Assembly: GCA_021835845.1 (NCBI GenBank) | Contig: JAKBJU010000005.1 | Span: forward strand, 36,505-100,504 | Source: Pseudomonadota bacterium | GTDB lineage: Bacteria > Pseudomonadota > Gammaproteobacteria > Burkholderiales > JABEVD01 | DNA: 64,000 nucleotides | Direction: 5' to 3' | Shown: positions 1-64,000 of the stretch, one piece after another | How the letters are laid out: every line of letters begins with the position of its first letter | Position numbering within the stretch: position 1 is the first letter of the stretch | Position numbers and translations under genes: made by a program | Notes under the pieces: generated by a model | What the model was told of the DNA's origin: nothing | Database searches by the model: none | What the model saw: the letters and a program-made list of their open reading frames with translations, nothing else

Positions 1-1467
1 GTTCTCGAGCCAGGACGGAATGTCGGGGCGAAAGCGTGTCGGTGGAATCGGATCGGCGAAACTCGGGAGCTTTCCTGGCCCGATTTCGCCATAAGGGTAT
101 TTTCGGGTCAGCAACTGGTAGAGCGTGACTCCGAGCGCATAAAGGTCGCTCTGGATGCTGGCAGCCTGTCCCGAAAAGAGCTCGGGTGCCATATGGTTGG
201 GAGATCCGGAAAAGGGTTCTGCCTCGTTGCCGAGAGACGGATTCATGGCCGAACCCAGGTCGAGGATGCGCAGCTTGCCGTCCTTTCCCATGTGCACATT
301 CTCAGGCCTGATGTCCCTGTGGATGATGTCGAGCCGGTGGATTGCGCCCAGCGCCCGAGCCAGCTTGGTGCCGATATGGATAACTTCCGTGACGGTGAAG
401 TGATGCCCGTCATCGAGCATTTCGCCAAGCGTGCCGCCCTCGTGCCAGGTCGTGAGGAAATACAGGAAATGGCGGTTATCCGGGGAGATGATCTGCGGGA
501 AGTGCTTGGAAAGAATCCTTTTCCCGAGCCATTCTTCCATCAGCAAAGCGTTTTTGGCATGGCTGTCCGCTCCCTGCTGGAGGGTTTTGAGTACCAGCAT
601 GCGCCCGCTCGAAGTTTCCCTCACCTTGTATAGCAGCGTCTGCTCGGATCTGTGCAGGAGGTCGATCACTTCATAGCCGTCGATGCTTTGTCTCGGCGAG
701 AGGGGGGGGGGCAAGGGAAGATCGGCTCCTTCCAGCAGCAGATTCTTCAGCGGACCTTCCGCCGTGTCCTCGATGCGTAGAACCTGGGCGGTGAGGTTGC
801 CTTCGCTGCCCATGTCGAATGCGCTTGCGACGAGAACCCTGGCGGCTTCTTCCGGGTCGGGGTGCTTCGCCAGAAGCTCATGGAGCCTGTTCTGTCCCAG
901 CGTTTCCCATACACCATCGGATGCGAGCAGGAAGATGTCTCCCCTTTTCAGTTCACCTTCCGCGTAATCCACTACAAGCTGCAGGTCGAGCCCCATGGCG
1001 CGCTTGAGAACATGGCTGCCTTCGGTTCCTTCCCAGATATGATCGATGGTCAGACGGGAGAGCTCTCCGCCGCGAAGCATGTAGATTCTCGTGTCTCCCA
1101 CATGCGCGATGGTATAGCGGTTTCCCCTCAGCACCAGAAGGCTCAGGGTGCTCGCCATGCTCGAGAATTCCCGGTGGGAAGCCCTCTGCGCCAGGAGCCA
1201 GCGATTCGTCGAAGCCAGAAGCTTGCCCAGGGCATGGGGGATTTCCCATGTTTCGGGAGTGTCGTAGTAGTCGCTCAGCACGCTGAGCACGGAATATTCC
1301 GCAGCTTCCCGTCCGCCCGCTTCGCTCCCCACGCCGTCTGCAATCGCAGCCACTATCCCCTTGCTGGCAAGCAGTTCCCCATCCGGGGTTACCAGTCCGA
1401 AGAAGTCCTCGTTCCTGTCCTTTATTCCGGCTTCGCTGACTGCGCCAAATGCGATTTTCAGGGGCAT
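1..1467 (-). CDS. Fused PP2C-type Ser/Thr phosphatase + Ser/Thr protein kinase (C-terminus runs off the window start)
   Basis: Absent from the ORF track because no stop lies in the window. My reverse translation starts at the ATG at 1467..1465. It gives MPLKIAFGAVSEAGIKDRNEDFF..IADGVGSEAGGREAAE..HVGDTRIY..LASDGVWE (PP2C motifs), then a Pro-rich linker, then ..RMLVLKT..IIHRDIRPENV..LRILDLGSA..SPNHMAPE (kinase HRD, DFG-like and APE motifs). The frame stays open to base 1 (489 codons). Confidence 0.85.
   Translation of the reverse strand, partial: MPLKIAFGAVSEAGIKDRNEDFFGLVTPDGELLASKGIVAAIADGVGSEAGGREAAEYSVLSVLSDYYDTPETWEIPHALGKLLASTNRWLLAQRASHREFSSMASTLSLLVLRGNRYTIAHVGDTRIYMLRGGELSRLTIDHIWEGTEGSHVLKRAMGLDLQLVVDYAEGELKRGDIFLLASDGVWETLGQNRLHELLAKHPDPEEAARVLVASAFDMGSEGNLTAQVLRIEDTAEGPLKNLLLEGADLPLPPPLSPRQSIDGYEVIDLLHRSEQTLLYKVRETSSGRMLVLKTLQQGADSHAKNALLMEEWLGKRILSKHFPQIISPDNRHFLYFLTTWHEGGTLGEMLDDGHHFTVTEVIHIGTKLARALGAIHRLDIIHRDIRPENVHMGKDGKLRILDLGSAMNPSLGNEAEPFSGSPNHMAPELFSGQAASIQSDLYALGVTLYQLLTRKYPYGEIGPGKLPSFADPIPPTRFRPDIPSWLEN
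702..711. repeat. G10/C10 homopolymer tract inside the phosphatase-kinase linker codons (LPPPL)
   Basis: Read directly from the sequence: ..gcgag a gggggggggg caaggg.. This is the longest homopolymer I found in the window. Confidence 0.9.
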
Positions 1468-1652
1468 GATGGATGTCCCCCGAACATGTTTCCTGGCTTC
1501 ATTTCAGCTCCTTTCCCGTTTTTTAATTCAGGAAAGCAACTAGCGTGCCAAAATGAAGTTTTTATGTATCTTTATGAATTACAAGCTACAATTTTACTGT
1601 AGGGGGATTCTTTGGAACTGCCGTGCACCATTATCGTGCAAACTGGAGAAAA

Positions 1653-2678
1653 TCAGGGGCGCGCCAGCCCGGCTTCGTACCAGGCTCTGGTGCGGTTCAC
1701 CGTTTTCACCACCAGCAGCATCACCGGCACTTCGATCAGCACGCCGACCACGGTCGCAAGGGCCGCCCCGGACTTGAAGCCGAACAGGCCGATTGCAGCG
1801 GCGACGGCCAGTTCGAAGAAGTTCGATGCGCCGATGAGCGCCGAAGGGCAGGCGACATTGTGCGCCTCCCCGGCAACCCGGTTGAGCCAGTAGGCAAGCG
1901 CAGAATTGAACAGAACCTGGATCAGGATGGGTACGGCAAGGAGCGCGATGACCAGCGGCTGCTTCATAATCGCTTCTCCCTGCAGGGCAAAGAGCAACAC
2001 CAGGGTGGCGAGCAGGGCGGAAATCGACCAGGGCCCCGTCCTTTTCATGGCCGCTTCGAAATTTCTGCCGGCCAGAAGCGATCTGCGCCAGAGTTGCGCA
2101 AGGGCGACGGGAATCACGATGTAGAGCACCACCGAAGTCATCAGGGTGCTCCAGGGCACGGCGATGGAAGAGATGCCGAGCAGCAGGCCGACTATCGGCG
2201 CGAAGGCGAAAACCATGATGGTGTCGTTGAGCGCCACTTGGGAAAGGGTGAACAGCGGATCGCCGTTCGAAAGCCGGCTCCAGACGAAAACCATGGCGGT
2301 ACATGGCGCTGCGGCAAGCAGGATGAGCCCGGCGATATAGCTGTCCAGCTGGTCGGAAGGCAATAAATGGGCGAAAAGATGGCGGATGAAAAGCCAGCCC
2401 AGGAAAGCCATGGAAAAAGGCTTCACCAGCCAGTTGACGAAAAGCGTGACGCCGATCCCCCTGACATGGCGGCTCACTTCATGCAGTGCGCCGAAATCCA
2501 CCTTGACCAGCATGGGAATGATCATCACCCAGATGAGCAGGCCCACGGGAAGATTGACCTTCGCGATTTCCATGCTGCCGATGAACTGGAAAACCTTGGG
2601 GGCGGCCTGCCCGAGAAAGATGCCGGCAAAGATGCAGAGGAATACCCAGAGTGTCAGATACCGCTCGAAGCGGCTCAT
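1653..2678 (-). CDS. acr3: Arsenite efflux permease, ACR3 family
   Basis: From ORF 1653..2786. I chose the internal start MSRFERYLTLWVFLCIFAGIFLG..VNLPVGLLIWVMIIPMLVKVDF. It is multi-TM, ACR3-like, and the last gene of the ars operon. Confidence 0.9.
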   Translation of the reverse strand: MSRFERYLTLWVFLCIFAGIFLGQAAPKVFQFIGSMEIAKVNLPVGLLIWVMIIPMLVKVDFGALHEVSRHVRGIGVTLFVNWLVKPFSMAFLGWLFIRHLFAHLLPSDQLDSYIAGLILLAAAPCTAMVFVWSRLSNGDPLFTLSQVALNDTIMVFAFAPIVGLLLGISSIAVPWSTLMTSVVLYIVIPVALAQLWRRSLLAGRNFEAAMKRTGPWSISALLATLVLLFALQGEAIMKQPLVIALLAVPILIQVLFNSALAYWLNRVAGEAHNVACPSALIGASNFFELAVAAAIGLFGFKSGAALATVVGVLIEVPVMLLVVKTVNRTRAWYEAGLARP

Positions 2679-2697
2679 TCTGGCTTCAGATCTGGAT

Positions 2698-3117
2698 TCA
2701 CAGGGCATCCTGAAGCTCCAGGGCTGAGCGGACGGCCGGGACAAGCCTTGCCCGGATGTCGCCGAGAACCCTGACGAAGCTTTCAAGAGGTTCGCCGTGG
2801 GGATCGTGGAAGGGAAGATGGAGGGTTCTTACCTGCCGCGGGAATACCGGGCAGGCCTCCCTGGCGTTGTCGCAGACGGTCACGACGAGGTCTATGGATT
2901 CGTTCATGACTTCATCCACGTCCTTGGGATACAGTCCTTCCACAGGGAGATTCGCGAGCTTCAATGCCTCGATGGCGCCCTCGGCCACCCTGGGCTGCGG
3001 CCTCGTTCCCGCCGAAATCGCACGGACCTGACCAGCGAGATCGTGGTTGAGGATGGCTTGTGCCATCTGGGAGCGGCAGGAGTTTCCGGTGCAGAGCACC
3101 AGGACTGTCTTTTTCAT
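2698..3117 (-). CDS. arsC: Arsenate reductase, LMW-PTP / thioredoxin-coupled type
   Basis: MKKTVLVLCTGNSCRSQMAQ (CX5R P-loop) plus TVCDNAREACP (C-x6-C). The internal start at 3117 removes the part of ORF 2698..3279 that overlaps the neighbouring gene. Confidence 0.85.
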   Translation of the reverse strand: MKKTVLVLCTGNSCRSQMAQAILNHDLAGQVRAISAGTRPQPRVAEGAIEALKLANLPVEGLYPKDVDEVMNESIDLVVTVCDNAREACPVFPRQVRTLHLPFHDPHGEPLESFVRVLGDIRARLVPAVRSALELQDAL

Positions 3118-3142
3118 GCTGGGCTTTCCTGAAGCGTGTCGG

Positions 3143-3661
3143 TTATTGGCTCTGGTCTTGCAGCTTGCCGATCGCATCGAGCTCGCGCTCGAGCGACATG
3201 GCGTCGAGTTTCTGGATCGGAAGGCTGATAAAAAGGGATATGCGCGTCGAAAGTTCGCGATAGGCCTTGGTTGCGGCACGGCGCTTCAATTCATCGTCCC
3301 CCGCCACTGCGGCCGGGTCTTCGATGCCCCAGTGGGCGGTTACCGGCTGCCCTGGCCAGACGGGGCAAACTTCGCCGGCGGCCCGGTCGCAGACGGTGAT
3401 GACGAAGTCGAGGCGAGGGGCGTCAGGCATGGCGAACTCGTCCCAGTTTTTGCTGCGCAGTTCGGCCACCGGCATGCCCTGCTGCCCGAGAAGCTCGAGG
3501 ACAAAAGGGTTGACGCTTCCCGCGGGATGGCTTCCTGCGCTGAAGGCGCGGAAACGGCCGCCTCCGGCATGGTTGAGGATGGCTTCGGCCAGGATGCTGC
3601 GGGCGGAATTGCCGGTGCAAAGGAACAGCACGTTGAAGATGCGTTCAGCCATGGTTTTCAT
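3143..3661 (-). CDS. arsC: Second LMW-PTP-type arsenate reductase paralogue
   Basis: FNVLFLCTGNSARSILAEA P-loop and TVCDRAAGEVCPVW. The start ATG at 3661 overlaps the arsR stop (ATGA at 3658..3661), suggesting translational coupling. Confidence 0.8.
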   Translation of the reverse strand: MKTMAERIFNVLFLCTGNSARSILAEAILNHAGGGRFRAFSAGSHPAGSVNPFVLELLGQQGMPVAELRSKNWDEFAMPDAPRLDFVITVCDRAAGEVCPVWPGQPVTAHWGIEDPAAVAGDDELKRRAATKAYRELSTRISLFISLPIQKLDAMSLERELDAIGKLQDQSQ

Positions 3662-3978
3662 TTCAATGCTCGGGTCTTGGGCAGGCAAGCCTGGTTTCCC
3701 TTGCAGCAGTTGTCGGTCAGAAACGCGAGCAGGTCATCCATCACGTCGTAGTCTGCGCAATAGTAGATGAAGCGGCTTTCCTGCCGCCCCTTGATCAGAC
3801 CGACCCGGCTCAGGTGGGCGAGGTGGAAGGAAAGCGTGGCAGGGGCCAGCCCCAGATTCTCCCCTATGGCGCTCGCATTCATGCCGTCCGGCCCGGCCTC
3901 CACGAGGCGGCGGTAAATCGACAGGCGGGATTCGTGCCCCAGTGCGGAGAGCAGTTCGGCTGCGTTCAACGTTTCCAT
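3658..3978 (-). CDS. arsR: ArsR/SmtB-family metalloregulator with a C-terminal CC-x5-C site
   Basis: 106 aa. HTH region: SRLSIYRRLVEAGPDGMNASAIGENLGLAPATLSFHLAHLSRVGLI. C-terminal NCCKGNQAC (C91, C92, C98). First gene of the ars operon. Confidence 0.9.
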   Translation of the reverse strand: METLNAAELLSALGHESRLSIYRRLVEAGPDGMNASAIGENLGLAPATLSFHLAHLSRVGLIKGRQESRFIYYCADYDVMDDLLAFLTDNCCKGNQACLPKTRALK

Positions 3979-3997
3979 ATTTCGAATAATATGGAAA
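3972..3997. promoter_or_regulatory. Perfect 10-bp inverted repeat (TTTCCATATT-N6-AATATGGAAA) overlapping the arsR start codon; candidate ArsR operator
   Basis: Read directly from the sequence. It lies in the 32-bp gap between the upstream cyclase stop (4011) and the arsR ATG (3978). Confidence 0.45.
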
Positions 3998-4010
3998 TGT
4001 CATGGGCCTG

Positions 4011-4910
4011 TCAAATCGGAAATGCATCGGAGACGTGCATATCCGATCCGACCACGAACCGGTCGCGACCTGCATCCTTGCCTTCGTAGAGCGCCATGTC
4101 GGCACGATGGATGGCATGCTTGCAGGATTCTCCCTCCTTCAGCAGGGCGATTCCCACCGTCACGGTCGGCCGGATCGTTTTGTCGCCGGGCAGCGTTACG
4201 GAAAGGGTGCGAATGGCATCGAGAATGCGCTGTCCGGCAACTGCAGCATCGTCCGGGGAAGACAATTCGCCGAGCACGATGAATTCCTCCCCGCCGTAGC
4301 GATAGATCTGGTCTTCTCCGCGCAGCGTCTTCTTGAGGCATTCCGCCAGTTCCTTCAAGACGGCATCTCCAGCAGAATGCCCGTGCTGGTCGTTGATCAT
4401 CTTGAACCTGTCGATATCGACGATCATCACCACGGGAAAGCTGCCCTGGCGGCGTGTACGCTGCTTGAGCAGATCGAAATTCTGTTCGGGTCGGTGGCGC
4501 AGGGGGAGTCCGGTGAGCGGATCGAGCTGGGAATCGCTTTGAACCAACAGGGTCTTGAACTCGGAAAGATACGAAATCAGCAGGGTCTGGTTAGTTTCGA
4601 AGGCGCTGAGATCGGACTCTTCGCAGGGGGAATTTTCCAGAACCTTGCTGCAAATGCTGCGGATGGCGTCGTGCATCGATTTGTGGGCGACTTCAAGCGC
4701 TATGCTTTTCTGCGCGTCGAGCGCATCGAACTGGGTGCGATTCTCGGTGAGCCAGTGCCCGAAGCGGCACAGGTGATGCGCTTCCGGTTTCATGATGTCG
4801 TTGCCCGGAGAAATGCGCAGCAGCGCGCAGCGCAATACCCGTCGCGTCCATTCCAGATGCGCCTGCATGGCGGCATCCAGTTCCGTTATGAAAAGTTGAT
4901 GGTTTTCCAC
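4011..4910 (-). CDS. Diguanylate cyclase with N-terminal CZB (chemoreceptor zinc-binding) domain, DgcZ-like
   Basis: CZB signature: EAHHLCRFGHWL..VAHKSMHDAI (H..C, HxxxH). GGDEF domain: DPLTGLP..IDRFKMINDQHGHSAGD..RGEDQIYRYGGEEF (I-site RxxD plus GGEEF). The ORF-track start at 5483 overlaps cheZ, so I chose the GTG at 4910, preceded by GGAGGG 9 nt upstream. The ATG at 4868 is an alternative. Confidence 0.8.
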   Translation of the reverse strand: MENHQLFITELDAAMQAHLEWTRRVLRCALLRISPGNDIMKPEAHHLCRFGHWLTENRTQFDALDAQKSIALEVAHKSMHDAIRSICSKVLENSPCEESDLSAFETNQTLLISYLSEFKTLLVQSDSQLDPLTGLPLRHRPEQNFDLLKQRTRRQGSFPVVMIVDIDRFKMINDQHGHSAGDAVLKELAECLKKTLRGEDQIYRYGGEEFIVLGELSSPDDAAVAGQRILDAIRTLSVTLPGDKTIRPTVTVGIALLKEGESCKHAIHRADMALYEGKDAGRDRFVVGSDMHVSDAFPI

Positions 4911-5027
4911 CCGAGCTGGCCCTCCGGCGATGCCAGAGGGTATTCTGCTGGGAATCGGCAGGTCTGTAAATGGTGTCGCAAAACTCCTTGTGCTGTGGCA
5001 AACTGGTGAAAACAAGAAAGGGGAGGG

Positions 5028-5630
5028 GTGGTGAGCGAGCGCGAAGAAGAAAACGTTGCGGAAGCCGGCTATGCCGAACTCGGACACCTGGTGCGCCAGC
5101 TTCACGCCAACCTGCGTGAACTGGGGTGCGACGAGGCGATGCAGAAGATGGCAGGGGACCTGCCGGATACCCAGGACAGGCTCAATTACATCGCGCAGTT
5201 GACCGAGCAGGCGGCACAGCGGGTCCTGGGGGCGGTGGAGAAGGCGCTGCCCATTCAAAGCGAACTGGAAACCGCAGCGCTCGCCCTTTCCGAGGAATGG
5301 CGCAATTCCGGCAATTCGTCCGGGCTCGGGGAGAAGATCCAGGATTTCCTCGACAGCATTCCCGCGCGTACGCGCGAAACCTCGAATCAGCTTACCGACA
5401 TCCTGATGGCGCAGGATTTTCAGGATCTCACCGGGCAGGTAATCAAGAAGGTTACCCGGCTCGCCCAGGATATGGAGCACCATCTGGTGAACATCCTGCT
5501 CATCAGCAGGCCGGATTCACCGAAAGACGAAGGCTTGATGAACGGACCTGTAGTGAAGAAGGAAGGGCGCAGCGACATCGTTTCGGATCAGGGCGAAGTG
5601 GACGATCTGCTGAGCAGCCTGGGGTTCTGA
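5028..5630 (+). CDS. cheZ: Chemotaxis phosphatase CheZ (orphan, no che genes nearby)
   Basis: DILMAQDFQDLTGQVIKK (catalytic D/Q helix) and the C-terminal CheY-binding tail GEVDDLLSSLGF. Confidence 0.85.
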   Translation: MVSEREEENVAEAGYAELGHLVRQLHANLRELGCDEAMQKMAGDLPDTQDRLNYIAQLTEQAAQRVLGAVEKALPIQSELETAALALSEEWRNSGNSSGLGEKIQDFLDSIPARTRETSNQLTDILMAQDFQDLTGQVIKKVTRLAQDMEHHLVNILLISRPDSPKDEGLMNGPVVKKEGRSDIVSDQGEVDDLLSSLGF

Positions 5631-5786
5631 AGCTTCGTATCGAAAAATATACTAGCGTCCCGGTTCGGACGCCAAGCCGGTTTGAGGCGAGATTCGGAAG
5701 CAATCCCAGGATCACCTATCCATCTGTTTTTGAAATTGAAAAATCCTGATTGAGAAATTCTCTGCAAGCCGTTTCAGGCATTCGGT

Positions 5787-5814
5787 TTGACAAGTGTGGC
5801 GAAAACGGTAATAT
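5787..5814 (+). promoter_or_regulatory. Candidate sigma-70 promoter TTGACA-N16-TAATAT
   Basis: Near-consensus hexamers 33 nt upstream of the ATG at 5847. Confidence 0.4.
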
Positions 5815-5846
5815 TGCCGAAAACCGTACGATGGGAGGTTTCGGCA

Positions 5847-6134
5847 ATGAGCAGCAGAAACGTCGTGATCACGAGCGCGGGCTTGCGCGCACTGCAGCAA
5901 AGCGCCCTGACCCGGGTGGCCAACCAGGTGCTCTGGCACATGGTGAACGAATTGCCGGTTGCCGGGGAAGTGGTTTCCAAGGCCAGGCTCGAAGAACGGC
6001 TTGCCATCACCCGCGCCCAGCTCAGCAACACCATCAAGTACCTCTGCCAGGTCGGCTTCCTGATGCGCGGCGCACGCCACGGCCTGTCCTATCACTACAA
6101 GCCCAACCCGGCCTTCTTCCGCATCCTCGCCTGA
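5847..6134 (+). CDS. Small hypothetical protein, possible winged-helix DNA-binding fold
   Basis: ATG at 5847 with GGGAGG 8 nt upstream. Sequence: MSSRNVVITSAGLRALQQSALTRVANQVLWHMV..LSNTIKYLCQVGFLMR. No family recognised. Confidence 0.5.
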   Translation: MSSRNVVITSAGLRALQQSALTRVANQVLWHMVNELPVAGEVVSKARLEERLAITRAQLSNTIKYLCQVGFLMRGARHGLSYHYKPNPAFFRILA

Positions 6135-6145
6135 AACGAAGCCGG

Positions 6146-8803
6146 CTATGTTCCGGCCGAGCGCCACCATTTTTCGGCTTCGACAGCCAATGAGCAGACT
6201 GTTGCAATCCCGATGATCGCAGCCCATTCCACGACGCCGATCGGTTCGGTCTGGAAGACATGGTTGAAGGCTGGCAAGTAGGTGAAGGCCAATTGCAGGA
6301 GCAGCATCGCTCCGCTGCCTGCCCATACCCAGACATTCTTTCCCGCCGACCGGAATGGGTGTGTGATCGAGCGGCAATTGAACAGATAAAGGATTTCGAC
6401 CATCACGAAAAGATTGGCGGCCATGGTTTGGGCTTCGGCCATGGATTTCCCGCGGTGCATGGAAAATTCGAACAGGCCGAATGCGCCTGTCAGCATGAAC
6501 AGGCTGACCAGCAATGTGCGCAGGATCAGGACACGATCGAGGATAGGCGCATTCGGAGGGCGGGGCGGGCGGTGCATGATGCCTTCTTCTGCCGGCTCGA
6601 ATGCAAGCATCATCCCGAGCAGGATGGAAGTGGTCATGTTGATCCAGAGAATCTGCAGCGGCGAAATCGGCAGTACAGTGCCTGCGAAAACGGCGGCGAG
6701 AATCACGAGACCTTCGCTGGCATTGGTCGGCACGGTCCAGGCGATGAACTTGACGAGATTGTCGTAAATGCCGCGCCCTTCCTCCACGGCCGCCTCGATG
6801 GTGGCGAAGTTGTCGTCGGTCAGCACCATGGCCGCCGCTTCCTTGGCCACTTCGGTCCCTCCCAGGCCCATCGCCACGCCGATATCAGCCTGCTTGAGCG
6901 CTGGCGCATCGTTGACGCCGTCCCCTGTCATCGCCACCACTTCCCCTGAGGCCTGCAAGGCTTTCACCAGCCGCAGCTTCTGCTCGGGTTCCACGCGCGC
7001 GAACACATCGACCTGCGTCACGGCCCGCGATAATTCCTCGTCTTCGATTCGGGCGATATCCCGTCCGGTCAGCGCACGGCCCCCATCCCTGACGATCCCC
7101 AGTTGGCGGGCGATGGCGATAGCCGTGCCGGGATGGTCGCCGGTGATCATCTTGACCCTGATTCCCGCTCGTTGACAGGTGTGCACTGCCGCGATGGCAT
7201 GTGGCCGGGGTGGGTCGATCATGCCGGCGAGCCCGAGAAATACCAGGTTTGCGCGGATCTTGGCGTCGTCGAGTTGCTGGCTCGGATCGAGAGTCGATCT
7301 GGCCATGGCCAGCACGCGCAAGCCTTCCTCGGTCATTTTGGCAACTGCGGCATGAACTTCCGGAGCATCGAGCGCGGCCTCTCGCCCCTCGTGATCCAGC
7401 ATGGCTGTGCAGCCGGACAGAAGCTTTTCCACGGCGCCTTTGACGTAAATGATGCGCGCACCCTCGATTTCGTGCAGCGTTGCCATGTACTGTCGAGCCG
7501 AGTCGAATGAAAGCGCATCCAGCCTTGGAAAAATCGATGTCAGTGTGTTTTCGTCGAGCCCTCCCTTGCGCGCCGCAACCAGGAGCGCTCCCTCGGTCGG
7601 ATCTCCCGCGATTTTCCATTGCCGGTCTTCATGAAAAAGCCGGGCATCATTGCAAAGTGCGCCTGCCACAAGCGTCTCCCGCAGCGCGCCTGCCGTCCCG
7701 GCTGGCTCGCGGCCGATGCTGCCGGATGGATTGTACCCTGTTCCCGAAACAGCGAATGTGTCGCCTCCTGCCCAGATTTCACGGACCGTCATCGCGTTCT
7801 CGGTCAAGGTCCCGGTCTTGTCCGAACAGATGACCGTGGTGCTGCCCAGTGCCTCGACTGCAGGCAGTTCCCGGATGACGGCGCGGCGCTTCGCCATGCG
7901 GGCGACGCCTATGGCGAGCGTCACGGTCATGGCTGCCGGCAGTCCCTCGGGAATCGCGCCCACGGCCAGAGCCACCACTGCCATGAACATGTCGAAGGCC
8001 GACTCTCCGCGCAGGACGCCGATGGCGAAGGTCAGCGCGGAAAGGATCAGGATCGCCGTAAGCAGGCGCCTGGCGAACGCGTCCATCTTGCGCGTCAGGG
8101 GGGTGGCGAGATCCGGCGCCTGAGCGATCAGATCTGCAATCTGGCCGGTTTCGGTGGCGTCTCCCGTGGCGATCACGATTCCGGTTCCCCGTCCGCTGGC
8201 CACCAGCGTGCCGCCGTAGGCCATGTTGCGACGGTCTGCGAGAGGCGTATCCTCAGCCAGCGCTCTTTCGTGCTTGTCTACCGGAACCGACTCGCCCGTG
8301 AGCGCAGCTTCCGAAGTCTTCAATTCCGAGGCATCCAGGAGGCGCAGATCGGCGAGAACCTTGTCCCCGGCCGACAGGACGACGGTATCGCCTGGAACCA
8401 GTTCAGCGGCATTGACCAGGCGCCGCGTGCCGGAACGCAATACCGTTGCTTCCGATGCGATGGCCCGAGCGAGCGCGGCAAGCGCTGCTTCGGCCCTGCC
8501 TTCCTGGATGAAGCCGACCAGCGCATTGAGCAGAACGATGCCGAATATGGTTCCGGAATCGATCCATTCGCCCAGCAGGGCAGTCACGCCAGCAGACGCG
8601 ATCAGCACCAGGACCAGGGGCTGGACGAGTTGCGAGAGGAATCTGGCGAAAGGGCCGCGTCCATTCCGGATGTTCGGACGGTTCGGGCCGTATTGTTTCA
8701 ATCTCGCTGCAGCTTCAGATTCGTCGAGCCCGCGGACAGGGTCGACACGGAGGTGTTTCGCCACCTCGCTCGCTTCGATTGCATGCCAGTCGGGGCGCGT
8801 CAT
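6146..8803 (-). CDS. Cation-translocating P-type ATPase (type II, Ca2+/Mg2+/Mn2+-like)
   Basis: 885 aa. Motifs: TGES, IPEGLPA (TM4), CSDKTGTLTEN phosphorylation site, MITGDH, TGDGVNDAPALKQADIGVAMG. Confidence 0.9.
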   Translation of the reverse strand: MTRPDWHAIEASEVAKHLRVDPVRGLDESEAAARLKQYGPNRPNIRNGRGPFARFLSQLVQPLVLVLIASAGVTALLGEWIDSGTIFGIVLLNALVGFIQEGRAEAALAALARAIASEATVLRSGTRRLVNAAELVPGDTVVLSAGDKVLADLRLLDASELKTSEAALTGESVPVDKHERALAEDTPLADRRNMAYGGTLVASGRGTGIVIATGDATETGQIADLIAQAPDLATPLTRKMDAFARRLLTAILILSALTFAIGVLRGESAFDMFMAVVALAVGAIPEGLPAAMTVTLAIGVARMAKRRAVIRELPAVEALGSTTVICSDKTGTLTENAMTVREIWAGGDTFAVSGTGYNPSGSIGREPAGTAGALRETLVAGALCNDARLFHEDRQWKIAGDPTEGALLVAARKGGLDENTLTSIFPRLDALSFDSARQYMATLHEIEGARIIYVKGAVEKLLSGCTAMLDHEGREAALDAPEVHAAVAKMTEEGLRVLAMARSTLDPSQQLDDAKIRANLVFLGLAGMIDPPRPHAIAAVHTCQRAGIRVKMITGDHPGTAIAIARQLGIVRDGGRALTGRDIARIEDEELSRAVTQVDVFARVEPEQKLRLVKALQASGEVVAMTGDGVNDAPALKQADIGVAMGLGGTEVAKEAAAMVLTDDNFATIEAAVEEGRGIYDNLVKFIAWTVPTNASEGLVILAAVFAGTVLPISPLQILWINMTTSILLGMMLAFEPAEEGIMHRPPRPPNAPILDRVLILRTLLVSLFMLTGAFGLFEFSMHRGKSMAEAQTMAANLFVMVEILYLFNCRSITHPFRSAGKNVWVWAGSGAMLLLQLAFTYLPAFNHVFQTEPIGVVEWAAIIGIATVCSLAVEAEKWWRSAGT

Positions 8804-9813
8804 GCGAGGCTTTCCATGGCAAACTTCACTGCTTCGAGGAAAATGGCATTCTCTTCGGGGATGGCGGTCGTGATCCTCATTAAGCCGTTTCCAAGAGAGG
8901 GATCGTTCAGGGGCTTGACGAGAATGTTTCGTTCTTTCAATGCAGTTGCCAAATCGCCAGCATCATATGGCGAAAAATCGGCGAGGAAAAAATAGGTTTC
9001 TGTCGGGTAAGTGCGAACGCCCAGGGCCTGCAGTCGTTCGGCAAGCGAATCGGTCCAGATGCGCAGCAGTCTGGAGCGGGCGCGGATCTTGTCCTCGTGC
9101 CGGAGTGTTGCGATCGCCGCCGCCTGGCTGGGACGGGCGAGAGGGTAGGCATCGTTATGACTGTTCAAATCATCGGCAATTTCCTCCGGCAAGACGGCAT
9201 AGCCTACCCTGAAACCTGCCAGGCTGTGGGCCTTGGACAGGGTCCTGGTCACGAGCAGATTGGAGTGGAGCGGCACCTGGTGCACCACGGATTCCCCGGC
9301 GAGGCCGATGAACGCCTCATCCACCAAAAAGCGTGTATCCGGATGGCTGTGCAACAGTTCCGGCAAGGGTGCCATGTCGAATATGCCGCCGTTGGGGTTG
9401 TTGGGATTCACGACGACTGCGAGCGTAGTACCTTGCGGAATCGATAATTCGCTGAGGTCGAGGGCAAAATTGTTTTCCGGCGGCAGCCGGGTTTCGGTAT
9501 AACGCTTTGCGATCTCGGGAAAAAGAGGATAGGTCGGCATCAAGAGGTGAACTTGCTGACCGAAGCGGTCGAAAATCTGCCTGAGGATGAGTTCCGAACC
9601 TGCATTGATATGGATGAACCTTTCCGGAATGCCGAGCTTCGCACCGATCATCCGGCGCAATGGCGCCGAATACGGCTCTGTATAATAGTTGCCGCGCGGC
9701 GCTTCAGCTTGCGCGGCAAGAATCGCCTCCTCTATTGGAGGAAGCGGGTTTTCGCAAAGCAGGAGTTTGATGCCCTGAAAGGTGCCGCCGCCTTTTTCCG
9801 CTGTCTGGCCCAT
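8800..9813 (-). CDS. Class I/II PLP-dependent aminotransferase (HisC / threonine-phosphate-decarboxylase-like)
   Basis: 337 aa. Motifs: NPNNPNG, FLVDEAF, TRTLSKAHSLAGFRVGY (PLP-Lys motif). Its stop overlaps the ATPase start (ATGA at 8800..8803). Confidence 0.8.
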   Translation of the reverse strand: MGQTAEKGGGTFQGIKLLLCENPLPPIEEAILAAQAEAPRGNYYTEPYSAPLRRMIGAKLGIPERFIHINAGSELILRQIFDRFGQQVHLLMPTYPLFPEIAKRYTETRLPPENNFALDLSELSIPQGTTLAVVVNPNNPNGGIFDMAPLPELLHSHPDTRFLVDEAFIGLAGESVVHQVPLHSNLLVTRTLSKAHSLAGFRVGYAVLPEEIADDLNSHNDAYPLARPSQAAAIATLRHEDKIRARSRLLRIWTDSLAERLQALGVRTYPTETYFFLADFSPYDAGDLATALKERNILVKPLNDPSLGNGLMRITTAIPEENAIFLEAVKFAMESLA

Positions 9814-9816
9814 TAT

Positions 9817-10554
9817 TCAGCTTCCGAGATGAAAAAATGCAATGGTGCCGATTCCGAATAAAAGCAGCACGATCTGGCGCATGGAAGCTGCAGGAGTGGT
9901 CTGTTTGTGCAATCCTGGAATGAGGTCCGCCGCCGCAATGTAGATGAAGCTCGCTGCGGAAAGCGCCAGGATATACGGCACCGCCTTGCGCGTCTCACCC
10001 AGCCAGAAATAGGCTGCAACGGCCCCGGGCAGGGTGGCTGCGGCTGAAAGTCCGTTGAGGATGAGAGCCCGCTTGCGGCCGTAGCCGTTGTCAAGCAGGA
10101 TCGCGAAATCACCGACTTCCTGCGGCACTTCGTGCGCAATCACCGCAAGAGACGCTGCAATTCCCAGCGGGATCGTGGTAAGAAATGCTGCCGCGATTAC
10201 CACGCCATCCACGAAGTTGTGGAAGGCGTCTCCGACCAGGAGCAGCGAGCCGGCGCGGCCATGTACCTCGCATTCGATATCGTGGCAGTGACGCCAGAGC
10301 ACCAGTTTTTCCAGCACGAAGAACAACACCATTCCGGCCAGCACCGTTGCGCTGACCAGGAACGTCTGCGCCTGCTTTAAGGCGGCGGGAATCATGCCCA
10401 GGAAGGCTGCGCCGAGCAGGGTGCCGGTCGCATAGCTGACGAGAGACGGTACGAGGGTTCTTCTGATATCGTCGGGAAAGACCAGCATCAAGGCTGCCCC
10501 GGCAACAGCACCAATGCTGCCCAGTATACTGAATGCAATTATCCACGACAACAT
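9817..10554 (-). CDS. ZIP-family divalent metal transporter (ZupT-like)
   Basis: 245 aa, multi-TM, with the HNFVDG and HEVPQEVGDFAILL signatures. Its stop is 3 nt from the aminotransferase start. Confidence 0.85.
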   Translation of the reverse strand: MLSWIIAFSILGSIGAVAGAALMLVFPDDIRRTLVPSLVSYATGTLLGAAFLGMIPAALKQAQTFLVSATVLAGMVLFFVLEKLVLWRHCHDIECEVHGRAGSLLLVGDAFHNFVDGVVIAAAFLTTIPLGIAASLAVIAHEVPQEVGDFAILLDNGYGRKRALILNGLSAAATLPGAVAAYFWLGETRKAVPYILALSAASFIYIAAADLIPGLHKQTTPAASMRQIVLLLFGIGTIAFFHLGS

Positions 10555-10599
10555 TCTGTTGGCCTCGACTCAACGTGTGTAAGCCGATATCGGGTACGC

Positions 10600-10740
10600 T
10601 TAGCCGTGCGCAATGGTCTTGTCCGTGAAAAGATAGTCCTTCAATTCCTTCGAGAAGGCGGGATCCTTCCGGCGTATCCACTCCAGGAGCATGGAAGCAT
10701 GCTCCTTTTCTTCATCGCGATTGGCCAGTATCTCACCCAT
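10600..10740 (-). pseudogene. Encapsulated-ferritin (EncFtn)-like C-terminal half; probable gene remnant
   Basis: A 46-codon ORF, below the ORF-track cutoff: MGEILANRDEEKEHASMLLEWIRRKDPAFSKELKDYLFTDKTIAHG. It matches my memory of the EncFtn second helix (..AHNRDEEKEHAAMTLEWLRRND..YLFTEGPI). N-terminal-like residues (IAVIDYIVRV) occur only in another frame at 10741..10830. Confidence 0.35.
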
Positions 10741-10850
10741 GGGTACTTGTTTTGATCGAGTATCGGCGTGTTCCGTCCGCGCACTCTAACAATATAGTCG
10801 ATAACGGCTATGGAGGTTTCTGGAGGCTTTTGCCCGGATCGGCGGGCATT

Positions 10851-11351
10851 TCAATAGGAATTGCCGCTCCTGCGATCGACGAGCTGTCCGTCAGCCAGGC
10901 GCAACCTCTTCGAGAGCGATATCGCGACCACACGCACCACCCTGGCTGCAACGGCGGGGGCAAGGAGTATCATGCTGTCCAGTCCATCCTTGGACAAGGC
11001 CAGCAGGGTGCACTGCGTTGCCGCGATGCAGGTGGCGGAACGCCTTTCGCCGTCGAGCACTGCCATTTCACCGAATGGCCGCCCTTCGTGCAGCGTGGCG
11101 ATTTCGACTGCGGTCCCGTCGTATCGGCTCTTCGATATGGAAACCTTGCCGGAAATGACGATGCACATGAACGTGCCGGGATCGCCTTCCCGAAATACCA
11201 CGCCGCCCTCTTCGACTTCGATGAGGCTGAAATAGGGAACGATGGCCTCGATCTCGAGGCGGTCGAAGCTGCTGAAGAGATCGCAGTCGAGCAGCATGCT
11301 GCCGAGTCTTTTTGCTGCAGCAGCTTCCTTCTTGTCGGGCAATCGGTGCAT
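10851..11351 (-). CDS. Stand-alone cyclic-nucleotide-binding domain protein
   Basis: 166 aa. cNMP fold signature: LFSSF..EGGVVFREGDPGTFMCIVISGKV..GRPFGEMAVLDGERRSATCIA. No output domain. Confidence 0.8.
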   Translation of the reverse strand: MHRLPDKKEAAAAKRLGSMLLDCDLFSSFDRLEIEAIVPYFSLIEVEEGGVVFREGDPGTFMCIVISGKVSISKSRYDGTAVEIATLHEGRPFGEMAVLDGERRSATCIAATQCTLLALSKDGLDSMILLAPAVAARVVRVVAISLSKRLRLADGQLVDRRSGNSY

Positions 11352-11685
11352 TCCGGAAAATTATCCTTTTTTTGTCTCCCTGGCAACAGGAGGCAATTTG
11401 GATTCGCTATGCCGATGATTCGCGACCGTGGCTGAAATTGGTCGCCAGAAAGTCGATCTCCGCAACGAAAAATGGCGGGATGGGCCATCCTCCCGAACTG
11501 AAACGGCAGCCTTTCCGAACATTGTTGCAGATTTCCCGCATGAAGTATTTTTCATCCGATTTCGCGAATTTCCAGGAACTATCGCGCCTCGATGCAAGTC
11601 CATGGTACGGGATGCGGACCGGCACAACAGGAATTCATCCGCATTTGAAAAAACGCATCGTCAAATGAATTGTGAGGAGATCAGC

Positions 11686-11913
11686 ATGAATAAATTTTCC
11701 ATAACGCTGTCTGGCATGCTTCTGGCCATGGTTGCGCTGCAGGCTTCTGCGCAGCCGCCTGCATGGTTCATGGTCAAGCACCCGGAAGTCAGGACCATGG
11801 AGCGCATGCAGGCGCAAAAAGAGTCGGCCGCCAGGAACCGGGCGCTTGCCGCAAAATCGAAATCCGGCAGCAAATATCACGCCTCAACACAAAAAAGCTC
11901 GAATCATGGCTGA
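11686..11913 (+). CDS. Small secreted hypothetical protein
   Basis: ATG at 11686 with GAGGAGA upstream. Signal peptide MNKFSITLSGMLLAMVALQASA followed by a Lys/Ala-rich tail. 75 aa. Confidence 0.5.
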   Translation: MNKFSITLSGMLLAMVALQASAQPPAWFMVKHPEVRTMERMQAQKESAARNRALAAKSKSGSKYHASTQKSSNHG

Positions 11914-12074
11914 GCGCCATATTCCGCCGCCCCATGCGCATTGGATGCCGGGGTACTCTGCAGCATGATTGGATTGCGCCTTCCCCTGGGAAGGCGCTTC
12001 TGTCGAAATTCCAAGATCCTTGTCGTCAATTCCTGCCGCGATCCTGATCATGGCACCAGTTTCCTTTTATTACG

Positions 12075-13346
12075 ATGATTCAGAAAGATATGTTCTTGAG
12101 AAAATGCGGCCTGACAATCATCGTTGCCTGCGCCGCATCGATCCCTATGGGTGCCTTGGCCGATGGCAAATCTGCGGCCCCGACGCTTTCCGATGTTTTG
12201 GATGCTTCCGGAGTTTCCCTGACAGGCTATTTCGATGCCGCTTACAACAGCATGAACAGCACCGGACTCTTCACCAGTGCAGCGCCAGGGACGAGCTATC
12301 CTGGCGGAGCCGCCCAGAATACGCATATATTCGATACGCCGGGAGCGACAAGCACCCATGATTTCAACAGCTTCAATTTGCAACAATTCGCTGTCATTCT
12401 CGCAAAGCAGCCCAAGGAAGGATTCGGCGGATACATGAATCTGACCACGGGCCAGGATGCTGCAACGATCGCTTCAACAGGCCTGGGAGGCGGCAACAAC
12501 AACCATATGTTTGACATGACCCAGGCTTATGCCAGCTACGCAACCGGCTCCTTGACCGTCATCGGCGGAAAATTCGCCACCCTTGCAGGAGCCGAACTGA
12601 TTACCAGCCCATCCAACAAGAACTATACCCACTCCTGGATGTTTGGCTGGGGGCCTTACACTCATACCGGCCTGAGAGCGACTTATGCTGCAAGCGACAA
12701 GGTGACTTTGATTGCGGGCGTGAACAACGGCTGGGATCAGGTCACTTCGACCACTTCCAGCAAAACTGCTGAGCTCGGGCTCGATATCACCCCCAGCAGC
12801 CTGTTTTCCCTGGCGACCACTTATTATCAGGGCAAGGAAAACGCCCAGATCCTTCAAAATGGCACAACGCCTGTAGGAGGAGTGGGCAGCCGCAAATATC
12901 TCGACATGGTGGGTACCCTCAATGCCACGGAAAAGCTGAACTTCGTATTCGACTATGCAAACGGCAGCCAGGACAATGCCGCCATTCCTGGGGCGGATGG
13001 AAGCGTGGGAACTGCGAAATGGGACTCTCTGGCCCTGTATGCGAATTACCAGATCAGCGATGCCTGGCGCTTTTCGTATCGGAACGAGAATTTCAACGAT
13101 CGCGATGGCTACCGTTCGAATCTGACCGGCAATTCCCTGCTGGGCATTCCCTACGTTCTCGGCACTCCGGTTGCGCAAAGGCTGAAATCGAATACCTTTA
13201 CTGTCGGCTACGTTCCCGTGAAGAATGTTGAGTTGCGGGGCGAGATCCGGTTCGACAAATCCAGCCAGAACGCCTTCCTGCAGCCGGACGGCACGGGGAG
13301 AAGCACGCAAAACACCTATGCCATGGACGCCATCTACCAGTTCTGA
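12075..13346 (+). CDS. Outer-membrane beta-barrel porin
   Basis: Signal peptide ..IVACAASIPMGALA/DG, alternating beta-strand pattern, and the C-terminal ..YAMDAIYQF (terminal Phe). No CxxCH, so it is not a Cyc2-type fused cytochrome-porin. Confidence 0.75.
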   Translation: MIQKDMFLRKCGLTIIVACAASIPMGALADGKSAAPTLSDVLDASGVSLTGYFDAAYNSMNSTGLFTSAAPGTSYPGGAAQNTHIFDTPGATSTHDFNSFNLQQFAVILAKQPKEGFGGYMNLTTGQDAATIASTGLGGGNNNHMFDMTQAYASYATGSLTVIGGKFATLAGAELITSPSNKNYTHSWMFGWGPYTHTGLRATYAASDKVTLIAGVNNGWDQVTSTTSSKTAELGLDITPSSLFSLATTYYQGKENAQILQNGTTPVGGVGSRKYLDMVGTLNATEKLNFVFDYANGSQDNAAIPGADGSVGTAKWDSLALYANYQISDAWRFSYRNENFNDRDGYRSNLTGNSLLGIPYVLGTPVAQRLKSNTFTVGYVPVKNVELRGEIRFDKSSQNAFLQPDGTGRSTQNTYAMDAIYQF

Positions 13347-13394
13347 TGCCTGTTTCGGAGATCGGTACGGATGAGCCGAAGGGATTGAGAGCTG

Positions 13395-13716
13395 GAAATC
13401 ACGCTCCATGGAGGATCGCTATGCCAAGTTTGCTATGGAAAATCTGAAGGTTGCGGCATCGTGGACTGGATCTCGTCAACCAGATGTACCTCGTCTCTGC
13501 GGCGGCTTACAATCTGGTGCGGATGCGAAGTTTACTGGTGTGCGGCACCGAAAATCCGTCCAGAACCTGAGAAAACAGGGAAAATGGCTCGAAAACAGCT
13601 TGTCAAGGCCGTAAAAACAGTGATTCAGGCCGAAAAATAGATCAGGCGACTGGGGGAAGGGGAAATAATAATGACATTTTCAGCAGCCTGTTAACAGCTG
13701 CTTGTCCCCGGGAATG
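13395..13716 (+). mobile_element. Decayed C-terminal fragment of a DDE transposase (IS5/IS1182-like), frameshifted
   Basis: Fragments in shifting frames: ..AKFAMENL / RLRHRGLDLVNQMYLVSAAAYNLVRMRSLL* (stop at 13568..13570) / ..DIFSSLL.. These resemble the conserved ..R.RGL.KV..Q..L.AAA.NL.R.. transposase C-terminal block. No N-terminal or catalytic part is present. Confidence 0.5.
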
Positions 13717-13736
13717 ATAGATCCTACACTTGGGCT

Positions 13737-15095
13737 ATGTCCCAGTATTTGAATTTGTCCAGGGCGGCGCGGCTCATCGGCATGTCGCGCGTCGCCTTGC
13801 AGCAGGCTGTCAAGGAGGGCAAGCTCGAATCCTTCGACGGCATGGTTTCGACCGAAGATCTGCTCGCGGCCTTTCCCGATGCCAGCTTTGGCGATGATCC
13901 CGTTTTCGAGCGCATTGCGAAAATCAGGGAGGAGGCTTTCGGCAAGCGCGTCCGGGAACGCATCCTGCCGGACAGAGAAGTCCTCGCTGCGCGGCTTTTT
14001 GAACAGAGCGTCGAGCTTGCCGACTACAGGCGCCATCTCGAGCGCTATCATGCCATCGTGGTGAGTGCGCTCGCGAAGCTGAAGGCTCTTTCAGGTTCTC
14101 GCTCCGGGATCGATGATCTGGCAAAATGGCTGAATCATGAACTCGAAGATGCCCTGGTGACAGAAGCCCCCGACCAATTGGATGCGATGGAAGGCTATCT
14201 GCGCATCGTCTCGGCCCATGTGCGGCTTCAGCCCAGCGGCCGCGAATTTTTCGTGGAGGGAACGGATACCCTGCTGGAAGCTGCGCTGCGCGCGGGGATC
14301 GCCTTCAACTACGGTTGCAGCGGCGGCAACTGCGGCTTGTGCAAGGCGAGGGTGGTCTCGGGGCAGACCCGGCAGGTGCGCCATCACGATTATGGCTTTT
14401 CCGAAGCGGAAAAAAGCATGGGTTACGTTCTCGCCTGTTCCCATACCGCAGTGACCGATGTCGTGATCGAGGCGCTGGAAGCAGGTCGCCCGGAAGACAT
14501 CCCCCGGCAGACGATAGAGGCGAAGGTGAGGGCGGTCGAGACGCTCGGAAACATCGTAAAGCTTTCCCTGCAGACCCCCAGATCGAGCCGGCTGCGCTTC
14601 ATCGCGGGTCAATGCGTGACCCTGGACGGGGAGGAATACCCTATCGCGAGCTGTCCCTGCGACGATCGCAATCTCGAATTCCACATTCCCCTGGAGGATG
14701 CCCTTGCCGGGTTGAAGAAGGGGGATACGGTCAGCGTGCAAGGCCCTTTCGGGGGATTCGTGCTGCGAGAGGACACCGGCAGGCAGCCGCTTTTCATCGC
14801 CTCGGGCACAGGGTTCGCGCCAGTCAAGAGTCTCGTCGAGCATGCCATGGCGCTCGATGTTTTTTCCTCGATCGGGCTTTTGAGGATAGCGCCGGATTTC
14901 TATCTTTCCAATCTCTGCCGCTCGTGGGAAGCTGCGCTCGACAATTTCGGCTACGCCGAAGTGACGGAGCTGACGCCTTTTCCTGATCTTCTGGATCGTG
15001 ATGTCTATGTCGCAGGCCCAGCCGAGTTCGTTGCGAGAACGAGGCAGCGGCTCTTGGACGAAGGGCTGCCGGAAGCCCGGATTTTCAGCCCATGA
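13737..15095 (+). CDS. Three-module protein: N-terminal HTH-like region + plant-type 2Fe-2S ferredoxin + FNR-like FAD/NAD(P)-binding reductase
   Basis: N-terminus: [26 protein letters not shown]. Fer2: [21 protein letters not shown]-like: [35 protein letters not shown]. Confidence 0.7.
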
Positions 15096-16068
15096 GGTGC
15101 CGCACCTGATCGCGCTCCCAGATGAGTTCCTGGTAGGACTTGTCCATCCGCTCCCTCATGAATGGAGTGATTTCGAGATTTTCCACGATGGCATACTTCC
15201 CTTTTTCGCACTGCACGGGAAAGCCGTAAATCACTCCTTCGGGAATAGCGTAGCTGCCGTCCGATAAAACGCCCATGCTCACCCAGTCGTTGTCCTTGGT
15301 GCCGAGCAACCAGTCCCTGACATGGCAGATCGCGGCGTTCGCTGCACTTGCCACCGAACTTGAGCCTCGCGCTTCCAGGATTGCAGTTCCCCTGTTCTGG
15401 ACGCCTGGAATGAATTCCTTTTCCACCCATTCCGGATCGTGGATGAACTGGTTCGCATTGATGCCGTCGACAGTCGCATGGTATAGATCGGGAAACTGGG
15501 CAGAGGAATGATTGCCCCAGGCGATCGCCCTTCTCACGTGGGTGACCGGCCTGCCTGCGTGAGCCGCTATCTTGGAAAGCGCCCGGTTGTGGTCGAGGCG
15601 CATCATCGAAGTGTAGTTTTTCGGGTCGAGCCTTCTCGCATGGCTTGCCGCGATGAGGGCATTGGTGTTGGCGGGGTTGCCCACCACCAGCACCTTGGCA
15701 TGGGGAGATGCCGCTTTGTCCAGCGCGATGCCCTGGCTTTTGAAGATTTCGCCGTTCACCATCAGGAGATCGCTGCGCTCCATTCCCTTCGTCCTGGGAC
15801 GGGATCCCACCATGATCGCGATGTCCGCGCCTGCAAAAGCCTCTTCCGGAATATCCGTGCAATGGATTCCTGCAAGCAGCGGAAAAGCGCAGTCGTCGAG
15901 CTCCATTTGAACCCCTTTCAGCGCCTGAAGGGATTGGGAAATTTCCAGAAGCTGAAGGATGACGGGCTGCCTGAATCCCAGCATGTCCCCGGATGCGATG
16001 CGGAAAAGCAGGTTGTAGCCGATGTGGCCTGCCGCCCCCGTTACGGCGATTCTGATGGGCTGCCTCAT
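15085..16068 (-). CDS. mdh: Malate dehydrogenase
   Basis: [31 protein letters not shown].. The start at 16068 has GGAGGG 6 nt upstream. 327 aa. Confidence 0.93.
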
Positions 16069-16148
16069 CGATTTCCCTCCTTTCAATGCCTGAGGTAAAA
16101 TACTACACGCTTCAAGACGCTTCTGGAATCGCTTGGGAAAGGAAGGAA

Positions 16149-16520
16149 ATGAGGCATCGCCCCAGATATCTCGACATCAGAAAGATCAGGCTGCCCCTGC
16201 CCGGAGTCGTCTCCATCCTGCACAGGATGAGCGGTTTTCTGCTTTTTCTCGGCATTCCCCTAATGCTGTTTTTTCTGCAGGAAAGCCTGAGTTCGAGCCA
16301 GGGCTTCGCAAGCCTTGCGGATACGCTTTCCACCTTGCCGGCCAAGATGATTCTGATTCTTCTGCTCTGGGCATTCCTGCATCATTTCTGCGCCGGGATA
16401 CGCTTGCTGCTGCTCGACATGGGCATCGGACTCTCGCTGCAATCGGCGCGGGCAAGCAGCAAGGCGGTGATGCTGGCGGGGATTTTCTTCACGCTTGTCA
16501 TGGGAGTCTGGCTGTGGTGA
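16149..16520 (+). CDS. sdhC: Succinate dehydrogenase cytochrome b556 subunit
   Basis: [30 protein letters not shown].. with 3 TM helices. First gene of the sdh operon. Confidence 0.9.
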
Positions 16521-16861
16521 AAAGGACCGTGGTAGGGGCGCATTACGGCATCCTGGGCTGGCTCGTCCAGCGAATTTCGGCTGCGGTCATGGCCCTGTTC
16601 ATTCTTCTTTTCCTGATGGTGCTGCTCGATCACCACCCGCTTTCCTACGACATCTGGAAGACGCTGTTCTCGCAAATCTGGCTCAGGATAGGCGTGCAGC
16701 TCTTTCTGATCGGCCTCTTCCTGCATGCCTGGGTGGGAATGCGGGATATCTTGATGGATTATGTCCATTCCACCGGAACCAGGCTGCTCTTGCAGGTGCT
16801 CGTCCTGGTTTCCCTGTCGGCTTATGCGATCTGGAGCATCCGGATCGTTTGGGGGAATTGA
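16517..16861 (+). CDS. sdhD: Succinate dehydrogenase membrane anchor subunit
   Basis: GTG at 16517 overlaps the sdhC stop (GTGA). Sequence: [30 protein letters not shown]. Confidence 0.88.
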
Positions 16862-18615
16862 TGGAAAGGCGCAAATTCGACGTGGCGATCATCGGAGCTG
16901 GAGGGGCCGGCATGCGCGCCGCCCTCCAGCTTTCCTCTGCAGGATACAAGGTTGCGGTACTGAGCAAGGTATTCCCGACCCGCTCCCACACCGTCGCCGC
17001 CCAGGGTGGAATCACCGCAGCCCTCGGCAATGTGACCGAGGACAACTGGCTCTGGCACATGTACGACACGGTCAAGGGATCGGATTATCTGGGCGACCAG
17101 GATGCCATCGAATACATGTGCAGGATGGGACCGCAGGTCGTGTACGAGATGGAGCATTTCGGCCTTCCCTTTTCCAGACTCGAAAACGGGAAGATATACC
17201 AGAGGCCGTTCGGCGGTCAGTCCCGCAATTTCGGCGGAGACCAGGCGGCGAGAACCTGCGCAGCAGCGGACCGGACCGGGCATGCGATGCTGCACACGCT
17301 CTATCAGCGCAACATCCAGGCCAAAACCCATTTCTTCGTCGAATTTCTGGCCATCGATCTCGTCAGAGATGCCGAGGGCAGGGCGCTGGGCGTCGTTGCC
17401 CTGGACATGGAAAGGGGAGAGCCGCTCCTGGTCGAAGCGAGAGCGACGCTGCTTGCGACGGGAGGAGCTGGGCGGATTTTCCAGGCGAGCACCAATGCCT
17501 TCATCAATACCGGGGACGGCCTCGGCATGGCGTCTCGCGCAGGCATCCCGCTTGAGGACATGGAATTCTGGCAATTCCATCCCACCGGCGTCATGGGCGC
17601 CGGAGTGCTGATTTCCGAAGGCGTGCGCGGGGAGGGCGGCTATCTCGTCAATGGGGCGGGCGAGCGCTTCATGGAGCGCTATGCTCCGCACGCCAGGGAT
17701 CTCGCGGGGCGCGATGTGGTGGCAAGAGCCATTGCAATAGAAATACACGAAGGCAGGGGTTGCGGTTCGCGCAAGGATCATGTCCTTCTGAAGCTCGATC
17801 ATATCGGCAAGGACGAGATCCTGGACAAGCTTCCCGGAATACGCGAAATCGCGCTCAAGTTCGCCCATGTCGATCCGCTGGAAGCCCCCATTCCCGTGGT
17901 GCCGACCGCGCATTACATGATGGGCGGCATTCCGACCCACTACAGGGGGCAGGTGGTGGTCCCCGCCAGAACCGGGCCCGAAGAGGCCGTTCCCGGCCTT
18001 TATGCGATAGGCGAATGCGCCTGCGTTTCGGTCCACGGCGCAAACCGTCTGGGCGGCAATTCCCTGCTTGACCTGCTCGTTTTCGGACAGGCGGCAGCCG
18101 AGCATATCGTGGAATTCTTGAAGGAGAATCCGACCTCCCCTCCGATACCGAGGGAGGGACCGGACCTTGCCCTCGCGAGGCTTGCCCGCTGGGAAAGAAG
18201 AGAGGGAACGGAACGGGTTGCGGATGTCTACCGGGACATGCAGGGCATCATGCAATCCCATTGCGGCGTATTCCGGCGTGCCGAAGTGCTGGAAGAGGGG
18301 ATCGCCAAGCTCGAAGAGGCAAGGCAAAGGCTCGATCGCGCTGCAATTGGCGACCACAGCAAGGTTTTCAATACCGCCAGGGTTGAAGCGCTGGAGCTCG
18401 AAAATCTGATGGAAGTCGCATTTGCCACGATCCGGTCGGCTGCCGCCAGAACGGAGAGCCGCGGGGCGCATGCCCGGGACGACTATCCCGAGCGGGACGA
18501 CAGGAACTGGCTCAAGCATACCCTGGCCCATAGAGACGGCACGATCGACTACAAGCCGGTCAGGTTGAAGCCCCTGACCGTGTCGTCCTTTCCGCCCAAA
18601 ACCCGTACCTATTGA
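16861..18615 (+). CDS. sdhA: Succinate dehydrogenase flavoprotein subunit
   Basis: [31 protein letters not shown] (FAD His)..[17 protein letters not shown]. The ATG at 16861 overlaps the sdhD stop by 1 nt. Confidence 0.95.
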
Positions 18616-18622
18616 GGCTGCC

Positions 18623-19318
18623 ATGCGCTTTTCCATATACCGCTTCGATCCCGATGCCGATGCCTCGCCCCATATGAAGGATTACGAGCTGGCGCTCGAA
18701 GCAGGGGACATGATGCTGCTCGACGCCCTCATCCTGATCAAGGCGCAGGACGATTCCCTCTCCCTGCGCAAATCCTGCCGGGAAGGAGTGTGCGGGTCGG
18801 ATGCGATGAACATCAACGGCAAGAACGGGCTTGCCTGCATCACCCCCCTGTCCAGCCTGAAGGAGCCGATAGAACTGCGCCCGTTGCCGGGGCTGCCCGT
18901 CATCAGGGACCTTGTCGTCGACATGGAGCCCTTTTTCAAGCAATACCGCTCGATCAAGCCCTACCTCATCAACAACGACCCTCCGCCCGAGACGGAGCGC
19001 CTGCAGTCCCCGCAGGAGCGGGCAGAACTGGACGGCCTTTACGAATGCATCCTCTGCGCATGCTGCACGACTTCCTGCCCTTCGTTCTGGTGGAATCCGG
19101 AAAAATTCGTGGGACCTGCCGGCTTGCTGCAGGCATGGCGCTTCATTGCAGATACCAGAGATCAGGCGACTTCAGAGCGGCTCGATGACCTGGAAGACCC
19201 CTATCGACTGTTCCGCTGCCACGGCATCATGAATTGCGTGGATGCCTGCCCGAAAGGGCTGAATCCCACCGAAGCGATAGGAAAAATCAAGGGCATGATG
19301 GTCAGAAGAACGGTATGA
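18623..19318 (+). CDS. sdhB: Succinate dehydrogenase iron-sulfur subunit
   Basis: CREGVCGSDAMNINGKNGLAC, CILCACCTTSCP and CHGIMNCVDACP cluster motifs. Confidence 0.95.
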   Translation: MRFSIYRFDPDADASPHMKDYELALEAGDMMLLDALILIKAQDDSLSLRKSCREGVCGSDAMNINGKNGLACITPLSSLKEPIELRPLPGLPVIRDLVVDMEPFFKQYRSIKPYLINNDPPPETERLQSPQERAELDGLYECILCACCTTSCPSFWWNPEKFVGPAGLLQAWRFIADTRDQATSERLDDLEDPYRLFRCHGIMNCVDACPKGLNPTEAIGKIKGMMVRRTV

Positions 19319-19536
19319 GCGCGATACGCTGGCGCTCCCGGCGCGGGATGCTGGAGCTCGACATCGTGCTTGCGAGATTCCTCGACAGGCATGAGGCAAG
19401 GCTGAGCGAGGACGAGACGAAAGCCTATCTCGGCCTGCTCGAATACCCGGATGCGGAACTCTGGGATATCATAACGGGAAAAGGAGAGCCGGAAGCGGTC
19501 GAAAAAGCCCTGCTGGAACTCATCAGAATGAATTGA
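19315..19536 (+). CDS. sdhE: FAD assembly factor SdhE (DUF339)
   Basis: MSAIRWRSRRGMLELDIVLARFLD.. (RGxxE motif). 73 aa. ATGA overlap with the sdhB stop. Confidence 0.85.
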   Translation: MSAIRWRSRRGMLELDIVLARFLDRHEARLSEDETKAYLGLLEYPDAELWDIITGKGEPEAVEKALLELIRMN

Positions 19537-19551
19537 TGTAACGGAAGAAAC

Positions 19552-20850
19552 ATGGAAAAAAAACGCATCGCAACCCTGTCTTTCAACGACGGAACGCCGC
19601 AGATCGAATTGCCGATCATGGCGGGTACGCTCGGTCCGGATGTGATCGACATCAGGAATCTGGCGAAAACCGGGATGTTTACCTACGATCCCGGCTTCCT
19701 GTCCACTGCGAGCTGCAGTTCCAGCATCACCTACATCGACGGCGATGCCGGCCATCTCTATTACAGGGGTTATCCGATCGAGCAGCTCGCCGAACAATCG
19801 AGCTATCTAGAGGTCTGCTATCTTCTGCTCAACGGAGAGTTGCCCAGCGAGGCCGAAAACGAGAAATTCGAGCGCGAGATCAAGCGCCGGACCATGGTTC
19901 ACGATCAACTGATGAGTTTCTATAAGGGGTTCAGGCGCGATGCCCATCCCATGGCGGTGATGGTGGGGGTGGTTGGTGCGCTTTCCGCCTTTTATCATGA
20001 TTCGCTCGACATCAGCAATCCGGAGCACAGGAAGGTTTCGGCCTTGCGGCTGATCGCCAAGGTGCCGACCATCGCGGCGATGTGCTACAAGTACAACATC
20101 GGTCATCCTTTCATGTATCCGAACAACAAGTTCGGTTACGTGGAGAATTTCCTCTACATGATGTTCGCTACCCCCTGCGAGGAATATGCGGCCAATCCGC
20201 GGATCGTGAAGGCCCTGGAGCGCATATTCATCCTGCATGCGGACCACGAGCAGAATGCTTCGACTTCTACGGTGAGGCTGGCAGGCTCGTCCGGGGCGAA
20301 CCCCTTCGCCTGCACTTCAGCCGGAATCGCAGCGCTATGGGGGCCTGCGCACGGTGGGGCCAACGAAGCGGTGCTCAAAATGCTGGACGAGATCGGGGAT
20401 ATTTCTCAGATTCCGAAATTCGTCGCGCGCGCCAAGGACAAGAAGGACAGCTTCAGGCTGATGGGCTTCGGCCACAGGGTTTACAAGAACATGGATCCTC
20501 GCGCCAGGGTGATGCGGGAGACTTGCTACGAAGTGCTTGCCGAGCTCGGGCTGCAGAACGACAGGCTGTTCGAAATGGCAATGGAGCTCGAAAGGGTGGC
20601 GCTCCAGGACGAGTATTTCATCGAGCGCAAACTCTATCCCAACGTCGACTTTTATTCCGGAATCGTATTGAAGGCGCTCAATGTGCCGCTCAACATGTTC
20701 ACCGTGATCTTCGCGATTGCGAGGACGATAGGCTGGATATCGCAGTGGAACGAAATGATCTCGGATACCGAGCGCAAGATTGGCAGGCCGAGACAACTGT
20801 ATCGCGGGCCAGTGAAGCGGGACTACAGGCCGACTTGGGAGCGCGAGTAG
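19552..20850 (+). CDS. gltA: Citrate synthase (type II)
   Basis: 432 aa. Motifs: [16 protein letters not shown] and [14 protein letters not shown]. Confidence 0.95.
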
Positions 20851-20854
20851 TCCT

Positions 20855-23563
20855 ATGGGGGATTCCTGGCTGAATGGTGCGAATGCGGCTTATGTCGATG
20901 CGCTTTTCGGCGATTACCTCGAGAATCCGGATTCCGTTCCGCAGGGCTGGCGCAGCCGCTTCGCCCAGTTGCCCCAGCCGGAAATGGTGGCGCCATCGGA
21001 CCGCAGGCAGATTTCGGTGCTGCAGCTCATCAATGCCTACCGCTTCCTGGGGCTGCGCCAGGCCGAACTCGACCCCCTGAAGCACATCGAAAAACCGGCG
21101 ACCCCCGAACTCGATCCGGCTCATTACGGCCTTGTTGATGCCGACATGGATGTCGTTTTCGACACGGGTTCTTTCGTTGGGCCGGAAAAAGCGACATTGC
21201 GGGATATTCTGGATGCGCTGAAGAAAACCTATTGCGGTTCGCTCGGCGTCGAATACATGTACATCAGCGAAAATGCTCAGAAGCGCTGGATACAAGCGAG
21301 GCTGGAAGGCAGCCTTTCCCAGCCGGATTTTTCTCCTAAATACCGCAAGCGCATTTTGCAGAGGCTGACCGAAGCCGAGACGCTGGAGCGCTATCTGCAT
21401 GTTCGCTATGTCGGGCAGAAGCGTTTTTCGCTGGAGGGTGGAGACAGCCTGATTCCGCTTCTTGACAGGCTGTTGCAGCGTGCAGGATCGAATGGCGTAC
21501 GTGAAGTCGTGATCGGCATGGCCCACCGGGGAAGGCTTAACGTGCTGGTCAACACCATGGGAAAGATGCCGACGGAGCTTTTCTCCGAGTTCGAGGGGAA
21601 GGAAGCGGTCGAACTGAGTTCGGGGGACGTCAAGTATCACCAGGGATTCTCCTCCGACATCATGACAGAAGGCGGCCCCATGCACGTGACGCTTGCCTTC
21701 AATCCTTCGCATCTCGAAATCGTCAATCCGGTGGTCGAAGGCTCGGTACGCGCGAGGCAGCATCGGCGCAAGGATTTCGATGGAAAGCAGGTGCTGCCCA
21801 TCCTGATCCATGGGGATGCCGCATTTTCCGGCCAGGGCGTGGTCATGGAAACGCTCAACCTTTCCAAGACGCGAGGCTATGGCACCGGCGGCACGGTTCA
21901 CGTCATCATCAACAACCAGATCGGCTTCACCACATCCGACCCCAGGGATACCCGTTCCACCATCTACTGCAGCGATGTGGGGAAAATGGTGGAAGCGCCG
22001 ATTTTTCACGTCAATGCGGACGACCCGGAAGCGCTCCTGATGGCAACCGAGATTGCTTTCGACTTCAGGAACGAATTCCAGAAGGACGTGATCATCGACA
22101 TGGTCTGTTTCAGGCGTCACGGACACAACGAGCAGGATGAGCCGCTCGTGACGCAGCCGCTCATGTACAAGATCGTCAACGCTCACCCCGGCACGCTCAG
22201 GCGCTATGCGGAAAAGCTCGAAAAAGCCGGCGTCATCGGAAAGGGAGAAGCAGACAAGATGGCCGAGGATTTCAGGGCGGCCATGGACAGGGGAGAACAT
22301 CCCAATCCCGATTTCCTCAAGGGGGTGAAAAACCCGCATTCCTCGGACTGGTCCAGATTCCGCGGCACAAAATGGAACGAGCATGGCGACACCTCGATCG
22401 GGATTGACGATCTGAAGCGGCTTTCCGCGAAATTGACCGAGATTCCGGACAACTTCAGGCTTCACCCCAGGGTTGAAAAAATCATTTCAGACAGACGCGA
22501 GATGGGACAGGGGAAGATTCCGCTCGACTGGGGAATGGCGGAGAACCTCGCTTATGCCACGCTTCTGGAAGCGGGGTTTCCGGTCAGGATTTCCGGCCAG
22601 GACGTGGGGCGAGGCACTTTCTTCCACAGACATGCCGTGCTGCATGATCAGAACAGGGAGAGATGGGACGAGGGAATCTACATTCCGCTGCAGCATATTG
22701 CAGCAGGGCAGCCGGATTTCGCCGCGATAGATTCGGTTCTTTCGGAAGAAGCGGTGCTCGGTTTCGAATACGGCTATGCGACTGCAGAGCCGAACGAACT
22801 GGTGATCTGGGAAGCGCAGTTCGGCGATTTCGCCAACGGCGCACAGGTCGTGATTGACCAGTTCATCACCTCCGGAGAAGCAAAATGGGGCAGATTGTGC
22901 GGGCTCGTCATGATGCTGCCGCACGGCCATGAAGGCCAGGGTCCCGAGCATTCATCCGGACGCCTCGAGCGCTACCTGCAGCTGTGCGCGGACTACAATA
23001 TCCAGGTCTGCGTACCCTCCACGCCTGCCCAGATGTTCCATCTTTTGCGCAGACAGATGCTCCGCCCCTACCGCAGACCGCTTGTTCTGTTCACGCCGAA
23101 AAGCCTGCTGAGGCACAAGGATTCGGTGTCCAGGATCGAGGAGCTTGCGGAAGGGAAATTCCAACCCGTGACCGGGGAAACCGAGCCCGTAATCGAAGCG
23201 GAAAAAGTCAGGCGCGTCGTATGCTGCGCGGGGAAAGTGTATTTCGATCTAGTCAATGCGAGACGGGAAAAGCAAATCACCGATATCGCCATCGTCAGGA
23301 TCAATCAGCTCTATCCCTTCCCTCACGACGACTTCAAGGCGATGCTCGCGCGTTATGGCAATGCACGGGAAGTGCTGTGGTGCCAGGAAGAGCCGAAGAA
23401 CCAGGGGGCATGGCGTCATCTCGAACATTATCTTCTCAGGCACCTTTCGCCCGAGCAAAAGCTTCTTTCATCGATGCGCCCATCTTCCGCTTCCCCGGCT
23501 GCGGGCTATTATGCAAAATATCTGGCAAGGCAGAAGGAACTGGTCGACGCCGCCTTTGCCTGA
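20855..23563 (+). CDS. sucA: 2-oxoglutarate dehydrogenase E1 component
   Basis: 902 aa. Motifs: [51 protein letters not shown]. Confidence 0.95.
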
Positions 23564-23579
23564 ACCATTCGGAGGGATC

Positions 23580-24707
23580 ATGCTGATCGAAGTCAAAGTG
23601 CCCCAGCTTTCGGAATCCGTATCTGAGGCCACCCTGCTTTCCTGGCACAAACGGGAAGGCGATTATGTCGAGCGCGGGGAGAACCTGATCGACATCGAAA
23701 CCGACAAGGTCGTCCTGGAATTGCCTGCGGCCCAGGCCGGCGTGCTCTCGAAAATAGTGAAGGAAGAGGGGGCCGTGGTGACGAGCGGTGAAGTCATCGC
23801 CATGCTGGATGCGGCAGGGGAAAGACCAAAGCTGGAGCAGGCGTCAGCCGAACCCGAGAGGCCTGTCCTCATGCCTGCCGCGAAAAAGCACGCGGCGGAA
23901 CTCGGCGTCGATGTCTCTGGCATGCGCGGCACGGGACGGGGTGGTCGCATCACCAAGGCCGATGTGATGCTTCTCAAGCGGGAAGAGGCCATTCCCGAAA
24001 GCGGGCAAAGGGCACAAAGGCGCGTGCCGATGTCCCGCATCAGGGCAAGGGTTGCGCAAAGGCTGCTCGAATCCCAGAGAAATGCCGCAATCCTCACCAC
24101 CTTCAACGAAGTCAGCATGCGTGCAGTCGTCGACCTGCGCAACCGCTACAGGGAGCGGTTCGAAAAAGAGCACGGCATCAAGCTCGGATTCATGTCCTTT
24201 TTCGTCAAGGCCGCGGTTTCCGCCCTCAAGCAGTTTCCCGTGCTCAATGCCTCGATAGAAGGCAATGACATCGTTTACCATGATTATTACGATATCGGCA
24301 TTGCGGTCGGAACGGAACGGGGTCTCGTCGTGCCCGTGCTGCGCAATGCGGATTCCCTTTCCTTCGAGGATATCGAAAAGGGTATCGCCGACTTCGGCAA
24401 ACGCGCAAAGGAAGGAAAGCTTGCCGTGGACGAACTCGAGGGAGGGACATTTTCGATCACGAACGGCGGTATTTTCGGTTCGATGCTTTCCACCCCCATC
24501 ATCAATCCGCCGCAGAGCGCGATTCTCGGCATCCATGCGATGAAAGACAGACCTGTCGTCGAAAATGGCGAGATCGTCATTCGCCCGATAATCTATCTTG
24601 CGCTCTCCTACGATCACAGGCTCATAGACGGACGGGAAGCAGTCCAGGCTCTGGTTGCGATCAAGGAAGATCTGGAGGATCCGGCCAGGCTTCTTCTGGA
24701 GCTCTGA
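23580..24707 (+). CDS. sucB: Dihydrolipoyllysine-residue succinyltransferase (E2o)
   Basis: ATG at 23580 after GGAGGG. Lipoyl site [12 protein letters not shown]. Catalytic motif [13 protein letters not shown]. Confidence 0.95.
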
Positions 24708-24708
24708 A

Positions 24709-26127
24709 ATGAAAGCATACGATGTCGCCGTGATCGGCGCAGGCCCCGGCGGCTACGTTGCGGCGATTCGCTGCGCTCAGCTGGGGTTGAGGACGGTCTG
24801 CATCGACGATCGCGAAAAGGACGGCAAGCCAGCGCTCGGAGGAACCTGTCTCAATGTGGGCTGCATCCCGTCCAAGGCGCTGCTCGAATCCTCGGAAAAT
24901 TACGAAAAGGCCAGGATGGAATATGCTTCCCACGGCATCCTGATCAAGGAAATGGCTGTCGATCTAGCCAAAATGCAGGCGAGGAAGAGCAGTATCGTCG
25001 ATGCCCATACCAGCGGGATTGCCTTTCTTTTCAGAAAGAACGGGGTCGAATCGATCCTGGGGCGCGCCCGCCTCAAAAACACCGGTGAGCATTGCATCCT
25101 TGAAGTTGCCTCGGGAGGCGGAACAGCGCGCCTGGAGGCGAAGCACGTCATCATCGCGACAGGGTCTTCCCCAAGAAAACTGGAAGGCGTAACTTTCGGG
25201 AACAGGATAGTCGACAGTAGCGGGGCGCTCGCATTCGAGGAAATTCCGAAAAAACTGGGAATCATCGGGGCAGGCGTAATCGGACTCGAACTCGGCAGCG
25301 TATGGCGGCGACTGGGGAGCGAAGTGGTGCTGCTCGAAGCCTCGCCGGAATTTCTCCCCTCTGCCGACGAGAAAGTTTCGAAGGAAGCGCTGCGGCAATT
25401 TCGCAAGGAGGCGGGATGGACGATCAATCTCGGGATAAAGTTATTGTCTGTAGAAGAGATAGGATCGTCAGTTAAAGTGATATATGAGAATTATGACGGG
25501 GTGATTGAGCAGGATTTCGACCGGCTGATCGTCGCCGCAGGCAGGATCCCGAGTTCGAAGGCTGTCGTGGATGACCATCTGGGGCTTGCGATCGACGACA
25601 AAGGCTTCATTGAAGTCGACAGGCATTGCAGGACGAATCTGCCGAATGTCTATGCCATCGGGGACGTCGTGCAAGGTGCGATGCTCGCGCACAAGGCTTC
25701 CGAAGAAGGTGTAACGGTTGCGGAATCGATCGCGGGCCAGAAGCCGGAAGTCGATCCCCATCTCGTGCCCTGGGTCATCTATACTTCCCCCGAAATTGCC
25801 TGGGTGGGGAAGACGGAGCGGCAGCTCAAATCGGAGGAGATAGAATACCGTGCCGGGCAATTCCCGTTTTCGGCCAACGGCAGGGCGCAGGCGCTGGGGG
25901 ACGCGCGGGGTTTCGTCAAGGTGCTGGCGGATGCGAAAACGGACAGCGTGCTTGGCGTCCACATCATCGGCCCTTTCGCGTCAGAGCTGATTTCAGAGGC
26001 AGTGGTCGCAATGGCCTTCTCGGCCTCCAGCGAGGATATCGCGCGCACGATACACGCCCACCCTTCGCTTAGCGAGGCGCTGCATGAAGCATCTCTTGCA
26101 GTAGAGGGACGGGCACTACACATTTGA
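24709..26127 (+). CDS. lpdA: Dihydrolipoyl dehydrogenase (E3)
   Basis: MKAYDVAVIGAGPGGY, redox disulfide GGTCLNVGCIPSK, C-terminal HAHPSLSE. Confidence 0.95.
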   Translation: MKAYDVAVIGAGPGGYVAAIRCAQLGLRTVCIDDREKDGKPALGGTCLNVGCIPSKALLESSENYEKARMEYASHGILIKEMAVDLAKMQARKSSIVDAHTSGIAFLFRKNGVESILGRARLKNTGEHCILEVASGGGTARLEAKHVIIATGSSPRKLEGVTFGNRIVDSSGALAFEEIPKKLGIIGAGVIGLELGSVWRRLGSEVVLLEASPEFLPSADEKVSKEALRQFRKEAGWTINLGIKLLSVEEIGSSVKVIYENYDGVIEQDFDRLIVAAGRIPSSKAVVDDHLGLAIDDKGFIEVDRHCRTNLPNVYAIGDVVQGAMLAHKASEEGVTVAESIAGQKPEVDPHLVPWVIYTSPEIAWVGKTERQLKSEEIEYRAGQFPFSANGRAQALGDARGFVKVLADAKTDSVLGVHIIGPFASELISEAVVAMAFSASSEDIARTIHAHPSLSEALHEASLAVEGRALHI

Positions 26128-26164
26128 CGGTCCGCCTGTTAACATCTGAAATTTCGGCATATTA

Positions 26165-26581
26165 ATGGATGCGATGCAGTCCTTTACCTGGCGTGAATTC
26201 CTGATAGGTTCCATCGTCGCGCTGGCGATTTATGTCGCCGTGGAGCTGCTCGCGTTCCTGCGCGCATCCAGGAAACTCAGGCCGAGACCGGTTCATGAAG
26301 TGCGCCAGGCCCATGAAGCCTATCATGCTCCCGAATTGCGCCTTGAGAAAACCGGCATTGAAGCGCTCAGGGAAGAACTGTCCGAATTGCGGGATCATGT
26401 TGCATCAATGCAGAAGGAAATCGACAGGCTGAGGGAGGAGAGCGAAGCTCCGGCACCTTATTCGCAAGCGATCAGAATGGTCAGGCAGGGCCTGGGGCCG
26501 GCCGAGATCGCGGTCGCCTGCGATATATCCAAGGGAGAAGCCGAACTGATTGCTTCCCTGCACAAGGGGAAGAGCCTCTGA
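26165..26581 (+). CDS. DUF2802-like membrane-anchored protein
   Basis: One N-terminal TM helix, a coiled coil, and C-terminal ..GLGPAEIAVACDISKGEAELIASL (HTH-like tail typical of DUF2802, from memory). Confidence 0.55.
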   Translation: MDAMQSFTWREFLIGSIVALAIYVAVELLAFLRASRKLRPRPVHEVRQAHEAYHAPELRLEKTGIEALREELSELRDHVASMQKEIDRLREESEAPAPYSQAIRMVRQGLGPAEIAVACDISKGEAELIASLHKGKSL

Positions 26582-26582
26582 T

Positions 26583-26924
26583 TCAGGCGATTTCGTCGAT
26601 TGCGGTAGTGATGTCGTCCCTTCTTTGATTTCTTCTTCGCCTGTCGTTCACCATTCTGACCTCGTAAAGGAACGGGGTGTTCTGCAATCTCCTGCAATAC
26701 CGCCGTCTCTCTTCCGCGCTGCGCACGTAAAAGACAGGCTCGTGCTGTTCCTTGAGCGGCATTCTGGGAGAAGGACGGGGTACTTGCCGCGGCTTGAAAT
26801 CGAAGACGAATGGCGTCAGAGGCTGAGCGGTTTCCTCCTTGGCAGGCTGCACCGGAACCACGCGGCTGATACCCCGTTGCTCCGGCTGATGCGGAGACGG
26901 GAGATCTGAAGGCACATACTGCAT
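26583..26924 (-). CDS. Hypothetical Pro/Arg-rich protein
   Basis: Start MQYVPSDLP at 26924 with AGGAGA upstream. C-terminus: RRRYCRRL..NDRRRRNQRRDD. No family recognised. Confidence 0.4.
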   Translation of the reverse strand: MQYVPSDLPSPHQPEQRGISRVVPVQPAKEETAQPLTPFVFDFKPRQVPRPSPRMPLKEQHEPVFYVRSAEERRRYCRRLQNTPFLYEVRMVNDRRRRNQRRDDITTAIDEIA

Positions 26925-27012
26925 GATCTCTCCTTTCAATCCAGTATAAAACATTTCTGAATATCCACCCGATTTGGTATGATTGGGCTTGCCACGCGAA
27001 TTTCCCCCATTC

Positions 27013-27846
27013 ATGCCAAATATCGATCTGCATTGCCATTCCACAATCTCGGACGGTGTACTTTCCCCCAGCGATCTGGTCGCACGCGCTGCCGGAAACG
27101 GCGTCGGAATGCTTGCGCTGACCGATCACGATGATTGCGATGGGCTTGGTGACGCACGGCGTGCCGCAGAAGCGCTGGGCATAGAATTCATCGACGGCGT
27201 CGAAATTTCCGTGACTTGGCGCGGGAAAACCTTGCATATTGTCGGACTGGGCATCGATCCCGACCATGCTGAACTCAGGCATGGGCTGGGTTCGATCAGG
27301 GAAGGGCGCATGGTGCGCGCCAGGCTGATCGCGGAAGGGCTGTCGCGTGCCGGCATTTCCGGCAGCCTCGAAGGTGCCTACGCGTATGCTTCCAACAAGA
27401 ATTTGATCGGGCGTACTCATTTTGCGCGATTTCTTGTCGAAAAGGGGCATGCCAAGGATATCCAGGGCGTATTCAGGAAGTTTCTGGTGCATGGCAGGCC
27501 CGGATATGTTTCGCATCAGTGGGCCGAATTGAATGCGGCGGTGGGATGGATCAAAAAAAGCGGGGGAGTTGCCGTGATTGCGCATCCGGGGCGTTATGAT
27601 TTGAGCGCAGCCGCGCTGAAGGCGCTTCTTGCCGAATTCATCGAGGCCGGCGGCGATGGCATAGAAGTCGTGACTTCAAGCCATACCCTGGATATGGCCT
27701 TGCGGTTCTGCGATTTTGCAAAGCATTTCGATCTCTTTGCTTCAGCCGGTTCCGATTTTCACAGCCCTTCGGAAAGCAGAATGGATGTCGGCAAGCTTCC
27801 CGCCTTGCCGGCAGGGTGCCGGCCGATCTGGGAGGCATTTGACTGA
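27013..27846 (+). CDS. trpH: PHP-domain phosphoesterase (TrpH/YciV family)
   Basis: MPNIDLHCHSTISDGVLSP..MLALTDHD..IAHPGRY. Confidence 0.85.
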   Translation: MPNIDLHCHSTISDGVLSPSDLVARAAGNGVGMLALTDHDDCDGLGDARRAAEALGIEFIDGVEISVTWRGKTLHIVGLGIDPDHAELRHGLGSIREGRMVRARLIAEGLSRAGISGSLEGAYAYASNKNLIGRTHFARFLVEKGHAKDIQGVFRKFLVHGRPGYVSHQWAELNAAVGWIKKSGGVAVIAHPGRYDLSAAALKALLAEFIEAGGDGIEVVTSSHTLDMALRFCDFAKHFDLFASAGSDFHSPSESRMDVGKLPALPAGCRPIWEAFD

Positions 27847-28472
27847 TGGCCCAGTTTTTTTCCGTCCATCCGCAAAATCCGCAGCAGCGCCTGATCAGGC
27901 AGGCAATCGAAATCGTGAATGATGGTGGCGTGATCGCCTATCCCACCGACTCCTGTTATGCCCTGGGATGCAAAATCGGGGACAAGGATGCCATGGCGAG
28001 GGTCCGCGCGATCAGGGGGGTGGACGATAAACACCATTTCACGCTGGTCTGCCGGGATCTTTCCAGCATTTCCCATTACGCCCAGGTTGACAACAGGCAA
28101 TATCGGCTGCTCAAATCCTCCACTCCTGGAAGTTATACCTTCATCCTCAAGGCGACCCGCGAGGTTCCAAAAAGATTGCAGCATCCCAAGCGCAATACGA
28201 TAGGCATCAGGGTGCCCGACAATATCGTGGCACGAAACCTGCTCGATGCGCTCGACGAGCCGCTGCTGAGTTCGACGCTGCTCTTGCCCGGGGACGATTT
28301 TCCGCTCAACGATGCTGAATCGATCCGGGATAGGCTGCAGAACCAGATCGACCTCATCATCGACGGCGGTGCATGCGGGATCGAAATGACCACGGTGATC
28401 GATTTGACAGAAGATCCCCCTGTTTTACTGAGAAAGGGAAATGGCCCCCTTTCCCCCTTCGGGATGGCATGA
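27846..28472 (+). CDS. YrdC/Sua5-domain protein (threonylcarbamoyl-AMP synthase family, YciO-like)
   Basis: 208 aa. Sequence: GGVIAYPTDSCYALGC..TPGSYTFIL..IGIRVPD. Follows trpH, as yciV-yciO do in E. coli. Confidence 0.8.
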   Translation: MAQFFSVHPQNPQQRLIRQAIEIVNDGGVIAYPTDSCYALGCKIGDKDAMARVRAIRGVDDKHHFTLVCRDLSSISHYAQVDNRQYRLLKSSTPGSYTFILKATREVPKRLQHPKRNTIGIRVPDNIVARNLLDALDEPLLSSTLLLPGDDFPLNDAESIRDRLQNQIDLIIDGGACGIEMTTVIDLTEDPPVLLRKGNGPLSPFGMA

Positions 28473-29119
28473 TGGATATCGGTAATTTCATACAGGCGGT
28501 GGCGGTTTATGCCCTTCCCATCATTTTTGCCATCACCTTCCACGAAGCCGCTCACGGATATGTCGCAAAGCATTTCGGCGACATGACGGCCTACAGGCAA
28601 GGCAGGGTCAGCCTTAATCCGATGCATCATATTGACCCGATAGGGACGATCGTGGTCCCGCTGGTTTCCCTCGCTCTTGGGGGGTTCCTTTTCGGTTGGG
28701 CGAAGCCCGTTCCGATCAATTTCGGGGCATTGAGAAACCCCAAAAAAGACATGCTCTGGGTCGCCATTGCCGGTCCCGCATCGAATCTCATCATGGCGTT
28801 GTGCTGGGCATTTTTGCTGAAGATATCGACATGGATGCCCGGAAACTATTTCGCTTTTCCGCTTTCCAAAATGGCCGACATGGGGGTGAACATCAATATC
28901 GTGCTGATGATGCTCAATCTTCTGCCGATTCCTCCATTGGATGGCGGAAGAGTGATGGTCAGCTTGCTTCCTGCAAAACAGGCCTACCAGCTTGCTAAAA
29001 TCGAACCATACGGCATAATCATACTTGTCGCTTTGCTCTTTACCGGCGTTCTCGGTGGAATCATCGGGCCGCTGATCAATCTCGTCAGGAACCTGGTCTT
29101 GCAATTGTTGGGTTTATAA
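28469..29119 (+). CDS. Site-2 protease family (M50) membrane metalloprotease
   Basis: HEAAHGY zinc motif, multi-TM, NLLPIPPLDGG. ATGA overlap with the upstream stop. Confidence 0.8.
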   Translation: MMDIGNFIQAVAVYALPIIFAITFHEAAHGYVAKHFGDMTAYRQGRVSLNPMHHIDPIGTIVVPLVSLALGGFLFGWAKPVPINFGALRNPKKDMLWVAIAGPASNLIMALCWAFLLKISTWMPGNYFAFPLSKMADMGVNINIVLMMLNLLPIPPLDGGRVMVSLLPAKQAYQLAKIEPYGIIILVALLFTGVLGGIIGPLINLVRNLVLQLLGL

Positions 29120-29130
29120 AAAGGTAGAAA

Positions 29131-30333
29131 ATGTTTGCCGACCGAATTTTGTCAGGAATGCGCCCAACGGGGCACCTTCATCTCGGCCATTATCACGGTG
29201 TTCTCAAAAACTGGATCAAGTTGCAGCACGAACACCCCTGCCTGTTCTTCGTTGCGGACTGGCACGCACTGACCACGCATTACGATACCCCGGAGGTGAT
29301 CGGCGATAGCGTATGGGACATGCTGATCGATTGGCTTGCGGCAGGGGTCGATCCGGCGCAGGCCACGCTGTTCATCCAGTCCAGGGTGCCTGAGCATGCC
29401 GAGTTGCACCTGCTTCTTTCCATGATCACCCCCCTGGGATGGCTGGAAAGGGTTCCAACCTACAAGGATCAGCAGCAAAACATGGGCGAAAAAGATCTCG
29501 CCACTTACGGATTCCTGGGTTACCCGCTCCTGCAAAGCGCAGACATCCTGATCTACCGCGCGACCCATGTGCCGGTCGGAGAGGATCAGGTGCCGCATAT
29601 TGAATTCACGCGCGAAATTGCACGGCGATTCAATCATATTTATGGGCGAGAAGTCGGGTTCGAGGAAAAGGCCAGGGATGCCGTGAAGAAGCTGGGGTCC
29701 AAGAAGGGGAGGCTGTATACAGAATTCAGGGTGCGCTTTCAGGAGCAGGGCGATGTGGACGCGCTGGAAGCTGCGAAATCGCTTCTGGACGAACAGCAGA
29801 ACCTGAGTGCCGGTGACAGGGAACGTCTGTACGGCTATCTTGAAGGAGGCGGAAAAATGATCCTTGTGGAGCCTCAGTCCATGCTGACGAGCGCCTCAAG
29901 AATGCCGGGGCTTGACGGGCGCAAGATGTCCAAGTCGTACGGCAATACCATTTCACTGAGGGAAGATCCGGTTAGCGTGGAAAAAAAAATCAGAACCATG
30001 CCCACAGACCCGGCAAGGATAAGGCGCACCGATCCAGGGGATCCCGAGAAATGCCCGGTTTGGCAATTTCACAGCGTTTATTCGGATGAAGCGACCTGCG
30101 ACTGGGTCAAGAAAGGATGCCAGAGCGCTGCGATAGGATGCATCGAATGCAAGCAGCCCGTCATCGATGCTGTGCTCAAGGAACAGGAACCTATGAGGGA
30201 GCGAGCCCAGCACTTTCTCGACGATCCGGTTCTGGTCCGAAACATCATTGCAGACGGCTGTGAAAGGGCGAGGCGCCTTGCGCAGGAAACCATGCGCGAA
30301 GTTCGTGAAGCCATGGGGCTGGACTACAGTTGA
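29131..30333 (+). CDS. trpS: Tryptophan--tRNA ligase (long form)
   Basis: GMRPTGHLHLGHY (HIGH) and KMSKS. 400 aa. Confidence 0.92.
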   Translation: MFADRILSGMRPTGHLHLGHYHGVLKNWIKLQHEHPCLFFVADWHALTTHYDTPEVIGDSVWDMLIDWLAAGVDPAQATLFIQSRVPEHAELHLLLSMITPLGWLERVPTYKDQQQNMGEKDLATYGFLGYPLLQSADILIYRATHVPVGEDQVPHIEFTREIARRFNHIYGREVGFEEKARDAVKKLGSKKGRLYTEFRVRFQEQGDVDALEAAKSLLDEQQNLSAGDRERLYGYLEGGGKMILVEPQSMLTSASRMPGLDGRKMSKSYGNTISLREDPVSVEKKIRTMPTDPARIRRTDPGDPEKCPVWQFHSVYSDEATCDWVKKGCQSAAIGCIECKQPVIDAVLKEQEPMRERAQHFLDDPVLVRNIIADGCERARRLAQETMREVREAMGLDYS

Positions 30334-31094
30334 TCGTCGCAAAGATCCATGGCGAGGCGATCCTGGAATTGCCCCAGGATCTTTATATTCCACCTGAAGC
30401 GCTCGAAATCGTTCTGGATACCTTCGAGGGCCCGCTCGACCTTCTGCTTTATCTCATCCGCAAGCACAATCTCGACATCCTCGATATTTGCATGGCGGAA
30501 CTCACCCGGCAGTATCTGGCCTATATCAATGCCGCGAGAGAGCGCCACGAACTTGCAGCCGAATACCTGCTGATGGCGGCTCTTCTGATCGAAATCAAAT
30601 CCAGAATGCTGCTCCCCAAGCACGCAGAAATGGAGGCAGAGGAGGATCCTCGGGCGGAACTCGCCAGGCGGCTGCTCGAATACGAGAAAATCAAGCAGGC
30701 TGCGATTACGCTTGATGCTCTGGAACAGGCTGGGCGAGATTTTCTATTGCCTAACGTTCCCAGAGACTGGCTCGATATCCCGGAATTTCCCGGGGTCGAG
30801 CCTGAAGATCTGAGGCGGGCTTGGATGAGCGTTGCTTCTCGGGTGAAAAGGATGGATTCGCACAAGGTGGAACGCGAGGAACTCTCCGTCCGCGAACACA
30901 TGGCGAGAATTCTGAAAAAACTACAGGGGCAGAACGCTGCCGAATTCGCCGAATTGTTCGAAGCTGGCGCGGGGCTTGCCGTCCTCATCGTGTCATTTCT
31001 TGCTCTGCTCGAACTCGCGCGCGAAAGTTTGGTTTCGATTGTTCAGACTGATGCTTTCGGGACGATCTATGTGAAGGCGAACAATGAATTCTGA
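30330..31094 (+). CDS. scpA: Segregation and condensation protein A
   Basis: LDTFEGPLDLLLYLIRKHNLDILDI. The TTG start overlaps the trpS stop. Confidence 0.88.
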   Translation: MIVAKIHGEAILELPQDLYIPPEALEIVLDTFEGPLDLLLYLIRKHNLDILDICMAELTRQYLAYINAARERHELAAEYLLMAALLIEIKSRMLLPKHAEMEAEEDPRAELARRLLEYEKIKQAAITLDALEQAGRDFLLPNVPRDWLDIPEFPGVEPEDLRRAWMSVASRVKRMDSHKVEREELSVREHMARILKKLQGQNAAEFAELFEAGAGLAVLIVSFLALLELARESLVSIVQTDAFGTIYVKANNEF

Positions 31095-31623
31095 CGAAGC
31101 CAGGATGGTCGTCGAAACGGCATTGCTGACTACTGAAGAAGCCATTCCCCTGGTTGAACTGGCCAGGCTGTTCGACGGCGAAATGGCGCCTCATGATATC
31201 GAGAATATGCTTTCTGATCTGCGCTACAAGTGGGCAGACTCCGGTCTCGAACTGGTCGAGGTGTCAAGCGGCTGGCGCTTCAGAACGAGACCGGAAATGC
31301 AAAAATTTCTCGATCGCCTTGCTCCCAAAAAGCCGCAGCGCTATTCCAGAGCGGCACTGGAAACGCTTGCCATCATCGCCTACAGGCAGCCTGTCACGAG
31401 GGGGGATATCGAAGAAATCCGGGGGGTTGTGGTTTCCACGCAGATTCTGAAAATGTTCGAATCGAGATGCTGGATAGAGGTGGTCGGGCATCGCGATGCA
31501 CCCGGCAGGCCTTCGCTTTATGCAACGACATCGAGGTTCCTGGATGATCTCAATTTGAGATCAATTTCCGATTTGCCGCCACTACAAAACATAGAGCCTC
31601 AACTCGAGCACCATGACACTTAA
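31084..31623 (+). CDS. scpB: Segregation and condensation protein B
   Basis: LSRAALETLAIIAYRQPVTRGDIEEIRGV..GRPSLYATT..FL. Confidence 0.88.
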   Translation: MNSDEARMVVETALLTTEEAIPLVELARLFDGEMAPHDIENMLSDLRYKWADSGLELVEVSSGWRFRTRPEMQKFLDRLAPKKPQRYSRAALETLAIIAYRQPVTRGDIEEIRGVVVSTQILKMFESRCWIEVVGHRDAPGRPSLYATTSRFLDDLNLRSISDLPPLQNIEPQLEHHDT

Positions 31624-31687
31624 TATTTTGGGAAACTAAAGTTTCATTGCTTATCGCTAAAACAGATAAAATTAAGAGAACTAACGC

Positions 31688-31717
31688 TTGACCCGAAAAC
31701 TATCCCATAGTTATACT
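31688..31717 (+). promoter_or_regulatory. Candidate sigma-70 promoter TTGACC-N18-TATACT in the ACIII leader
   Basis: Hexamers read directly from the sequence. The 18-nt spacer is suboptimal. The candidate lies in an AT-rich 0.5-kb non-coding leader. Confidence 0.3.
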
Positions 31718-31795
31718 TCAGAAAAATATGCTGACAGAGCCGGGTCGATGGCTCGTCGGCAATAATAATCAAGGTAGGTTTAATGAGGAGGGAGC

Positions 31796-31939
31796 ATGAA
31801 GGTCAAGTCTAGATGCAACGTTCATGTTGCCCAGGAACTTCGATATCTGTGTCTGTCTTGTACAGGTCGGCATTTCCTTCCCGCCATTTTTTCGCAATAC
31901 CAAAAAATTTCAACAGTAGTTGTCGATGCTGCGAGGTAA
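31796..31939 (+). CDS. Unannotated 47-codon ORF with a very strong Shine-Dalgarno (GAGGAGGGAGC-ATG)
   Basis: MKVKSRCNVHVAQELRYLCLSCTGRHFLPAIFSQYQKISTVVVDAAR*. Below the ORF-track size cutoff. Three Cys residues (C7, C19, C22). Confidence 0.35.
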   Translation: MKVKSRCNVHVAQELRYLCLSCTGRHFLPAIFSQYQKISTVVVDAAR

Positions 31940-32133
31940 CGTGCTTTCCTTGATGGGGAATATTTCGTAGCACCCGCTTTTAACTATCATTATCATTATC
32001 GTTTTGCAATTGGTGGTGAGGCATAAGGCCGCATGCCTTGCTGGTGGGGTGATCGGTGTAGGCTGAATTTCGAATGGTCAAATTCAATGGATATCATTTT
32101 ATGACTTGCTTTAATACTCTTAGGACGGGAAAC

Positions 32134-32742
32134 ATGATCCATCGTTTGCTGGCGGCGCTGTGTTTTGCTTTCCTTTTTGGTGCTGCTGCTGGTGCGGAAC
32201 CTTTCGTGCAGGGAGGCCCCATCGGGTCACAGACTCCTGATGGTTATAATGCGTTGGGGCCGGTAGTCAAGCAACCCATCGAGTTTCCCCATTACAGGCA
32301 TGCACGCGACATGGGGATCAACTGCATGTACTGCCATACGGGTGCAAGGCGCGGTTATGTGTCGGTGATTCCAAGGATCGACAAATGCATTGGGTGTCAT
32401 CAAAACATCGAATCGGTCAGGAATAAACCCAGGATCAAGAAGCTGTTTGAATATTGGGACAAGAAGGAGCCCATTCCTTGGAAAAAGGTCAATGACCTTC
32501 CGGATTATGTCAGATTCAACCATGAGCGTCATATACAGCGTTTCTATTTTAGGCAGAACAGGCCGGTACGAGAGGTGTGTGGATATTGCCATGGCGACGT
32601 TGCCAACATGACCGTCGACAGGCGCGTCAAGGCGCTGTCTATGGGTTGGTGTATTAGCTGTCACCAGAAGGACCACAAAGAAAGCGATACGAACCTGAAA
32701 ACAAGCCACGGCCCGGGAGAATGCTGGCAGTGTCACAAGTAA
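32134..32742 (+). CDS. actA: Alternative Complex III pentahaem cytochrome c subunit ActA
   Basis: Five CxxCH sites: CMYCH, CIGCH, CGYCH, CISCH, CWQCH. The signal/anchor MIHRLLAALCFAFLFGAAAGA starts at the ATG at 32134. The ORF-track start at 32074 adds 20 non-signal residues. Confidence 0.85.
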   Translation: MIHRLLAALCFAFLFGAAAGAEPFVQGGPIGSQTPDGYNALGPVVKQPIEFPHYRHARDMGINCMYCHTGARRGYVSVIPRIDKCIGCHQNIESVRNKPRIKKLFEYWDKKEPIPWKKVNDLPDYVRFNHERHIQRFYFRQNRPVREVCGYCHGDVANMTVDRRVKALSMGWCISCHQKDHKESDTNLKTSHGPGECWQCHK

Positions 32743-32805
32743 GGGTTTGCGGTACCAATCGCGGACGTATTTCCATCCAAAAATTAGCTATGGGAAGATT
32801 TGGTT

Positions 32806-35022
32806 ATGAGTGATAGTGGCATTAATCGCAGGGATTTTCTGAAAGTGCTTGGGCTGGGCGGAAGCTCCCTCGCGCTCACGGGATGCGGAAACACAGACAT
32901 TCGGTCAGGTGACGAGGTCATTATGCCGAACGTTCACCCCGAAGATTTTGTGGTGCCGGGTCTTAGCGTTTTCTATGCATCAACCTGCACTCAATGTGGC
33001 TCTGCATGCGGTGTCATGGGGCGCGTCCGCGAAGGGCGTGTGCTCAAGATGGAAGGCAATCCCGAGTCGAAGATCAGCGGTGGGAAAATTTGCGGGCTGG
33101 GACAGGCGGCAGTCCAGGTTCAGTATAACCCCGATCGCTTGACCCAGCCGATGATGAAAGTGGGGAGTAGTCTTCAGCCTGTCAGCTGGGACAAGGCGAT
33201 GGCAATGCTTGAAGAGAAGACGGGGCCCAAGAGCGGCATCAATGGCGATGAATTTGCATTCGTGACTGGCGCCATGAGCGGCCACCTCAAAGTCCTGGCG
33301 CAGAACTACCTGGATAGCCTGGGTTCCAAGAATCATTTTGTTTACGAGGCGCTTTCCCCTGCAGTCGGTTTTGCTGCGAACAAGCAAGTTTATGGCGTTG
33401 ACATGCCTAGATTGCGTTTCGACAAGGCAAAGCTGGTCGTCTCCTTCGGAAGCGATTTTCTCGGAACCGGTGCATCCCCCGTTCATTTCGCTGCCGAATA
33501 TGCCAAATTCAGGAAGGCGCCGCGTGGAACGCTGATCCAGATCGAACCCAAAATGACCATGACTGGCGCGAATGCCGATCGCTGGATCCCGATCATCCCC
33601 GGGACGGAAGGCGTGTTTGCGCTGGGTGTGGCCAATCAGCTTCTCAAGCACGGCGATTTTTCCAAAACCGTATCTGTGGATATAGTCAACCTCGTTGGCA
33701 AGTACGATCCAGACACAGTCAGCGGCATTACGGGTGTGAGCTCGGATTTGATTGGGCATTTGGCGGGGTTGCTTTGGGAGAAGTCACCGAGTCTCGTTAT
33801 TTCTGGCGCATCCGTCGAAGGACATGTTCATGGCGTTCAGAATGCGTCAGCGATCCAGATTCTCAATAGAATACTGGGCAATGTGGGCAAAACTGTTGAT
33901 GGTCAAGCGCAATCGCCTTTCCCGCAACTCGCGCCTGCAACAGGAAGCTTCGCATCCTTGAAGGCGATGAATGATGGAATGGGCGCTGGCACATACAAGG
34001 CTGTCTTTATCTACGGCGCAAATCCAGTATTCACAACACCCAGTTTTATGGGATTTAGGGATAACCTCAGAAAAGTGCCTTTCAAGGTGGCTTTTGTCAA
34101 CGCGATCGACGAAACCGCAGAAGAATGCGATCTCGTGTTGCCCATCTACACTGCAGTCGAGGATTTTGGCTCGCATATCGCCTGGTATCAGCCAGAGGGG
34201 GTCGAGATCACCATGCAGCAGCCTCTCATGGAAAAGCTTTATTCGGATACCCGCTCCATGGGCGATATCATGCTCGACCTCGTCAAGCAGCGCCGTGCCG
34301 ACGAATACAAAAACTGGCCAGATTTCCGCTCCTATCTGAAAACTGCGGTTGTCAACATCAAGCCCGCAGTCAAATACACGGATACTGACGAGCATTTCTG
34401 GTACGACACTCTGAGTCGTGGCGTGATTCATGTCGATGCGCCGCAACAGCAGATCGCGGAGAGCTTTTCAACAGAAATGCTTGACCTTCCGACGACGATA
34501 AATTCACCCGATCCAAAGTTTCCGTTCTATCTGATTCCATCCGAACGGCATTATTTCAGGGATGGACGTCATGCCAACTGCGGATGGCTGCAGGAATCGC
34601 CGGATCCGCTGACCACCGTGGTTTGGGATTCGTGGGCTGAAATTCACCCCAAAACCGCGGAGAGCATGGGTATCAAGGAAGGGGATTATCTCGAGATTTC
34701 TTCCCAGAATGGTACGCTGAAGGTAAAAGCCTATCTCTTCCCGGGCATACATCCTGACGCGATTTCGATTCCGCTTGGGCAGGGGCACGAATCGCTCGGG
34801 CGTTTTGCCAAGGGAGTCGGGGTGAATCCTTTCAGGATTCTGAATCCGGTTTTCGAGAAGGATACAGGGGAACTCGCCATGTACGGCACGCGGGTTTCGG
34901 TGAAGAAAACGGCAGAATCCGAAATTGTTGTCAAGGACGAAGGTCCTGTCAGTACGCAAATGGGGCGCAAACTGGTTGTGACGTTACCTGCTGACGTCGC
35001 TCAGCTTTCCAAGGAGATTTAA
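32806..35022 (+). CDS. actB1: ACIII ActB1: Tat-exported molybdopterin-oxidoreductase-fold subunit
   Basis: MSDSGINRRDFLKVLG (twin-Arg). N-terminal FeS motif CTQCGSACGV..ICGLG. 738 aa with MopB-like layout. Confidence 0.85.
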   Translation: MSDSGINRRDFLKVLGLGGSSLALTGCGNTDIRSGDEVIMPNVHPEDFVVPGLSVFYASTCTQCGSACGVMGRVREGRVLKMEGNPESKISGGKICGLGQAAVQVQYNPDRLTQPMMKVGSSLQPVSWDKAMAMLEEKTGPKSGINGDEFAFVTGAMSGHLKVLAQNYLDSLGSKNHFVYEALSPAVGFAANKQVYGVDMPRLRFDKAKLVVSFGSDFLGTGASPVHFAAEYAKFRKAPRGTLIQIEPKMTMTGANADRWIPIIPGTEGVFALGVANQLLKHGDFSKTVSVDIVNLVGKYDPDTVSGITGVSSDLIGHLAGLLWEKSPSLVISGASVEGHVHGVQNASAIQILNRILGNVGKTVDGQAQSPFPQLAPATGSFASLKAMNDGMGAGTYKAVFIYGANPVFTTPSFMGFRDNLRKVPFKVAFVNAIDETAEECDLVLPIYTAVEDFGSHIAWYQPEGVEITMQQPLMEKLYSDTRSMGDIMLDLVKQRRADEYKNWPDFRSYLKTAVVNIKPAVKYTDTDEHFWYDTLSRGVIHVDAPQQQIAESFSTEMLDLPTTINSPDPKFPFYLIPSERHYFRDGRHANCGWLQESPDPLTTVVWDSWAEIHPKTAESMGIKEGDYLEISSQNGTLKVKAYLFPGIHPDAISIPLGQGHESLGRFAKGVGVNPFRILNPVFEKDTGELAMYGTRVSVKKTAESEIVVKDEGPVSTQMGRKLVVTLPADVAQLSKEI

Positions 35023-35024
35023 AA

Positions 35025-35873
35025 GTGTCGATTACGAATCTTTTGAACAACTGGTCTTTCTACAGGAAAAAGCGTCCTTATCAGGGGCAATACGATCTCA
35101 ATAGACAGTACAGCGAGTACAAGTGGGCAATGGCCCTGGATCTTGACATCTGCACGGGCTGTAATGCATGCACGACTGCCTGCTATGCAGAAAACAATCT
35201 TCCGGTGGTTGGCAAGGAGCGCTTCAAGCATGGACATGTGATGCACTGGATCAGGATTGAGCGCTACTGGGATGAGAAAATGGGCGAGTTTCCTGAGCAA
35301 GGCGCATCTTTCCTACCCATGATGTGCCAGCAATGCGAAGAGGCCCCTTGCGAGACTGTTTGTCCTGTCGGTGCAACCAGTCACACCAACGACGGCTTGA
35401 ATTCCCAGAATTATCATCGGTGTGTCGGTTCCCGGTACTGCTCGGTAAACTGCCCTTACAAGGTCAGATACTTCAATTTCTGGAATTATCCTTCTACTGC
35501 TTGGCCGGCACCTCTTCCGGATCAGCTTAACCCCGATGTGACAGTCCGCACCAAGGGAATTATGGAAAAGTGCACGTTCTGTGTCCAGAGACTGAATGAA
35601 GCCAAGAGCCGCGCCAGAACGGAATATCGCCTCGTCAGGGACGGAGAAGTCGTGCCTGCTTGCGTCCAGGCTTGCCCGACAAGCGCGATAACCTTTGGCA
35701 ATATAGTTGACCCGAAGTCGAAAGTTGCAATGATGTGGAAGAATCAGCAGGTCGATCTTTACAAAGACATGCAGGAAAAGGACAACTCGGTTCGTGGATA
35801 TAGGATATTGGAGGATTTAAGACCGTTCCCGTCAGTGATGTACTTGGAGCGAGTAAGGGATATGGAAGCATAG
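35025..35873 (+). CDS. actB2: ACIII ActB2: 4Fe-4S cluster subunit (PsrB/DmsB-like), encoded separately from B1
   Basis: CTGCNACTTAC, CQQCEEAPCETVCP, CVGSRYCSVNCP, CTFCVQR..ACVQACP. Confidence 0.88.
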   Translation: MSITNLLNNWSFYRKKRPYQGQYDLNRQYSEYKWAMALDLDICTGCNACTTACYAENNLPVVGKERFKHGHVMHWIRIERYWDEKMGEFPEQGASFLPMMCQQCEEAPCETVCPVGATSHTNDGLNSQNYHRCVGSRYCSVNCPYKVRYFNFWNYPSTAWPAPLPDQLNPDVTVRTKGIMEKCTFCVQRLNEAKSRARTEYRLVRDGEVVPACVQACPTSAITFGNIVDPKSKVAMMWKNQQVDLYKDMQEKDNSVRGYRILEDLRPFPSVMYLERVRDMEA

Positions 35874-35940
35874 GATTGATCTCACCTTAACTGCTTGTGT
35901 TCCTCTTATAGGTAATGTTTTTACTTCAAGGAATTTTGTA

Positions 35941-37398
35941 ATGGTCAATACATACGAAGAAACAGAAGTCGCCGTAGAGAAGCGATTTGTCCCGAAACCG
36001 CTTGACATAAATGCAGATATCGCATGGGCAAAAATCAATAAGGACATACTCCGCAGTTTGGAGCGTCCAAGGCCAATATTCTGGGTGATTTTCATTGCAT
36101 CGTTTGCCTTGTTCTTGGTTGGTGTCTCTTGCGAAGTTTATCAATATCAAACAGGCATGGGTGTAGCCAATCTGAATAACCCGCAGGTGTGGGGGCTTTA
36201 TATTGCGACATTCATCTGGTGGATTGGAATGGGGCACTCCGGAACGCTGCTTTCAGCCCTTCTGCATATCATGCATGCAGACTGGCGTAAGCCGATTTAC
36301 CGATATTCCGAAGCGATGACCACATTCACACTGCTGACTGCTGCGCTCTTCGTCATGGTTCACTTGGGCAGGATTTGGCAGTTCTACTACGTGGTGGCCT
36401 ACCCGAATGAAAGATGGACATGGCCTAACTTTCAGTCTCCCCTGGTCTGGGACGCAACCGCGATCGGAACCTACCTCACTTCGTCGCTCCTGTTCCTTTA
36501 CATCGGGATGATTCCGGATCTGGCTATTTGTCGTGACAATGCCATTGGAATCCGCAAGAAGTTGTATACCTTCATGTCGCTTGGCTGGATGGGGACCGAT
36601 CGGCAATGGGCCAACTTCCGCGTCACTTATTTGACTCTGGCCTGCTTTCTGATGCCCCTTGCTGTTTCCGTGCATTCCATCGTTTCGACCGATTTTGCTG
36701 CATCACAGCAACCCGGTTATCACATTACGTCCTTTCCTCCCTACTTCGTCGCAGGGGCTATATATTCAGGGCTGGCTGTGATTATTACTCTCTTCATTGT
36801 CCTTCGATATACGTTCCGATTCGAGGAATATATGACCATGCCGATTCTCGAAAAGCTCGCAAAATTAACTTTTGCAGCGGGAATGGTGTGGACTTACCTG
36901 AATCTCATCGAATATGCCACGACATGGTATGGCAATGACATGTACGCCAAGCAGGCCTTGATATACCGCGCTACAGGTCCGTTTGCTCCCGAGTGGTGGA
37001 TGATGAACTTCCTTGGGTCGGTGCTTCCTTTTGCACTCACCTTCAAAAGGGTAAGGGCGAGTATTCCTGTAATGCTTTTCATGTCTATCTTCATCAATTT
37101 CGGGATGTGGCTGGAACGCTGGATGATTATTTCCCCGACCTTGGCACACGGAATTTATCCCTGGACCTGGGACGACGATCAATGGCCAAGCTTTGTCCAA
37201 TGGGGAATTGTTGCCGGCAGCTTTGGCTGGTTCAACATGCTCTTCATGTTGTATTGCAAGATCTTTCCTTCAGTTTCAATGTATGAGGTAAAGGAAATGC
37301 TTCATGAGCGTCGATTCTTTAAGAGTACCAACGTAGCAACTGCTCGGGATTCCGCGATTAATCCAGATTTGGCAGTTGAGGGAGGTCTTGCATCATGA
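35941..37398 (+). CDS. actC: ACIII ActC: NrfD/PsrC-like quinol-interacting membrane subunit
   Basis: 485 aa, about 10 TM helices, with NrfD-like WGLYIATFIWWIGMGHSGTL. Confidence 0.85.
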   Translation: MVNTYEETEVAVEKRFVPKPLDINADIAWAKINKDILRSLERPRPIFWVIFIASFALFLVGVSCEVYQYQTGMGVANLNNPQVWGLYIATFIWWIGMGHSGTLLSALLHIMHADWRKPIYRYSEAMTTFTLLTAALFVMVHLGRIWQFYYVVAYPNERWTWPNFQSPLVWDATAIGTYLTSSLLFLYIGMIPDLAICRDNAIGIRKKLYTFMSLGWMGTDRQWANFRVTYLTLACFLMPLAVSVHSIVSTDFAASQQPGYHITSFPPYFVAGAIYSGLAVIITLFIVLRYTFRFEEYMTMPILEKLAKLTFAAGMVWTYLNLIEYATTWYGNDMYAKQALIYRATGPFAPEWWMMNFLGSVLPFALTFKRVRASIPVMLFMSIFINFGMWLERWMIISPTLAHGIYPWTWDDDQWPSFVQWGIVAGSFGWFNMLFMLYCKIFPSVSMYEVKEMLHERRFFKSTNVATARDSAINPDLAVEGGLAS

Positions 37399-37919
37399 GT
37401 AAATCGCATATGCTCGCATTGTTTTCCGATTTCGATCAGGCCTCCGAGGCAATTCGGGACCTTAAATCCTCAAATTTTGAGGGATTCAAATTGGATGACG
37501 TGACGCTAAAATCGCCGATCGAGCACCCCGAGATTGAGGAGTTGCTTGGAAAGCGTCCAGTTTATGTCAGGATCTTCACCTTCTTTGGCGCTTTGTTCGT
37601 GCCGCTTCTGGGTTTCTTGTTTGTGGCTTCGTCGCAAGCAACCTTCCTGTTGCAGCCAAAAGGAGGTAAGCCGGTAATCCCCCTCCCGCCAAATTTTGTT
37701 CTGACCTATGAATTTTTTATTCTTGGGGGGGTGTACATGACGGTGCTCGGTTTTTTTATCAGCGCGAAATTGCCGATGAAAAGAAATAAGCTGTACAACG
37801 CCCGGGTTTCCGAAGATCAAATCGGCATTCTCATCAAAGCAGAGGACTCTATAATGCCGGCCATAAAGGATCTGTTTACAAGACACAACCCATTGGAAAT
37901 CATGGGAGGGGATAACTAA
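37395..37919 (+). CDS. actD: ACIII ActD (DUF3341)
   Basis: MLALFSDFDQASEAIRDLK.. followed by two TM helices. Start overlaps the actC stop (ATGA). Confidence 0.8.
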   Translation: MSKSHMLALFSDFDQASEAIRDLKSSNFEGFKLDDVTLKSPIEHPEIEELLGKRPVYVRIFTFFGALFVPLLGFLFVASSQATFLLQPKGGKPVIPLPPNFVLTYEFFILGGVYMTVLGFFISAKLPMKRNKLYNARVSEDQIGILIKAEDSIMPAIKDLFTRHNPLEIMGGDN

Positions 37920-38501
37920 ATGGTAAAGTTGCGATGGTTCGCAGTGATTGCAACACTTATTCCATCTGTTGCCGTGGCTTGGCCGTGGTCTACCGACATG
38001 ATGGATCAGATTAGCATCAAACCGCAGCATGGCCCGATGGGTGTTCGGCCTTTCCCGGAACATTCCGTACCCATTCCGAGCACCAAGACTTCGTCGCGGA
38101 TTGTTGACATGGACGAGGCCGATGCAACCAAGAATCCGGTTGCGGCAACGCCAGAATCGATCCATAACGGGATGAAACTGTTCGAGGTCATTTGTACTCC
38201 TTGCCACAATTATTCCGGAAAAGGTGACGGCCCCGTCGGCATGAAGTTGACATTGCAGCCTTTCGACCTGACTTCCGATCGCATTCAGCATGAGGTGACC
38301 GAAGGACACATTTTCGGCTACATGACGTTCGGAGGGGCAGTGATGCCTTCCTACGCGAATGATCTGTATCCGAACGAACGCTGGGATATCGTCAATTTCG
38401 TACGTCATGGTTTGCTGCAATACTCTCAGAACTGGCTCAAGACACATTACAGTGCTGACAAAGGCCACTATGACTATACGGACAAGGGCGGTAAACAATA
38501 A
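37920..38501 (+). CDS. actE: ACIII ActE monohaem cytochrome c
   Basis: Single CTPCH. N-terminal WPWSTDMMDQISIKPQ motif typical of ActE. Confidence 0.8.
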   Translation: MVKLRWFAVIATLIPSVAVAWPWSTDMMDQISIKPQHGPMGVRPFPEHSVPIPSTKTSSRIVDMDEADATKNPVAATPESIHNGMKLFEVICTPCHNYSGKGDGPVGMKLTLQPFDLTSDRIQHEVTEGHIFGYMTFGGAVMPSYANDLYPNERWDIVNFVRHGLLQYSQNWLKTHYSADKGHYDYTDKGGKQ

Positions 38502-38516
38502 AGGGGTAATGTAATT

Positions 38517-39524
38517 ATGGTTTCTTTTGCCAGCTGGTCTGTTTTGACCGTGGATTTCCTGATTGTTTTTTATTTGGCGTTTGGCGGAATAACGCTTGCC
38601 GCCTTATTGCACTTGGTGAATGCCAAGTGGCGTTATGATGTGAGATTCATAACCGTATCGTTCTTCTCCCTCTATCCGCTTGCATTTATCCTGTTGCTGA
38701 TACTGCTCTGGGGGGGCAAGACTACGTTTCCATGGGTTACCTCGATCGAACCAAAGCCGTTGTGGAATAATCTGACCTTCCTCGCGATTAGGGAAATCGT
38801 CGCCTTCATCATCATCGGCATTCTGGGCGCATTTTTTATAAAATATCAGGCGAGGGCGGACAAGGATCCGGACAGCAAGATCATATTTCGTAATGTGGCG
38901 CTGCTGATTCCATTTGCCTACGTGCTCTTTGGAACGATGTTCGCCTGGGATTACGAGATGACTCTGACTCCGTACTGGGGAAGTTCCATATATGCGATGT
39001 ATTTCTTCGTCAGTAATTTCGGCATGTTTCTTGCGTTCACGGTTACGCTGATTTATTTCCTGAATAACTCGGGTGCACTTACGAAGCCGATCGGCGACTA
39101 TGTATACAACTATCTTGCGCAAATGATGTTGGGATTTACCATTCTCTGGATTTACACCTTCTTCGCCCAATATTTGATCATTTGGTACGGCAATCTGCCT
39201 GACGAAACAGGGCGTATTGTCCATATGCAGTATGGAAATTACGGAGGACTCTTCTGGACTTTCTTTGCCATGAAATTCGTGTTTCCGTTCCTGATGCTGG
39301 TTTTTCCATTCAACAGGCATTGTATCTATTCGATCCTGGCTGTTGCTGCAAGCATCATGATTGGGACTTGGCTGGAGCGCTATACGTGGATTTCAGGAAC
39401 CTCCAATTCGGCCCATATGCCCATGACCTCTCTTTTCGACATCGGCGTCACGGCGATCGTTTTCGGAGCGGCATTCACCATTGTCAGAACGACCATGAAG
39501 AAATACAAGCTGATCAAGGCCTGA
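38517..39524 (+). CDS. actF: ACIII ActF membrane subunit
   Basis: 335 aa polytopic membrane protein in the last position of the act cluster. Confidence 0.75.
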   Translation: MVSFASWSVLTVDFLIVFYLAFGGITLAALLHLVNAKWRYDVRFITVSFFSLYPLAFILLLILLWGGKTTFPWVTSIEPKPLWNNLTFLAIREIVAFIIIGILGAFFIKYQARADKDPDSKIIFRNVALLIPFAYVLFGTMFAWDYEMTLTPYWGSSIYAMYFFVSNFGMFLAFTVTLIYFLNNSGALTKPIGDYVYNYLAQMMLGFTILWIYTFFAQYLIIWYGNLPDETGRIVHMQYGNYGGLFWTFFAMKFVFPFLMLVFPFNRHCIYSILAVAASIMIGTWLERYTWISGTSNSAHMPMTSLFDIGVTAIVFGAAFTIVRTTMKKYKLIKA

Positions 39525-39549
39525 TTCCGGAAAGTCTGCGGATCCAACA

Positions 39550-39582
39550 CCCGCCGCCTGCACAAGGTGGCGGGTTTTTTTT
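39550..39582 (+). terminator. Rho-independent terminator after actF
   Basis: Stem CCCGCCGCC / GGTGGCGGG (one G-U pair), 7-nt loop, followed by T8. Confidence 0.8.
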
Positions 39583-39619
39583 CGTCCATCGATCTGATAT
39601 CATTCGAGCGCTTCAGGTG

Positions 39620-39790
39620 TCCGGCTTCGTCATGAAGCCGGGTGAAACGGGAAACAGGTGAAATGCCTGTGCTGCCCCCGCAACGGTAAGAGAGCGTGAA
39701 CCCTCATGCTGCCACTGTGAATCATTTCATGGGAAGGCGATGGTTTTTTCTCGAGCCCGGAGACCGGCCTGGAACATTGCGAGGATGTCG
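39620..39790 (+). promoter_or_regulatory. Cobalamin (B12) riboswitch
   Basis: Conserved core GGTGAAACGGGAAACAGGTGAAATGCCTGTGCTGCCCCCGCAACGGTAAG (39641..39690). B12 box AGCCCGGAGACCGGCC (39754..39769). Lies directly upstream of btuB. The ends are approximate. Confidence 0.85.
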
Positions 39791-39906
39791 CGGGGATGCG
39801 GCAGGCCGGTGCCCATGCCTTTCGGATATGCGCTTTCCTGTCGTTGCTCCCGAGATTTCCATTATTGAATTCCGCATGCGGGGTCGCATGCGGCTCGGAG
39901 ACCAAT

Positions 39907-41742
39907 ATGAAGCGCCTTTTCCTGTTGTACCCTTTGCTGTCCTTGCCAGTCTGGGCTGACGACAATTCACTGTTCGACGGCAGCGAGATCGTCGTCACAG
40001 CATCCAGAATGGCCCAGCCTATCGACCAGTCCCTTGAAGACATATCGGTCATCACGCAGCAGGATATCCGCTCATCCGGCGCGACTGACGTGCTCACCCT
40101 GCTTCGCAATCTTGCAGGCGTTGAAGTTACGCAAAGTGGCGGCATCGGCAAGCAAAGCAGCATCTTCATGCGGGGCACCAATTCCGATCATGTGCTCGTG
40201 CTGCTCGATGGAGTTCGCATCGATGCTGCGACGAGCGGGACGTCCGAAGTCGATCAATTGATGCTCGATCAGATCGATCATATCGAAGTGGTGAGAGGCA
40301 ATGCCAGCAGCCTTTATGGCTCGTCTGCAATTGGCGGAGTGATCCAGATATTCACCAAGAAGGGGACTGGGAAGCCAAGCTTCAACTTCAGTTCGGGCTA
40401 TGGGTCCTACAATTCCAGGCAGCTTTCATCCGGGTTCGGAGGCGTGGTTGGAAACAATCAGTTCCAGATCCAGGCATCCAAGTATGCAACAGACGGAATT
40501 CCTTCCGTCAATACTGCCCTGGCTCCCCTTGCGAATCCGGCTGCAGATGGCTATTCCAACGTGTCCCTGTCCGCGAATGTGAGTCATCGTTTCAATGAAG
40601 ACCACAAACTATCCTTTTCGGGCTTTCAAAGCCGCGGCAACAATGCCTACGCCAACTACTCGGCTGCAACACCCTCGGATGCCTACAACAACATCTCATC
40701 CATCCAGAAACTGTCCCTGATAGAGGAGGACAGCATCACTCCCGACTGGAACAGCCGGTTGATGCTTGCCGATGGCAAGGACAATGAGCGGGATTTCCTG
40801 AACGGAGCACAGATCGATCTGTATCAGACCGACAACCAGCAGGCTTCCTGGCAGAATACGGTCACGCTCAATCCGGAGGGCAAGCTCCTGATGGGTGCGG
40901 AAAAACTCGATCAGCTGGTCTCATCCACCACGCTCTTCACGCAAACGAGGCGCAATGTGGACAGTCTTTTTGCCGGCTACGACGGAAACTATGGGGCAAA
41001 TCTGATTCAAGCAAATCTCAGGCAGGATGATTATTCCGACTTCGGCGCAGCCAATACCTGGCTCCTGGGCTATGGATACCGCTTCACCAGCGCATGGCGC
41101 GCCACGGCCAGTTATTCGACTGCATTCAAGGCACCCACGTTCAGTGACCTCTATTATCCGCTGTACTACGGATACCAGGGAAACCCGAATCTGCAGCCCG
41201 AGCGCTCGCGCAACGCGGAAGCGGGGCTCCATTATGACAAGGGCAGCCAGAAGGTCGATCTCATCTATTTCAGCAACAATATCAACAACCTGATTACCAT
41301 CAATGCTGCCGGCACCACCACGGTGAACATCAACCAGGCCAAGATAGACGGCGAAGAGCTGAGCTATGATGGAAAGTTCGGCGACACGGGGCTGACTGCC
41401 TCGCTGACAGCCCAGAATCCGAGAGATGCTCTGACAGGCCAGACCTTGCCGCTCAGAGCCAAGTTCTACTCGACTCTGGGCATGACGCAGCAATACGGAA
41501 AATTGCAGCTGGGCGGGCAGTGGCAACACGGCGGTTCTCGCGATGCCATGAACTATGTGGCTTATGTGCCAGTCACGCTGCAAAGCTACAATCTGGTCAA
41601 CCTGACTGCCAACTATGCCTGGACAAAGCACTGGAACGTCAATGCGCGCATCAGCAACCTGTTCAATCAGAATTACATGCTGGTCTATCCGTATAATACC
41701 TATGGCAGAACGGTCTTTGCGAGCGTGAATTACCAGCCCTGA
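39907..41742 (+). CDS. btuB: TonB-dependent cobalamin outer-membrane receptor
   Basis: Signal peptide MKRLFLLYPLLSLPVWA, TonB box SEIVVTASR, plug motifs, and a C-terminal aromatic barrel end. Sits behind the riboswitch. Confidence 0.88.
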   Translation: MKRLFLLYPLLSLPVWADDNSLFDGSEIVVTASRMAQPIDQSLEDISVITQQDIRSSGATDVLTLLRNLAGVEVTQSGGIGKQSSIFMRGTNSDHVLVLLDGVRIDAATSGTSEVDQLMLDQIDHIEVVRGNASSLYGSSAIGGVIQIFTKKGTGKPSFNFSSGYGSYNSRQLSSGFGGVVGNNQFQIQASKYATDGIPSVNTALAPLANPAADGYSNVSLSANVSHRFNEDHKLSFSGFQSRGNNAYANYSAATPSDAYNNISSIQKLSLIEEDSITPDWNSRLMLADGKDNERDFLNGAQIDLYQTDNQQASWQNTVTLNPEGKLLMGAEKLDQLVSSTTLFTQTRRNVDSLFAGYDGNYGANLIQANLRQDDYSDFGAANTWLLGYGYRFTSAWRATASYSTAFKAPTFSDLYYPLYYGYQGNPNLQPERSRNAEAGLHYDKGSQKVDLIYFSNNINNLITINAAGTTTVNINQAKIDGEELSYDGKFGDTGLTASLTAQNPRDALTGQTLPLRAKFYSTLGMTQQYGKLQLGGQWQHGGSRDAMNYVAYVPVTLQSYNLVNLTANYAWTKHWNVNARISNLFNQNYMLVYPYNTYGRTVFASVNYQP

Positions 41743-41746
41743 AGCC

Positions 41747-42616
41747 ATGATTCGCTTTTTCCTCATTCTGTGCTGCATCCTTGCGCCGGCCTCAGTGCAA
41801 GGGGGCATCCTGGTGAAGGACGACCAGGGACTTGTGGTTTCTTTGGATAGGCCTGCCAGGCGCATAGTCAGTCTTGCGCCCAGCATCACCGAACTGCTTT
41901 ATGCTGCAGGGGCTGGAAAAAGGCTGGTCGGGGTGGTCGACTACAGCGATTACCCCGAAGCGGCTTTGACGATCGCCAGGGTAGGCGGGGCCGGGGCGCT
42001 CGACATCGAGAGGATCGCATCTCTTCGGCCGGATCTCGTGGTGGCCTGGAAAAGCGGCAATTCGCCGGGGCAGATAGCGCAGCTTGAAAAGCTAGGCATC
42101 CCGATTTATTATGCCGAGCCCAGGCATCTTTCGGACATTCCCCTGGATGTCGAAAGGCTCGGGATCCTGGCTGGCAGCGCAGAAGCTGCAACGCTTTCGG
42201 CAGCCTCATTCAGGAAGCAAATGGAGAGCTTGCGCAGTCGCTACTCCGGAAAAAAGCCAGTTTCGGTTTTCTACGAAATATGGCCGGCTCCGCTGATGAC
42301 GGTCAATCACGAACATATCATTTCCGACGTGATGCGACTTTGCAGCGCAAGAAACGTTTTCGGGAAATTGCCCGTTCTGACCCCCACGCTGGATTTCGAA
42401 TCGATATTGCAGGCGGATCCGGAAGCCATCATTGCAAGCGGGGAGGGGAGAAAACCGCCACCCTGGCTCCTGGACTGGAAAAAATGGAACATCGCCGCAT
42501 CCAGGAAGGGCAACCTCTTTTTCGTCCCAGCCGATCTCATCAGCAGGCCCGGGCCACGGATTTTGCAGGGTGCGCGGCTTTTCTGCAGCCAGGTTGACGA
42601 AGCGCGCAACAAGTAG
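41747..42616 (+). CDS. btuF: Periplasmic cobalamin-binding protein (BtuF-like, class III SBP)
   Basis: RIVSLAPSITELLYAAGAGKRLVGVVDYSDYP..RPDLVVAW. Confidence 0.75.
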   Translation: MIRFFLILCCILAPASVQGGILVKDDQGLVVSLDRPARRIVSLAPSITELLYAAGAGKRLVGVVDYSDYPEAALTIARVGGAGALDIERIASLRPDLVVAWKSGNSPGQIAQLEKLGIPIYYAEPRHLSDIPLDVERLGILAGSAEAATLSAASFRKQMESLRSRYSGKKPVSVFYEIWPAPLMTVNHEHIISDVMRLCSARNVFGKLPVLTPTLDFESILQADPEAIIASGEGRKPPPWLLDWKKWNIAASRKGNLFFVPADLISRPGPRILQGARLFCSQVDEARNK

Positions 42617-46454
<3,838 letters not shown>

Positions 46455-46748
46455 ATGCGAATCCTGCTCCTGATTCTGCTCTCCCTGATCGCCCTGGTAC
46501 AATATTCGCTTTGGCTGGGCAAGGGAGGGTGGCTTCAGGTGCGGGATCTGGACAGGCAGATCAGGGCGCAGCAGCAAGCCAACCAGAAAATGCAGGAAAG
46601 AAACGCAGCGATCGATGCTGACGTGAAGGATCTCAAGCAGGGTTATGCCGCGATCGAAGAGCGCGCAAGGAGCAAGCTGGGCATGGTCAAGGACGACGAG
46701 ATCTTTTTCCAGGTGATCAAGTCTTCTCCCCAACAGAAGGAAAAATGA
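46455..46748 (+). CDS. ftsB: Cell division protein FtsB
   Basis: 97 aa. N-terminal TM helix plus coiled coil, ..AIEERARSKLGMVKDDEIFF. Confidence 0.88.
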   Translation: MRILLLILLSLIALVQYSLWLGKGGWLQVRDLDRQIRAQQQANQKMQERNAAIDADVKDLKQGYAAIEERARSKLGMVKDDEIFFQVIKSSPQQKEK

Positions 46749-47152
46749 TACCGATTTCCCTCCGGCCTTCGATCAGCCTCGCAGCCATCCTCGCGACAGC
46801 CCATCTTGGCGCGATTTCCCTGATTCTCGTGCTCCCAATTTCAGCCAGACTTCCCCTCGTCATGCTTCTCGCGTTCAGCATGGCTTATTCGATCCTGCGT
46901 TATGCCTTCATCAGGCTCCCCGACTCCATCGTTTCCCTGAAGCTTGAAGAAAAATCCTGCATGTTTTCCATGCGCGGCGGCAGCGAAAAGAGCTGCGTCT
47001 TTCATGGAAGCAGCTACGTTTCCCCTTATCTGACCGTCCTGAACCTGAAGGAGGAGGGGAAGCGACTGATGAAATCAGTAGTCATTCTGCCTGATGCCAT
47101 CGACAGGGAGGAGTTCAGGCAACTTCGCGTCTGGTTGCGCTGGAAAGTTTGA
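46745..47152 (+). CDS. YgfX/CptA-like inner-membrane protein (DUF1434-like)
   Basis: 135 aa, two N-terminal TM helices, C-terminal ..EEFRQLRVWLRW. Same size and layout as E. coli YgfX (from memory). Confidence 0.45.
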   Translation: MIPISLRPSISLAAILATAHLGAISLILVLPISARLPLVMLLAFSMAYSILRYAFIRLPDSIVSLKLEEKSCMFSMRGGSEKSCVFHGSSYVSPYLTVLNLKEEGKRLMKSVVILPDAIDREEFRQLRVWLRWKV

Positions 47153-47153
47153 A

Positions 47154-47606
47154 TCACTTCGTCTTCCAGCTTCCATCAGCCTGCCTACAGGCTGTGCCGT
47201 AAATGGTTTCCTGCTTGCCGCCGATGATGGCTTTCGTCGTGAAATCCCGGCAGGGACCTGCCCCCGTCTCATAGGTTTTTGTCGGCGTCACGGTATAGGT
47301 GTTTCCCGTGTCCGGATTTCGCCAGCTCGTGGCTCTTCCTGTCGGGTTGCTTTCCATGGCTTGTACCGTCTTCAGCCGGTCCGTCTCGTCCATGGATCTT
47401 CCTATCGCGCTGCCGAGATAAGCGCCCGCCAACGCCCCGGCTATGATGGCGACATCCCGTCCGGTGCCCTTGCCCACCTGTGACCCCAGAACGCCCCCGA
47501 GCACCCCTCCGGTGACGGTGCCGATGTCCTGCTTGGAAGGCTGGTTGCTGCAGGATGCGAGAGATACGACCAGAATTGAAGCGGCGAGCTTATTCATCAG
47601 TTTCAT
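47154..47606 (-). CDS. Glycine-zipper lipoprotein (17-kDa surface-antigen family)
   Basis: Lipobox VSLASC. Gly zippers: [30 protein letters not shown]. Confidence 0.8.
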
Positions 47607-47667
47607 TGCTGAATCTCCATGCTGTTTGACCCATTGTAGTAAACAGGATGGATTTTGCCATTCGACT

Positions 47668-48015
47668 TCAGTTTAGCGTGATTTCGCCTTCGATGTCTTC
47701 GGCTGCGTCGATGACAATGGAATGCAGGGTAACGTCAAACCACTTCCAGAAAAGTTTGAGTGTCCTGTCTGCCGGCCAGGTGTTCTCTTCCTCCGACCAT
47801 TCGGAAAGCTCGGCTTCGAAGATATTGCCGTAGATATGATCTATCGCGGCGAGCGCATCCTCGATCTCGTCGAAATCAGGAATGAGGTAGACCGTGGAAT
47901 CCGTCCTCAACTGCTCCAGGGTGATGTCGATTTCCGAGCCGGGCAGAGCCTTGATCCATTCCAGGAAAGGCTCCCGGGGCTTGACGATGGCGACGCTACG
48001 ATCAACGGCATACAT
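47668..48015 (-). CDS. Acidic hypothetical protein
   Basis: 115-aa ORF with no recognisable motif. Confidence 0.45.
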
Positions 48016-48148
48016 GGCTTGAACCTCCCCCTGTGACTGGCTGATTCATTGTATATCATCCATGATGACAGCATGAAGAAAGACGCCCCTCCCGGAGTCG
48101 TGGAGGAGCGCTTCATTCTGACAAACTTGCCTGGGTCTTCAACCCGGA

Positions 48149-50185
48149 TCAGTAGCGCGAGTCGCTTGGCTTGCCGCCTTTGGGCCAATCATGGACCTTG
48201 GCCGGGAAATCGCGCCTTGGCATGTGGCTGAAATACTCGCCGACGTCCACCGCCTGCTGATCCGTCAGGCCGCCCTGGCCGATTGGAAAGGAAAAGGTGT
48301 TCGAGAGCGGCATGACATTCTTGGCAAATGCGGCTGCCGTGTAGGTCTTGGCAATCCCTGCGCCGATATTGTACGAGTCGTTGCCCCACAGCGGCGGGAA
48401 CAGATAGCTGCCATCGGCGCGCTTGATGCCTTCGCCCTGTTTTCCGTGGCAAACGGCGCAGGAATGATTATAGACTTCCTTGCCATTCGCCGCGTTCGGC
48501 ACGATGCTTTTGCTGATCTTGCCGACGCCGCGCCCGGGGATCTTCTGCTTCATCTGATAGCCATTTCGCATCCAGTCCATGTAGGCGATCATGGCGTTCA
48601 TTTCACTGGAGTTCTTGTCCAGCGGGTTGCCTGCCATCGAACGCAGCATGCAGCCATTGACGCGGTCCTTGAAGTCGATGATGCGTCCGGCACGGGGATT
48701 GTAGCTGGGAAACTGGGCCGCCACGCCGACATAAGGAGACGCAAGCGCGACTGTCCCGCCATTGATGTGGCAACTGTCGCAGTTCAGCCCATCGCCCACA
48801 TAGTTCGGCAACAATCGCTTGGTGTCGCGCATCAGGCGCATGCCGTAGATCAGCTGGCTTGCATTGGCGCTTTTCAGCATGTCTGCATAGCGCGGCGGAT
48901 TGAATTTCGGCGGCTCGGCCTTCTTCATTTCCAGCGCCTTCCTCATCTTGTGAATCTGCTCGGCAGTCACCGGGCTGCCCTTGTTGCCCCAATGGGTCCG
49001 GACAAAAGTCGCGATTTCCGCGACTTCCTGGTCATTCAGCACGGAATAGGAGGGCATAGCAAAGGCGTGCGGGGAGGAGGCGGTCAGAGGTGATGCAGAG
49101 CCAGTCAGCATGACGTGGATGAGGGATGCGGGATCCTTGGCCTGAATAGAGGTATTGCCGGCGAGCGGCGGGAAAAAGCGTGTCGCACCCTTGCCGTCCA
49201 TCTGATGGCAAGTTGCGCAGAATTGCACGTAACCGAGGCCGCCGCGGGTTGCATAGATCTCCTTGTTGGTTTGAGCGACATCCATCGACACGGCGTCCCG
49301 TCCCGGCACCTCATTCGGATTGGGAGAAAGCGAGTGGATGTACTCGCCGATCGCTGCGAGGTCCCCTTGGGTGAAATGCTGCGAGCTGAAATGGACCACT
49401 TCGGCCATGCCGCCGTAGGCTGTTCCGCGGCCATTTTCACCCGTCTTCAGGAACTGGGCGATTTCAGGACCGGTCCAGATACTGCGCAGATTGACGGCAC
49501 GCCAGTGCTCGACGTCCGCCCCGGCCAGAAACTCCTTGCCGTCGCTGCCCGAATCGCTCATGGCCTTTTCCTGGAAACCGATGCCGCGCGGGGTATGACA
49601 GGAGCCGCAGTGACCGAGCCCCTCTACAATATATGCGCCACGATTCCATTGCGGGGTGTGCGAGGCATCATAACGGAAGGGCTGGTTATCCAGGAACACC
49701 ATGTTCCAGCCTGCGAGCCCCAGGCGGATGTTGAAGGGAAACTTCATGTCATTGGGCTTGTTGGGCTGAGCAACCGGCTCGACGCCTTGCATGAGGTAGG
49801 CGTAAAGGGCTCTCATGTCGTTCTGGGCTATTTTGGCGAATGAAGGATAAGGCATGGCGGGATAAAGATTGTGGCCATCCTGTGCAACGCCGCGGCGCAT
49901 CGCGCGATCGAAATCCTCAAAAGTATAGGTGCCGATGCCATCTGTTTTGTCGGGCGTGATATTGGTGGAATGGATGACGCCGAACGGCGTTCTCATTTCC
50001 AGGCCCCCCGCCAGCGGCTTGCCGCCAGGCGCGGTATGGCAGGCGACGCAGTCGCCCAGATGAGCCAGATATTCGCCCTGCTTGACCAGATCATTGGGCG
50101 AAGGCGCTGCAGCCAGCGTGGAGCTTGCAACCATTGTTGCCAATGCGGCACCCAAAAATTTCAGCGAGGCTGTTCCCAACTTCAT
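48149..50185 (-). CDS. Five-haem periplasmic cytochrome c: ADH-type trihaem module + TsdA-like dihaem module
   Basis: Signal peptide. Haem sites CVACH, CGSCH, CATCH, CDSCH, CAVCH. The N-terminal part resembles dehydrogenase cytochrome subunits (STNITPD, LYPAMPYPSF, DMRALYAYL). The C-terminal part resembles TsdA/SoxA (FPPLWG.DSYNIGAG, QGGLTDQQA). Confidence 0.8.
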   Translation of the reverse strand: MKLGTASLKFLGAALATMVASSTLAAAPSPNDLVKQGEYLAHLGDCVACHTAPGGKPLAGGLEMRTPFGVIHSTNITPDKTDGIGTYTFEDFDRAMRRGVAQDGHNLYPAMPYPSFAKIAQNDMRALYAYLMQGVEPVAQPNKPNDMKFPFNIRLGLAGWNMVFLDNQPFRYDASHTPQWNRGAYIVEGLGHCGSCHTPRGIGFQEKAMSDSGSDGKEFLAGADVEHWRAVNLRSIWTGPEIAQFLKTGENGRGTAYGGMAEVVHFSSQHFTQGDLAAIGEYIHSLSPNPNEVPGRDAVSMDVAQTNKEIYATRGGLGYVQFCATCHQMDGKGATRFFPPLAGNTSIQAKDPASLIHVMLTGSASPLTASSPHAFAMPSYSVLNDQEVAEIATFVRTHWGNKGSPVTAEQIHKMRKALEMKKAEPPKFNPPRYADMLKSANASQLIYGMRLMRDTKRLLPNYVGDGLNCDSCHINGGTVALASPYVGVAAQFPSYNPRAGRIIDFKDRVNGCMLRSMAGNPLDKNSSEMNAMIAYMDWMRNGYQMKQKIPGRGVGKISKSIVPNAANGKEVYNHSCAVCHGKQGEGIKRADGSYLFPPLWGNDSYNIGAGIAKTYTAAAFAKNVMPLSNTFSFPIGQGGLTDQQAVDVGEYFSHMPRRDFPAKVHDWPKGGKPSDSRY

Positions 50186-50314
50186 GTATTCACTCCATCT
50201 TGTTTCGACCCAACAGGCCTCAAATTATGCAAAAAGAGCTCGGATTCGAGCCATTTCAATGGGACGGGATACCGAGATTCGATCCCGAGAGATATCGTTC
50301 AACCGAACATGCCC

Positions 50315-50337
50315 GGCCGCTCTGGTCGAGAGCGGCC
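50315..50337. other. Perfect 9-bp stem hairpin (GGCCGCTCT-N5-AGAGCGGCC) between the SBP gene and the cytochrome gene
   Basis: Read directly from the sequence. No U-tract on either strand. Confidence 0.5.
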
Positions 50338-50346
50338 GAAGCTTCA

Positions 50347-51294
50347 TTACGGGCGATACGGCTTGAAGCCGTATTGTTCGAAAATCGCCAGCGCCTTGGA
50401 GGATTTCAGGAATTCCACCCAGGCTTTTGCCGCTTCAGGATTGGGCGCATCCTTGAGCACCCCTGCCGCATAGATTGCGGTCGAATTATGCTCGGGCGCA
50501 ATCTTCACGAACGAGATGGGGTTCCCAGCATGCTTTTCCTGGAAAACGGCTTCCGAGCCCCATGTCACGCCGGCAACTGCTTTTCCTTGCATCAGGAACA
50601 TCGGACTCTGGCGGTGATGGATGTGGGTAAGGATGGTTTCTCCGTTCTTCACTTTCGTTTCATAAACGGCTTTCACCAGATCGTCTCCACCAGCCTTCTT
50701 CAGGGCAGCCTTGATTTGCCGCGCGATGCCTTCGAAAGCGGGATTGGGCATGACCAGCCTGACGCCGGGTTTGCCGAGATCCTTCAGCGAGGTAATGTGG
50801 CCTGGATTGCCCTTCGGTACCATGATGGCGAGATCATTGGTCGCATAAGGCTCGACCGCTTTCACATAGCCCTTCTCAACCATCTGCTTGACGCGCTTCA
50901 TGCCTGCGGCATAAACATCCGCCTTCACCGTCCAGGTCATGTTGCCGACCGTGATGGTGCCGCCTTTTTCAATCTGGGTGGCAAGCAAACCGGGGGGGAT
51001 GGTTTCGTAGTAAATCTTGCCCTTGTATTCAGGATGTTCCTTTTCGAATTCGGCCACCAGCGGCGCCATGGCGAAATAATAGTTTCCGCCGACGAAAACT
51101 GACAGCTTCGCATCCATGGGATTGCCGTGAAAATCCGGCAGGTTGTCGACTTCCGGGACGGTGAATTCCAGACCTCTTTCAGTGACCGGGTTGTTTCTTC
51201 CTTCGCTCCATGGCGGGTAAACATCCGAGACGGCCTGCGCCGTCGCCAGGAGGCATCCCAATCCCATGAGCGATGAAATCAGCCTTTTGTTCAT
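50347..51294 (-). CDS. Orphan periplasmic oxyanion-binding protein (ModA-like, no permease or ATPase nearby)
   Basis: The ATG at 51294 has GAGGGA 7 nt upstream. Signal peptide MNKRLISSLMGLGCLLATAQA. ModA-like blocks: TNDLAIMVPKGNP..LKDLGKPGVRLVMPNP..AGVTWGSEA..AIYAAGV..FEQYGF. Confidence 0.7.
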   Translation of the reverse strand: MNKRLISSLMGLGCLLATAQAVSDVYPPWSEGRNNPVTERGLEFTVPEVDNLPDFHGNPMDAKLSVFVGGNYYFAMAPLVAEFEKEHPEYKGKIYYETIPPGLLATQIEKGGTITVGNMTWTVKADVYAAGMKRVKQMVEKGYVKAVEPYATNDLAIMVPKGNPGHITSLKDLGKPGVRLVMPNPAFEGIARQIKAALKKAGGDDLVKAVYETKVKNGETILTHIHHRQSPMFLMQGKAVAGVTWGSEAVFQEKHAGNPISFVKIAPEHNSTAIYAAGVLKDAPNPEAAKAWVEFLKSSKALAIFEQYGFKPYRP

Positions 51295-51305
51295 GTGGTT
51301 ATCCC

Positions 51306-52091
51306 TCACTTTGCATACTGGAAGCCATGCACGCCGAGTTCCGGCAAGGTGGCCACGATGCCTGGAGTGAGAATCACGCCCGGGATCAGGTGGTTGGTGA
51401 ATTCGGCAACCATTTGCGGCACACTGAGTTTGTCAGGGTTGACACCCTTCTTGTTCAGCATGTGCGAAATCTCGAAAATCGCATTGTGGCAGGCCAGAAA
51501 GACCGCACCCCTTGCCTGGAGGGAGGCTATGGAATTATCCGCAGGTGAAAATACGCCTTCCTCGTCCTCGAAGTTTTTCGGGTCGGCGTGCGCTGCCGCA
51601 GGCACTTTCAGGAAGGTGTTTTCCTTGAATTTGTCCCCGGTCAGCTTGGAAAGCTGGTACTTGTCCCAGAGATATTGATCGTAGAGCGCCAGATGAGCGG
51701 GGCCATGGGTCGCCGAAACGCACAGGAAGTCGGGATGCTTGAATGACCATATCTGGGCATTCATTGAATTTCTCATGAGATTGAGCCAGGGGCCCGAGAT
51801 GTCCGTATTGTCCCAAACCTGCTTGACCTTGCCCTTGTACTTCATGAGGATGGTCAGGGCTTCATGATCCCATTCTTCTTCCTTGGTCAGGATCATGGGC
51901 ACTTCCTTGAAGTCGCGGCGGCGAGGCGCCTTTGCGAGAGCCTTCGTCAGTTCCTTCAGCGTCTTCGCGCCATCCGGTTCCAAAGAAGAAAGAGGGGCTT
52001 CCGCTGCCTGGGCAATGCCGCTTCCCAAAGCTACACCTGCGAGGCCGGTTTTTGCCACGATGCCCAACATATCTCGACGCGCCATATCCAT
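51306..52091 (-). CDS. Tat-exported protein of unknown function with DsrE/COG1416-like motifs
   Basis: MDMARRDMLGIVAKTGLAGVALG (twin-Arg signal). VSATHGPAHLALY and GAVFLACHNAI resemble the two conserved DsrE-like blocks (low-confidence memory match). Confidence 0.55.
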   Translation of the reverse strand: MDMARRDMLGIVAKTGLAGVALGSGIAQAAEAPLSSLEPDGAKTLKELTKALAKAPRRRDFKEVPMILTKEEEWDHEALTILMKYKGKVKQVWDNTDISGPWLNLMRNSMNAQIWSFKHPDFLCVSATHGPAHLALYDQYLWDKYQLSKLTGDKFKENTFLKVPAAAHADPKNFEDEEGVFSPADNSIASLQARGAVFLACHNAIFEISHMLNKKGVNPDKLSVPQMVAEFTNHLIPGVILTPGIVATLPELGVHGFQYAK

Positions 52092-52201
52092 GATCGGTAT
52101 TCTCCTTTGTTGTGATGGTCAATCCGGGCCGCGCTGGTTCGCAACAGGCCCTGTGCCCGCCCTGGGCATTGAATCATTCCCATTTGAGGGTGTCCCAGAA
52201 T

Positions 52202-52218
52202 TATACAGGATGAGTATA
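52202..52218. promoter_or_regulatory. LysR-type T-N11-A dyad (TATAC-N7-GTATA)
   Basis: Lies in the 186-bp divergent region between the Tat-protein gene and the lysR-family gene. A TATAAT occurs at about 52241. Confidence 0.4.
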
Positions 52219-52277
52219 GATGCATTACAAATTACGCGGGTATAATCGACCGGCAAAATAGATCGAAGGAATACAGC

Positions 52278-53231
52278 ATGCGTATCACGTTACGCCAGTT
52301 GCAGATTTTCGTCGCCGTCGCGCGCACCTCGAGCACAACCGAGGCGGGAAAGAGCCTGCCCCTTTCACAGTCTGCAACCAGCGCGGCCATCAACGACATA
52401 GAAAGCCTGCTCAACACCCAGTTGTTCGATCGAGTCGGAAAGCGCCTCGTGCTCAATGACAACGGACGACTGCTCCTGCCCAATGCGCTTGCCCTGATCG
52501 AGGGGGCAATCGATCTCGAACAGCAGTTTTCGACTGCCCGGACCGGGATGGTTTCGCAACTTCGTTTGGGGGCGAGCACGACCATTGGCAACTACATCCT
52601 GCCCGGCCTGCTTGCCGGCTGCCGCAGGGAGCAATTCGGAGAATGCGAAGCGGCGCCTAGCATGCGAGTGGACATTGCCAATAGTTCAAAAATCGCCGAA
52701 GCAGTCGCGAATTACGAGATAGATGCCGGCTTTATAGAAGGACACTGCCATGTGCCGAATCTTGAAGTCATTCCCTGGATTCAGGATGAGCTGCTGATCG
52801 TCGCCTCCCCGACCCATGCCATAGCCAGGAAGGGCAAGGTTGATTTCGATACGCTTCAGCAGGTGCAATGGCTGATGCGAGAATCCGGGTCGGGCACGCG
52901 CGAGACCGTGGAATACGAATTGCTGAGGCATCTGAGCCATCTGAACATCGGAATGGAATTCGGCGGAGCGGAAGCGATCAAGCGTGCAACCTCGGAGGGC
53001 CTCGGAATAAGCTGCCTGTCGCGATGGGCCGTTGCGGATTATCTGGAAACCGGGCAATTGATCATCCTGGAAACCGAATTGCCCAAGCTGACCCGGAAAT
53101 TCCACATCATCCTGCACAAGCAAAAATATCTTTCTGACAATCTCAAGCATTTTCTGAACCATTGTGCTGGAAGCGAGATATTCACGTCGTCGCTCATGCC
53201 AAGCGAAGCAATCTGCTTGTCGCCGGCATGA
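52278..53231 (+). CDS. LysR-family transcriptional regulator
   Basis: MRITLRQLQIFVAVARTSSTTEAGKSLPLSQSATSAAINDIE..LFDRVGKR. Confidence 0.9.
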   Translation: MRITLRQLQIFVAVARTSSTTEAGKSLPLSQSATSAAINDIESLLNTQLFDRVGKRLVLNDNGRLLLPNALALIEGAIDLEQQFSTARTGMVSQLRLGASTTIGNYILPGLLAGCRREQFGECEAAPSMRVDIANSSKIAEAVANYEIDAGFIEGHCHVPNLEVIPWIQDELLIVASPTHAIARKGKVDFDTLQQVQWLMRESGSGTRETVEYELLRHLSHLNIGMEFGGAEAIKRATSEGLGISCLSRWAVADYLETGQLIILETELPKLTRKFHIILHKQKYLSDNLKHFLNHCAGSEIFTSSLMPSEAICLSPA

Positions 53232-53332
53232 CCCGCACGAGCCCCGATGCAAAAATATAAACAATATCAATGCAGTATTGGTTAATATGGGCTTCCGTAC
53301 CGTTTTTGATACGAAACTCAATGTGGCGCAGA

Positions 53333-56300
53333 TCAACTGGAGGCTGAGCCTCTTTCCAGAGACCAGCGAGTATCGTCGACTAGCCATTGCAGTAGCGCAT
53401 CGAAAGGCATCGGGTGCCCGATATAAAAACCCTGCCCCTGATCGCACTGATTCTCGACCAGAAATGAGAGCTGCTCTTCGGTTTCTATGCCTTCCGCAAT
53501 GACGGGGATCTTCAGGTTATGCCCCATGGCAATGATCGCGGTGATCAAGGCCGCATTCCCCGCGTCCCCAGTCACATCCCGGACGAAGGACTGGTCGATC
53601 TTGAGCTGGCTTATCGGGTAGCGTTTCAGGTAACTCAGGCTTGAATACCCGGTTCCGAAATCGTCGATGGCGATTCCCACCCCAAGCACATGCAGCGCCT
53701 CCAGAGCGGTGGCGACATCGCTTCTTTCATCCATCAGCACGCTTTCGGTGATCTCCAACTCCAGCTGAGCACTTTCCAGGCTAGCCTGCCCGAGAGCATT
53801 TCTAACCAGCATGACCAGATTGCCGTTCATGAATTGCCGCGGCGATATATTGACTGCGACCTTGAGCGCTACGCCCAGCAGCTTTTCCATCCTTTTTGCA
53901 TCACGACAGGCCGCCTCCAGCACCCATTGGCCGATCCGCAAGATGAGCCCTGTTTCTTCAGCCAGGGGAATGAAAGTGGAAGGCGGCACATGCTGATCGC
54001 TCCCGTTGTGCATGCGCAGCAAAGCCTCGACGCCCAGTACGGTCTTCGACTTCAAATCCACTTTCGGCTGATAGAACAAGGAAAAGCCGTCGCTTTCAAT
54101 GGCAAGATGAAGCTCCCTTTCAATGCTCAACCGGTTCGCCGCCCCCCTGTCCATTTCCCGCGAATACATCTTGTATCCGTTGCGCCCATGCTCCTTGACC
54201 CAGTACATCGCCACATCGGCACATCGCAGAAGCTCGTTCATGTCGTGGCCGTCGCGGGGACAAATGCTGAATCCGATGCTCGACGTAATGTGTACTTCCT
54301 GAATGCCCACATTGATCGGCTGCATCAATGCCTTGTGGATGCGCCCGGCGACGAGCGACACTCCAGTCGCGTCGGTTTCGCTCAGAAGCAGGACGAATTC
54401 GTCTCCTCCCATCCTGGCAAGCGTGTCGGTTGGCCGCAGGCAAGAAGAAACACGTTCCACGAACTCCTTGAGCAGCCTGTCTCCGATGTGATGACCCATC
54501 GAGTCGTTGATATGCTTGAAACGGTCGATGTCCATCATGCCCAATGCAAACGGGATATTGCTTCTGTGCTGCTGCTCGATCGCCACCATTATCCTGTCAT
54601 CAAGCAGGGCACGATTGGGCAGTCCGGTCAGTACATCGTGCAGGGCAATGTGCCTGATGTATTCCTTGGCCCGCATTTCCTCGGAAATGTCGTAGGCAAT
54701 GCCGATGAACCCCTGGATTACATCGTTCTCATCGCGCAATGCGCTCACCGAAAGATGCACGGGAAAGCGTGACCCGTCCTTGCGAATGTAGGTCCATTCA
54801 TGTTCTTCCTGGAAAGTTTTCCTGGCCTTTGCGACGAACACCTCGAAATCCGGCGGCACCGCACAGCCGAGCTCCTGGCTCAATGCCGCAGCGCGCTCCC
54901 TGATTTCATCGGCATCGTGAAATAGCAGCGGATTGGCTTTGCCGACCACCTCATTCGCGTCATACCAGAGCATGCGCTCTGCAGCCTTGTTGAAAGTGAG
55001 TATGGTGCCGTCGATGTCGGTGGAAATGATCGAGTAGGCTGCATTTTCAACGATCGCGGTGCGCAGGCGGTTCGAGTATTCGAGCTGCTGGAACAGGCGT
55101 TTTTCCTGCGTGATGTTCCTGAAGGTGACGGCAATACCACCGGGCATGGCCACCGCCTGGCGCTGATACCATTGGGTTGCGCCATCGCTGGCCAGGGAAA
55201 ATTCGTTGGTCAGCGGATTTCCCGTGAGAACCACTTTCCTGTATTGATCGAAAATGTCCCGCTGTTCCGGAAAGAGTTCCAGCAACGAATGTCCAACCAG
55301 GCCATCGGCTGGCAGTCTGGCCATTTCTGCCGCATGAGAATTGGCGTAGATGTAGCGGAAATCGACAATATCTCCGCCCTCGCTTTTCATGCTCTCACCA
55401 ATCACGAACCCATCCGGGCTGCTTTCCCTTGCCGCCTCGAAGCGGGCTCTCGCAATTCTTTCAGAAGCATGGGCATTTGCTAGATCCTGGGTCAGCGGGC
55501 TGACCCGAAGACGGGTGATCCATAGTCCCAGGGCGACCAGAATGGCGATCAAGGGAAGCGCAATCAAGAGTTCCCGTTTGACCGGGGCGTAAACTTCTGC
55601 GACATCCATTTTCAGAACCAGACCCAGCCCTGTATTACCCACGGGGCCGTAGGCTGACAGGACATTTCGTCCCCGGTAATCGATCGACGAGAAAATGCCG
55701 CTTTCGCCGGCGAGTGCATGCATCATCGGCAGCGGTTTCCCATTGAAAGTGTCCGGAATCACATACATGGAAACCTGTTCACGCTGCGGAAAGCATAGCA
55801 GTCTGCTCCGATCGAGGCGACTGCACATCGGCATGGTGCCGGTATTTCCCCAGCGGCTGGATTCGTCGAAAATCCTGTTCACATCGCGAAGTTCCTGTTC
55901 GAACACCATGAAACCTTCCGGGACGCCGCGAATCGCTTGTTTTACGGGGATCAGTACGCGCAGGTAGTAGCCATTATCCCAGGCGAGATAAACTTCTCCT
56001 TTCCGGTTAAGACGGGAGAAGGCGGTTTTATCCGAAACAAGACGCCCCACAACAACTCTGCTCCGGGTGCCATCCTCCAGGCCGATTCCGGAGAACCCGT
56101 ATGCAAGCAAGCTGGAAATCGGGATATCCCGCGCCATGGTCGATTTGGCTTTGCCAAACCAGAGAGATACCAAGGATTTGAGTTCGGGGTCCTGACTCGC
56201 TACTGTCGTGCGCTCTATGCGGTCGTCGAGCGCGGCTTCGATCTGCGAGCGTCTCGCACTCAAGCTTTGCTGCATATCCAGTGTCGCCTGATTCAGCATG

Positions 56301-57043
56301 GCTTTCTCTAGAAACCAGATCCCGGTCAGGCCGACGGCGACAGAGGTGAGGATGACCACGAAGACCGTGGTGTGGTAAATCTGCCTGGCTCTTTGTTCAG
56401 CTGCTATAGCGAAGGCGCTTTCTTCGCAGCGAATCGCAAGACACAGCAGGCCGGCACCTAGCAGGGTCATGCCGACGGCGGTGGGCAGGGACATCCATAT
56501 CAGTCCCGTCTCGATATACAGCGTTTCGAAAAGATACTGCAGCTTGAGCCAGTATCCGAAGATAACGGTCAGTCCCATGGCGAGCAGCAGGGCAGCCATT
56601 GTGCCGGCAAGCATACGCATCTTCCGGTCAGCAGCCCGCCAAACGGACAGCATCCCGATTCCGAATCCCAAGAATCCCGTCACCGTCTGCGGCGACATGT
56701 GGCCGACGCTCTGGAACTGCGCTCCCCAAACCAGCGCCAGAAAATCGATGCCGGCGAATTGCCGATGGGCAGCAATTTCAAGTCCCATTGCCCCGGCAAG
56801 CAGCATAGTCAGCCAGACAAGCATGCGCGCTGCTAAGGATTCCCGGCTTCCGAGCAGAGACAGCCCGCTCAAGACGAAACAGAGTGCCGTGCCAGGCACC
56901 ATGGGAATCCAGTCGGGGTCGATGCGCGTCAGCAGGGGAATGCCGAATGCCCAACCAGCGAGAACCGTGCTGCCGATCAGAAAGGTGAATATGCCGGCAA
57001 GGAAAACGATTTTATGGCGATCAGTTCGCTGGAAGGCTGGCAT
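53333..57043 (-). CDS. Multi-domain c-di-GMP protein: polytopic N-terminal sensor, extracytoplasmic domain, 2 PAS, GGDEF, EAL
   Basis: 1236 aa. About 8 TM helices, then a roughly 250-aa loop between two further TM helices. GGDEF: RPTDTLARMGGDEF. EAL: EALLRM..DDFGTGYSSLSYL..QGFY. Confidence 0.88.
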   Translation of the reverse strand: MPAFQRTDRHKIVFLAGIFTFLIGSTVLAGWAFGIPLLTRIDPDWIPMVPGTALCFVLSGLSLLGSRESLAARMLVWLTMLLAGAMGLEIAAHRQFAGIDFLALVWGAQFQSVGHMSPQTVTGFLGFGIGMLSVWRAADRKMRMLAGTMAALLLAMGLTVIFGYWLKLQYLFETLYIETGLIWMSLPTAVGMTLLGAGLLCLAIRCEESAFAIAAEQRARQIYHTTVFVVILTSVAVGLTGIWFLEKAMLNQATLDMQQSLSARRSQIEAALDDRIERTTVASQDPELKSLVSLWFGKAKSTMARDIPISSLLAYGFSGIGLEDGTRSRVVVGRLVSDKTAFSRLNRKGEVYLAWDNGYYLRVLIPVKQAIRGVPEGFMVFEQELRDVNRIFDESSRWGNTGTMPMCSRLDRSRLLCFPQREQVSMYVIPDTFNGKPLPMMHALAGESGIFSSIDYRGRNVLSAYGPVGNTGLGLVLKMDVAEVYAPVKRELLIALPLIAILVALGLWITRLRVSPLTQDLANAHASERIARARFEAARESSPDGFVIGESMKSEGGDIVDFRYIYANSHAAEMARLPADGLVGHSLLELFPEQRDIFDQYRKVVLTGNPLTNEFSLASDGATQWYQRQAVAMPGGIAVTFRNITQEKRLFQQLEYSNRLRTAIVENAAYSIISTDIDGTILTFNKAAERMLWYDANEVVGKANPLLFHDADEIRERAAALSQELGCAVPPDFEVFVAKARKTFQEEHEWTYIRKDGSRFPVHLSVSALRDENDVIQGFIGIAYDISEEMRAKEYIRHIALHDVLTGLPNRALLDDRIMVAIEQQHRSNIPFALGMMDIDRFKHINDSMGHHIGDRLLKEFVERVSSCLRPTDTLARMGGDEFVLLLSETDATGVSLVAGRIHKALMQPINVGIQEVHITSSIGFSICPRDGHDMNELLRCADVAMYWVKEHGRNGYKMYSREMDRGAANRLSIERELHLAIESDGFSLFYQPKVDLKSKTVLGVEALLRMHNGSDQHVPPSTFIPLAEETGLILRIGQWVLEAACRDAKRMEKLLGVALKVAVNISPRQFMNGNLVMLVRNALGQASLESAQLELEITESVLMDERSDVATALEALHVLGVGIAIDDFGTGYSSLSYLKRYPISQLKIDQSFVRDVTGDAGNAALITAIIAMGHNLKIPVIAEGIETEEQLSFLVENQCDQGQGFYIGHPMPFDALLQWLVDDTRWSLERGSASS

Positions 57044-57162
57044 AACAGGCTTTATCGTGCGCTATTACCCCAACAGTAGTCCAATCGCCCTGATTTGCCA
57101 GATGAAGGTGATTCGAGAATGGCTGGCAAGTCCAGCGCGGCGTTGTTCTTCCCGGCCGAAGC

Positions 57163-58188
57163 TCAGGTGCCGTATATTGTCGTCCTGTTTCTTCCCCGGG
57201 TTTTCGAGGCGTACAGCGCCTTGTCGGCTTGATTGAGCAATTGGTTGATGTCTCCATTCACGGTGAGACTGGCAACGCCGATGGAAACGGTGACAGCGCC
57301 TATGGATTCCTGCGAATCGATGCGGCGGATCTTTCCGATTTCTATACTCTTCCTGATATGCTCGGCAACTGCATATGCGCCGGCAGCTGGCGTCTCGGGT
57401 AGCAGTACGGCGAATTCCTCCCCGCCCAGCCTTGCCACGGAATCCTGCCCCTTGACCTTGGATTTCAGCATTTCCGCCACAGCCCTGATCACCTTGTCGC
57501 CAACCAGATGCCCATAGGTGTCGTTGATTTTTTTGAAATGGTCGATATCAATCATCAGGAGACATATTTCTTTGCCCGAAGAAGCGCTTTCGTCCAGAAT
57601 CCGCGAAGTGGCCTTTTCAAATCCGCGGCGGTTGAGAATTCCGGTCAAGGGGTCGATCATGGCTTCTCCCTTGGCAGACTCAAGCTCCCGATGAAGTTCT
57701 TCGACTTCCTGCTTGCTGTGCTCCAGCTGGTTCTGCAGGTTCAGCACGCTGCCGCGCATGTGTTCGGTATCCTCGACCATCTCTCCGATCAGTTTCCCCA
57801 GGGCGGATTCGTCGAGGTTCTGCTTGAGCTTTTCCCCATAGGATTGAAGATTGTCCCCGAACCCCATGGCGCGCCTGTCTGTTTCTTCGGTGAATCCCGC
57901 AAGCTTGCCCAGGATTTTCTGGAGATCCTGCCTGAGAAGCTTGTGGATATCCAGGTTGCATTCCGAAACATATTCCGCATAGAGTTTCTCGATTGCCTCA
58001 TCGTCGAGCCTGGTTTCCGAATCGAGATACTGCCCAAGCGCATCTGACAAGGCCGGATTGATCCCGGCAAGATGCTCGAACCACACTGCGTAGGCCCATG
58101 GGGTGAAGGAGGAGGGATGAGCGGCCATTTTCTGGATGACCAGCCTCAGAATTTCCCCGCTTGCATCGCGCCCCTGTTCGTATCTCAT
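57163..58188 (-). CDS. Diguanylate cyclase with an uncharacterised N-terminal domain and coiled coil
   Basis: Start MRYEQGRD at 58188. DPLTGILNRRG..IDHFKKINDTYGH..ARLGGEEF. No RxxD I-site (KGQD instead). Confidence 0.85.
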   Translation of the reverse strand: MRYEQGRDASGEILRLVIQKMAAHPSSFTPWAYAVWFEHLAGINPALSDALGQYLDSETRLDDEAIEKLYAEYVSECNLDIHKLLRQDLQKILGKLAGFTEETDRRAMGFGDNLQSYGEKLKQNLDESALGKLIGEMVEDTEHMRGSVLNLQNQLEHSKQEVEELHRELESAKGEAMIDPLTGILNRRGFEKATSRILDESASSGKEICLLMIDIDHFKKINDTYGHLVGDKVIRAVAEMLKSKVKGQDSVARLGGEEFAVLLPETPAAGAYAVAEHIRKSIEIGKIRRIDSQESIGAVTVSIGVASLTVNGDINQLLNQADKALYASKTRGRNRTTIYGT

Positions 58189-58309
58189 CGTTCGCAATCT
58201 TCTCTTTTGATTGAAAAGGCATTTTAGCAGAAGGTTTGGATCAAGTCTTTCCCTGAGACGCCACAAACGCGATGGGGTATCATTCAGCCCAATACTTGAG
58301 GAGAGAAGC

Positions 58310-59182
58310 ATGGATTCAAAACTGGAAGCAACATTTGGCGAAGTGGATTTTGTGGAAGGCCAGAACGGATTCGAACTGGTCGAGGTGAAAAATTCTGCAG
58401 GAAGCGCCACCATCGCCCTGCAGGGCGCGCAGCTGCTTTCCTGGACGCCGGCCGGCGAAAAACCGGTAGTCTGGCTCTCGAAAAATGCGAAATACATGCA
58501 GGGGAAATCGGTGAGGGGCGGCATTCCCATTTGCTGGCCCTGGTTCGGGCCGCATCCGGAAGAATCTTCCTATCCCGCTCACGGTTTCGCCAGGAACCTC
58601 GTCTGGGAAGTGGGTGGAACGAAAAGCCTGACGGATGCGACTCAGGTCGTTCTGCGCCTGGTTCCGAACGAGGCATCCTGGCCTTACCCTTCCGAGCTTG
58701 AATGCCGGATCAAGGTGGGCCAGACATTGGAAATGGAATTGATCACCCAGAATACAGGACTTGAGCCTTTTACACTGGGATGCGCCCTGCATACCTATTT
58801 CGAGGTGGGCGACGTAAGAAAAATCGAAATCCTGGGGCTGGAGGAAGCCGCCTATATCGACAAGGTGAATGGCGGTAAAAATCGGCAATCCGGCCCGGTG
58901 ACAGTGAATTCCGAGGTCGACAGGATCTATCTCGACACAGCGTCGGATTGTCTGATTCGTGACCCGATTTACAACCGCGTCATCCGGGTGGAAAAAGAAG
59001 GGAGCCGCTCGACCGTGGTGTGGAATCCCTGGGTGGACAAGGCTGACAAAATGGGTGACCTCGGAGATGACGGCTACCTGAACATGCTGTGCGTCGAGAG
59101 CTGCAATGCGGCAGATGATGTCGCCATCGTCCCTCCGGGAAAATCGCACCGGCTCTCGGCCAGGTATTCAGTCCTCGCATGA
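58310..59182 (+). CDS. D-hexose-6-phosphate mutarotase (aldose 1-epimerase family, YeaD-like)
   Basis: ATG at 58310 after GAGGAGAG. GGIPICWPWFGPH..YPAHGFARN. Confidence 0.8.
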   Translation: MDSKLEATFGEVDFVEGQNGFELVEVKNSAGSATIALQGAQLLSWTPAGEKPVVWLSKNAKYMQGKSVRGGIPICWPWFGPHPEESSYPAHGFARNLVWEVGGTKSLTDATQVVLRLVPNEASWPYPSELECRIKVGQTLEMELITQNTGLEPFTLGCALHTYFEVGDVRKIEILGLEEAAYIDKVNGGKNRQSGPVTVNSEVDRIYLDTASDCLIRDPIYNRVIRVEKEGSRSTVVWNPWVDKADKMGDLGDDGYLNMLCVESCNAADDVAIVPPGKSHRLSARYSVLA

Positions 59183-59288
59183 AACTTCAGGCACCATAAG
59201 CATGCACTGATGCACTCGAATGCACCGGAAATGACTCAACATTTCCGGGCCGCCATTGAATTCCCTATAAAATCAGCGTGGTAGTTTC

Positions 59289-59304
59289 TGGCACGGACAT
59301 TGCA
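59289..59304 (+). promoter_or_regulatory. Sigma-54 (-24/-12) promoter: CTGGCACGGACATTGCAA
   Basis: Exact match to YTGGCACGrNNNTTGCW. 43 nt upstream of the mini-ORF ATG at 59347. Confidence 0.7.
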
Positions 59305-59346
59305 AAACGATGATTGGCTTCAATCCATCATGAAAGGAGAACCATC

Positions 59347-59448
59347 ATGAACGATTACGAAATCATCGGCGAAATCGCTTTCGAGTTGTGCCTGATACTG
59401 TCCTTCATCTCGCTGGATGAAATTTTGTCCAGGAGAAAGGAAAAATAA
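59347..59448 (+). CDS. 33-codon mini-ORF downstream of the sigma-54 promoter
   Basis: AAAGGAGAA Shine-Dalgarno 7 nt upstream. MNDYEIIGEIAFELCLILSFISLDEILSRRKEK*. Below the ORF-track cutoff. Confidence 0.35.
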   Translation: MNDYEIIGEIAFELCLILSFISLDEILSRRKEK

Positions 59449-59538
59449 GCGTCGTGAAAATCCGGAATGCTCGGCTTCGATGATGCGCAAAAAAAAAGAG
59501 AGCCGAGCACTACTTCCGGAAGTGCATCGAGCATCTTT

Positions 59539-60117
59539 TCAGATCGCCCGCATCCCCTCGCGCTCGAGCATGCCGACCAGGGCGATGAGCGGCAGTCCGA
59601 TCAGCGCGTTGGGATCTTCTCCATGCATGGATGCGATCAGGGCAATGCCCAACCCTTCTGATTTTGCGCTCCCTGCGCAATGATAGGGCTCTTCGATTTT
59701 CAGATAGTTCTCGATCTGGGCATCGGAATAATTGCGGAATGAAACGAAGCAGGGGACGCTGGTCGACTGGATGCGTCCTTCCCGGCTGTTGTACAGGCAA
59801 AGCGCGCTGTGGAAGACGACCGTTTTGCCGCGCATCGCTTTCAGTTGCCTGAATGCATTGTCAAAGGTATACGGCTTGCCGACCTGCATGCCGTCCAGAA
59901 CCGCAACCTGATCGCATCCGATGACAAGCGCATCAGGATGCGCTCCTCCCACCTTTTTGGCTTTTTCCTCGGCAAGCCGCAATGCGGTGTTTTCAGGCGA
60001 TTCTCCGGGCCAGGGCGTTTCGTCGATCTCAGGAGATTCGACATCGAACGGAAGGCGCAGCCGCTCCAGCAGCATGCGGCGATAAACCGAGGAAGAGGCG
60101 AGTATCAGCTTGCTCAA
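59539..60117 (-). CDS. yceF: Maf-family nucleoside triphosphate pyrophosphatase
   Basis: [32 protein letters not shown]. Divergent from yceD-rpmF-plsX, as in E. coli. Confidence 0.88.
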
Positions 60118-60185
60118 TTGCGCTCCAGGGGAAACAAGGGGTTCATTTTGACAGAAAAAACAAAAAAATATACAATTGTCCGCTT

Positions 60186-60659
60186 ATGTCCGAGCTGACC
60201 GTCATCGATGGATTCGAATTTGCCAGAATGGGCAGGTCGCTCAGCGGGAAAATGGATGTCTCGCGCATGGACAGGCTGGCCGATTTATTGTATTCCAAAT
60301 CGGGGCAGGTTGACTATGCGCTGGCCGGCGGAGTAGATGCGGAAGGCGCTTTTCTGCTGCATCTTGCAATAGATGGGGTGCTCCATCTGAGGTGCCAACG
60401 CTGCCTGGGGGACATCGAATATCCGCTGGGGCTGAAGGCTGGCCTGAAGCTCGTGAAGGAAGAATCGGACCTCCCGGATATCGAGGAGGAAGATCCGGAT
60501 GTGGATAGCATTGTCGTCAAGGACAAGATGGAAATCTTGTCCCTGATCGAGGACGAAATCCTGCTCGACCTGCCTTTCTCTCCCAGGCATGCGACATGCG
60601 AGAGCGGCAGTGAAATCGTCAGGGAGTCCCCTTTTTCGATCCTGAAGGACAGGATCTAG
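60186..60659 (+). CDS. yceD: DUF177 protein YceD (23S rRNA accumulation protein)
   Basis: LHLRCQRCLGDIEYPL..EDEILLDLPFSPRH. Lies upstream of rpmF. Confidence 0.85.
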   Translation: MSELTVIDGFEFARMGRSLSGKMDVSRMDRLADLLYSKSGQVDYALAGGVDAEGAFLLHLAIDGVLHLRCQRCLGDIEYPLGLKAGLKLVKEESDLPDIEEEDPDVDSIVVKDKMEILSLIEDEILLDLPFSPRHATCESGSEIVRESPFSILKDRI

Positions 60660-60683
60660 ACAGCATTTTTATAGGAGTCGAAC

Positions 60684-60863
60684 ATGGCAGTTCAACAGAA
60701 CAAGAAATCCCCATCCAAGCGCGGCATGCACAGGGCGCATGATTTTCTGACCAACCCGCCGCTCGCAGTCGAGGCCTCCACAGGCGAAGTCCACCTGCGC
60801 CACCATGTCAGCCCGAATGGCTTTTATCGCGGCAAAAAAGTGGCGAAGGGCAAGAGCGAGTAA
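60684..60863 (+). CDS. rpmF: 50S ribosomal protein L32
   Basis: My translation, 59 aa and below the ORF-track cutoff: [39 protein letters not shown] Shine-Dalgarno. Confidence 0.93.
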
Positions 60864-60932
60864 GACAGCCTCGGGATGGCTTTCATCCTCTCCGGCGGTT
60901 CCGGTTTTTTGGCCTGAACTCAGCAAGGATCT

Positions 60933-61958
60933 ATGGATATCACGGTTGCTATCGATTGCATGGGCGGAGACCACGGCCCGGGCGTGACTGTTCCTGCCGC
61001 TTTGAACTTTCTCAAGGAGCATCCCGAAGCGGGTGTCGTCCTGGTCGGCGCCGCAGAGGCCATAGCGGCGGAATTGAAAGCCGGGAATACGGACGTTTCC
61101 TCGCGTCTGCGCATCCAGCCAGCGAGCGAGGTGGTCGAGATGCACGATCCTCCGGCTGCCGCGCTCAAGAACAAGAAGGACTCCTCGATGCGCGTCGCGG
61201 TCAATCTCGTGAAGAGCGGCGAAGCTCAGGCTTGCGTCAGCGCGGGCAATACCGGCGCGCTGATGGCGATTTCCCGCTTCGTTCTGAAGATGGTCCCCGG
61301 CGTGGAAAGGCCGGCCATCATCACCCTTTTGCCGACGCTCAAGGGACATACCTACATGCTCGACATGGGAGCAAACGTCGATTGCAGTGCGGAAAACCTG
61401 CTTCAGTTCGCAGTCATGGGATCGATCCTCGTCTCTTCCGTGGAGCAGATCGAAAAACCGCGGGTAGGCCTGCTCAACGTGGGTGAGGAGGAAATCAAGG
61501 GGAACGAAGTGGTGAAGCGCGCCGCCGATCTCCTGAAGTCCAGCGGACTCAATTTTGTCGGAAACGTCGAAGGGGACGACATCTTCAAGGGGACTGCGGA
61601 GGTCGTGGTTTGCGACGGCTTCGTCGGCAATGTCGCCCTGAAAACTTCCGAAGGACTCGCCCATATGCTGGCCACCTTTCTCAGGGAAGAATACGGCAAG
61701 AATCTCATCACCCGCATTGCCGGACTGATCTCCTTGCCCGTGATCAACGCCTTCAAACACCGCGTCGATCCTCGCCGCTACAACGGTGCCAGCCTTCTCG
61801 GACTGAAAGGGATCGTCATCAAGAGTCACGGCTCCGCAGATGCCTATTCCTTCCAGTGCGCTCTGGGGCGTGCACTGGAAGAGGCGAGAAGCGGGATGCT
61901 CAACGAACTCGGCATGCGCATGCAAATCATGAACCCGCAGCCTGCAGGAGAGATCTGA
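60933..61958 (+). CDS. plsX: Phosphate acyltransferase PlsX
   Basis: [33 protein letters not shown]. Confidence 0.95.
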
Positions 61959-62917
61959 TGTATTCCAGGATTATCGGTACCGGGAGCTACCTTCCCGAGA
62001 AAGTTCTCTCGAATCACGACCTCGAAAAGATGGTCGAGACTTCCCACGACTGGATTTTCTCCAGGACCGGCATCAATGAGCGGCATATCGCTGGGGAAAA
62101 CGAACTGGCGAGCGACCTCGCGCTTCACGCAAGCCGCAGGGCCATGGAATCCGCCGGAATTGCGGCTGACGAGATCGATCTCATCATCGTCGCAACCACC
62201 ACCCCGGACATGCTCTTTCCGAGCACGGCGACGATACTCCAGTCCAAGCTCGGCATCGGCAACAATTGCCCCGCCTTCGATGTCCAGGCCGTCTGCACCG
62301 GCTTCATCTATGCGCTTGCCACCGCTGACTGCTATCTGAAATCCGGAAAATACCGGCATGCGCTTGTCGTCGGGACGGAAGTGCTGTCCAGGATCATCGA
62401 CTGGACGGACCGTTCGACCTGCGTGCTTTTCGGGGACGGGGCAGGGGCAATCGTGCTGAAGTGCGGCGATGCCCCCGGCATTCTTTCCTCCCACCTGCAT
62501 GCCGACGGCAGCCACAACCCCATTCTTGCGGCACCGGGAAGGGTTTGCAACGGAACAATAAAGGGCTCTCCATTCGTATCCATGAACGGCAATGCCGTGT
62601 TCAAGATCGCCGTCAATGTCCTCGAGCAGGTCGCCAGCGAAGCCATGCAGGCCAACGGAATGTCGCCTGCCGATATCGACTGGCTGGTTCCTCACCAAGC
62701 CAATATCAGGATCATCGAAGCAACCGCCAAAAAGCTTTCTATGGACATGGACCGGGTGGTCGTGACGGTGGACAGGCACGGCAACACTTCAGCCGCATCC
62801 ATTCCGCTCGCCCTGGATCAGGCGGCGCGGGAGGGGCGCTTCAGGGAAGGGGAAACCCTGCTCATGGAAGGCGTGGGAGGCGGCATCACATGGGGCTCGC
62901 TGCTCCTGAAATGGTGA
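61958..62917 (+). CDS. fabH: Beta-ketoacyl-ACP synthase III
   Basis: [44 protein letters not shown]. Confidence 0.95.
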
Positions 62918-62942
62918 TTTTCTCAACAACCTATCTTTCCAG

Positions 62943-63887
62943 ATGAAATACGCATTTGTTTTTCCGGGTCAGGGTTCCCAGTCCATCGGCATGATGGGCG
63001 GATTCGACGATTTTCCGATCGTGCGCGAAACCTTCGGGCACGCGTCCGACATACTCCATCAGGATTTATGGAAGCTGGCCGCCGAAGGGCCTGCTGACGC
63101 GCTCAATCAGACCGTCAATACCCAGCCCCTGATGCTCGCTGCAGGCGTTGCGATCTATCGGGCCTGGACGCAGCTCTCGGCTTCACGCCCCGCGATCCTC
63201 GCAGGCCACAGCCTGGGGGAATATTCCGCGCTCGTCGCATCGAACGCCATCGCCTTCGAAGATGCATTGCCGCTCGTGCGCTTTCGCGCCCTTTCCATGC
63301 AGGAGGCCGTGCCGGAAGGCACGGGAGGAATCGCAGCAGTACTCGGGCTCGAAGATGACGCCGTCAAGGAAGTGTGCCTCGCCGCTGCGCAGGGCGAAGT
63401 GCTGGAAGCGGTCAACTTCAATTCTCCCGGCCAGGTGGTGATAGCCGGCCATCGCAATGCGGTATTGCGGGGCATGGAAGCCGCGAAAGAGAAGGGAGCG
63501 AAGCGGGCCATCATGCTTCCCATGAGCGTGCCTTCCCACTGCTCCCTGATGAAGCCCGCGGCCCAGGCCCTGGATGGCTATCTGAAGAATGTGCGCATAG
63601 GCAGGCCGGAAATTCCCGTGCTGCACAATGTCGACGTGAAGCCCCATGTCGAACCCGAAGCGATCCGGGCCGCGCTGGTCAATCAGCTGGACCATCCGGT
63701 CAGATGGGTCGAAACCATTCGTGCGATCTTTGGAGAGGGGATCGGGCAAGCCGCCGAGTGCGGGCCCGGAAAAGTACTGGCCGGGCTCAACAAGCGCATC
63801 GAGCCAGCACAGATTATTCTGGCATTGACGGACAGCGCGGCACTCAGGGACGCGGCCGATACATTGAACAAGGAGGAAGCATGTTGA
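62943..63887 (+). CDS. fabD: Malonyl CoA-ACP transacylase
   Basis: FVFPGQGSQSIGM..LAGHSLGEYSALV. Confidence 0.95.
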   Translation: MKYAFVFPGQGSQSIGMMGGFDDFPIVRETFGHASDILHQDLWKLAAEGPADALNQTVNTQPLMLAAGVAIYRAWTQLSASRPAILAGHSLGEYSALVASNAIAFEDALPLVRFRALSMQEAVPEGTGGIAAVLGLEDDAVKEVCLAAAQGEVLEAVNFNSPGQVVIAGHRNAVLRGMEAAKEKGAKRAIMLPMSVPSHCSLMKPAAQALDGYLKNVRIGRPEIPVLHNVDVKPHVEPEAIRAALVNQLDHPVRWVETIRAIFGEGIGQAAECGPGKVLAGLNKRIEPAQIILALTDSAALRDAADTLNKEEAC

Positions 63888-64000
63888 AGGGACAGATTGC
63901 GCTCGTCACTGGTGCAAGCCGCGGAATAGGAAGGGCGATCGCCCTGGATCTGGGGAAACATGGCGCGACCGTGATCGGGACTGCGACCAGCGAATCCGGA
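63881..64000 (+). CDS. fabG: 3-oxoacyl-ACP reductase (5' part; runs off the window end)
   Basis: MLKGQIALVTGASRGIGRAIALDLGKHGATVIGTATSESG. The ATG at 63881 overlaps the fabD 3' end. Confidence 0.9.
   Translation, partial: MLKGQIALVTGASRGIGRAIALDLGKHGATVIGTATSESG

Follow-up and report, generated by a model that had tools for sequence, protein, structure and literature searches.

A block of seven genes with low GC content follows scpB in the genome of a Pseudomonadota bacterium (GCA_021835845.1). It raises two questions: which respiratory complex do these genes encode, and does their unusual composition record a recent arrival? A stretch of 64,000 nucleotides around the block, here called the window, was analysed. 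The initial annotation had read the genes as a complete Alternative Complex III (ACIII) cluster obtained by horizontal acquisition. We hold it likely, with good confidence, that the seven act genes form one operon for the ACIII variant known from iron-oxidising Beta- and Zetaproteobacteria, that this operon derives from a single ancient insertion at scpB, and that its low GC content has two layers.

Operon boundaries and gene order

Seven co-directional open reading frames in the order actA-B1-B2-C-D-E-F extend from position 32134 to 39524 (Table 1). A gap of 510 nt separates them from scpB, which ends at 31623; on the 3' side a strong terminator is followed by a cobalamin riboswitch and btuB. 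The stem of the terminator (39549-39575) has 11 bp with eight G-C pairs and is followed by T8. It is kept in seven loci, with compensatory changes in the stem and an invariant T8, among them locus L004 with different downstream genes. Between actF and the terminator there is no space for an actG gene. The initial annotation had thus described the block correctly: seven subunits in canonical order, a divided ActB, the lack of ActG, the strong terminator at its end, the B12 riboswitch behind it and the housekeeping genes around it were borne out by reading frames, motifs, matches to ACIII chains and the annotated neighbours. The subunit types given there (pentahaem ActA, Tat-exported MopB-fold ActB1, iron-sulfur ActB2, NrfD-like ActC, DUF3341 ActD and monohaem ActE) agree with motifs and Pfam assignments.

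Table 1 Features of the act locus, positions counted from the first nucleotide of the window
Feature	Position	Strand	Description
Sigma-70-type promoter	31688..31717	+	TTGACC-18 nt-TATACT; promoter scan, 10/12 matches
Shine-Dalgarno and short leader ORF	31785..31939	+	GAGGAGGG; ATG 31796, 47 codons
Fur-box-like run	31985..32002	-	Three hexamers, GATAATGATAATGATAGT as reverse complement; constant spacing to the downstream actA
Conserved block	32062..32133	+	Highly conserved in alignment, non-coding; immediately before the start codon of actA
actA	32134..32742	+	Pentahaem cytochrome c, N-terminal signal or anchor; Pfam cytochrome c3/c7
actB1	32800..35022	+	Tat-exported MopB-fold subunit; probable start ATG 32806
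actB2	35025..35873	+	Multi-cluster Fe-S subunit, C-terminal half of fused ActB; Pfam Fer4 families
actC	35941..37398	+	NrfD-like integral membrane subunit, predicted quinone interaction; Pfam NrfD
actD	37395..37919	+	Membrane subunit, two predicted transmembrane helices; Pfam PF11821 ActD, E = 1.1e-28
actE	37920..38501	+	Monohaem cytochrome c, one CxxCH
actF	38517..39524	+	Second NrfD-like membrane subunit, 335 aa
Intrinsic terminator	39549..39583	+	Terminator scan
Cobalamin riboswitch	39598-39786		121 bits
btuB	39796-41742		

Subunits of the complex

The cluster was identified as ACIII because all seven products match the cognate chains of solved ACIII complexes, and haem counts, Tat motif and transmembrane segments agree. 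ActA contains five CxxCH motifs, the pentahaem pattern of ACIII, and matches chain A of 8k9e, 6btm, 6f0k and 6lod (E = 3e-28 to 1.5e-20). The Tat-exported MopB-like module and the multi-cluster ferredoxin module typical of ACIII are present as two genes: ActB1 aligns to the N-terminal half of chain B (E = 1.2e-43), ActB2 to residues 790-1003 of 6f0k_B (E = 1.4e-73). ActB1 carries the Tat motif RRDFLK and a lipobox cysteine, Cys29, that is invariant throughout the family. ActC matches 6lod_C (E = 2.7e-101) and the remaining three solved ActC chains. The pair of an ActD with PF11821 domain and a monohaem ActE is found as in ACIII; the match of ActD to 6lod_D is weak (E = 1e-3), ActE matches chain E of 6f0k, 6lod and 6btm (E ≈ 1e-10). 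ActF had no match in Pfam or NCBIfam, but aligned with the solved ActF chains of all four ACIII structures (6f0k_F with E = 7.9e-19; also 8k9e_F, 6btm_F and 6lod_F) and scored better against these than against ActC, so that both NrfD-like subunits of ACIII are present. ActC and ActF are distant paralogues (24 % identity, E = 2e-6). With 335 aa, ActF is shorter than the 411-464 aa in solved complexes; much of the shortfall is N-terminal, since the best alignment, to 6f0k_F, leaves out roughly the first 55 residues of the solved chain.

Relationship to known complexes

The canonical ACIII (Rhodothermus marinus 6F0K, Flavobacterium johnsoniae 6BTM, Roseiflexus castenholzii 6LOD, 8K9E) has homologous subunits, and shares the Tat signal of ActB, here on ActB1, and the two NrfD-like subunits. 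In contrast, its ActB is fused, with about 26 % identity to ActB1, and its ActF is some 80-130 residues longer; in the window the signal peptide of ActE is without a lipobox cysteine, and ActG and ActH are absent. A further difference lies in the N-terminal motif CX2CX3CX27C of ActB1 (C63, C66, C70 and C98), which all 23 members of the family alignment share without change, whereas residues other than cysteine occupy the aligned positions in the solved ActB proteins. Since ActB1 retains all four, it deviates from the ACIII hallmark of a MopB-like module without N-terminal [4Fe-4S] cysteines; their retention is a known trait of the iron-oxidiser subclade (PMC4643136).

This subclade provides the closest precedent. 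The ACIII-like cluster of Ferriphaselus, Sideroxydans, Gallionella, Mariprofundus and Leptothrix ochracea (Kato et al. 2015, PMC4643136) is characterized by the order actAB1B2CDEF, a split ActB, the CX2CX3CX27C motif in ActB1 and the lack of ActG; all are matched here, and because gene order, split and motif are identical we assign the operon to this variant. Its architecture is therefore already known from that study. Outside the clade of the window, the closest ActB1 proteins are those of a L. ochracea MAG (59 %) and a Sideroxydans MAG (57 %), and the nearest carriers by ActB1 include many unnamed gamma- and alphaproteobacterial MAGs. The published hosts are neutrophilic Fe(II) oxidisers, whereas the host here is an uncultured Burkholderiales.

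The Qrc menaquinone reductase of sulfate reducers (QrcABCD) likewise encodes its molybdopterin-like and iron-sulfur subunits in separate genes, and the QrcA, QrcB and QrcC models were the best NCBIfam matches of ActA, ActB1 and ActB2. All three scores remained below the cut-offs (66.6 vs 180, 274.7 vs 440 and 216.3 vs 400, respectively), and Qrc is without ActD, ActE and ActF, all present here. By scores and gene content the operon does not belong to Qrc.

Predicted function

By homology to the solved complexes, an electron wire would be built from the haems of ActE and ActA on the periplasmic side and from the iron-sulfur clusters of the Tat-exported ActB2; ActB1 of this subfamily probably contributes one extra [4Fe-4S] cluster to it. 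The wire would link a soluble periplasmic carrier to the quinone site in the NrfD-like ActC, with ActC and ActF as the membrane part coupling to the proton gradient. Electrons may flow from quinol to cytochrome c or uphill from cytochrome c to quinone; the sequence does not tell the direction. The uphill route is the proposal for Fe(II) oxidisers (PMC4643136, PMC8788666), and the link between carrier and quinone pool that the initial annotation had named for Fe(II)-oxidising betaproteobacteria accords with this literature. The act complex could be a quinol:cytochrome c oxidoreductase or operate in reverse.

Alternatively, ActB1 might be a working molybdo- or tungstoenzyme, and the complex would act on a periplasmic substrate rather than as a mere electron relay. 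The four N-terminal cluster cysteines lost in the solved ActB proteins, the three MopB Pfam domains, all above thresholds, and a match to ArrA (E = 1.2e-39) nearly equal to the ACIII ActB score point in this direction. However, neither the family alignment nor the alignment with ArrA revealed a conserved molybdenum ligand: no cysteine or selenocysteine lies near the ligand position, the aligned residue varies in the family (S, T, A, N), with N being the residue of the solved cofactor-less ActB, and the NCBIfam models of catalytic enzymes score far under their cut-offs. The variable ligand position led us to rule out an active molybdoenzyme as the main reading, and we consider it highly improbable; the predicted electron relay is preferred.

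Leader region

The 510 nt between scpB and actA have a GC content of 0.418. Length and AT-richness had been noted in the initial annotation, but the region designated there as non-coding contains a promoter, a short reading frame and a Fur-like box. The promoter sits 65 nt past the scpB stop codon; its hexamers and the neighbouring bases are invariant in an alignment of eight species. Translation of the short reading frame in eight loci revealed conservation restricted to the Shine-Dalgarno sequence, the start codon and roughly 14 codons at the beginning of the frame, while its length in relatives ranges from 30 to 56 aa. A conserved small protein was ruled out on these observations; probably the frame is a translated leader rather than a protein gene.

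Downstream, on the minus strand, GATAATGATAATGATAGT presents a Fur-box-type array of at least three adjacent GATAAT-type hexamers. It occurs once in the window, against 0.23 occurrences expected by chance, and is present in 11 of 12 syntenic loci (the window counted) and in none of the distant carriers, thus clade-specific. We call it only Fur-like because a search with the 19-bp E. coli consensus GATAATGATAATCATTATC at ≤3 mismatches gave no match; the leader box has four. The block immediately in front of actA may be a second promoter or an operator. It is non-coding because one-nucleotide indels in two relatives (L010 and L002) interrupt it; these break the longer frame of actA, so a start at 32074 was ruled out and the start revised to 32134. 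An Rfam search of the leader returned no family at E ≤ 1. Sideroxydans, Leptothrix and the carriers among Gammaproteobacteria lack this leader, whose promoter, short ORF and Fur-like box are particular to the clade. Its conserved elements offer concrete sites for a study of operon regulation.

Base composition and insertion history

The act block is the strongest compositional outlier of the window. Its GC content is 0.494 vs 0.570±0.013 in 81 non-overlapping intervals of equal size (minimum 0.547), its delta* of 94.7 is about three times the background (30.3±8.5), and its tetranucleotide correlation is 0.69 vs 0.95±0.01. The act genes have a GC3s of 0.565 vs 0.657 (Mann-Whitney p = 1e-4) and a GC content at four-fold sites (GC4) of 0.600 vs 0.718. 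The difference from the flanks in GC, hand-counted on a few lines in the initial annotation, therefore persisted on full computation. The 3' edge is sharp, with a GC3s of 0.589 in actF and 0.671 in btuB, while the upstream edge is soft, as low GC3s values (0.57-0.60) extend over scpB, scpA and the M50 gene.

A newly arrived island that retains the composition of its donor would present such an anomaly with such a sharp 3' edge. L030 and L031, the outgroups, have no act at this junction but a parA-like gene after scpB; this absence and the patchy distribution of the family with unrelated flanks (PMC11412304; PMC10734462) also fit a recent acquisition. The relatives argue otherwise. In 11 of 11 sampled relatives the operon directly follows scpB (junction in L001, L002, L004, L005, L010, L013, L023, L028 and L029), with flank protein identities down to 74-80 %; the relatives are all MAGs, in which mis-binning or assembly errors are possible, and the scpB-act synteny lies within single contigs. 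Act proteins of the window are 83-87 % identical to those of the sister species, which share 81-89 % among themselves, and the corresponding values for the flanks are 74-80 % and 74-77 %; the divergences of act and flanks are proportional. Since the distance matrices scale together, a replacement of act from outside the clade was ruled out. Relative to the closest relative, L023, synonymous codon identity is 0.75-0.93 for act vs 0.80-0.88 for the flanks, an equal divergence. Regulatory leader and terminator are conserved clade-wide. Mobility hallmarks were missing: the 64 kb contain no tRNA genes, the repeat search gave no flanking repeats but only short ones at chance level, and no integrase or transposase is among the annotated neighbours. 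Of the features of a genomic island the block thus has the atypical composition, not the absence in close relatives or the mobility hallmarks. Together with the sisters' GC4 given below, these observations make a recent acquisition extremely improbable. The initial annotation had named a shared locus in relatives with congruent phylogeny as the observation that would speak against acquisition, and largely this was found.

What may stand of that claim is the transfer itself. The cluster probably arrived by transfer, since the outgroups are without act at the scpB junction, and in distant carriers, MAGs of Beta-, Gamma- and Alphaproteobacteria, it is flanked by unrelated genes. Plasmids did not carry this act subtype; 17 large plasmids encode only the canonical fused ActB, with about 26 % identity. 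The shared junction, the divergences that scale together, the parA-like gene in the outgroups and the lack of mobility hallmarks argue for a single ancient insertion directly after scpB, in the common ancestor of this uncultured Burkholderiales lineage. The operon probably entered once and has been inherited at this position under strong purifying selection; the latter follows from near-identical proteins, ActC to ActF being 98-99.5 % identical to L023, despite synonymous differences in about 10 % of the conserved codons.

Two layers of low GC content

About half of the GC deficit is due to amino-acid composition and is present in every species: GC1 is 0.51-0.56 in act vs 0.58-0.62 in the flanks. 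This first layer resides in codon positions 1 and 2. The synonymous half, evaluated on orthologous codons, is restricted to the window and L023, with GC4 values in act of 0.600 and 0.598 vs 0.718 and 0.716 in the flanks. The sister species have no deficit (act 0.746-0.777 vs flanks 0.735-0.769), and L001 is intermediate. Likewise, act reaches a delta* of 96-99 in the window and in L023, while the sisters have values of 41-80 vs 37-74 in controls. Since sisters with the same insertion have an act GC4 equal to their flanks, the low GC content is not a trace of the acquisition; the synonymous drop is a later, lineage-specific shift. It is strand-symmetric, which rules out transcription-coupled C-to-T deamination as its cause.

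This second layer may have two origins. The operon may have been overwritten by homologous recombination in the common ancestor of the window and L023, with DNA from an unsampled clade member of lower GC content. The confinement of the deficit to these two, with L001 in between, and its strand symmetry, as expected of imported DNA, are consistent with such an allelic replacement. For lpd, Sua5 and M50, L001 and L023 are equally close to the window; from trpS into actB2, L001 becomes steadily more divergent on the synonymous and amino-acid levels, a trend that suggests a recombination breakpoint near trpS. Moreover, the delta* between the act genes of the window and those of sisters (52-101) exceeds that among sisters (29-63). 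On the other side, no donor is among the 27 loci, Act proteins of window and sisters are no more distant than expected from the flanks, the soft 5' edge reaches scpB, scpA and M50, whose GC3 is low in L001 too, and a directional shift in situ would by itself give the observed synonymous divergence. We regard allelic replacement as possible, yet less probable than not. Slightly favoured, as an inference, is a relaxed codon selection under AT-biased mutation on the anciently inserted operon. The locus is a cautionary case, in which a strong compositional anomaly marks neither a recent transfer nor the original acquisition, and this was revealed only because sister species with the same insertion were compared.

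Host and significance

The host is part of an uncultured lineage of Burkholderiales; judged by PyrG, the nearest isolates with a name share only about 80 % identity with it. By its sequence affiliation it is placed outside the recognised neutrophilic Fe(II) oxidisers. Operons of this type are candidate markers for microaerophilic iron oxidation and reverse electron transport; this one, long fixed in an uncultured lineage beyond the recognised iron oxidisers, widens the host range of the module and argues against inferring iron oxidation from the cluster alone. A cyc2-like reading frame was absent from the 64-kb window. It is conceivable, but in our view unlikely, that the lineage represents an unrecognised iron-metabolising group with its ACIII-like operon under direct iron sensing through the clade-specific leader, with the invariant promoter, the translated leader ORF and a putative Fur-type operator as proposed control elements. 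In that case, altered strength or frequency of operon expression would underlie the codon shift shared by the window and L023. Upstream of the act operon lies a full gene set for the oxidative TCA cycle.

Identity of the act cluster

Seven open reading frames, all in the same direction, occupied positions 32074-39524 according to ORF calls. The initial annotation had recognized them correctly as an act cluster with a split ActB and without ActG, and the subunits matched chains of solved Alternative Complex III (ACIII) structures. Its boundaries at scpB, terminator, riboswitch and btuB were borne out by gene calls, terminator scan and riboswitch match. ActG is absent, as the gap between actF and the terminator is too small for any ORF. 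Pfam and NCBIfam searches gave no match for the actF product. ActF is a distant paralogue of ActC (24 % identity across 238 aa) and, with 335 aa, clearly shorter than the ActF subunits of solved ACIII (411-464 aa). The best named matches of ActA, ActB1 and ActB2 were the NCBIfam Qrc models, yet every score was below the cut-off.

Features of the act locus and of other genes mentioned in the text (window positions unless a relative's locus is named)
Feature	Position	Strand	Characteristics
scpB	31084-31623	+	3' end is the upstream boundary
Promoter TTGACC-18-TATACT	31688-31717	+	invariant
Short leader ORF	from 31796	+	perfect Shine-Dalgarno GAGGAGGG; only first ~14 codons conserved
Fur-like run of three GATAAT-type hexamers	31985-32002	-	unique in window
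Conserved non-coding block, 70 nt	directly 5' of actA start codon	+
actA	32134-32742	+	5 CxxCH; chain A of four solved ACIII complexes, E = 3e-28 to 1.5e-20
actB1	32800-35022	+	RRDFLK twin-arginine motif; three MopB Pfam domains; N-terminal part of ACIII chain B, E = 1.2e-43
actB2	35025-35873	+	C-terminal ferredoxin part of ACIII chain B, E = 1.4e-73
actC	35941-37398	+	NrfD; ActC chains, E ~1e-100
actD	37395-37919	+	PF11821, E = 1.1e-28
actE	37920-38501	+	one CxxCH; ActE chains
actF	38517-39524	+	ActF chains of all four structures, best E = 7.9e-19
Intrinsic terminator	39549-39583	+	stem 11 bp, then T8
Cobalamin riboswitch	39598-39786		121 bits
btuB	39796-41742		next gene 3' of riboswitch
Riboswitch and receptor	window 39598-41742; L010 16778-18863; L002 16759-18815
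kdp operon, deepest sub-group	L004 16754-20190; L032 2984-9937	-
TCA-cycle genes	15085-26127		mdh, sdhA, sdhB, gltA, sucA, probably sucB, lpd
Pentahaem fusion protein	48149-50185	-	678 aa
c-di-GMP proteins	4011-5483; 53333-57043; 57163-58530	-	GGDEF + CZB zinc-sensing; PAS-GGDEF-EAL (1236 aa); GGDEF

The cluster belongs to an already described type. Fe(II)-oxidising bacteria carry seven act genes in an order, with a split ActB and with a CX2CX3CX27C motif in ActB1 that are exactly those of the window; this cluster was assigned to a sub-clade within ACIII-Qrc, and act transfer between Beta- and Zetaproteobacteria was proposed (Kato et al. 2015, PMC4643136). Published surveys show an uneven distribution: the cluster occurs in about 55 % of the iron-oxidising Gallionellaceae and in every Nitrotoga (PMC10734462), and in eight of nine Leptothrix ochracea MAGs but in no other Leptothrix or Sphaerotilus (PMC11412304). 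In Sideroxydans ES-1 the act cluster was Fe(II)-induced with a log2 fold-change up to 6.84, and a role in reverse electron transport was proposed (Zhou et al. 2022, PMC8788666).

In ActB1, Cys29, which resembles a lipobox cysteine, and four cluster cysteines were invariant in 23 of 23 family members. These cluster cysteines are missing in the ActB proteins of solved canonical ACIII; given their invariance, ActB1 probably binds one additional [4Fe-4S] cluster. The position aligned to the molybdenum-ligand cysteine of ArrA is S, T, A or N across the family, hence ActB1 is most likely free of molybdenum. At the N-terminus (32800-32890) the Tat motif is followed by LALTGC, ending in Cys29; ActB1 may be a Tat-exported lipoprotein.

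The 510 nt between scpB and actA (31624-32133, GC 0.418) had been described as a non-coding leader. The alignment revealed in it four blocks conserved across eight species, namely a promoter, a short ORF, Fur-like hexamers and a 70-nt block. Rfam had no match within the leader. The triple hexamer is clade-specific: 11 of the 12 syntenic loci have it, and all distant carriers lack it. It has four mismatches to the classical Fur 19-mer. We hypothesize an iron-dependent regulation of act via this leader.

Insertion site and inheritance

A genome scan with ActB1 as query returned 27 loci, eight of them with an ActB1 identity of ≥81 % and each from a different species. The scpB-actA junction was spanned by seven of these eight and by two metagenomic loci; the remaining two relatives, L003 and L013, lie on short or truncated contigs. 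All nine junction-spanning loci presented Sua5-M50-trpS-scpA-scpB followed by the act genes. On the 3' side the relatives have a cobalamin riboswitch and the gene of a TonB-dependent receptor ahead of Peripla_BP_2 and pyrG. The deepest sub-group differs: between actF and Peripla_BP_2-pyrG, the place of btuB is taken by a kdp operon (kdpFABC and kdpDE). The outgroups, Nitrosospira lacus and a contig encoding APS reductase and ATP sulfurylase, share the upstream genes as far as scpB; next to it they have a parA-like gene and no act. The nearest outgroup for pyrG has feoAB upstream. Since the junction is common to the clade and occupied by a parA-like gene in the outgroups, act was inserted a single time, at the base of the clade.

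ScpB is short in the clade, mostly 170-184 aa with one cluster member of 160 aa, versus mostly 200-260 aa in outgroup homologues; the C-terminal tail is absent exactly where the act insertion starts. Following the act terminator, the cobalamin riboswitch is retained (103-121 bits). The receptor behind it is 40-41 % identical to that of the window in the relatives' loci L010 and L002 versus 92 % in L023, the window's closest relative; apparently the receptor was swapped while the riboswitch stayed.

Act proteins of window and sisters, the more distant clade species with the same insertion, were 83-87 % identical (sister-sister 81-89 %), flank proteins 74-80 % (sister-sister 74-77 %), and the two distance matrices scale together. 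Synonymous codon identity between window and L023 was the same in act (0.75-0.93) and flanks (0.80-0.88). Mobility genes were not among the annotated neighbours of act, tRNA genes were not found in the 64 kb, and act has no meaningful flanking repeats. The terminator hairpin is kept in all relatives (seven loci) with compensatory stem changes. Proportional distances, equal synonymous divergence, missing mobility traces and the conserved terminator thus show vertical inheritance since the insertion. Between window and L023, ActC to ActF share 98-99.5 % identity, with synonymous differences at about 10 % of the conserved codons; judged by this conservation, the act genes are clearly functional.

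Origin of the compositional anomaly

Among 113 windows of equal size the act island was the most deviant: GC 0.494 versus 0.570±0.013, dinucleotide-signature distance (delta*) 94.7 versus 30.3±8.5 and tetranucleotide correlation 0.69 versus 0.95±0.01. Expected GC, computed per protein from the amino-acid sequence under host codon usage, attributed about half of the deficit to amino-acid composition; the remaining half is synonymous (GC3s 0.565 versus 0.657, p = 1e-4). The GC difference of the initial annotation thus persists on full computation. The compositional edge is sharp on the 3' side, but not on the 5' side, where GC3s is likewise 0.57-0.60 in scpB, scpA and the M50 peptidase gene.

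When the comparison was restricted to orthologous codons, act had low GC1 and GC2 in every species, whereas the synonymous deficit was not universal. GC at four-fold degenerate sites (GC4) in act versus flanks was 0.600 versus 0.718 in the window, 0.598 versus 0.716 in L023, 0.674 versus 0.704 in the relative L001 and 0.746-0.777 versus 0.735-0.769 in six sister loci. The dinucleotide signature agrees on which genomes deviate: act-versus-flank delta* was 96-99 in window and L023 and 41-80 in the sisters (upstream-versus-downstream controls 37-74). The anomaly is derived, not ancestral. Of the horizontally acquired low-GC island read initially from the sequence, the transfer probably stands, as act is absent from the outgroup junction; low GC as its trace falls with the sisters, whose act GC4 resembles the flanks. 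A recent arrival, implying relatives without act at this locus, is contradicted by all nine scpB-act junctions. The transfer is ancient, and composition is uninformative about it.

The synonymous shift is strand-symmetric with both A and T increasing, which argues against transcription-coupled deamination as the cause. Sisters avoid A-ending codons, an avoidance lost in act of window and L023. Two explanations remain, in-situ drift, with codon selection relaxed under AT-biased mutation, and allelic replacement, in which an allele of an unsampled lower-GC clade member has overwritten act. From trpS to actB2, L001 departs increasingly from window and L023, at synonymous and amino-acid levels, a hint of recombination within the clade; no donor was found among the sampled loci. 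Between L001 6336-13070 and window 29131-35873, from trpS into actB2, the identical-codon fraction drops from 0.83 to 0.55; in lpd, Sua5 and M50, L001 equals L023 in closeness to the window. Divergence growing this steadily points to a breakpoint of recombination inside the clade.

A similar dip was observed in the L. ochracea MAG locus L006 (9351-16540): with greedy ORF calls, act GC was 0.529 versus 0.590 in the flanks and GC3s lower by 0.105, an independent instance.

Host and other genes

In PyrG and ScpB searches the clade consisted solely of "Burkholderiales bacterium" MAGs. Among named isolates, the nearest were Sulfurirhabdus, Pelomicrobium, Sulfuricella and Sulfurimicrobium by PyrG (~80 % identity) and Nitrosospira by ScpB (~64 %). 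The contiguous TCA-cycle genes upstream of act point to a complete oxidative cycle, which bears on the question of obligate lithoautotrophy in the host. A cyc2-like gene was not found in the 64-kb window; with this and the full oxidative TCA cluster, the label iron oxidiser is unsupported for the host.

The pentahaem fusion protein matched the tri-haem cytochrome subunit of membrane-bound alcohol/glucose/fructose dehydrogenases with residues 11-416 (8gy2_B, E = 8e-106) and the di-haem thiosulfate dehydrogenase TsdA with residues 431-660 (4v2k_A, E = 1.5e-44). It may represent a thiosulfate dehydrogenase joined directly to a quinone-reducing cytochrome module. Three proteins of c-di-GMP signalling are encoded within the 64 kb.

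Follow-up and report, generated by a model that had tools for sequence, protein, structure and literature searches.

TsdA is the best-understood enzyme for the interconversion of thiosulfate and tetrathionate, and TsdB, HiPIP and soluble cytochromes are its known partners. To our knowledge, TsdB feeds soluble acceptors and is not known to reduce quinone. The catalytic haem of the A. vinosum and C. jejuni enzymes (AvTsdA and CjTsdA) is ligated by a cysteine, Cys96 and Cys138, respectively. In AvTsdA, Arg109 and Arg119 bind the substrate and Ser127 is a TsdA-specific residue, in precursor numbering that corresponds to positions 82, 92 and 100 of the chain (PMC4423706). The haem-ligating methionine (Met209 in AvTsdA, Met255 in CjTsdA) is strictly conserved in TsdA, and the residue before the haem-2 methionine varies across TsdAs, being Lys in AvTsdA and Asn in CjTsdA (PMC5146829). 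In M. purpuratum TsdBA (5lo9), a dihaem TsdB unit precedes TsdA in one four-haem polypeptide. Trihaem cytochromes are found in alcohol dehydrogenase (ADH; subunit II or AdhB of G. oxydans, 8gy2_B), the glucose dehydrogenase FAD-GDH (beta subunit of B. cepacia, 8hdd_B), fructose dehydrogenase (FDH; subunit C, 7w2j_C) and ALDH (8gy3_A), and the ADH, GDH and FDH cytochrome subunits pair with a PQQ, FAD or Mo subunit. The solved proteins 8gy2_B, 8hdd_B and 7w2j_C all come from quinone-reducing membrane-bound dehydrogenases. In A. ferrooxidans, DoxDA, a thiosulfate:quinone oxidoreductase, occupies the third slot of a gene cassette (PMC2754497, PMC6335251), which also encodes a thiosulfate dehydrogenase (Tsd; homologues are referred to as Af-Tsd) and a solute-binding protein (SBP) (locus L085).

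In the 64-kb window, the whole stretch of DNA analysed here, a gene on the minus strand (48149..50185, stop codon 48149-48151) encodes a 678-aa predicted five-haem cytochrome in which a trihaem module of the ADH type is fused to a TsdA module. The ORF starts with ATG, and GGAG lies 9 nt 5' of the start; the preliminary description of this DNA had given its position but not its strand. As had been stated there, the product is a predicted Sec-exported protein with five CxxCH motifs (residues 46, 193, 323, 469 and 576), and the peptides quoted there are all present. Its N-terminus, MKLGTASLKFLGAALATMVASSTLAA/A, resembles a Sec signal peptide (predicted for aa 1-26; 50108..50185, minus strand; variable among homologues), and a hydropathy scan showed no other hydrophobic stretch in the protein. 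The protein contains eleven cysteines, ten of them in haem motifs and the remaining one, Cys512, 39 residues past His473. Pfam Cytochrom_C (E=2e-32) is reported in four stretches across the whole protein. A chance ORF or artefact can be ruled out because more than 120 full-length homologues exist. An AlphaFold2 model of the whole fusion, built from a 24-sequence alignment, reached a pLDDT of 63.6 and a pTM of 0.62, with haem-binding stretches below 50, which is too poor for conclusions on inter-domain or haem-haem geometry.

The assignment of the N-terminal module (aa 30-418; 48932..50098, minus strand) to the trihaem dehydrogenase subunits, also made earlier, is borne out by PDB sequence searches, in which 8gy2_B, 8hdd_B (E=2e-94) and 7w2j_C (E=1e-79) each gave an end-to-end alignment to residues 11-416. 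The match to 8gy2_B covers the full three-domain length (residues 20-435, E=1e-106 to 8e-106) and stops at residue 435 of 478, with three CxxCH motifs and conserved methionines in register. Homology to the dehydrogenase subunits thus extends over three class-I cytochrome c domains, each with CxxCH and Met; the haem motifs are C46xxCH, C193xxCH and C323xxCH, and Met111, Met260 and Met377, invariant among 120 homologues, are likely to be the distal ligands. Instead of the last ~43 residues of AdhB, the C-terminal tail at residues 436-478, the fusion has a linker (aa 419-440, EMKKAEPPKFNPPRYADMLKSA; 48866..48931, minus strand), which differs in length and sequence between homologues, and then TsdA. 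Residues 1-240 of 5lo9, the TsdB part, gave no match to the trihaem part in a PDB sequence search, and a TsdBA-type identity was rejected, the N-terminal 430 residues being an ADH-type trihaem cytochrome. Neighbour profile searches found no genes for PQQ, FAD or Mo catalytic subunits near the fusion gene; whereas the cytochromes of ADH, GDH and FDH serve such subunits, the partner here is the C-terminal haem enzyme. Beyond the signal peptide, the hydropathy scan detected no transmembrane or amphipathic anchor in the fusion, and a transmembrane helix is likewise absent from the ten closest unfused trihaem homologues, so that the sequence says nothing about membrane association.

By sequence, the C-terminal ~240 residues form a complete TsdA (module aa 441-678; 48152..48865, minus strand), in agreement with the earlier assignment. 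Residues 431-660 match AvTsdA (4wq7/4v2k) with 39% identity (E=1e-45 to 1.5e-44), end to end in the case of 4wq7, and residues 425-656 match the TsdA part of the M. purpuratum protein (5lo9 residues 241-474) more weakly (E=1e-30). PF21342 (SoxA/TsdA) covers residues 467-543 with 48.8 bits, above its cut-off of 27. Alignment predicts C469xxCH473 and Cys512 as the haem-binding motif and distal ligand of haem 4, and C576xxCH580 and Met625 as those of haem 5. The cysteine to which the preliminary description had drawn attention, 39 residues after the first TsdA haem histidine, does fall on AvTsdA Cys96 (RVNGCMLRS in the fusion, RIGDCFERS in AvTsdA); its codon (48650..48652, minus strand) specifies the predicted catalytic haem-ligating residue, which is invariant in 120 homologues. 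Arg498, Arg508 and Ser516, equivalent to AvTsdA chain Arg82, Arg92 and Ser100, are invariant in the same set, as is Met625, which aligns with AvTsdA Met209. A comparison of the ligands with those of TsdA therefore held for Cys512 and Met625 and failed for the lysine: Lys208 of the AvTsdA Lys/Met switch is replaced by Val624, and most homologues have Asn and none Lys at this position. Since this residue varies across TsdAs, the missing Lys does not exclude TsdA membership. A further exchange is that of AvTsdA chain Arg197 for Lys613. The haem-4 domain belongs to the same Cys-ligated SoxA/TsdA superfamily as SoxAX (PF21342; TIGR04484), but a SoxA identity was rejected, as TIGR04484 (E=8e-16) stayed at 57.9 bits, below its equivalog cut-off of 110, and the TsdA-specific Ser516 is present. 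No sox genes were found near the fusion gene. Compared with TsdA of A. vinosum and C. jejuni, with which it shares two haem motifs, PF21342 and the catalytic residues, the fusion adds 430 N-terminal residues with three more haems. It has the same order as M. purpuratum TsdBA, an N-terminal electron-accepting cytochrome unit followed by TsdA, but the unit is a trihaem protein of the ADH/GDH/FDH family, giving five haems in total.

The impression that such a fusion is rare did not hold. More than 120 clusters of full-length homologues (at 90% identity) are present in sequence databases, with 56-100% identity to the window protein and one member, P0001, 100% identical; the five CxxCH motifs, Cys512 and the Met ligands are invariant across them. 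They occur in Beta-, Gamma- and Alphaproteobacteria and in one Nitrospirae MAG, and the carriers, environmental and cultivable, include Thiobacillus, Sulfuriferula, Thauera, Cupriavidus and Pseudomonas. In a genome scan, the 80 best loci included fusion loci from ~50 species genomes. Database annotation of these proteins goes no further than "c-type cytochrome" or "thiosulfate dehydrogenase", and we found no description of the trihaem-TsdA architecture in the literature on multihaem TsdA and on Sulfuriferula, Ferrovum and Gallionella genomes; it does not appear to be a named and characterised family, and the design, though widespread, has apparently escaped laboratory study.

In the window, the fusion gene is the third of a cassette that begins with a homologue of the A. 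ferrooxidans thiosulfate dehydrogenase. This Tat-exported Af-Tsd (51306..52091, minus strand) scores 393 bits with NCBIfam NF052225 (cut-off 300), is 63% identical to the A. ferrooxidans protein and retains the invariant Cys201. Foldseek matches of its AF2 model (pLDDT 89) to DsrE/DsrF-like proteins are weak (E=0.016-0.1), and a predicted DsrE-like fold is a lead only. The Af-Tsd gene overlaps by 4 nt with that of an orphan periplasmic SBP of the sulfate/molybdate type (SBP_bac_11, PF13531, E=1.6e-57; 50347..51309, minus strand), which lies directly upstream of the fusion gene, distantly matches the sulfate-binding proteins 1sbp and 6ddn and is 71% identical to the SBP of the A. ferrooxidans cluster. 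Between the SBP and fusion genes, the signals are limited to a GC-rich hairpin (about 50315-50337) and one terminator-like site, which is weak; a promoter and terminator scan of 47.6-52.4 kb gave site numbers no higher than in shuffled sequence. A divergent LysR-type (YeiE-like) regulator gene (52278..53231, plus strand; Pfam HTH_1 and LysR_substrate, NF040889/NF008095) stands beside the cassette and is kept in its nearest relatives (L006, L007, L008) and in Massilia (L004, L054). A 262-aa upstream protein of Massilia was considered as a further Af-Tsd and rejected, as it is not a homologue. A glycine-zipper lipoprotein and a 115-aa ORF of unknown function are the remaining neighbours of the fusion gene.

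The same combination of Af-Tsd, SBP and fusion genes is present in six other loci (L006, L007, L008, L025, L043 and L044), and the nearest relatives of the cassette are of the acid-mine type (Gallionella acididurans, Ferrovum and a mine drainage metagenome). Af-Tsd and SBP genes are followed by tsdB-tsdA in Noviherbaspirillum and Ferrovum (L086, L088). The third gene of the cassette, be it the fusion, tsdB-tsdA or DoxDA, always encodes a redox protein. DoxDA (Acidianus; A. ferrooxidans AFE_0044) shares with the fusion this slot and the proposed overall reaction, but it is an integral membrane protein of unrelated sequence without haem c, whereas the fusion is a predicted secreted multihaem protein with no predicted transmembrane segment. 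Elsewhere, genes for a TtrS/TtrR-like two-component system adjoin the fusion in seven loci, including those of the facultative anaerobes Thauera, Zoogloea, Rhodoferax and Acidovorax, and tsdB-tsdA lies directly downstream of it in Azospira, Zoogloea and others. About 35 of 49 fusion loci have neither the Af-Tsd/SBP cassette nor the TtrS/TtrR-like system nor a downstream tsdB-tsdA, a point against the interpretation that follows.

The fusion is probably a TsdA-family enzyme of the periplasm, a thiosulfate dehydrogenase/tetrathionate reductase with five haems, in which, judging from its sequence, an ADH-type trihaem cytochrome would replace TsdB as the built-in electron-transfer unit. The conserved residues suggest that two thiosulfate would be interconverted with tetrathionate and two electrons at haem 4 (His473/Cys512), by way of a Cys512 S-thiosulfonate intermediate that, as in A. 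vinosum TsdA, Arg498, Arg508 and Ser516 would hold in position. Electrons would pass from haem 4 to haem 5 (His580/Met625), on to haem 3 of the adjacent cytochrome domain and then to haems 2 and 1. This path is suggested by the domain order and by a series of fusions with one (P0284, P0320), two (P0283) or three ADH-type cytochrome domains ahead of TsdA, in which the order is constant. In locus L061 the pair is unfused, a trihaem gene preceding tsdA and each having its own signal peptide. In the window, the protein most likely takes part in thiosulfate oxidation, the reaction with which the S4-intermediate pathway begins.

Ubiquinone, one candidate for the final acceptor, has a potential of about +100 mV. 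By analogy with ADH, GDH and FDH, the trihaem module may associate peripherally with the membrane and deliver to the quinone pool; we tentatively prefer this reading, at a little under an even chance. A quinone-coupled fusion would be a haem-based counterpart of DoxDA, and reversal, that is, quinol:tetrathionate reduction, would be expected where tetrathionate is available. This proposal draws on the solved relatives of the trihaem module, every one a quinone-reducing subunit of a membrane-bound dehydrogenase, and on the presence of DoxDA in the same operon slot, and both points count against a soluble enzyme. The fusion could nevertheless be a soluble periplasmic thiosulfate dehydrogenase that never contacts quinone, with the trihaem unit as a TsdB substitute passing electrons to cytochrome c or HiPIP and on to a cbb3/aa3 oxidase or denitrification, a reading to which we give appreciable but lesser weight. 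The lack of a hydrophobic anchor and of the AdhB C-terminal tail is in keeping with it and counts against quinone reduction, as does TsdB in the third slot of the sister cassettes of Noviherbaspirillum and Ferrovum; the order of partner then TsdA is also that of M. purpuratum TsdBA. However, the equally helix-free unfused homologues resemble the solved quinone-reducing subunits; if they, too, are parts of membrane-bound enzymes, as this resemblance suggests, the absent anchor is weak evidence. Oxidation of thiosulfate by ubiquinone is uphill by roughly 100 mV at neutral pH. The tetrathionate/thiosulfate couple lies at +198 mV, so that neutral-pH thermodynamics favour acceptors above this value, whereas quinone reduction becomes favourable at acidic periplasmic pH (PMC9562282 for the couple). 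The acid-mine origin of the nearest cassette relatives is in line with quinone as the acceptor.

The same potentials make the reverse reaction downhill (+198 mV versus about +100 mV for ubiquinol), and the fusion might mainly be a respiratory quinol:tetrathionate reductase, a Mo-free alternative to TtrABC in which the trihaem module oxidises quinol and TsdA reduces tetrathionate. The TtrS-like and FixJ/TtrR-like regulators encoded beside the fusion in seven loci would fit this role, as would the Asn before the haem-5 Met of most homologues, found also in tetrathionate-reducing CjTsdA (PMC5146829). However, the partners in the window are those of an A. ferrooxidans-type thiosulfate-oxidation cassette and not TtrSR, and we consider a mainly reductive role unlikely. 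The TtrS-like kinase matches NF040750 over its full length with 307 bits, far under the cut-off of 750. TtrS relatives that sense thiosulfate are known (ThsS). With so low a score and such relatives, the inducer of the TtrS-like systems is ambiguous; TsdA enzymes are, moreover, bidirectional, so that direction is not readable from sequence. It has also to be asked whether the fusion is mainly an electron acceptor for the neighbouring Af-Tsd, its TsdA module being a docking or electron-entry site and not a catalyst. With purified A. ferrooxidans Tsd, ubiquinone was not reduced, nor was cytochrome c from horse (PMC6335251), and the enzyme would therefore be expected to have a dedicated partner, which could be sought in the redox protein of the third slot, directly downstream of the translationally coupled Af-Tsd and SBP genes. 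Yet the TsdA cysteine, both arginines and the serine are invariant in 120 homologues, and Af-Tsd is missing from most fusion loci, where the fusion must work alone; we regard a mainly accepting role as improbable.

For a catalytically active fusion, the boldest version of quinone coupling is a single-polypeptide, haem-only thiosulfate:quinone oxidoreductase/quinol:tetrathionate reductase, analogous to both DoxDA and TtrABC. In the cassette it might form the electron output of a three-part periplasmic system, in which a DsrE-like Cys-based Tsd and a dedicated thiosulfate/tetrathionate-binding protein would supply or exchange a thiosulfonate substrate; we hold this complete scheme to be conceivable rather than likely. 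A trihaem partner for TsdA would be a new link of thiosulfate/tetrathionate chemistry to the respiratory chain, and possibly a direct one at the level of quinone that needs neither the membrane protein DoxDA nor molybdenum enzymes. Metagenomic surveys of the S4I pathway based on tsdA (e.g. PMC11294248) do not separate the fusion and probably include it in their counts, so that its energy yield and direction bear on how such surveys are interpreted. The conserved cassette furthermore offers a testable hypothesis as to what accepts the electrons of A. ferrooxidans-type thiosulfate dehydrogenase in the cell. A fusion of SBP with TsdA also exists (P0384).

The five-haem fusion cytochrome is encoded on the minus strand by an open reading frame of 678 codons (48149-50185), which begins with ATG and has a GGAG motif 9 nt upstream; the preliminary description had given the same coordinates, with no strand. 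As that description had read, the product is exported and carries five CxxCH sites (residues 46, 193, 323, 469 and 576), with a typical N-terminal Sec signal peptide as its sole hydrophobic stretch, and all the peptides cited there are found in it. Cys512 is the only extra cysteine beyond the haem motifs and lies 39 residues past His473, the spacing noticed earlier after the first haem His of the C-terminal half. The gene is real, since the protein collection includes a sequence identical to its product (P0001), and full-length homologues of 660-700 aa with 56-86% identity make up more than 120 clusters. The five haem motifs, Cys512, Met625 and Met111, Met260 and Met377 are unvarying in 120 homologues. 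The predicted structure model of the fusion is poor.

Residues 431-660 match the TsdA protein of Allochromatium vinosum (AvTsdA; 4wq7/4v2k) with E=2e-45 and 39% identity, and the C-terminal part has a weaker match to the TsdBA fusion of Marichromatium (5lo9, residues 241-474). In the alignment, His53/Cys96 and His164/Met209 of AvTsdA correspond to His473/Cys512 and His580/Met625 of the fusion, Arg82, Arg92 and Ser100 to Arg498, Arg508 and Ser516, and Arg197 to Lys613. Arg82, Arg92 and Ser100 in chain numbering are Arg109, Arg119 and Ser127 in precursor numbering, residues that hold thiosulfate and tune the catalytic Cys, which forms an S-thiosulfonate intermediate (PMC4423706). Aligning the ligands, as had been proposed, bore out the Cys (Cys512) and the Met (Met625) but not the Lys: AvTsdA Lys208 is replaced by Val624, so that the Lys of the Lys/Met switch is missing, and most fusion homologues have Asn there. 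Asn also occupies this position in the TsdA of Campylobacter jejuni, and the position varies and affects directionality (PMC5146829). Because the catalytic residues and haem ligands map onto AvTsdA, the C-terminal module is a complete TsdA, catalytically competent by appearance. The earlier assignment of this half to the TsdA-type dihaem proteins thus stands; rather than lacking the Cys and lying closer to non-catalytic dihaem cytochromes, it has Cys512 and aligns best with AvTsdA. Every sequence-level test of TsdA membership gave a positive result, and PF21342 (SoxA/TsdA) exceeds its Pfam cut-off at residues 467-543. The whole protein passes none of the NCBIfam models; identities as SoxA (57.9 bits versus a cut-off of 110) and as TsdBA were rejected.

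The N-terminal half was likewise identified correctly as a trihaem cytochrome c subunit of the dehydrogenase type. Among solved structures, residues 11-416 match such subunits across the whole three-domain length, namely those of Gluconobacter quinone-dependent alcohol dehydrogenase (8gy2_B, residues 20-435 of 478; E=2e-106), FAD-glucose dehydrogenase (8hdd_B; E=2e-94), fructose dehydrogenase (7w2j_C; E=1e-79) and aldehyde dehydrogenase (8gy3_A; E=4e-60). Catalytic subunit genes are absent alongside, so the fusion is not a canonical dehydrogenase cytochrome subunit. When its TsdA part was scored against 1.84 billion cluster representatives, 163 relatives were found at E<=1e-30. The best 150 of these comprise about 100 dihaem proteins that stand alone (240-400 aa), about ten tetrahaem TsdBA-like proteins and one cluster with the five-haem architecture (P0282, 693 aa). 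Three others are full-length proteins, each bearing a signal peptide: P0284 and P0320 place a single cytochrome domain resembling the third (haem-3-like) domain of the trihaem subunit ahead of TsdA, and P0283 places the second and third (haem-2- and haem-3-like) domains there. These three and the five-haem protein make up a graded series that has the trihaem fusion at one end. An unfused version occurs in a Rhodocyclaceae MAG (L061, 7881-10122), where genes for a 439-aa trihaem protein and a TsdA of at most 318 aa (a start at an internal Met, giving about 300 aa, is likeliest) adjoin each other beside a FixJ/TtrR-like regulator; both products have signal peptides of their own. From the series and this pair we infer that this TsdA clade and the ADH-type cytochrome are true redox partners rather than joined by accident, and that the cytochrome docks to TsdA through its C-terminal domain, that of haem 3. 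In fructose dehydrogenase, haem 3c is where electrons enter from the catalytic subunit. As in TsdBA, an electron unit is joined ahead of TsdA, and since TsdA is visibly modular, the architecture should strike a specialist as plausible rather than shocking. TsdA is also found fused to a sulfatase (P0303), to a SoxB-like metallophosphoesterase/5'-nucleotidase (P0340) and to an MCP-like N-terminus (P0281), the last of which may be a chimeric assembly.

Upstream of the fusion gene, also on the minus strand, lie genes for an orphan solute-binding protein (SBP) of the SBP_bac_11 family (320 aa; 50347-51309) and, overlapping it by 4 nt, for a 261-aa homologue of the Acidithiobacillus ferrooxidans-type thiosulfate dehydrogenase (Af-Tsd) with the Tat signal RRDML (51306-52091). 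The SBP has sulfate- and molybdate-binding proteins as distant relatives, and there are no transporter genes beside it. Af-Tsd passes the NCBIfam equivalog NF052225 "thiosulfate dehydrogenase" (393 bits versus a cut-off of 300) and is 63% identical to the ~25 kDa A. ferrooxidans protein (AFE_0042 type), whose adjoining SBP is 71% identical to that of the window. It has neither a solved structure nor a Pfam family; its AF2 model (pLDDT 89) is closest to DsrE/DsrF-like sulfurtransferases by Foldseek matches that are weak (E=0.016-0.1), and Cys201, in the motif FLACHN, is unvarying in 45 homologues. The two genes form a conserved cassette (window, 50347-52091; L085, L086 and L088) with an interchangeable third gene. 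This is the fusion in the window, L006, L007 (Gallionella acididurans), L008, L025 (Nitrospirae) and L043/L044 (Alphaproteobacteria), tsdB-tsdA in Noviherbaspirillum and Ferrovum, and the thiosulfate:quinone oxidoreductase DoxDA in A. ferrooxidans. A natural SBP_bac_11-TsdA fusion with its own signal peptide (P0384, 592 aa; SBP domain 60% identical to that of the window) suggests direct cooperation between the binding protein and TsdA. In the nearest relatives a divergent YeiE-like LysR regulator stands alongside the cassette. The 161-nt gap between the SBP and fusion genes contains a GC-rich hairpin (GGCCGCTCT...AGAGCGGCC; ~50315-50337, minus strand) and a T-run stem weakly resembling a terminator (50252-50237, minus strand; region 50237-50337), which could attenuate read-through into the fusion, in a site scan that overall was not above chance.

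The residues present support an exported protein with five haems in which the C-terminal dihaem unit has every residue that TsdA chemistry requires, and the fusion is probably a TsdA enzyme that carries a trihaem unit for electron transfer. At haem 4, oxidation of thiosulfate or reduction of tetrathionate would run through an S-thiosulfonate on Cys512, and electrons would pass to haem 5, to haem 3 of the trihaem module and onward. Given this identity, coupling to quinone has a little short of an even chance. All solved trihaem relatives are quinone-reducing subunits of membrane-bound enzymes, and DoxDA sits in the same cassette slot; the fusion, however, has no anchor, the tail of the Gluconobacter subunit AdhB being replaced, and TsdB, which feeds soluble carriers, takes that slot in sister cassettes. 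Transfer from thiosulfate to quinone is uphill at neutral pH but turns favourable in an acidic periplasm, because the quinone couple climbs by about 60 mV per pH unit as the pH drops and the tetrathionate couple stays constant; the nearest cassette relatives come from acid-mine-type organisms. The tetrathionate/thiosulfate couple lies at +198 mV (PMC9562282). That the trihaem module is instead a wire to a soluble acceptor is possible but rather doubtful. Direction is a matter apart from the electron partner: a primarily reductive role (quinol:tetrathionate) is unlikely across the family and less likely still at this locus.

The genome scan covered one genome per GTDB species, and all context counts rest on the best 80 loci, about 50 of which encode the complete fusion. 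With these loci and the >120 homologous clusters, the earlier impression that the trihaem-TsdA fusion is rare did not hold. Among the 80, it occurs in Betaproteobacteria (Thiobacillus, Gallionella acididurans, Sulfuriferula, Rhodoferax, Zoogloea, Thauera, Oryzomicrobium, Massilia, Janthinobacterium, Cupriavidus basilensis, Ralstonia, Burkholderia, Paraburkholderia, Pandoraea, Comamonas and Acidovorax), Gammaproteobacteria (Pseudomonas putida, P. fragi, P. salomonii and P. rubra), Alphaproteobacteria (Xanthobacter, Rhodopseudomonas, Azorhizobium, Phaeovulum and Pelagivirga) and one Nitrospirae MAG; the closest relative of the window is the MAG "Proteobacteria bacterium SKS1.bin68" (96% identity, shared gene order), and cluster members carry the label Burkholderiales. 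A TtrS-like histidine kinase and a FixJ/TtrR-like regulator adjoin the fusion gene in seven of the 80 loci (L011, L012, L015, L033, L049, L051 and L061), from Rhodoferax, Zoogloea, Acidovorax, Thauera, Rhodocyclaceae and an unclassified Proteobacteria MAG; the kinase has a Phosphonate-bd-type periplasmic sensor, and its best NCBIfam match is TtrS (307 bits, under the cut-off of 750). A tsdB-tsdA pair lies just downstream of the fusion in Azospira, Zoogloea, Paenirhodobacter and others. In Azospira oryzae PS (L001/L002, 8294-10018) the fusion gene is directly followed by a separate dihaem gene resembling tsdB and by a free-standing tsdA (35% identity to the TsdA part of the fusion), as it is by such genes in L015, L037, L049 and L055; some genomes therefore hold both systems side by side. 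About two-thirds of the fusion loci show none of the recurring contexts.

In its sources the protein is called no more than "c-type cytochrome", "cytochrome c" or "alcohol dehydrogenase cytochrome c subunit precursor", or else "thiosulfate dehydrogenase", a name given in IMG and in a handful of GenBank/UniRef entries. Published tsdA surveys of genomes and metagenomes do not set it apart, and neither a description or test of such a protein nor a named, characterised family was found in the full-text literature searched, some literature being outside reach. The fusion is best filed as a widespread, uncharacterised TsdA-family variant, and it merits experiments for its possible quinone link, its three-way swap with DoxDA and TsdBA, and its tie to the A. 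ferrooxidans-type enzyme, itself poorly understood.

Elsewhere in the window, a 115-aa acidic open reading frame (47668-48015, minus strand) directly downstream of the fusion matches no family and is kept only in the 96%-identical L006, and a CptA/YgfX-like membrane toxin-family gene (46745-47152, plus strand) follows ftsB. Just past the LysR regulator, genes for a 1236-aa PAS-PAS-GGDEF-EAL and a 455-aa GGDEF protein (53333-58530, minus strand) belong to cyclic-di-GMP signalling. About 11 kb from the fusion, a second cytochrome with five CxxCH motifs (32062-32742, plus strand) is followed by genes for QrcB-like molybdopterin-type, QrcC-like FeS and NrfD-like membrane subunits; this stretch (32062-37398, plus strand) resembles a Qrc/alternative-complex-III-like quinone-interacting module and has a lower G+C content (0.48-0.52 versus ~0.57).

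Follow-up and report, generated by a model that had tools for sequence, protein, structure and literature searches.

A thiosulfate dehydrogenase-type gene pair beside a pentahaem TsdA-type cytochrome: a probable periplasmic thiosulfate oxidation locus

Gene layout and intergenic features

In the window, the whole 64-kb stretch of DNA that was analysed, genes for a cytochrome, sbp, and tsd lie on the minus strand, and a divergent lysR gene lies on the plus strand (Table 1). An earlier sequence-only reading had described this gene order with its coordinates, and all of these structural claims were reproduced, including the measured 161-bp gap upstream of the cytochrome gene (50186..50346) and the T-N11-A dyad, which is unique in the window. 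The likely start of sbp is ATG 51294 (MNKRLISS..., with a Sec signal), while the ORF list gives GTG 51309. The overlap of the sbp Shine-Dalgarno sequence with the 3' end of tsd, stop codon included, is real, because GAGGG overlaps the TGA stop (51306..51308).

Table 1. Genes, domains, and sequence elements of the locus, in window positions.
Feature	Position	Strand	Basis or remark
Pentahaem cytochrome c (trihaem domain + TsdA domain, 678 aa, Sec signal)	48149..50185	-	five CxxCH
TsdA domain (dihaem thiosulfate dehydrogenase, residues 431-660)	48206..48895	-	4v2k match
Trihaem domain (residues 11-416)	48938..50155	-	homologue of alcohol/glucose/fructose dehydrogenase cytochrome c subunit
Terminator-like stem, GGCTCGAATCCGAGCT then CTTTTTGCAT	50227..50252	-	consensus scan; ~45 nt upstream of cytochrome start
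GC-rich hairpin, CGGCCGCTCT-CGACC-AGAGCGGCCG	50314..50338	-	minimum-free-energy fold; just 3' of sbp stop
sbp (periplasmic putative oxyanion-binding protein, AFE_0043 family, 315 aa)	50347..51294	-	PF13531
Shine-Dalgarno GAGGG of sbp	51303..51307	-	read from sequence; 8 nt to ATG 51294
tsd (Af-TSD (AFE_0042) family, DsrE-like fold, 261 aa)	51306..52091	-	NCBIfam NF052225 match
Cys201 codon (motif F-L-A-C-H-N; presumed catalytic/carrier thiol)	51489..51491	-	family-invariant Cys
Twin-arginine signal peptide of tsd (residues 1-30, RRDML ... AQA)	52002..52091	-	R5, R6 invariant
TATAAT box towards tsd, overlapping the dyad	52200..52205	-	read from sequence
Dyad TATAC-N7-GTATA containing T-N11-A (candidate LysR-type box)	52202..52218		sequence
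TATAAT box towards lysR	52241..52246	+	31 nt upstream of ATG 52278
lysR (YeiE-like LysR-type regulator, divergent, 317 aa)	52278..53231	+	PF00126 + PF03466

The dyad occurs once in the window and in 0 of 100 shuffles; both arms are unchanged in L001 and L002, whereas L003-L005 keep them only in part. The TATAAT box facing tsd is conserved in L001, L002, and L005 and was not called by the promoter scan because it has no -35 element. The box facing lysR is part of the intergenic block with the strongest conservation, which reads GATTATAC on the tsd strand and has columns invariant in 6/6 sequences. The LysR protein scored 331.9 against NF008095, above the cut-off of 281, and 371 against the YeiE equivalog, under the cut-off of 480. 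Among the loci compared, lysR adjoins tsd only in the five closest relatives (L001-L005). The earlier description of the pair as LysR-controlled therefore says more than its basis, a divergent adjacency limited to these relatives.

In the gap between sbp and the cytochrome gene, the GC-rich hairpin is conserved in three relatives, L001-L003, two of which (L002 and L003) carry a compensatory G:C to A:T change; it has no trailing T-run, and terminator, attenuator, and stabiliser are its candidate roles. The terminator-like stem is weak evidence, because such sites are as numerous in the region as expected by chance. The promoter scan detected no promoter in this gap. The hairpin, the terminator-like site, and L004 (84% TSD identity), in which the flanks are the same and the cytochrome gene is absent, make co-transcription of tsd-sbp with the cytochrome gene doubtful.

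Predicted products of the three minus-strand genes

The tsd product matched the NCBIfam model NF052225, "thiosulfate dehydrogenase", over its full length (393.1 bits against a cut-off of 300 bits; E 5e-118) and shared 61-63% identity with both copies in A. ferrooxidans, while a Pfam search gave no match, the Pfam DsrE model included. A motif scan of the product found no CxxCH. On sequence grounds, we place the Tat protein at orthologue level in the haem-free thiosulfate dehydrogenase (TSD) family, whose first purified representative came from A. ferrooxidans (AFE_0042). The two DsrE-like blocks that the sequence-only reading regarded as its sole recognisable features are thus joined by a curated full-length match. 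The blocks themselves held: the AF2 model (pLDDT 86) gave the DsrE-like structures 2pd2 and 3pnx as the best Foldseek matches, and a motif matched true periplasmic DsrE proteins. The proposed Tat export signal (M-D-M-A-R-R-D-M-L...AQA) was likewise upheld, with both R5 and R6 invariant in an alignment of 32 homologues; this stretch has a pLDDT of <50 in the model. In the same 32 homologues, Cys201 is the only family-invariant Cys, and C124 is variable. In the model, Cys201 closes strand 197-201 just where helix 202-214 begins; in sequence, it lines up with the Cys of periplasmic DsrE proteins (LRSRGVQFEVCDNSLVE vs LQARGAVFLACHNAIFE). The residues invariant in the family (C201-H202-N203, S126/T128/H129/G130, and P243/G244) all lie at the C-terminal strand ends of the modelled DsrE-like sheet.

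The sbp product matched PF13531 (E 1.6e-57), had 61-71% identity to the sbp copies of A. ferrooxidans, and has no Cys in its mature form. Its fold and its weak ModA and sulfate-binding matches, together with the name "molybdate-binding protein" that JGI pipelines give to homologues, would suit an ordinary ModA or Sbp protein that helps an ABC transporter encoded elsewhere to import molybdate or sulfate, its adjacency to tsd being incidental. We consider this very improbable. The score against TIGR01256 (modA) was 60.9, under the cut-off of 62.5, and the protein fell far under the sulfate/thiosulfate SBP cut-offs and under every curated ModA, Sbp, CysP, and WtpA cut-off. The AF2 model matched the fold of ModA, PEB3, AcfC, and Sbp, but sequence identity to solved ModA and Sbp structures was only 16-21%. 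A scan of the 64-kb window found no ORF with Walker A and LSGG motifs, in agreement with the earlier remark that a cognate permease and ATPase are missing from the vicinity, and no ABC importer adjoined sbp in the window or in ~820 kb of related loci. In addition, synteny with tsd or DsrE is strict in >60 loci, never beside an importer, and the A. ferrooxidans orthologue is sulfur-induced (PMC2754497). The sbp product has invariant motifs of its own (GGNYYFAMAP, TVGNMTW, MPNP-FEG, and THIHHRQSP). On sequence grounds, it is the conserved transporter-less partner of haem-free TSD (AFE_0043 family).

The cytochrome was correctly described as a five-haem, TsdA-like protein, with CxxCH motifs at residues 46, 193, 323, 469, and 576 and a complete TsdA domain. 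Sequences in the PDB matching its trihaem domain (8gy2_B, E 7.8e-106; 8hdd_B, E 5.9e-94; 7w2j_C, E 3.2e-79) are cytochrome c subunits of membrane-bound alcohol, glucose, and fructose dehydrogenases. This match ends at residue 435/478 of the alcohol dehydrogenase (ADH) subunit, so that the C-terminal tail of that subunit is replaced by TsdA. The TsdA domain matched A. vinosum TsdA (4v2k) with E 1.5e-44, covering residues 11-237/253, and belongs to the SoxA family by its PF21342 and TIGR04484 matches. The one extra Cys, Cys512, aligns with the haem-1 ligand Cys96 of TsdA and Met625 with Met209, and the Arg residues around the ligand Cys are kept; Lys208 of TsdA is Val here and a non-ligating Asn in C. 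jejuni TsdA (ligand identities from PMC6879331). More than 100 full-length homologue clusters exist at >=56% identity, some JGI-named "thiosulfate dehydrogenase". By sequence, the downstream cytochrome is a TsdA-type thiosulfate dehydrogenase, complete in itself, that is joined to a trihaem domain for electron transfer.

Conservation of the tsd-sbp cassette and its neighbours

In a comparison set of 96 related loci, several of which are near-duplicates, so that the loci are not phylogenetically independent, sbp lay directly downstream of tsd at 64 of 84 loci and at 12/12 genome loci; tsd-sbp is a cassette. Well-flanked loci, those with 3 kb or more of upstream and 3.5 kb or more of downstream sequence, numbered 33, and 27 of these carried a partner beside the cassette: TsdB/TsdA (11), DoxDA (10), the pentahaem TsdA fusion (4), or another SoxA/TsdA-family dihaem protein (2), with none in 6. 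The first three are thiosulfate:acceptor oxidoreductases; partners lay within 4.5 kb of the cassette, in most cases as immediate same-strand neighbours. Partner type was scattered over the TSD tree, with two separate pentahaem clades and the clade of the window nested among DoxDA-linked ones. The suggested association of the pair with the cytochrome was therefore borne out by synteny, since tsd-sbp with a TsdA-type protein or DoxDA recurs across distant lineages. Neither this cassette-beside-oxidoreductase pattern nor the pairing of sbp with short DsrE proteins described below was found in the literature searched. The A. ferrooxidans locus has tsd-sbp-doxDA twice, in agreement with Fig. 6 of PMC6335251, and Acidiferrobacter has tsd alone.

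The sbp family also pairs with a short canonical periplasmic DsrE protein, beside pentahaem TsdA in L102 and L103 and beside DoxDA in L105. The trio is part of a sulfur-oxidation island in L025, with sHdr-type lipoate-maturation genes and a SoxB-like gene, and in L104, with a TetH-like gene. In Noviherbaspirillum and Ferrovum, the cassette has histidine kinase and response regulator genes as its neighbours, which, together with the missing transporter, might indicate that sbp is the periplasmic sensor half of a TorT/TorS-type signalling system, reporting thiosulfate or tetrathionate rather than aiding catalysis. This appears improbable: regulator type varies by lineage (LysR in the window, two-component systems elsewhere, ArsR-type in L102), whereas sbp stays with tsd or DsrE, to the former of which it is translationally close-coupled, and a periplasmic protein cannot signal to a cytoplasmic LysR.

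Proposed thiosulfate oxidation and comparison with known systems

From the identities of tsd, sbp, and the TsdA-containing cytochrome, the locus probably serves to oxidise thiosulfate to tetrathionate in the periplasm, the step with which the S4-intermediate pathway begins; a YeiE-like LysR gene lies divergent to it. The genes are of known kinds, an A. ferrooxidans-type tsd-sbp pair, its haem-free enzyme familiar from acid-mine bacteria, here adjoining a five-haem thiosulfate-oxidising cytochrome. In A. ferrooxidans, tsd-sbp belongs to the S4-intermediate pathway within a tsd-sbp-doxDA-rhd cluster (PMC6335251), and AFE_0042, AFE_0043, and AFE_0044 are all sulfur-induced (PMC2754497). The trio had been called unassignable to any described pathway, which this cluster contradicts; the accompanying proposal of a periplasmic module for sulfur-oxyanion capture and oxidation, not uptake, agrees with a Tat protein of a tetrathionate-forming family and no adjacent ABC importer.

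The founder of the TSD family was purified by tracking thiosulfate dehydrogenase activity with tetrathionate as the product, and AFE_0042 was identified as the enzyme (PMC6335251). The electron acceptor of haem-free TSD is given as "?" in a 2024 review (PMC10859504) and was unknown in a 2019 review too; generic acceptors tested with it failed (PMC6335251). That the pair is nearly always next to an electron-accepting thiosulfate oxidase hints at the electron route of the haem-free enzyme. Since TSD has no redox cofactor, its two electrons would leave via the neighbouring oxidoreductase, to which the recurrent adjacency points as the acceptor; the support for this coupling is adjacency, and 6/33 well-flanked loci have no partner.

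The pentahaem fusion, being a complete TsdA, needs no helper for thiosulfate oxidation, and Sulfuriferula, Azospira, and Massilia have it with no tsd-sbp. It is thus conceivable, if rather unlikely, that tsd-sbp and pentahaem TsdA are parallel, self-sufficient thiosulfate dehydrogenases clustered via sulfur islands and shared regulation, exchanging neither electrons nor intermediates. Loci with tsd alone or partnerless, the missing cytochrome gene in L004, the two gap elements, and the description of TSD and TQO as alternative enzymes in A. ferrooxidans (PMC6335251, PMC10859504) would all fit. However, one of three unrelated thiosulfate oxidoreductases stands within 4.5 kb in 27/33 loci, the partner has been swapped repeatedly, and a cofactor-less enzyme must have an acceptor, the generic ones having failed.

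We favour, at a probability of about 70%, an sbp-assisted TSD passing electrons to the neighbouring oxidoreductase. In the periplasm, the sbp protein would capture its oxyanion, thiosulfate or possibly tetrathionate, and hand it to TSD, where Cys201, at the active-site edge of the DsrE-like fold, may form a Cys-S-thiosulfonate intermediate to be resolved to tetrathionate by a second thiosulfate. The two electrons would exit through the pentahaem cytochrome here, and through TsdB/TsdA or DoxDA in other lineages, and then enter the respiratory chain. The YeiE-like LysR is the probable regulator of tsd-sbp, with promoters arranged back to back, and the cytochrome gene, as a separable unit, may be transcribed alone. 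In the primary paper, recombinant AFE_0042 alone was reportedly active with ferricyanide, so sbp would be unneeded in vitro.

Alternatively, the DsrE-fold protein could be a cysteine carrier and not a dehydrogenase in vivo, with the TsdA domain or DoxDA coupling thiosulfate to Cys201 as SoxAX does to SoxY. In a variant, Cys201 would attack tetrathionate made by TsdA or DoxDA and keep the thiosulfonate for later steps, with sbp feeding or removing oxyanion. The ferricyanide activity would then be a chemical short-circuit of the carrier cycle. We regard this as rather unlikely. It would explain the DsrE-like fold, the single invariant Cys, and the lack of a cofactor motif in TSD, the swapping of TSD with short DsrE beside the same sbp and oxidoreductases, the genuine thiosulfate oxidoreductase nearly always next door, and the membership of TsdA in the SoxA family. 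Also counted in its favour, DsrE3A and TusA of Metallosphaera cuprina are said to bind thiosulfate after reaction with tetrathionate. Against it, TsdA enzymes turn over without a carrier, no conserved enzyme beside the cassette would use a thiosulfonated carrier, and the founding TSD was purified by its tetrathionate-producing activity (PMC6335251).

The closest known system is A. ferrooxidans tsd-sbp-doxDA-rhd (AFE_0042-0046, with a mirror copy up to AFE_0050; Kikumoto et al. 2013, reviewed in PMC6335251), which shares the tsd and sbp families at the identities given above, the tsd-to-sbp order, close packing, and a thiosulfate:acceptor oxidoreductase next. The third gene, however, encodes a soluble pentahaem cytochrome in the window and the membrane quinone reductase DoxDA there; the window has the divergent LysR and no rhodanese or thioredoxin genes, and it derives from a MAG of an uncultured proteobacterial lineage rather than from Acidithiobacillus. 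The C-terminal 230 residues of the cytochrome span the fold of A. vinosum TsdA (4v2k/4wq7) and keep the His/Cys and His/Met ligands, but differ in Lys208 to Val and in the accompanying tsd-sbp. As in the Marichromatium purpuratum TsdBA fusion (5lo9), TsdA is fused C-terminally to an electron-accepting cytochrome, although the latter is of the trihaem ADH/glucose/fructose dehydrogenase type (E 8e-106 to 8gy2_B) and not dihaem TsdB.

TSD shares with DsrE/TusD-type proteins (COG1416-like 2pd2 and 3pnx; short DsrE in L102, L103, and L105) the alpha/beta fold, a Cys at a strand-to-helix junction, the motif RG-x-x-F-x-x-C-x-N, and the partners sbp and TsdA or DoxDA, but is ~90 residues longer, uses Tat and not Sec export, fails Pfam DsrE, and has a reported redox reaction rather than sulfur transfer (PMC6335251). 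With SoxAX-SoxYZ, the locus has in common a SoxA-family haem-Cys cytochrome adjoining a small periplasmic protein in which one Cys looks essential, but the analogy is purely mechanistic: the window has no SoxY, SoxZ, SoxX, or SoxB genes, the Cys protein has a DsrE-like fold and not that of SoxY, and the documented product of its family is free tetrathionate. Finally, sbp shares the Type II periplasmic binding fold with its top structural matches, ModA/Sbp/CysP and the transporter-less PEB3 and AcfC, and is set apart from ModA/Sbp/CysP by scores under all curated cut-offs, the lack of a permease/ATPase partner, and invariant motifs of its own.

Assignment of the locus to thiosulfate oxidation

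The Tat-exported 261-aa protein matched the NCBIfam equivalog model for "thiosulfate dehydrogenase" (NF052225) with a score of 393.1 bits (cut-off 300, E 5e-118), and the match ran end to end (residues 5–261 versus profile positions 1–259 of 259). The protein was 61–63% identical to both Acidithiobacillus ferrooxidans copies of the haem-free thiosulfate dehydrogenase (TSD) family. The founding member, the enzyme AFE_0042, has a mass of about 25 kDa, was identified in 2013, and converts thiosulfate to tetrathionate at acid pH. The A. ferrooxidans protein is the only one for which this activity is documented, and its gene was placed in a tsd-sbp-doxDA-rhd cluster (PMC6335251). AFE_0042, AFE_0043, and AFE_0044 were all higher on sulfur than on iron (PMC2754497). 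The A. ferrooxidans locus in our comparison (L013) showed the order SLAC1-type transporter, tsd, sbp, doxDA, and rhodanese, in agreement with the AFE_0041–0045 listing in that study. The window protein is likewise periplasmic by its twin-arginine signal, in which the RR pair is invariant, has a size of about 25 kDa, carries no CxxCH motif, and is followed directly by sbp, as AFE_0042 is by AFE_0043.

The sequence-only reading had held that these genes could not be assigned to any described pathway. The NF052225 match, the identity to the A. ferrooxidans copies, and the cluster in that organism overturned this claim, and the genes themselves, being already known, are not novel. Judged by these similarities, tsd and sbp of the window belong to the S4-intermediate pathway. 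The locus is a recognizable thiosulfate-oxidation locus, not a new pathway, and constitutes a variant of the known tsd-sbp-doxDA cluster in which a pentahaem TsdA fusion replaces DoxDA; the outcome for the window alone is modest. The same reading had the anatomy right on direct inspection of the sequence (the genes, the Shine-Dalgarno/stop overlap, the dyad, the five haems, and the lack of an ABC transporter), and its functional intuition of a periplasmic module handling sulfur oxyanions was sound. The features are listed in the table.

Features of the thiosulfate locus and its surroundings in the window
Feature	Position	Strand	Remark
tsd, Tat protein, 261 aa	51306..52091	-	ORF listing
sbp	gene end 50347; likely start ATG 51294	-	MNKRLISS..., Sec signal (sequence reading); 12 nt from tsd stop to sbp start
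GAGGG of sbp	51303..51307	-	overlaps TGA stop of tsd
Pentahaem cytochrome, 678 aa	48149..50185	-	161-bp gap after sbp
GC hairpin, 10 bp	50314..50338		in the sbp-to-cytochrome gap
LysR-type gene	52278..53231	+	divergent from tsd
Dyad TATAC-N7-GTATA	52202..52218		single copy in window; 0 in 100 shuffles
TATAAT box towards lysR	52241..52246	+	within most conserved spacer block
TATAAT box towards tsd	52200..52205	-	overlapped by dyad
115-aa ORF	47668..48015	-	between cytochrome and lipoprotein genes
Membrane protein, 1236 aa	53333..57043	-	GGDEF + EAL-type, read from translation only
GGDEF-type protein, 455 aa	57163..58530	-	domain read from translation only
Qrc-like gene set	32074..37398, ORFs to about 39524	+	GC content falls to 48–52% in this stretch

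The TSD family is compact: after clustering at 50% identity, 444 representatives matched with E values of 0.001 or lower and 68 with 1e-30 or lower, many of the matches being fragments. The window protein gave no Pfam match within an E limit of 0.1, so that the DsrE model (PF02635) was unmatched, and neither its sequence nor its 32-sequence profile retrieved anything meaningful, or any solved structure of the family, from the PDB copy searched. An AF2 model computed with 32 homologues reached pLDDT 86 when the signal peptide is left aside. Foldseek returned the DsrE-like structures 2pd2 and 3pnx as the best PDB matches, with probabilities of 1.00 and 0.97, but E values of only 0.01–0.03. Of the two Cys residues of the protein, Cys201 (in the motif F-L-A-C-H-N) is the sole invariant Cys of the family and lies at the junction of strand 197–201 and helix 202–214, and further invariant blocks (S126/T128/H129/G130, P243/G244, and P101–N104) are found at the C-terminal ends of adjacent strands. 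In the model, this strand-end edge of the sheet would be the expected location of the active site for such folds. Given these fold matches and the invariant residues on the sheet edge, including Cys201, the DsrE-like blocks noticed in the sequence-only reading were a good call. An hhalign comparison of the TSD profile with a true short periplasmic DsrE protein gave a local match of 26 residues over the motif (probability 18%), and we describe the relationship as a resemblance of fold and motif, not as demonstrated homology.

The product of sbp passed the PF13531 model and fell just below the cut-off of the ModA model TIGR01256 (60.9 versus 62.5 bits); other ModA, WtpA, Sbp, and CysP models scored 17–34 bits against cut-offs of 155–482. 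Its AF2 model (pLDDT 84) matched the ModA/PEB3/AcfC/SubI/Sbp fold at 16–21% identity. The mature protein contains no Cys, and the family is highly conserved (mean column identity 68%), with invariant motifs such as THIHHRQSP and TVGNMTW. The gene is not encoded alongside a ModB permease and a ModC ATPase: no ORF within the 64-kb window carried the ABC-ATPase motifs (Walker A plus LSGG), and none with these motifs adjoined a tsd-linked sbp across the roughly 820 kb of related loci. On this synteny and the cut-off evidence, a ModA protein served by a modBC operon elsewhere is unlikely.

The pentahaem cytochrome and transcriptional control

Besides the Cys residues of its five CxxCH motifs, the cytochrome contains only one other Cys. 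Residues 11–416 aligned with residues 20–435 of 8gy2_B (E 7.8e-106), which marks this part as a homologue of the trihaem cytochrome c subunit found in membrane-bound alcohol, glucose, and fructose dehydrogenases. Of the 478 residues in the alcohol dehydrogenase (ADH)-type subunit, the alignment reached residue 435; the remaining C-terminal tail is swapped for TsdA, and no gene for a PQQ or flavoprotein dehydrogenase subunit was found beside the cytochrome gene. Because the tail is replaced and the partner dehydrogenase is missing, we do not take the trihaem domain to imply that quinone is reduced. Residues 431–660 aligned with residues 11–237 of 253 in 4v2k (E 1.5e-44) and thus represent a complete TsdA, matching PF21342 (E 7e-13) with CxxCH motifs at 469 and 576. 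Cys512 (NGCMLRS) and Met625 (NVMPL) aligned with Cys96 and Met209 of Allochromatium vinosum TsdA, which are the distal ligand of haem 1 and a ligand of haem 2, respectively (PMC6879331). Enzyme activity requires Cys96. Arg is kept at the positions of Arg82, 85, 92, and 99, and Val occupies the position of Lys208, comparable to the non-ligating Asn of Campylobacter jejuni TsdA.

Elsewhere in the window, a gene set encodes a c3-type pentahaem cytochrome of 222 aa together with three subunits of 740 aa (molybdopterin-like, with a Tat signal), 282 aa (4Fe-4S), and 485 aa (NrfD-type, in the membrane). Its best NCBIfam models were QrcA/B/C (menaquinone reductase), all under cut-off, and the set might connect periplasmic cytochromes, for example the pentahaem TsdA, to quinone.

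The regulator carries the HTH_1 and LysR_substrate Pfam domains and scored 331.9 with NF008095 (cut-off 281) and 371 with the YeiE equivalog (cut-off 480). LysR adjacency to tsd was confined to the window's closest relatives (L001–L005), two-component or ArsR-type regulators standing in its place elsewhere, and the dyad was only partly kept past the nearest relatives. LysR control of tsd-sbp is therefore no more than plausible. A sigma-70 scan returned no promoter in either intergenic region, and a repeat search found no inverted repeats of at least 8 nt in the lysR-tsd spacer. The GC hairpin downstream of sbp is conserved, and L002 and L003 carry a compensatory change in it. The same gap contains a terminator-like stem with a T-run, such sites being no commoner than in shuffles; the structure of the whole 161-nt gap was not above shuffles (z = -0.93), the first hairpin alone being notable. 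Co-transcription of the cytochrome with tsd-sbp is uncertain.

Gene neighbourhoods of tsd and sbp in related loci

Searches with the TSD protein yielded 12 genome and 80 metagenome loci, and further loci were collected via individual homologues. The sequence-only reading had proposed synteny as a check, and the pair proved conserved: sbp immediately followed tsd in the same orientation in all 12 genome loci and in 64 of the 84 loci with enough downstream sequence, the 96 loci including several near-duplicates and not being independent samples. In the subset of 33 loci flanked by no less than 3 kb upstream and 3.5 kb downstream, the partner was a TsdB-like protein plus TsdA in 11, DoxDA in 10, the pentahaem fusion in 4, and another SoxA/TsdA-family dihaem cytochrome in 2 (PF21342, E 1.6e-16), with none of these in 6. 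Nevertheless, the pattern extends across Acidithiobacillus, Ferrovum, Noviherbaspirillum, and many further lineages. The order tsd-sbp-pentahaem occurred both in the window's own clade (L001–L003) and in a distant clade with 62–67% TSD identity (L025, L027, L039, L050, L071, and L075), and in a neighbour-joining tree of TSD, calculated without support values, the partner types were interspersed and the window clade was nested among DoxDA-linked sequences. A fourth partner type is the dihaem cytochrome of 351–373 aa with a SoxA/TsdA domain encoded directly upstream of tsd in L040, L041, L055, L092, and L094; it is only 35–40% identical to typical TsdA, and a TauE-type exporter gene lies just upstream of it in all of these loci except L092.

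An alternative reading is that the tsd-sbp pair and the cytochrome are parallel, independent enzymes. It is favoured by the close relative L004 (84% TSD identity), which has identical flanks and keeps the order lysR, tsd, sbp, 115-aa gene, and glycine-zipper lipoprotein, with the entire cytochrome gene and the hairpin missing (L004 9733..9840 versus window 48016..50346), a clean presence/absence polymorphism. It is also favoured by Acidiferrobacter, which carries tsd alone, and by the pentahaem fusion, which is often solitary. The fusion is widespread among Betaproteobacteria (over 100 clusters at 56% identity or above along the full length) and occurs without tsd-sbp in Sulfuriferula, Azospira, and Massilia.

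Several of these neighbourhoods showed further features. An Azospira oryzae-type contig (L099 5001..9018) encodes the pentahaem TsdA fusion and, immediately after it, a separate TsdB-like and TsdA pair, forming two tandem TsdA systems without tsd-sbp. In Massilia sp. BJB1822 (L101 1923..7097), a LysR gene 48% identical to the window regulator is divergent from a YeiH-family (PF03601) gene, which is accompanied by the pentahaem TsdA and a 262-aa gene. From this arrangement, the LysR subfamily of the window regulator may be associated with the cytochrome and not with tsd-sbp. The 262-aa protein encoded upstream of the Massilia pentahaem gene was considered as a candidate TSD and was unrelated. 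The 115-aa ORF of the window is 84–97% identical in L001, L002, and L004 and gave no Pfam or NCBIfam match.

A candidate substrate-handling module

Starting from the cytochrome and from sbp, we found that the sbp family also adjoins short (170–195 aa) Sec-exported proteins passing the Pfam DsrE model. Such a pair lies next to the pentahaem TsdA in L102 and L103 and next to DoxDA in L105 (Sulfuriferula), and the Cys motif of the short DsrE proteins, LRSRGVQFEVCDNSLVE, aligned with the TSD motif LQARGAVFLACHNAIFE. The shared binding protein, partners, and Cys motif define a recurring unit in which an oxyanion-binding protein and a periplasmic Cys protein of DsrE-like fold are joined by a thiosulfate:acceptor oxidoreductase. 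Searches of the full-text literature returned no description of this association of tsd/DsrE-sbp with thiosulfate oxidoreductases.

In other lineages, the unit sits inside sulfur-oxidation islands (L025, L104, and L102). The tsd-sbp-pentahaem trio of L025 is preceded by genes for a radical-SAM protein, a geranylgeranyl-reductase-like FAD protein, a second radical-SAM protein, and an LplA-type lipoate ligase (2377..6921), a set that we take to be of the kind linked to sHdr/LbpA sulfur oxidation, and is followed by a SoxB-like metallophosphoesterase/5'-nucleotidase gene (11011..12684); L075 has a matching layout. A TetH-like propeller and TauE are encoded near the unit in L104, and an ArsR-type regulator, YeeE-type transporter halves, and a rhodanese in L102. 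In the window, the two GGDEF-type genes lie beyond the LysR gene, the 1236-aa one just past it, and the housekeeping genes pyrG, kdsA, eno, and ftsB flank the other side; with these neighbours, the thiosulfate locus of this genome is not part of a larger sulfur island.

In reviews from 2019 and 2024, the haem-free TSD appears as a thiosulfate-oxidation route of its own in bioleaching bacteria, with its physiological acceptor unknown and its sbp neighbour without an assigned role (PMC6335251, PMC10859504); the 2024 review marks the electron acceptor by a question mark (PMC10859504). We tentatively propose, at odds of roughly one in three, that the binding protein and the DsrE-fold Cys protein, either the long Tat-exported TSD or the short Sec-exported DsrE, form a general substrate-handling module that plugs into any of three unrelated oxidoreductases, DoxDA, TsdB/TsdA, or the pentahaem TsdA fusion. 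The haem-free TSD would then not work as an enzyme by itself but be the cysteine half of a two-component system, and its missing acceptor would be the enzyme encoded next door. Independently of this wider proposal, the mechanism that seems most likely from the gene identities, conserved residues, and synteny observed here has sbp binding thiosulfate or tetrathionate and passing the oxyanion to TSD, where Cys201 would form a thiosulfonate intermediate that a second thiosulfate would resolve to tetrathionate. Since TSD has no cofactor, the electrons would leave through the adjacent oxidoreductase. A close alternative would be a carrier cycle resembling that of Sox, with thiosulfate coupled onto Cys201 by the SoxA-related TsdA domain.

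The comparative pattern offers a concrete, testable answer on the acceptor of the haem-free enzyme and the role of sbp, and this is the source of its moderate interest. If synteny reflects function, the acceptor question could be addressed directly with TSD plus the pentahaem cytochrome, TSD plus TsdBA, and TSD plus DoxDA, and the metagenome annotation of all three genes would change. At present, sbp homologues are often labelled "molybdate-binding protein", several tsd homologues "transcriptional initiation protein Tat" or "hypothetical", and the pentahaem fusion "c-type cytochrome" (NCBI) or "alcohol dehydrogenase cytochrome c subunit", with some entries as "thiosulfate dehydrogenase" (JGI); these labels lead to under-calling of S4-intermediate capacity in metagenomes from mine water and soil. 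As an analogue of the proposed arrangement, in which TSD or DsrE supplies the cysteine half and the neighbouring oxidoreductase the other, we suggest SoxYZ with SoxAX.

Follow-up and report, generated by a model that had tools for sequence, protein, structure and literature searches.

Results

Organization of the locus

The stretch from 59185 to 59538 of the window (the whole 64-kb piece of DNA that was analyzed) is the gap between a plus-strand aldose-1-epimerase-family gene and a convergent maf gene on the minus strand. The preliminary description of this stretch had named yceF, on the opposite strand, as the next gene downstream, which agrees with the Maf-family gene found at 59539-60117, and the sequence features that it had listed were all found where it had placed them. 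The features of the locus, with two from the far end of the window, are the following.

ending at 59182, plus strand: aldose-1-epimerase-family gene (Pfam E = 9.4e-47)
59190-59206, plus strand: putative distal activator box GGCACC-ataag-CATGCA, position -99 relative to the T of TGGCAC, inside a conserved island
59203-59237, plus strand: three same-strand TGCAC repeats (59203, 59211, 59221), their sequence kept in 10 close relatives
59221-59237, plus strand: putative proximal box TGCACC-ggaaa-TGACTC, 31 bp downstream of the distal box
59271-59283, plus strand: AATCAGCGTGGTA, IHF-like box (WATCAR-N4-nTn) directly upstream of the -24 element
59288-59305, plus strand: predicted sigma-54 -24/-12 promoter element CTGGCACGGACATTGCAA, the sole full consensus match, conserved in related loci
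59316-59346, plus strand: predicted 5' UTR of about 31 nt, with AAAGGAG at 59333-59339
59347-59448, plus strand: small-protein gene of 33 codons plus stop (MNDYEIIGEIAFELCLILSFISLDEILSRRKEK), indicated by its codon-position substitution pattern
59461-59520, no strand assigned: hairpin between the convergent mini-ORF and maf, from folding, kept in 10 of 10 close relatives
59539-60117, minus strand: maf (yceF-like), convergent, bounding the predicted transcript (Pfam Maf, E = 2.6e-49)
1535-1550, minus strand: the only other TGGCAC-N5-TTGCW promoter in the window, preceding a PP2C-phosphatase/Ser-Thr-kinase gene
1624-1640: TGCACGATAATGGTGCA, perfect NtrC-type palindrome approximately 107 bp before the start inferred for the 1535-1550 promoter

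The organism is represented by metagenome bins only, and the hosts of this locus are uncultured Nitrosomonadales-like betaproteobacteria. Ten distinct versions of the locus made up the aligned set of close relatives. When genome bins were scanned with the Maf protein, L001 and L002 were recovered with the gene order of the window (Maf identities of 91% and 90%). Exact-protein look-ups supplied further close versions, and two more variants came from a metagenome scan. Below approximately 90% Maf identity the neighbor of maf differs, and synteny via maf therefore provided only these two informative loci.

Variation among the 10 relatives was distributed very unevenly across the alignment. In the island that contains the TGCAC cluster (59189-59232), 10 of 44 columns varied, compared to 38 of 53 in the adjacent spacer (59233-59285), which varies freely right up to the 5' side of the -24/-12 element. 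Within that element 5 of 21 columns varied, none of them at consensus positions, and the numbers for the 5' UTR and for codons 1 to 11 were 6 of 31 and 1 of 33, respectively. Such patchy conservation is what would be expected of functional noncoding DNA.

A conserved sigma-54 promoter element

On the two strands of the 64-kb window, the sigma-54 consensus was matched in full only once, by CTGGCACGGACATTGCA (59288-59304, plus strand). The search pattern was YTGGCACGRNNNTTGCW, or YTGGCACGrNNNTTGCW, scanned over 2 x 64 kb. Dinucleotide shuffles gave a mean of 0.02 chance matches to this pattern, with at least one match in 2 of 100 shuffles, which bears out the earlier estimate that a perfect match would be expected by chance well below once. 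The element was unchanged in 9 of the 10 close relatives and carried one silent G to A change in the other (L031). It was also present in every related locus found, including six further lineages beyond the close relatives, and lay approximately 40 to 45 nt from the ATG in every family member. The form TGGCACGGACATTGCA/T is shared by the window's clade, L040, L050, and L054, and diverged forms occur at a similar distance from the ORF in L034 and L045 (TGGCATGGAGATTGCT), L041 (TGGCATGGAGGTTGCT), and L051 (TGGCATGATGGTTGCT). Conservation of the promoter together with the ORF had been proposed as a check on the preliminary description, and both are kept in the 10 close relatives and in the distant lineages. 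These results indicate that the sigma-54 promoter upstream of the mini-ORF is real, and they suggest that transcription of the mini-ORF would depend on RpoN. With the usual spacing from the -12 GC, transcription would start near 59314-59316. The sequence of the 5' UTR is kept among the close relatives but differs between lineages, and no 5' UTR structure common to the lineages was found by eye; each had small stems with no common architecture.

Boxes upstream of the promoter

Upstream of the promoter, the plus strand carries TGCAC starting at 59203, 59211, and 59221 and GCAC at 59191. The four clustered motifs of the preliminary description are thus present, and they form the single cluster in the window with at least three TGCAC within 40 bp on one strand; 12 of 300 windows simulated with a Markov-1 model contained such a cluster. 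Two same-strand GCAC boxes, 20 to 31 bp apart and located at -58 to -108, were found in all nine lineages compared. The distal one has the form TGCACC-N5-(G/C)A(G/T)GCA in 9 of 9 lineages, at -88 to -108 from the T of TGGCA, and the second lies 20, 21, 30, or 31 bp farther downstream, spacings that would place both boxes on the same face of the helix. The suggestion that the TGCAC cluster might be an enhancer is strengthened both by this arrangement and by the conserved island in which the cluster lies.

Whether the boxes are NtrC-type sites is a finer question. In the window their left halves fit the NtrC consensus (GGCACC or TGCACC), the former being TGCACC in relatives L002, L022, L031, L032, and L050, and their right halves are weak (CATGCA and TGACTC). 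The distal right half is GAGGCA, GAAGCA, or CAGGCA in other lineages, and the GCAC boxes all have the same orientation and are not clean dyads. The distal box, GGCACCATAAGCATGCA (59190-59206), has two mismatches to TGCAC-N7-GTGCA, and sites of this quality occur 34 times in the window versus 31 expected. We therefore rejected the NtrC palindrome as evidence by itself, since the distal box is at chance level. The earlier reading of an NtrC-type half-site pair thus finds no support in the statistics of the site alone, but it gains weight from conservation, from position, and from the perfect palindrome at the window's other sigma-54 promoter. That palindrome (1624-1640) is the only perfect TGCAC-N7-GTGCA in the window, and its location upstream of the 1535-1550 promoter suggests that this organism pairs sigma-54 promoters with NtrC-type sites. 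The putative enhancer of the mini-ORF looks like a weaker, multibox version of the same arrangement.

The six frames of the 64-kb window contained no GAFTGA or Walker-type signature of an enhancer-binding protein, in agreement with the preliminary description, and no rpoN gene was found in the window either. We infer that the GCAC boxes are a candidate NtrC-like enhancer; the activator identity and signal that this would imply are likewise presumptive. Between the boxes and the promoter, six of the nine lineages carried, at position -17 or -18, an AATCA(A/G) box similar to the IHF core, and the version in L041, TATCAATATGTTG, is a full match to WATCAANNNNTTR. It is therefore possible that IHF binds at the AATCA(G/A) box.

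A hairpin shared with maf

The long-range complementarity that had been described downstream of the ORF is present in both of its parts, TCCGGAA/TTCCGGA (59461-59467 with 59514-59520) and GCTCGGCT/AGCCGAGC (59469-59476 with 59501-59508), and the two pairs of arms fold into one hairpin. On the minus strand UUUU (59457-59460) comes immediately after the hairpin, and this run is UUUU or UUUUU among the relatives. On the plus strand, UCUUUU (59534-59539) lies near the base of the hairpin only via an outer stem. Across the 10 sequences 92% of cells were paired and a single pair was compensatory (G-C to A-U); with too little variation among 10 sequences for covariation to be significant, the value did not exceed that for shuffles. 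A simple terminator scan did not report the hairpin, whose loop exceeds 8 nt. Its position and fold suggest that the minus-strand hairpin and U run form a classical terminator for maf, and the hairpin is probably a two-way terminator serving both of the convergent transcripts.

The mini-ORF has the substitution pattern of a protein gene

The ORF at 59347-59448 translates as the preliminary description had given it and is preceded by the Shine-Dalgarno sequence AAAGGAG (59333-59339), 7 nt before the ATG; this sequence and the ATG are both conserved among the close relatives. The ORF has already been called as a gene, without a name, in public assemblies. When the window was compared to L002, the first 26 to 27 codons had five synonymous codon differences and no amino acid changes; counted by codon position, the first 26 codons differed at four third positions and at no first or second position. 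For the epimerase and maf genes of the same pair, third positions differed by 18 to 22% and first and second positions by 6 to 7%, and purifying selection on the ORF in the window's clade was stronger than on these neighboring genes. Among 10 sequences, codons 1 to 26 contained eight variable columns, six at third and two at first positions, and one of the two first-position changes was a synonymous CTG/TTG exchange. The frame was open in all eight sequences compared across seven lineages, at 64 to 77% nucleotide identity, while both other frames contained stops in most of them, and the amino acid changes across the seven lineages were conservative. The L002/L031 lineage has CAG in place of the stop codon, and its ORF continues to 49 codons through the hairpin, which suggests that the C-terminal tail is not constrained.

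A small RNA would also suit the layout of this locus, with its stand-alone sigma-54 promoter, transcript of approximately 200 nt, and terminal hairpin, and we considered whether the transcript might be a noncoding or dual-function sRNA like GlmY, Qrr, CrcZ, or NrsZ, with the ORF incidental or secondary. The RNA folds better than its shuffles (z = -3.1). In addition, the close relatives show no variation in codons 1 to 10 or over most of the 5' UTR, synonymous sites included, and 11-codon windows free of variation are rare in the neighboring genes (3 of 445). However, invariance close to the start codon is equally expected from selection on translation initiation, and the codons that are frozen in the close relatives vary synonymously between lineages (GGC/GGA/GGT and ATC/ATT) with the peptide kept, which counts against a primary function at the RNA level. 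The third-position substitutions, the conservative amino acid changes, and the synonymous drift between lineages all point the same way. Moreover, the Shine-Dalgarno sequence and ATG are conserved, and the sequence of the 5' UTR is not kept between lineages. A search of Rfam 15 with 58000-61000 at permissive E-values returned three chance-level matches (E = 3.5 to 8.3), none of them on the transcript. We consider an sRNA unlikely.

Taken together, these substitution patterns indicate that the mini-ORF is a real protein gene, with a protein and not an sRNA as its product. The preliminary description had held that the promoter could drive only a 33-codon ORF or a short RNA. The convergent maf gene and the conserved hairpin do leave the mini-ORF as the only cargo, but the codon pattern is that of a protein, and the alternative of a short RNA did not stand.

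An EAL phosphodiesterase gene follows the small gene in relatives

In five lineages (L034, L041, L045/L046, L051, and L054), a same-strand gene for an EAL protein of 415 to 422 aa comes directly after the small ORF. The loci with this arrangement are L034-L039, L041-L044, L045-L049, L051, and L054; the two genes are 23 to 54 nt apart as called, except in L045-L049, where they overlap by 4 nt. The gene order in L045/L046 is that of the window (epimerase, small ORF, and convergent maf), with the EAL gene added between the ORF and maf, and L054 keeps the EAL gene beside a small protein (MSDYEIIGEIAFEFCLILSFIVLEEFL...) that is almost identical to that of the window. The EAL protein consists of an EAL domain at residues 36-257 (E = 2.9e-42) and a C-terminal region of approximately 165 aa to which no family was assigned, and its relatives are common in bins labeled Nitrosomonadales, Gallionellaceae, Sulfuricella, and Sulfuriferula, which gives a rough placement of the window's organism as well.

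Other arrangements were also found. In L003 no small ORF is present, and the EAL gene comes directly after the same set of boxes and a sigma-54-like element, TGGAACGAACCTTGCT. The promoter and the small ORF occur without the EAL gene in L040 and L050, in different downstream contexts. In Gallionellales bins the EAL gene lies in an unrelated operon that lacks both the sigma-54 promoter and the small ORF. No trace of the EAL gene was detected in 59424-59560 (blastn-short) or in the whole window (tblastn), where the single tblastn match was to the unrelated EAL domain of a 1,236-aa PAS-GGDEF-EAL protein (53333-57043) at 24% identity; a GGDEF protein is encoded next to it at 57163-58530. The simplest history would be an ancestral sigma-54 operon of the small protein and the EAL protein, from which the EAL gene was lost recently in the window's clade. 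Gene order in the relatives indicates that the mini-ORF was the first gene of a small-protein/EAL-phosphodiesterase operon and has survived alone, and it suggests a link of the small protein to c-di-GMP.

The position of the ORF directly upstream of the EAL gene in five lineages raises the question of whether it is a leader peptide or uORF that tunes EAL expression, in which case it would be a functionless relic in the window after deletion of the EAL gene. The 4-nt stop/start overlap in L045/L046 suggests translational coupling, and the promoter of L003 drives the EAL gene without the small ORF, which implies that the ORF is dispensable for EAL expression. Against this, the peptide sequence itself is conserved, with eight residues invariant in eight members, and the ORF is intact in three contexts that lack the EAL gene (the window's clade, L050, and L040). 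Between the window and L002 there were no nonsynonymous and five synonymous codon changes, and this maintenance of purifying selection after loss of the EAL gene argues that the small gene is more than an EAL leader. A leader peptide is, in our assessment, slightly less probable still than an sRNA.

A narrowly distributed family of predicted single-helix proteins

A profile search against 1.84 billion representative proteins returned only short relatives (34 to 72 aa as called) at E-values of approximately 1e-4 or better, the additional family members among them measuring 34 to 45 aa, and two more members of the family were found as neighbors of the EAL gene. With a 44-aa, TTG-extended query only near-identical sequences were recovered; the distant members came from the profile search. 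M1, E5, G8, E9, I10, C15, F20, and E25 were invariant in eight members. The most divergent member, from L051 (MDTWIGIGAVALEFFVIFSFIVVEEIMAGKK), is without E5, E9, and C15. Searches of Pfam, NCBIfam, and PDB sequences with the peptide or the profile gave no family match, and a full-text literature search on sigma-54 with small protein and NtrC or EAL gave nothing pertinent. These searches indicate that the 33-aa protein belongs to a new small-protein family of narrow distribution, with ordinary control by sigma-54.

AlphaFold predicted a single helix spanning residues 3-32, with a mean pLDDT of 94.6. The peptide carries three acidic residues on the N-terminal face of the helix and a basic C-terminal tail, and the basic tail is found in all members. 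The Kyte-Doolittle mean over 19-mers was 1.85 to 2.5, above the usual 1.6, and the L051 member carries a transmembrane-grade segment. A simple Hessa insertion sum was unfavorable for most members (+3.3 to +4.7 kcal/mol), owing to two or three Glu residues in the helix, and was -0.25 for the L051 member. Insertion of the peptide into the membrane is plausible on these predictions.

The size, single hydrophobic helix, and basic tail of the protein resemble those of the TisB/Hok class of peptides, and sigma-54 promoters have very low basal activity, so that a type I toxin or membrane-damaging peptide could be kept silent by a tight sigma-54 off-state. The locus is otherwise poorly suited to this role. 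Apart from two unrelated sites, no sigma-70-like antisense promoter was found in 58800-60400, and none was antisense to the ORF. The mRNAs of type I toxins typically have a long folded leader, while the 5' UTR here would be approximately 31 nt with a strong, exposed ribosome binding site and no such leader. The gene is also predicted to be cotranscribed with a signaling-enzyme gene in the relatives, and it is a single-copy, syntenic, chromosomal gene, neither mobile nor multicopy. A toxin is therefore very improbable.

Discussion

The reading that we prefer, and consider probable, is that the locus is a self-contained sigma-54 unit that makes a 33-aa single-helix protein and that was once in an operon with an EAL gene. 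The opposite view, that the sigma-54 motif is a chance or nonfunctional match and that any expression of the ORF is due to read-through from the epimerase gene, could appeal to their shared strand and to the failure to find a terminator-like site between them, but it is scarcely credible given a chance expectation of 0.02 for the motif and its retention in every lineage, including several with a divergent N-type ATPase operon upstream, where read-through would be impossible.

In the proposed self-contained unit, an enhancer-binding protein encoded elsewhere, probably NtrC-like, would bind the two same-face GCAC boxes at 59190-59237, and the DNA may be bent by IHF binding to the AATCA(G/A) box at 59271-59283. 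The RpoN holoenzyme sitting at 59288-59305 would next be opened by the activator, and transcription would run from approximately 59315 to the hairpin at 59461-59520 that is common with maf, giving an mRNA of approximately 200 to 225 nt. Its sole product would be the hydrophobic single helix of 33 residues. In the relatives the EAL gene comes 0 to 35 nt after the small gene, behind the same promoter. The small protein would most likely reside in or on the membrane, or be docked onto a partner protein, and would most likely act as an accessory or modulator of the EAL enzyme or of its signaling pathway. Since it has been kept under strong purifying selection after the loss of the EAL gene, it would have a function of its own.

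A bolder version of this proposal is that the 33-aa helix is an undescribed small-protein regulator of c-di-GMP signaling, made only upon sigma-54 activation (perhaps by NtrC under nitrogen limitation), which binds the EAL enzyme or another c-di-GMP enzyme and mattered enough to be kept, along with a promoter of its own, after EAL loss. We regard this as possible but doubtful. If it were true, the helix would switch or relocate the activity of a c-di-GMP enzyme, acting in trans. Small proteins that modulate c-di-GMP enzymes are, to our knowledge, largely unexplored, and we know of few sigma-54 promoters that are dedicated to a single small protein.

The regulatory machinery at this locus appears ordinary, and the interest lies in its cargo and in the orphaned state of that cargo. 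In related bacteria one promoter and enhancer module appears to serve three cargoes: the EAL gene alone, the small protein with the EAL protein, and the small protein alone. This natural experiment suggests that the function of the small protein is separable from that of its neighbor. The locus is also a test case for annotation, because the promoter and the substitution pattern together make a 33-codon gene without a family recoverable from sequence alone.

The closest regulatory parallel is E. coli glnAp2, in which NtrC sites of the form TGCACC-N5-GGTGCA, approximately 32 bp apart, lie upstream of a TGGCAC-N5-TTGCA promoter. Like glnAp2, the mini-ORF promoter has a consensus -24/-12 element and two TGCACC-type boxes separated by approximately three turns of the helix and lying between about -80 and -125 relative to the inferred start, and a perfect NtrC-type site is present at the window's other sigma-54 promoter. 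Unlike glnAp2, the mini-ORF boxes have degenerate right half-sites, all lie in one orientation, and are closer to the promoter, and the predicted cargo is a 33-aa protein instead of a nitrogen assimilation enzyme.

GlmY, the Qrr RNAs of Vibrio, and CrcZ and NrsZ of Pseudomonas are products of stand-alone sigma-54-dependent sRNA genes. The mini-ORF unit resembles these genes in being intergenic, with a dedicated sigma-54 promoter and putative enhancer, a short monocistronic transcript as predicted, and a terminal hairpin. It differs from them in that its transcript appears to encode a protein under purifying selection and has no match in Rfam.

For the product itself, the nearest counterparts are MgtS, AcrZ, and MgrB of E. 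coli, which are single-helix regulatory proteins of approximately 30 to 50 aa, and the nitrogen-regulated small proteins IF7/IF17 of cyanobacteria and sP26 of Methanosarcina. The 33-aa protein has no sequence similarity to any described family in Pfam, NCBIfam, or PDB, and unlike these counterparts its candidate partner is a cytoplasmic EAL phosphodiesterase. Such phosphodiesterases (approximately 425 aa, in Nitrosomonadales, Gallionellaceae, and Sulfuricella bins) are encoded by the gene after the small ORF in the relatives and are absent from the locus in the window. Like these small proteins, it is predicted to be a single helix of approximately 30 aa, it is encoded beside, or probably cotranscribed with, a larger candidate partner in the relatives, and it would be induced by a dedicated stress or nutrient regulator.

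The EAL gene with and without the small ORF

In several relatives, the 33-codon small ORF is followed on its 3' side by an EAL gene for a c-di-GMP phosphodiesterase of 415 to 422 aa, which is absent at the window locus. The arrangement at the related locus L003 differs, and its promoter module is as follows:

L003 6527-6720, minus strand: putative two-box enhancer, the same as at the small-ORF loci, plus the sigma-54-like element TGGAACGAACCTTGCT

Here the EAL gene lies directly behind the enhancer and TGGAACGAACCTTGCT, with no small ORF between them. Since this module drives the EAL gene without the small ORF, the leader of an EAL operon must at some point have gained the small gene by insertion or lost it by deletion. 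Residues 258 to 422 of the EAL protein of L034 (the C-terminal ~165 aa) had no Pfam family match and may be a sensor domain; this region ends in a conserved segment, ...RPYLSIASGNMCVTLS...CGDILWDD, that is also present in L003.

A divergent N-type ATPase operon (atpDC-gene1-BEFA) is found upstream of the small ORF in L034, L041, L051, and L054, and such an operon is also upstream in L040 and L003. Only ~20 nt separate its start codon from the enhancer's distal GCAC box, and therefore the ATPase-operon promoter must overlap the enhancer region.

Ends of the small ORF

A direct repeat, CCATCATGAA, occurs in two copies in the 5' untranslated region and start region (window 59326-59352). The first copy gives rise to a 6-codon upstream ORF, MKGEPS; its TGA and the main ATG overlap, and no Shine-Dalgarno sequence precedes the upstream ATG. 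At two related loci, L002 and L031, a 2-nt deletion brings this upstream ATG into the frame of the main ORF. Among 10 close relatives, codons 1 to 10 of the small ORF (within window 59347-59379) showed no variation, even at synonymous sites; by comparison, only 3 of 445 11-codon windows in neighboring genes were free of variation. Because the same codons do differ between distant lineages, the invariance of these first codons may reflect a constraint on translation initiation.

At the other end, L002 and L031 have CAG in place of the stop codon (orthologous to window 59446-59500). The frame there extends to 49 codons and runs through the probable terminator hairpin (...TRKKEKQCREKSGRFDFDGWST); thus, the small-protein tail beyond the basic residues is unconstrained.

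Other genes and a second promoter in the window

Four further features were recorded in the window:

53333-58530, minus strand: two c-di-GMP genes, just upstream of the epimerase gene
48149-50185, minus strand: multihaem cytochrome c, ~678 aa, with SoxA/TsdA and MtrC-like domains
1535-1550, minus strand: second sigma-54-type promoter, TGGCACGCTAGTTGCT
1624-1640: perfect NtrC-type palindrome, TGCACGATAATGGTGCA

The first c-di-GMP gene encodes a 1,236-aa PAS-GGDEF-EAL protein and the other a GGDEF protein (455-aa ORF; 341 aa as called in public assemblies). GGDEF genes are also near the locus in L045 and L050, and so c-di-GMP genes are plentiful around the small ORF. In L051, the gene directly 3' of the EAL gene (4521-6560) encodes a protein with the domain set of the cytochrome, and its position there versus in the window hints at rearranged synteny. 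The palindrome lies ~107 bp upstream of the inferred start of the second promoter, behind which a gene running from 1467 leftward, past the left end of the window, encodes a PP2C phosphatase domain fused to a Ser/Thr protein kinase domain.
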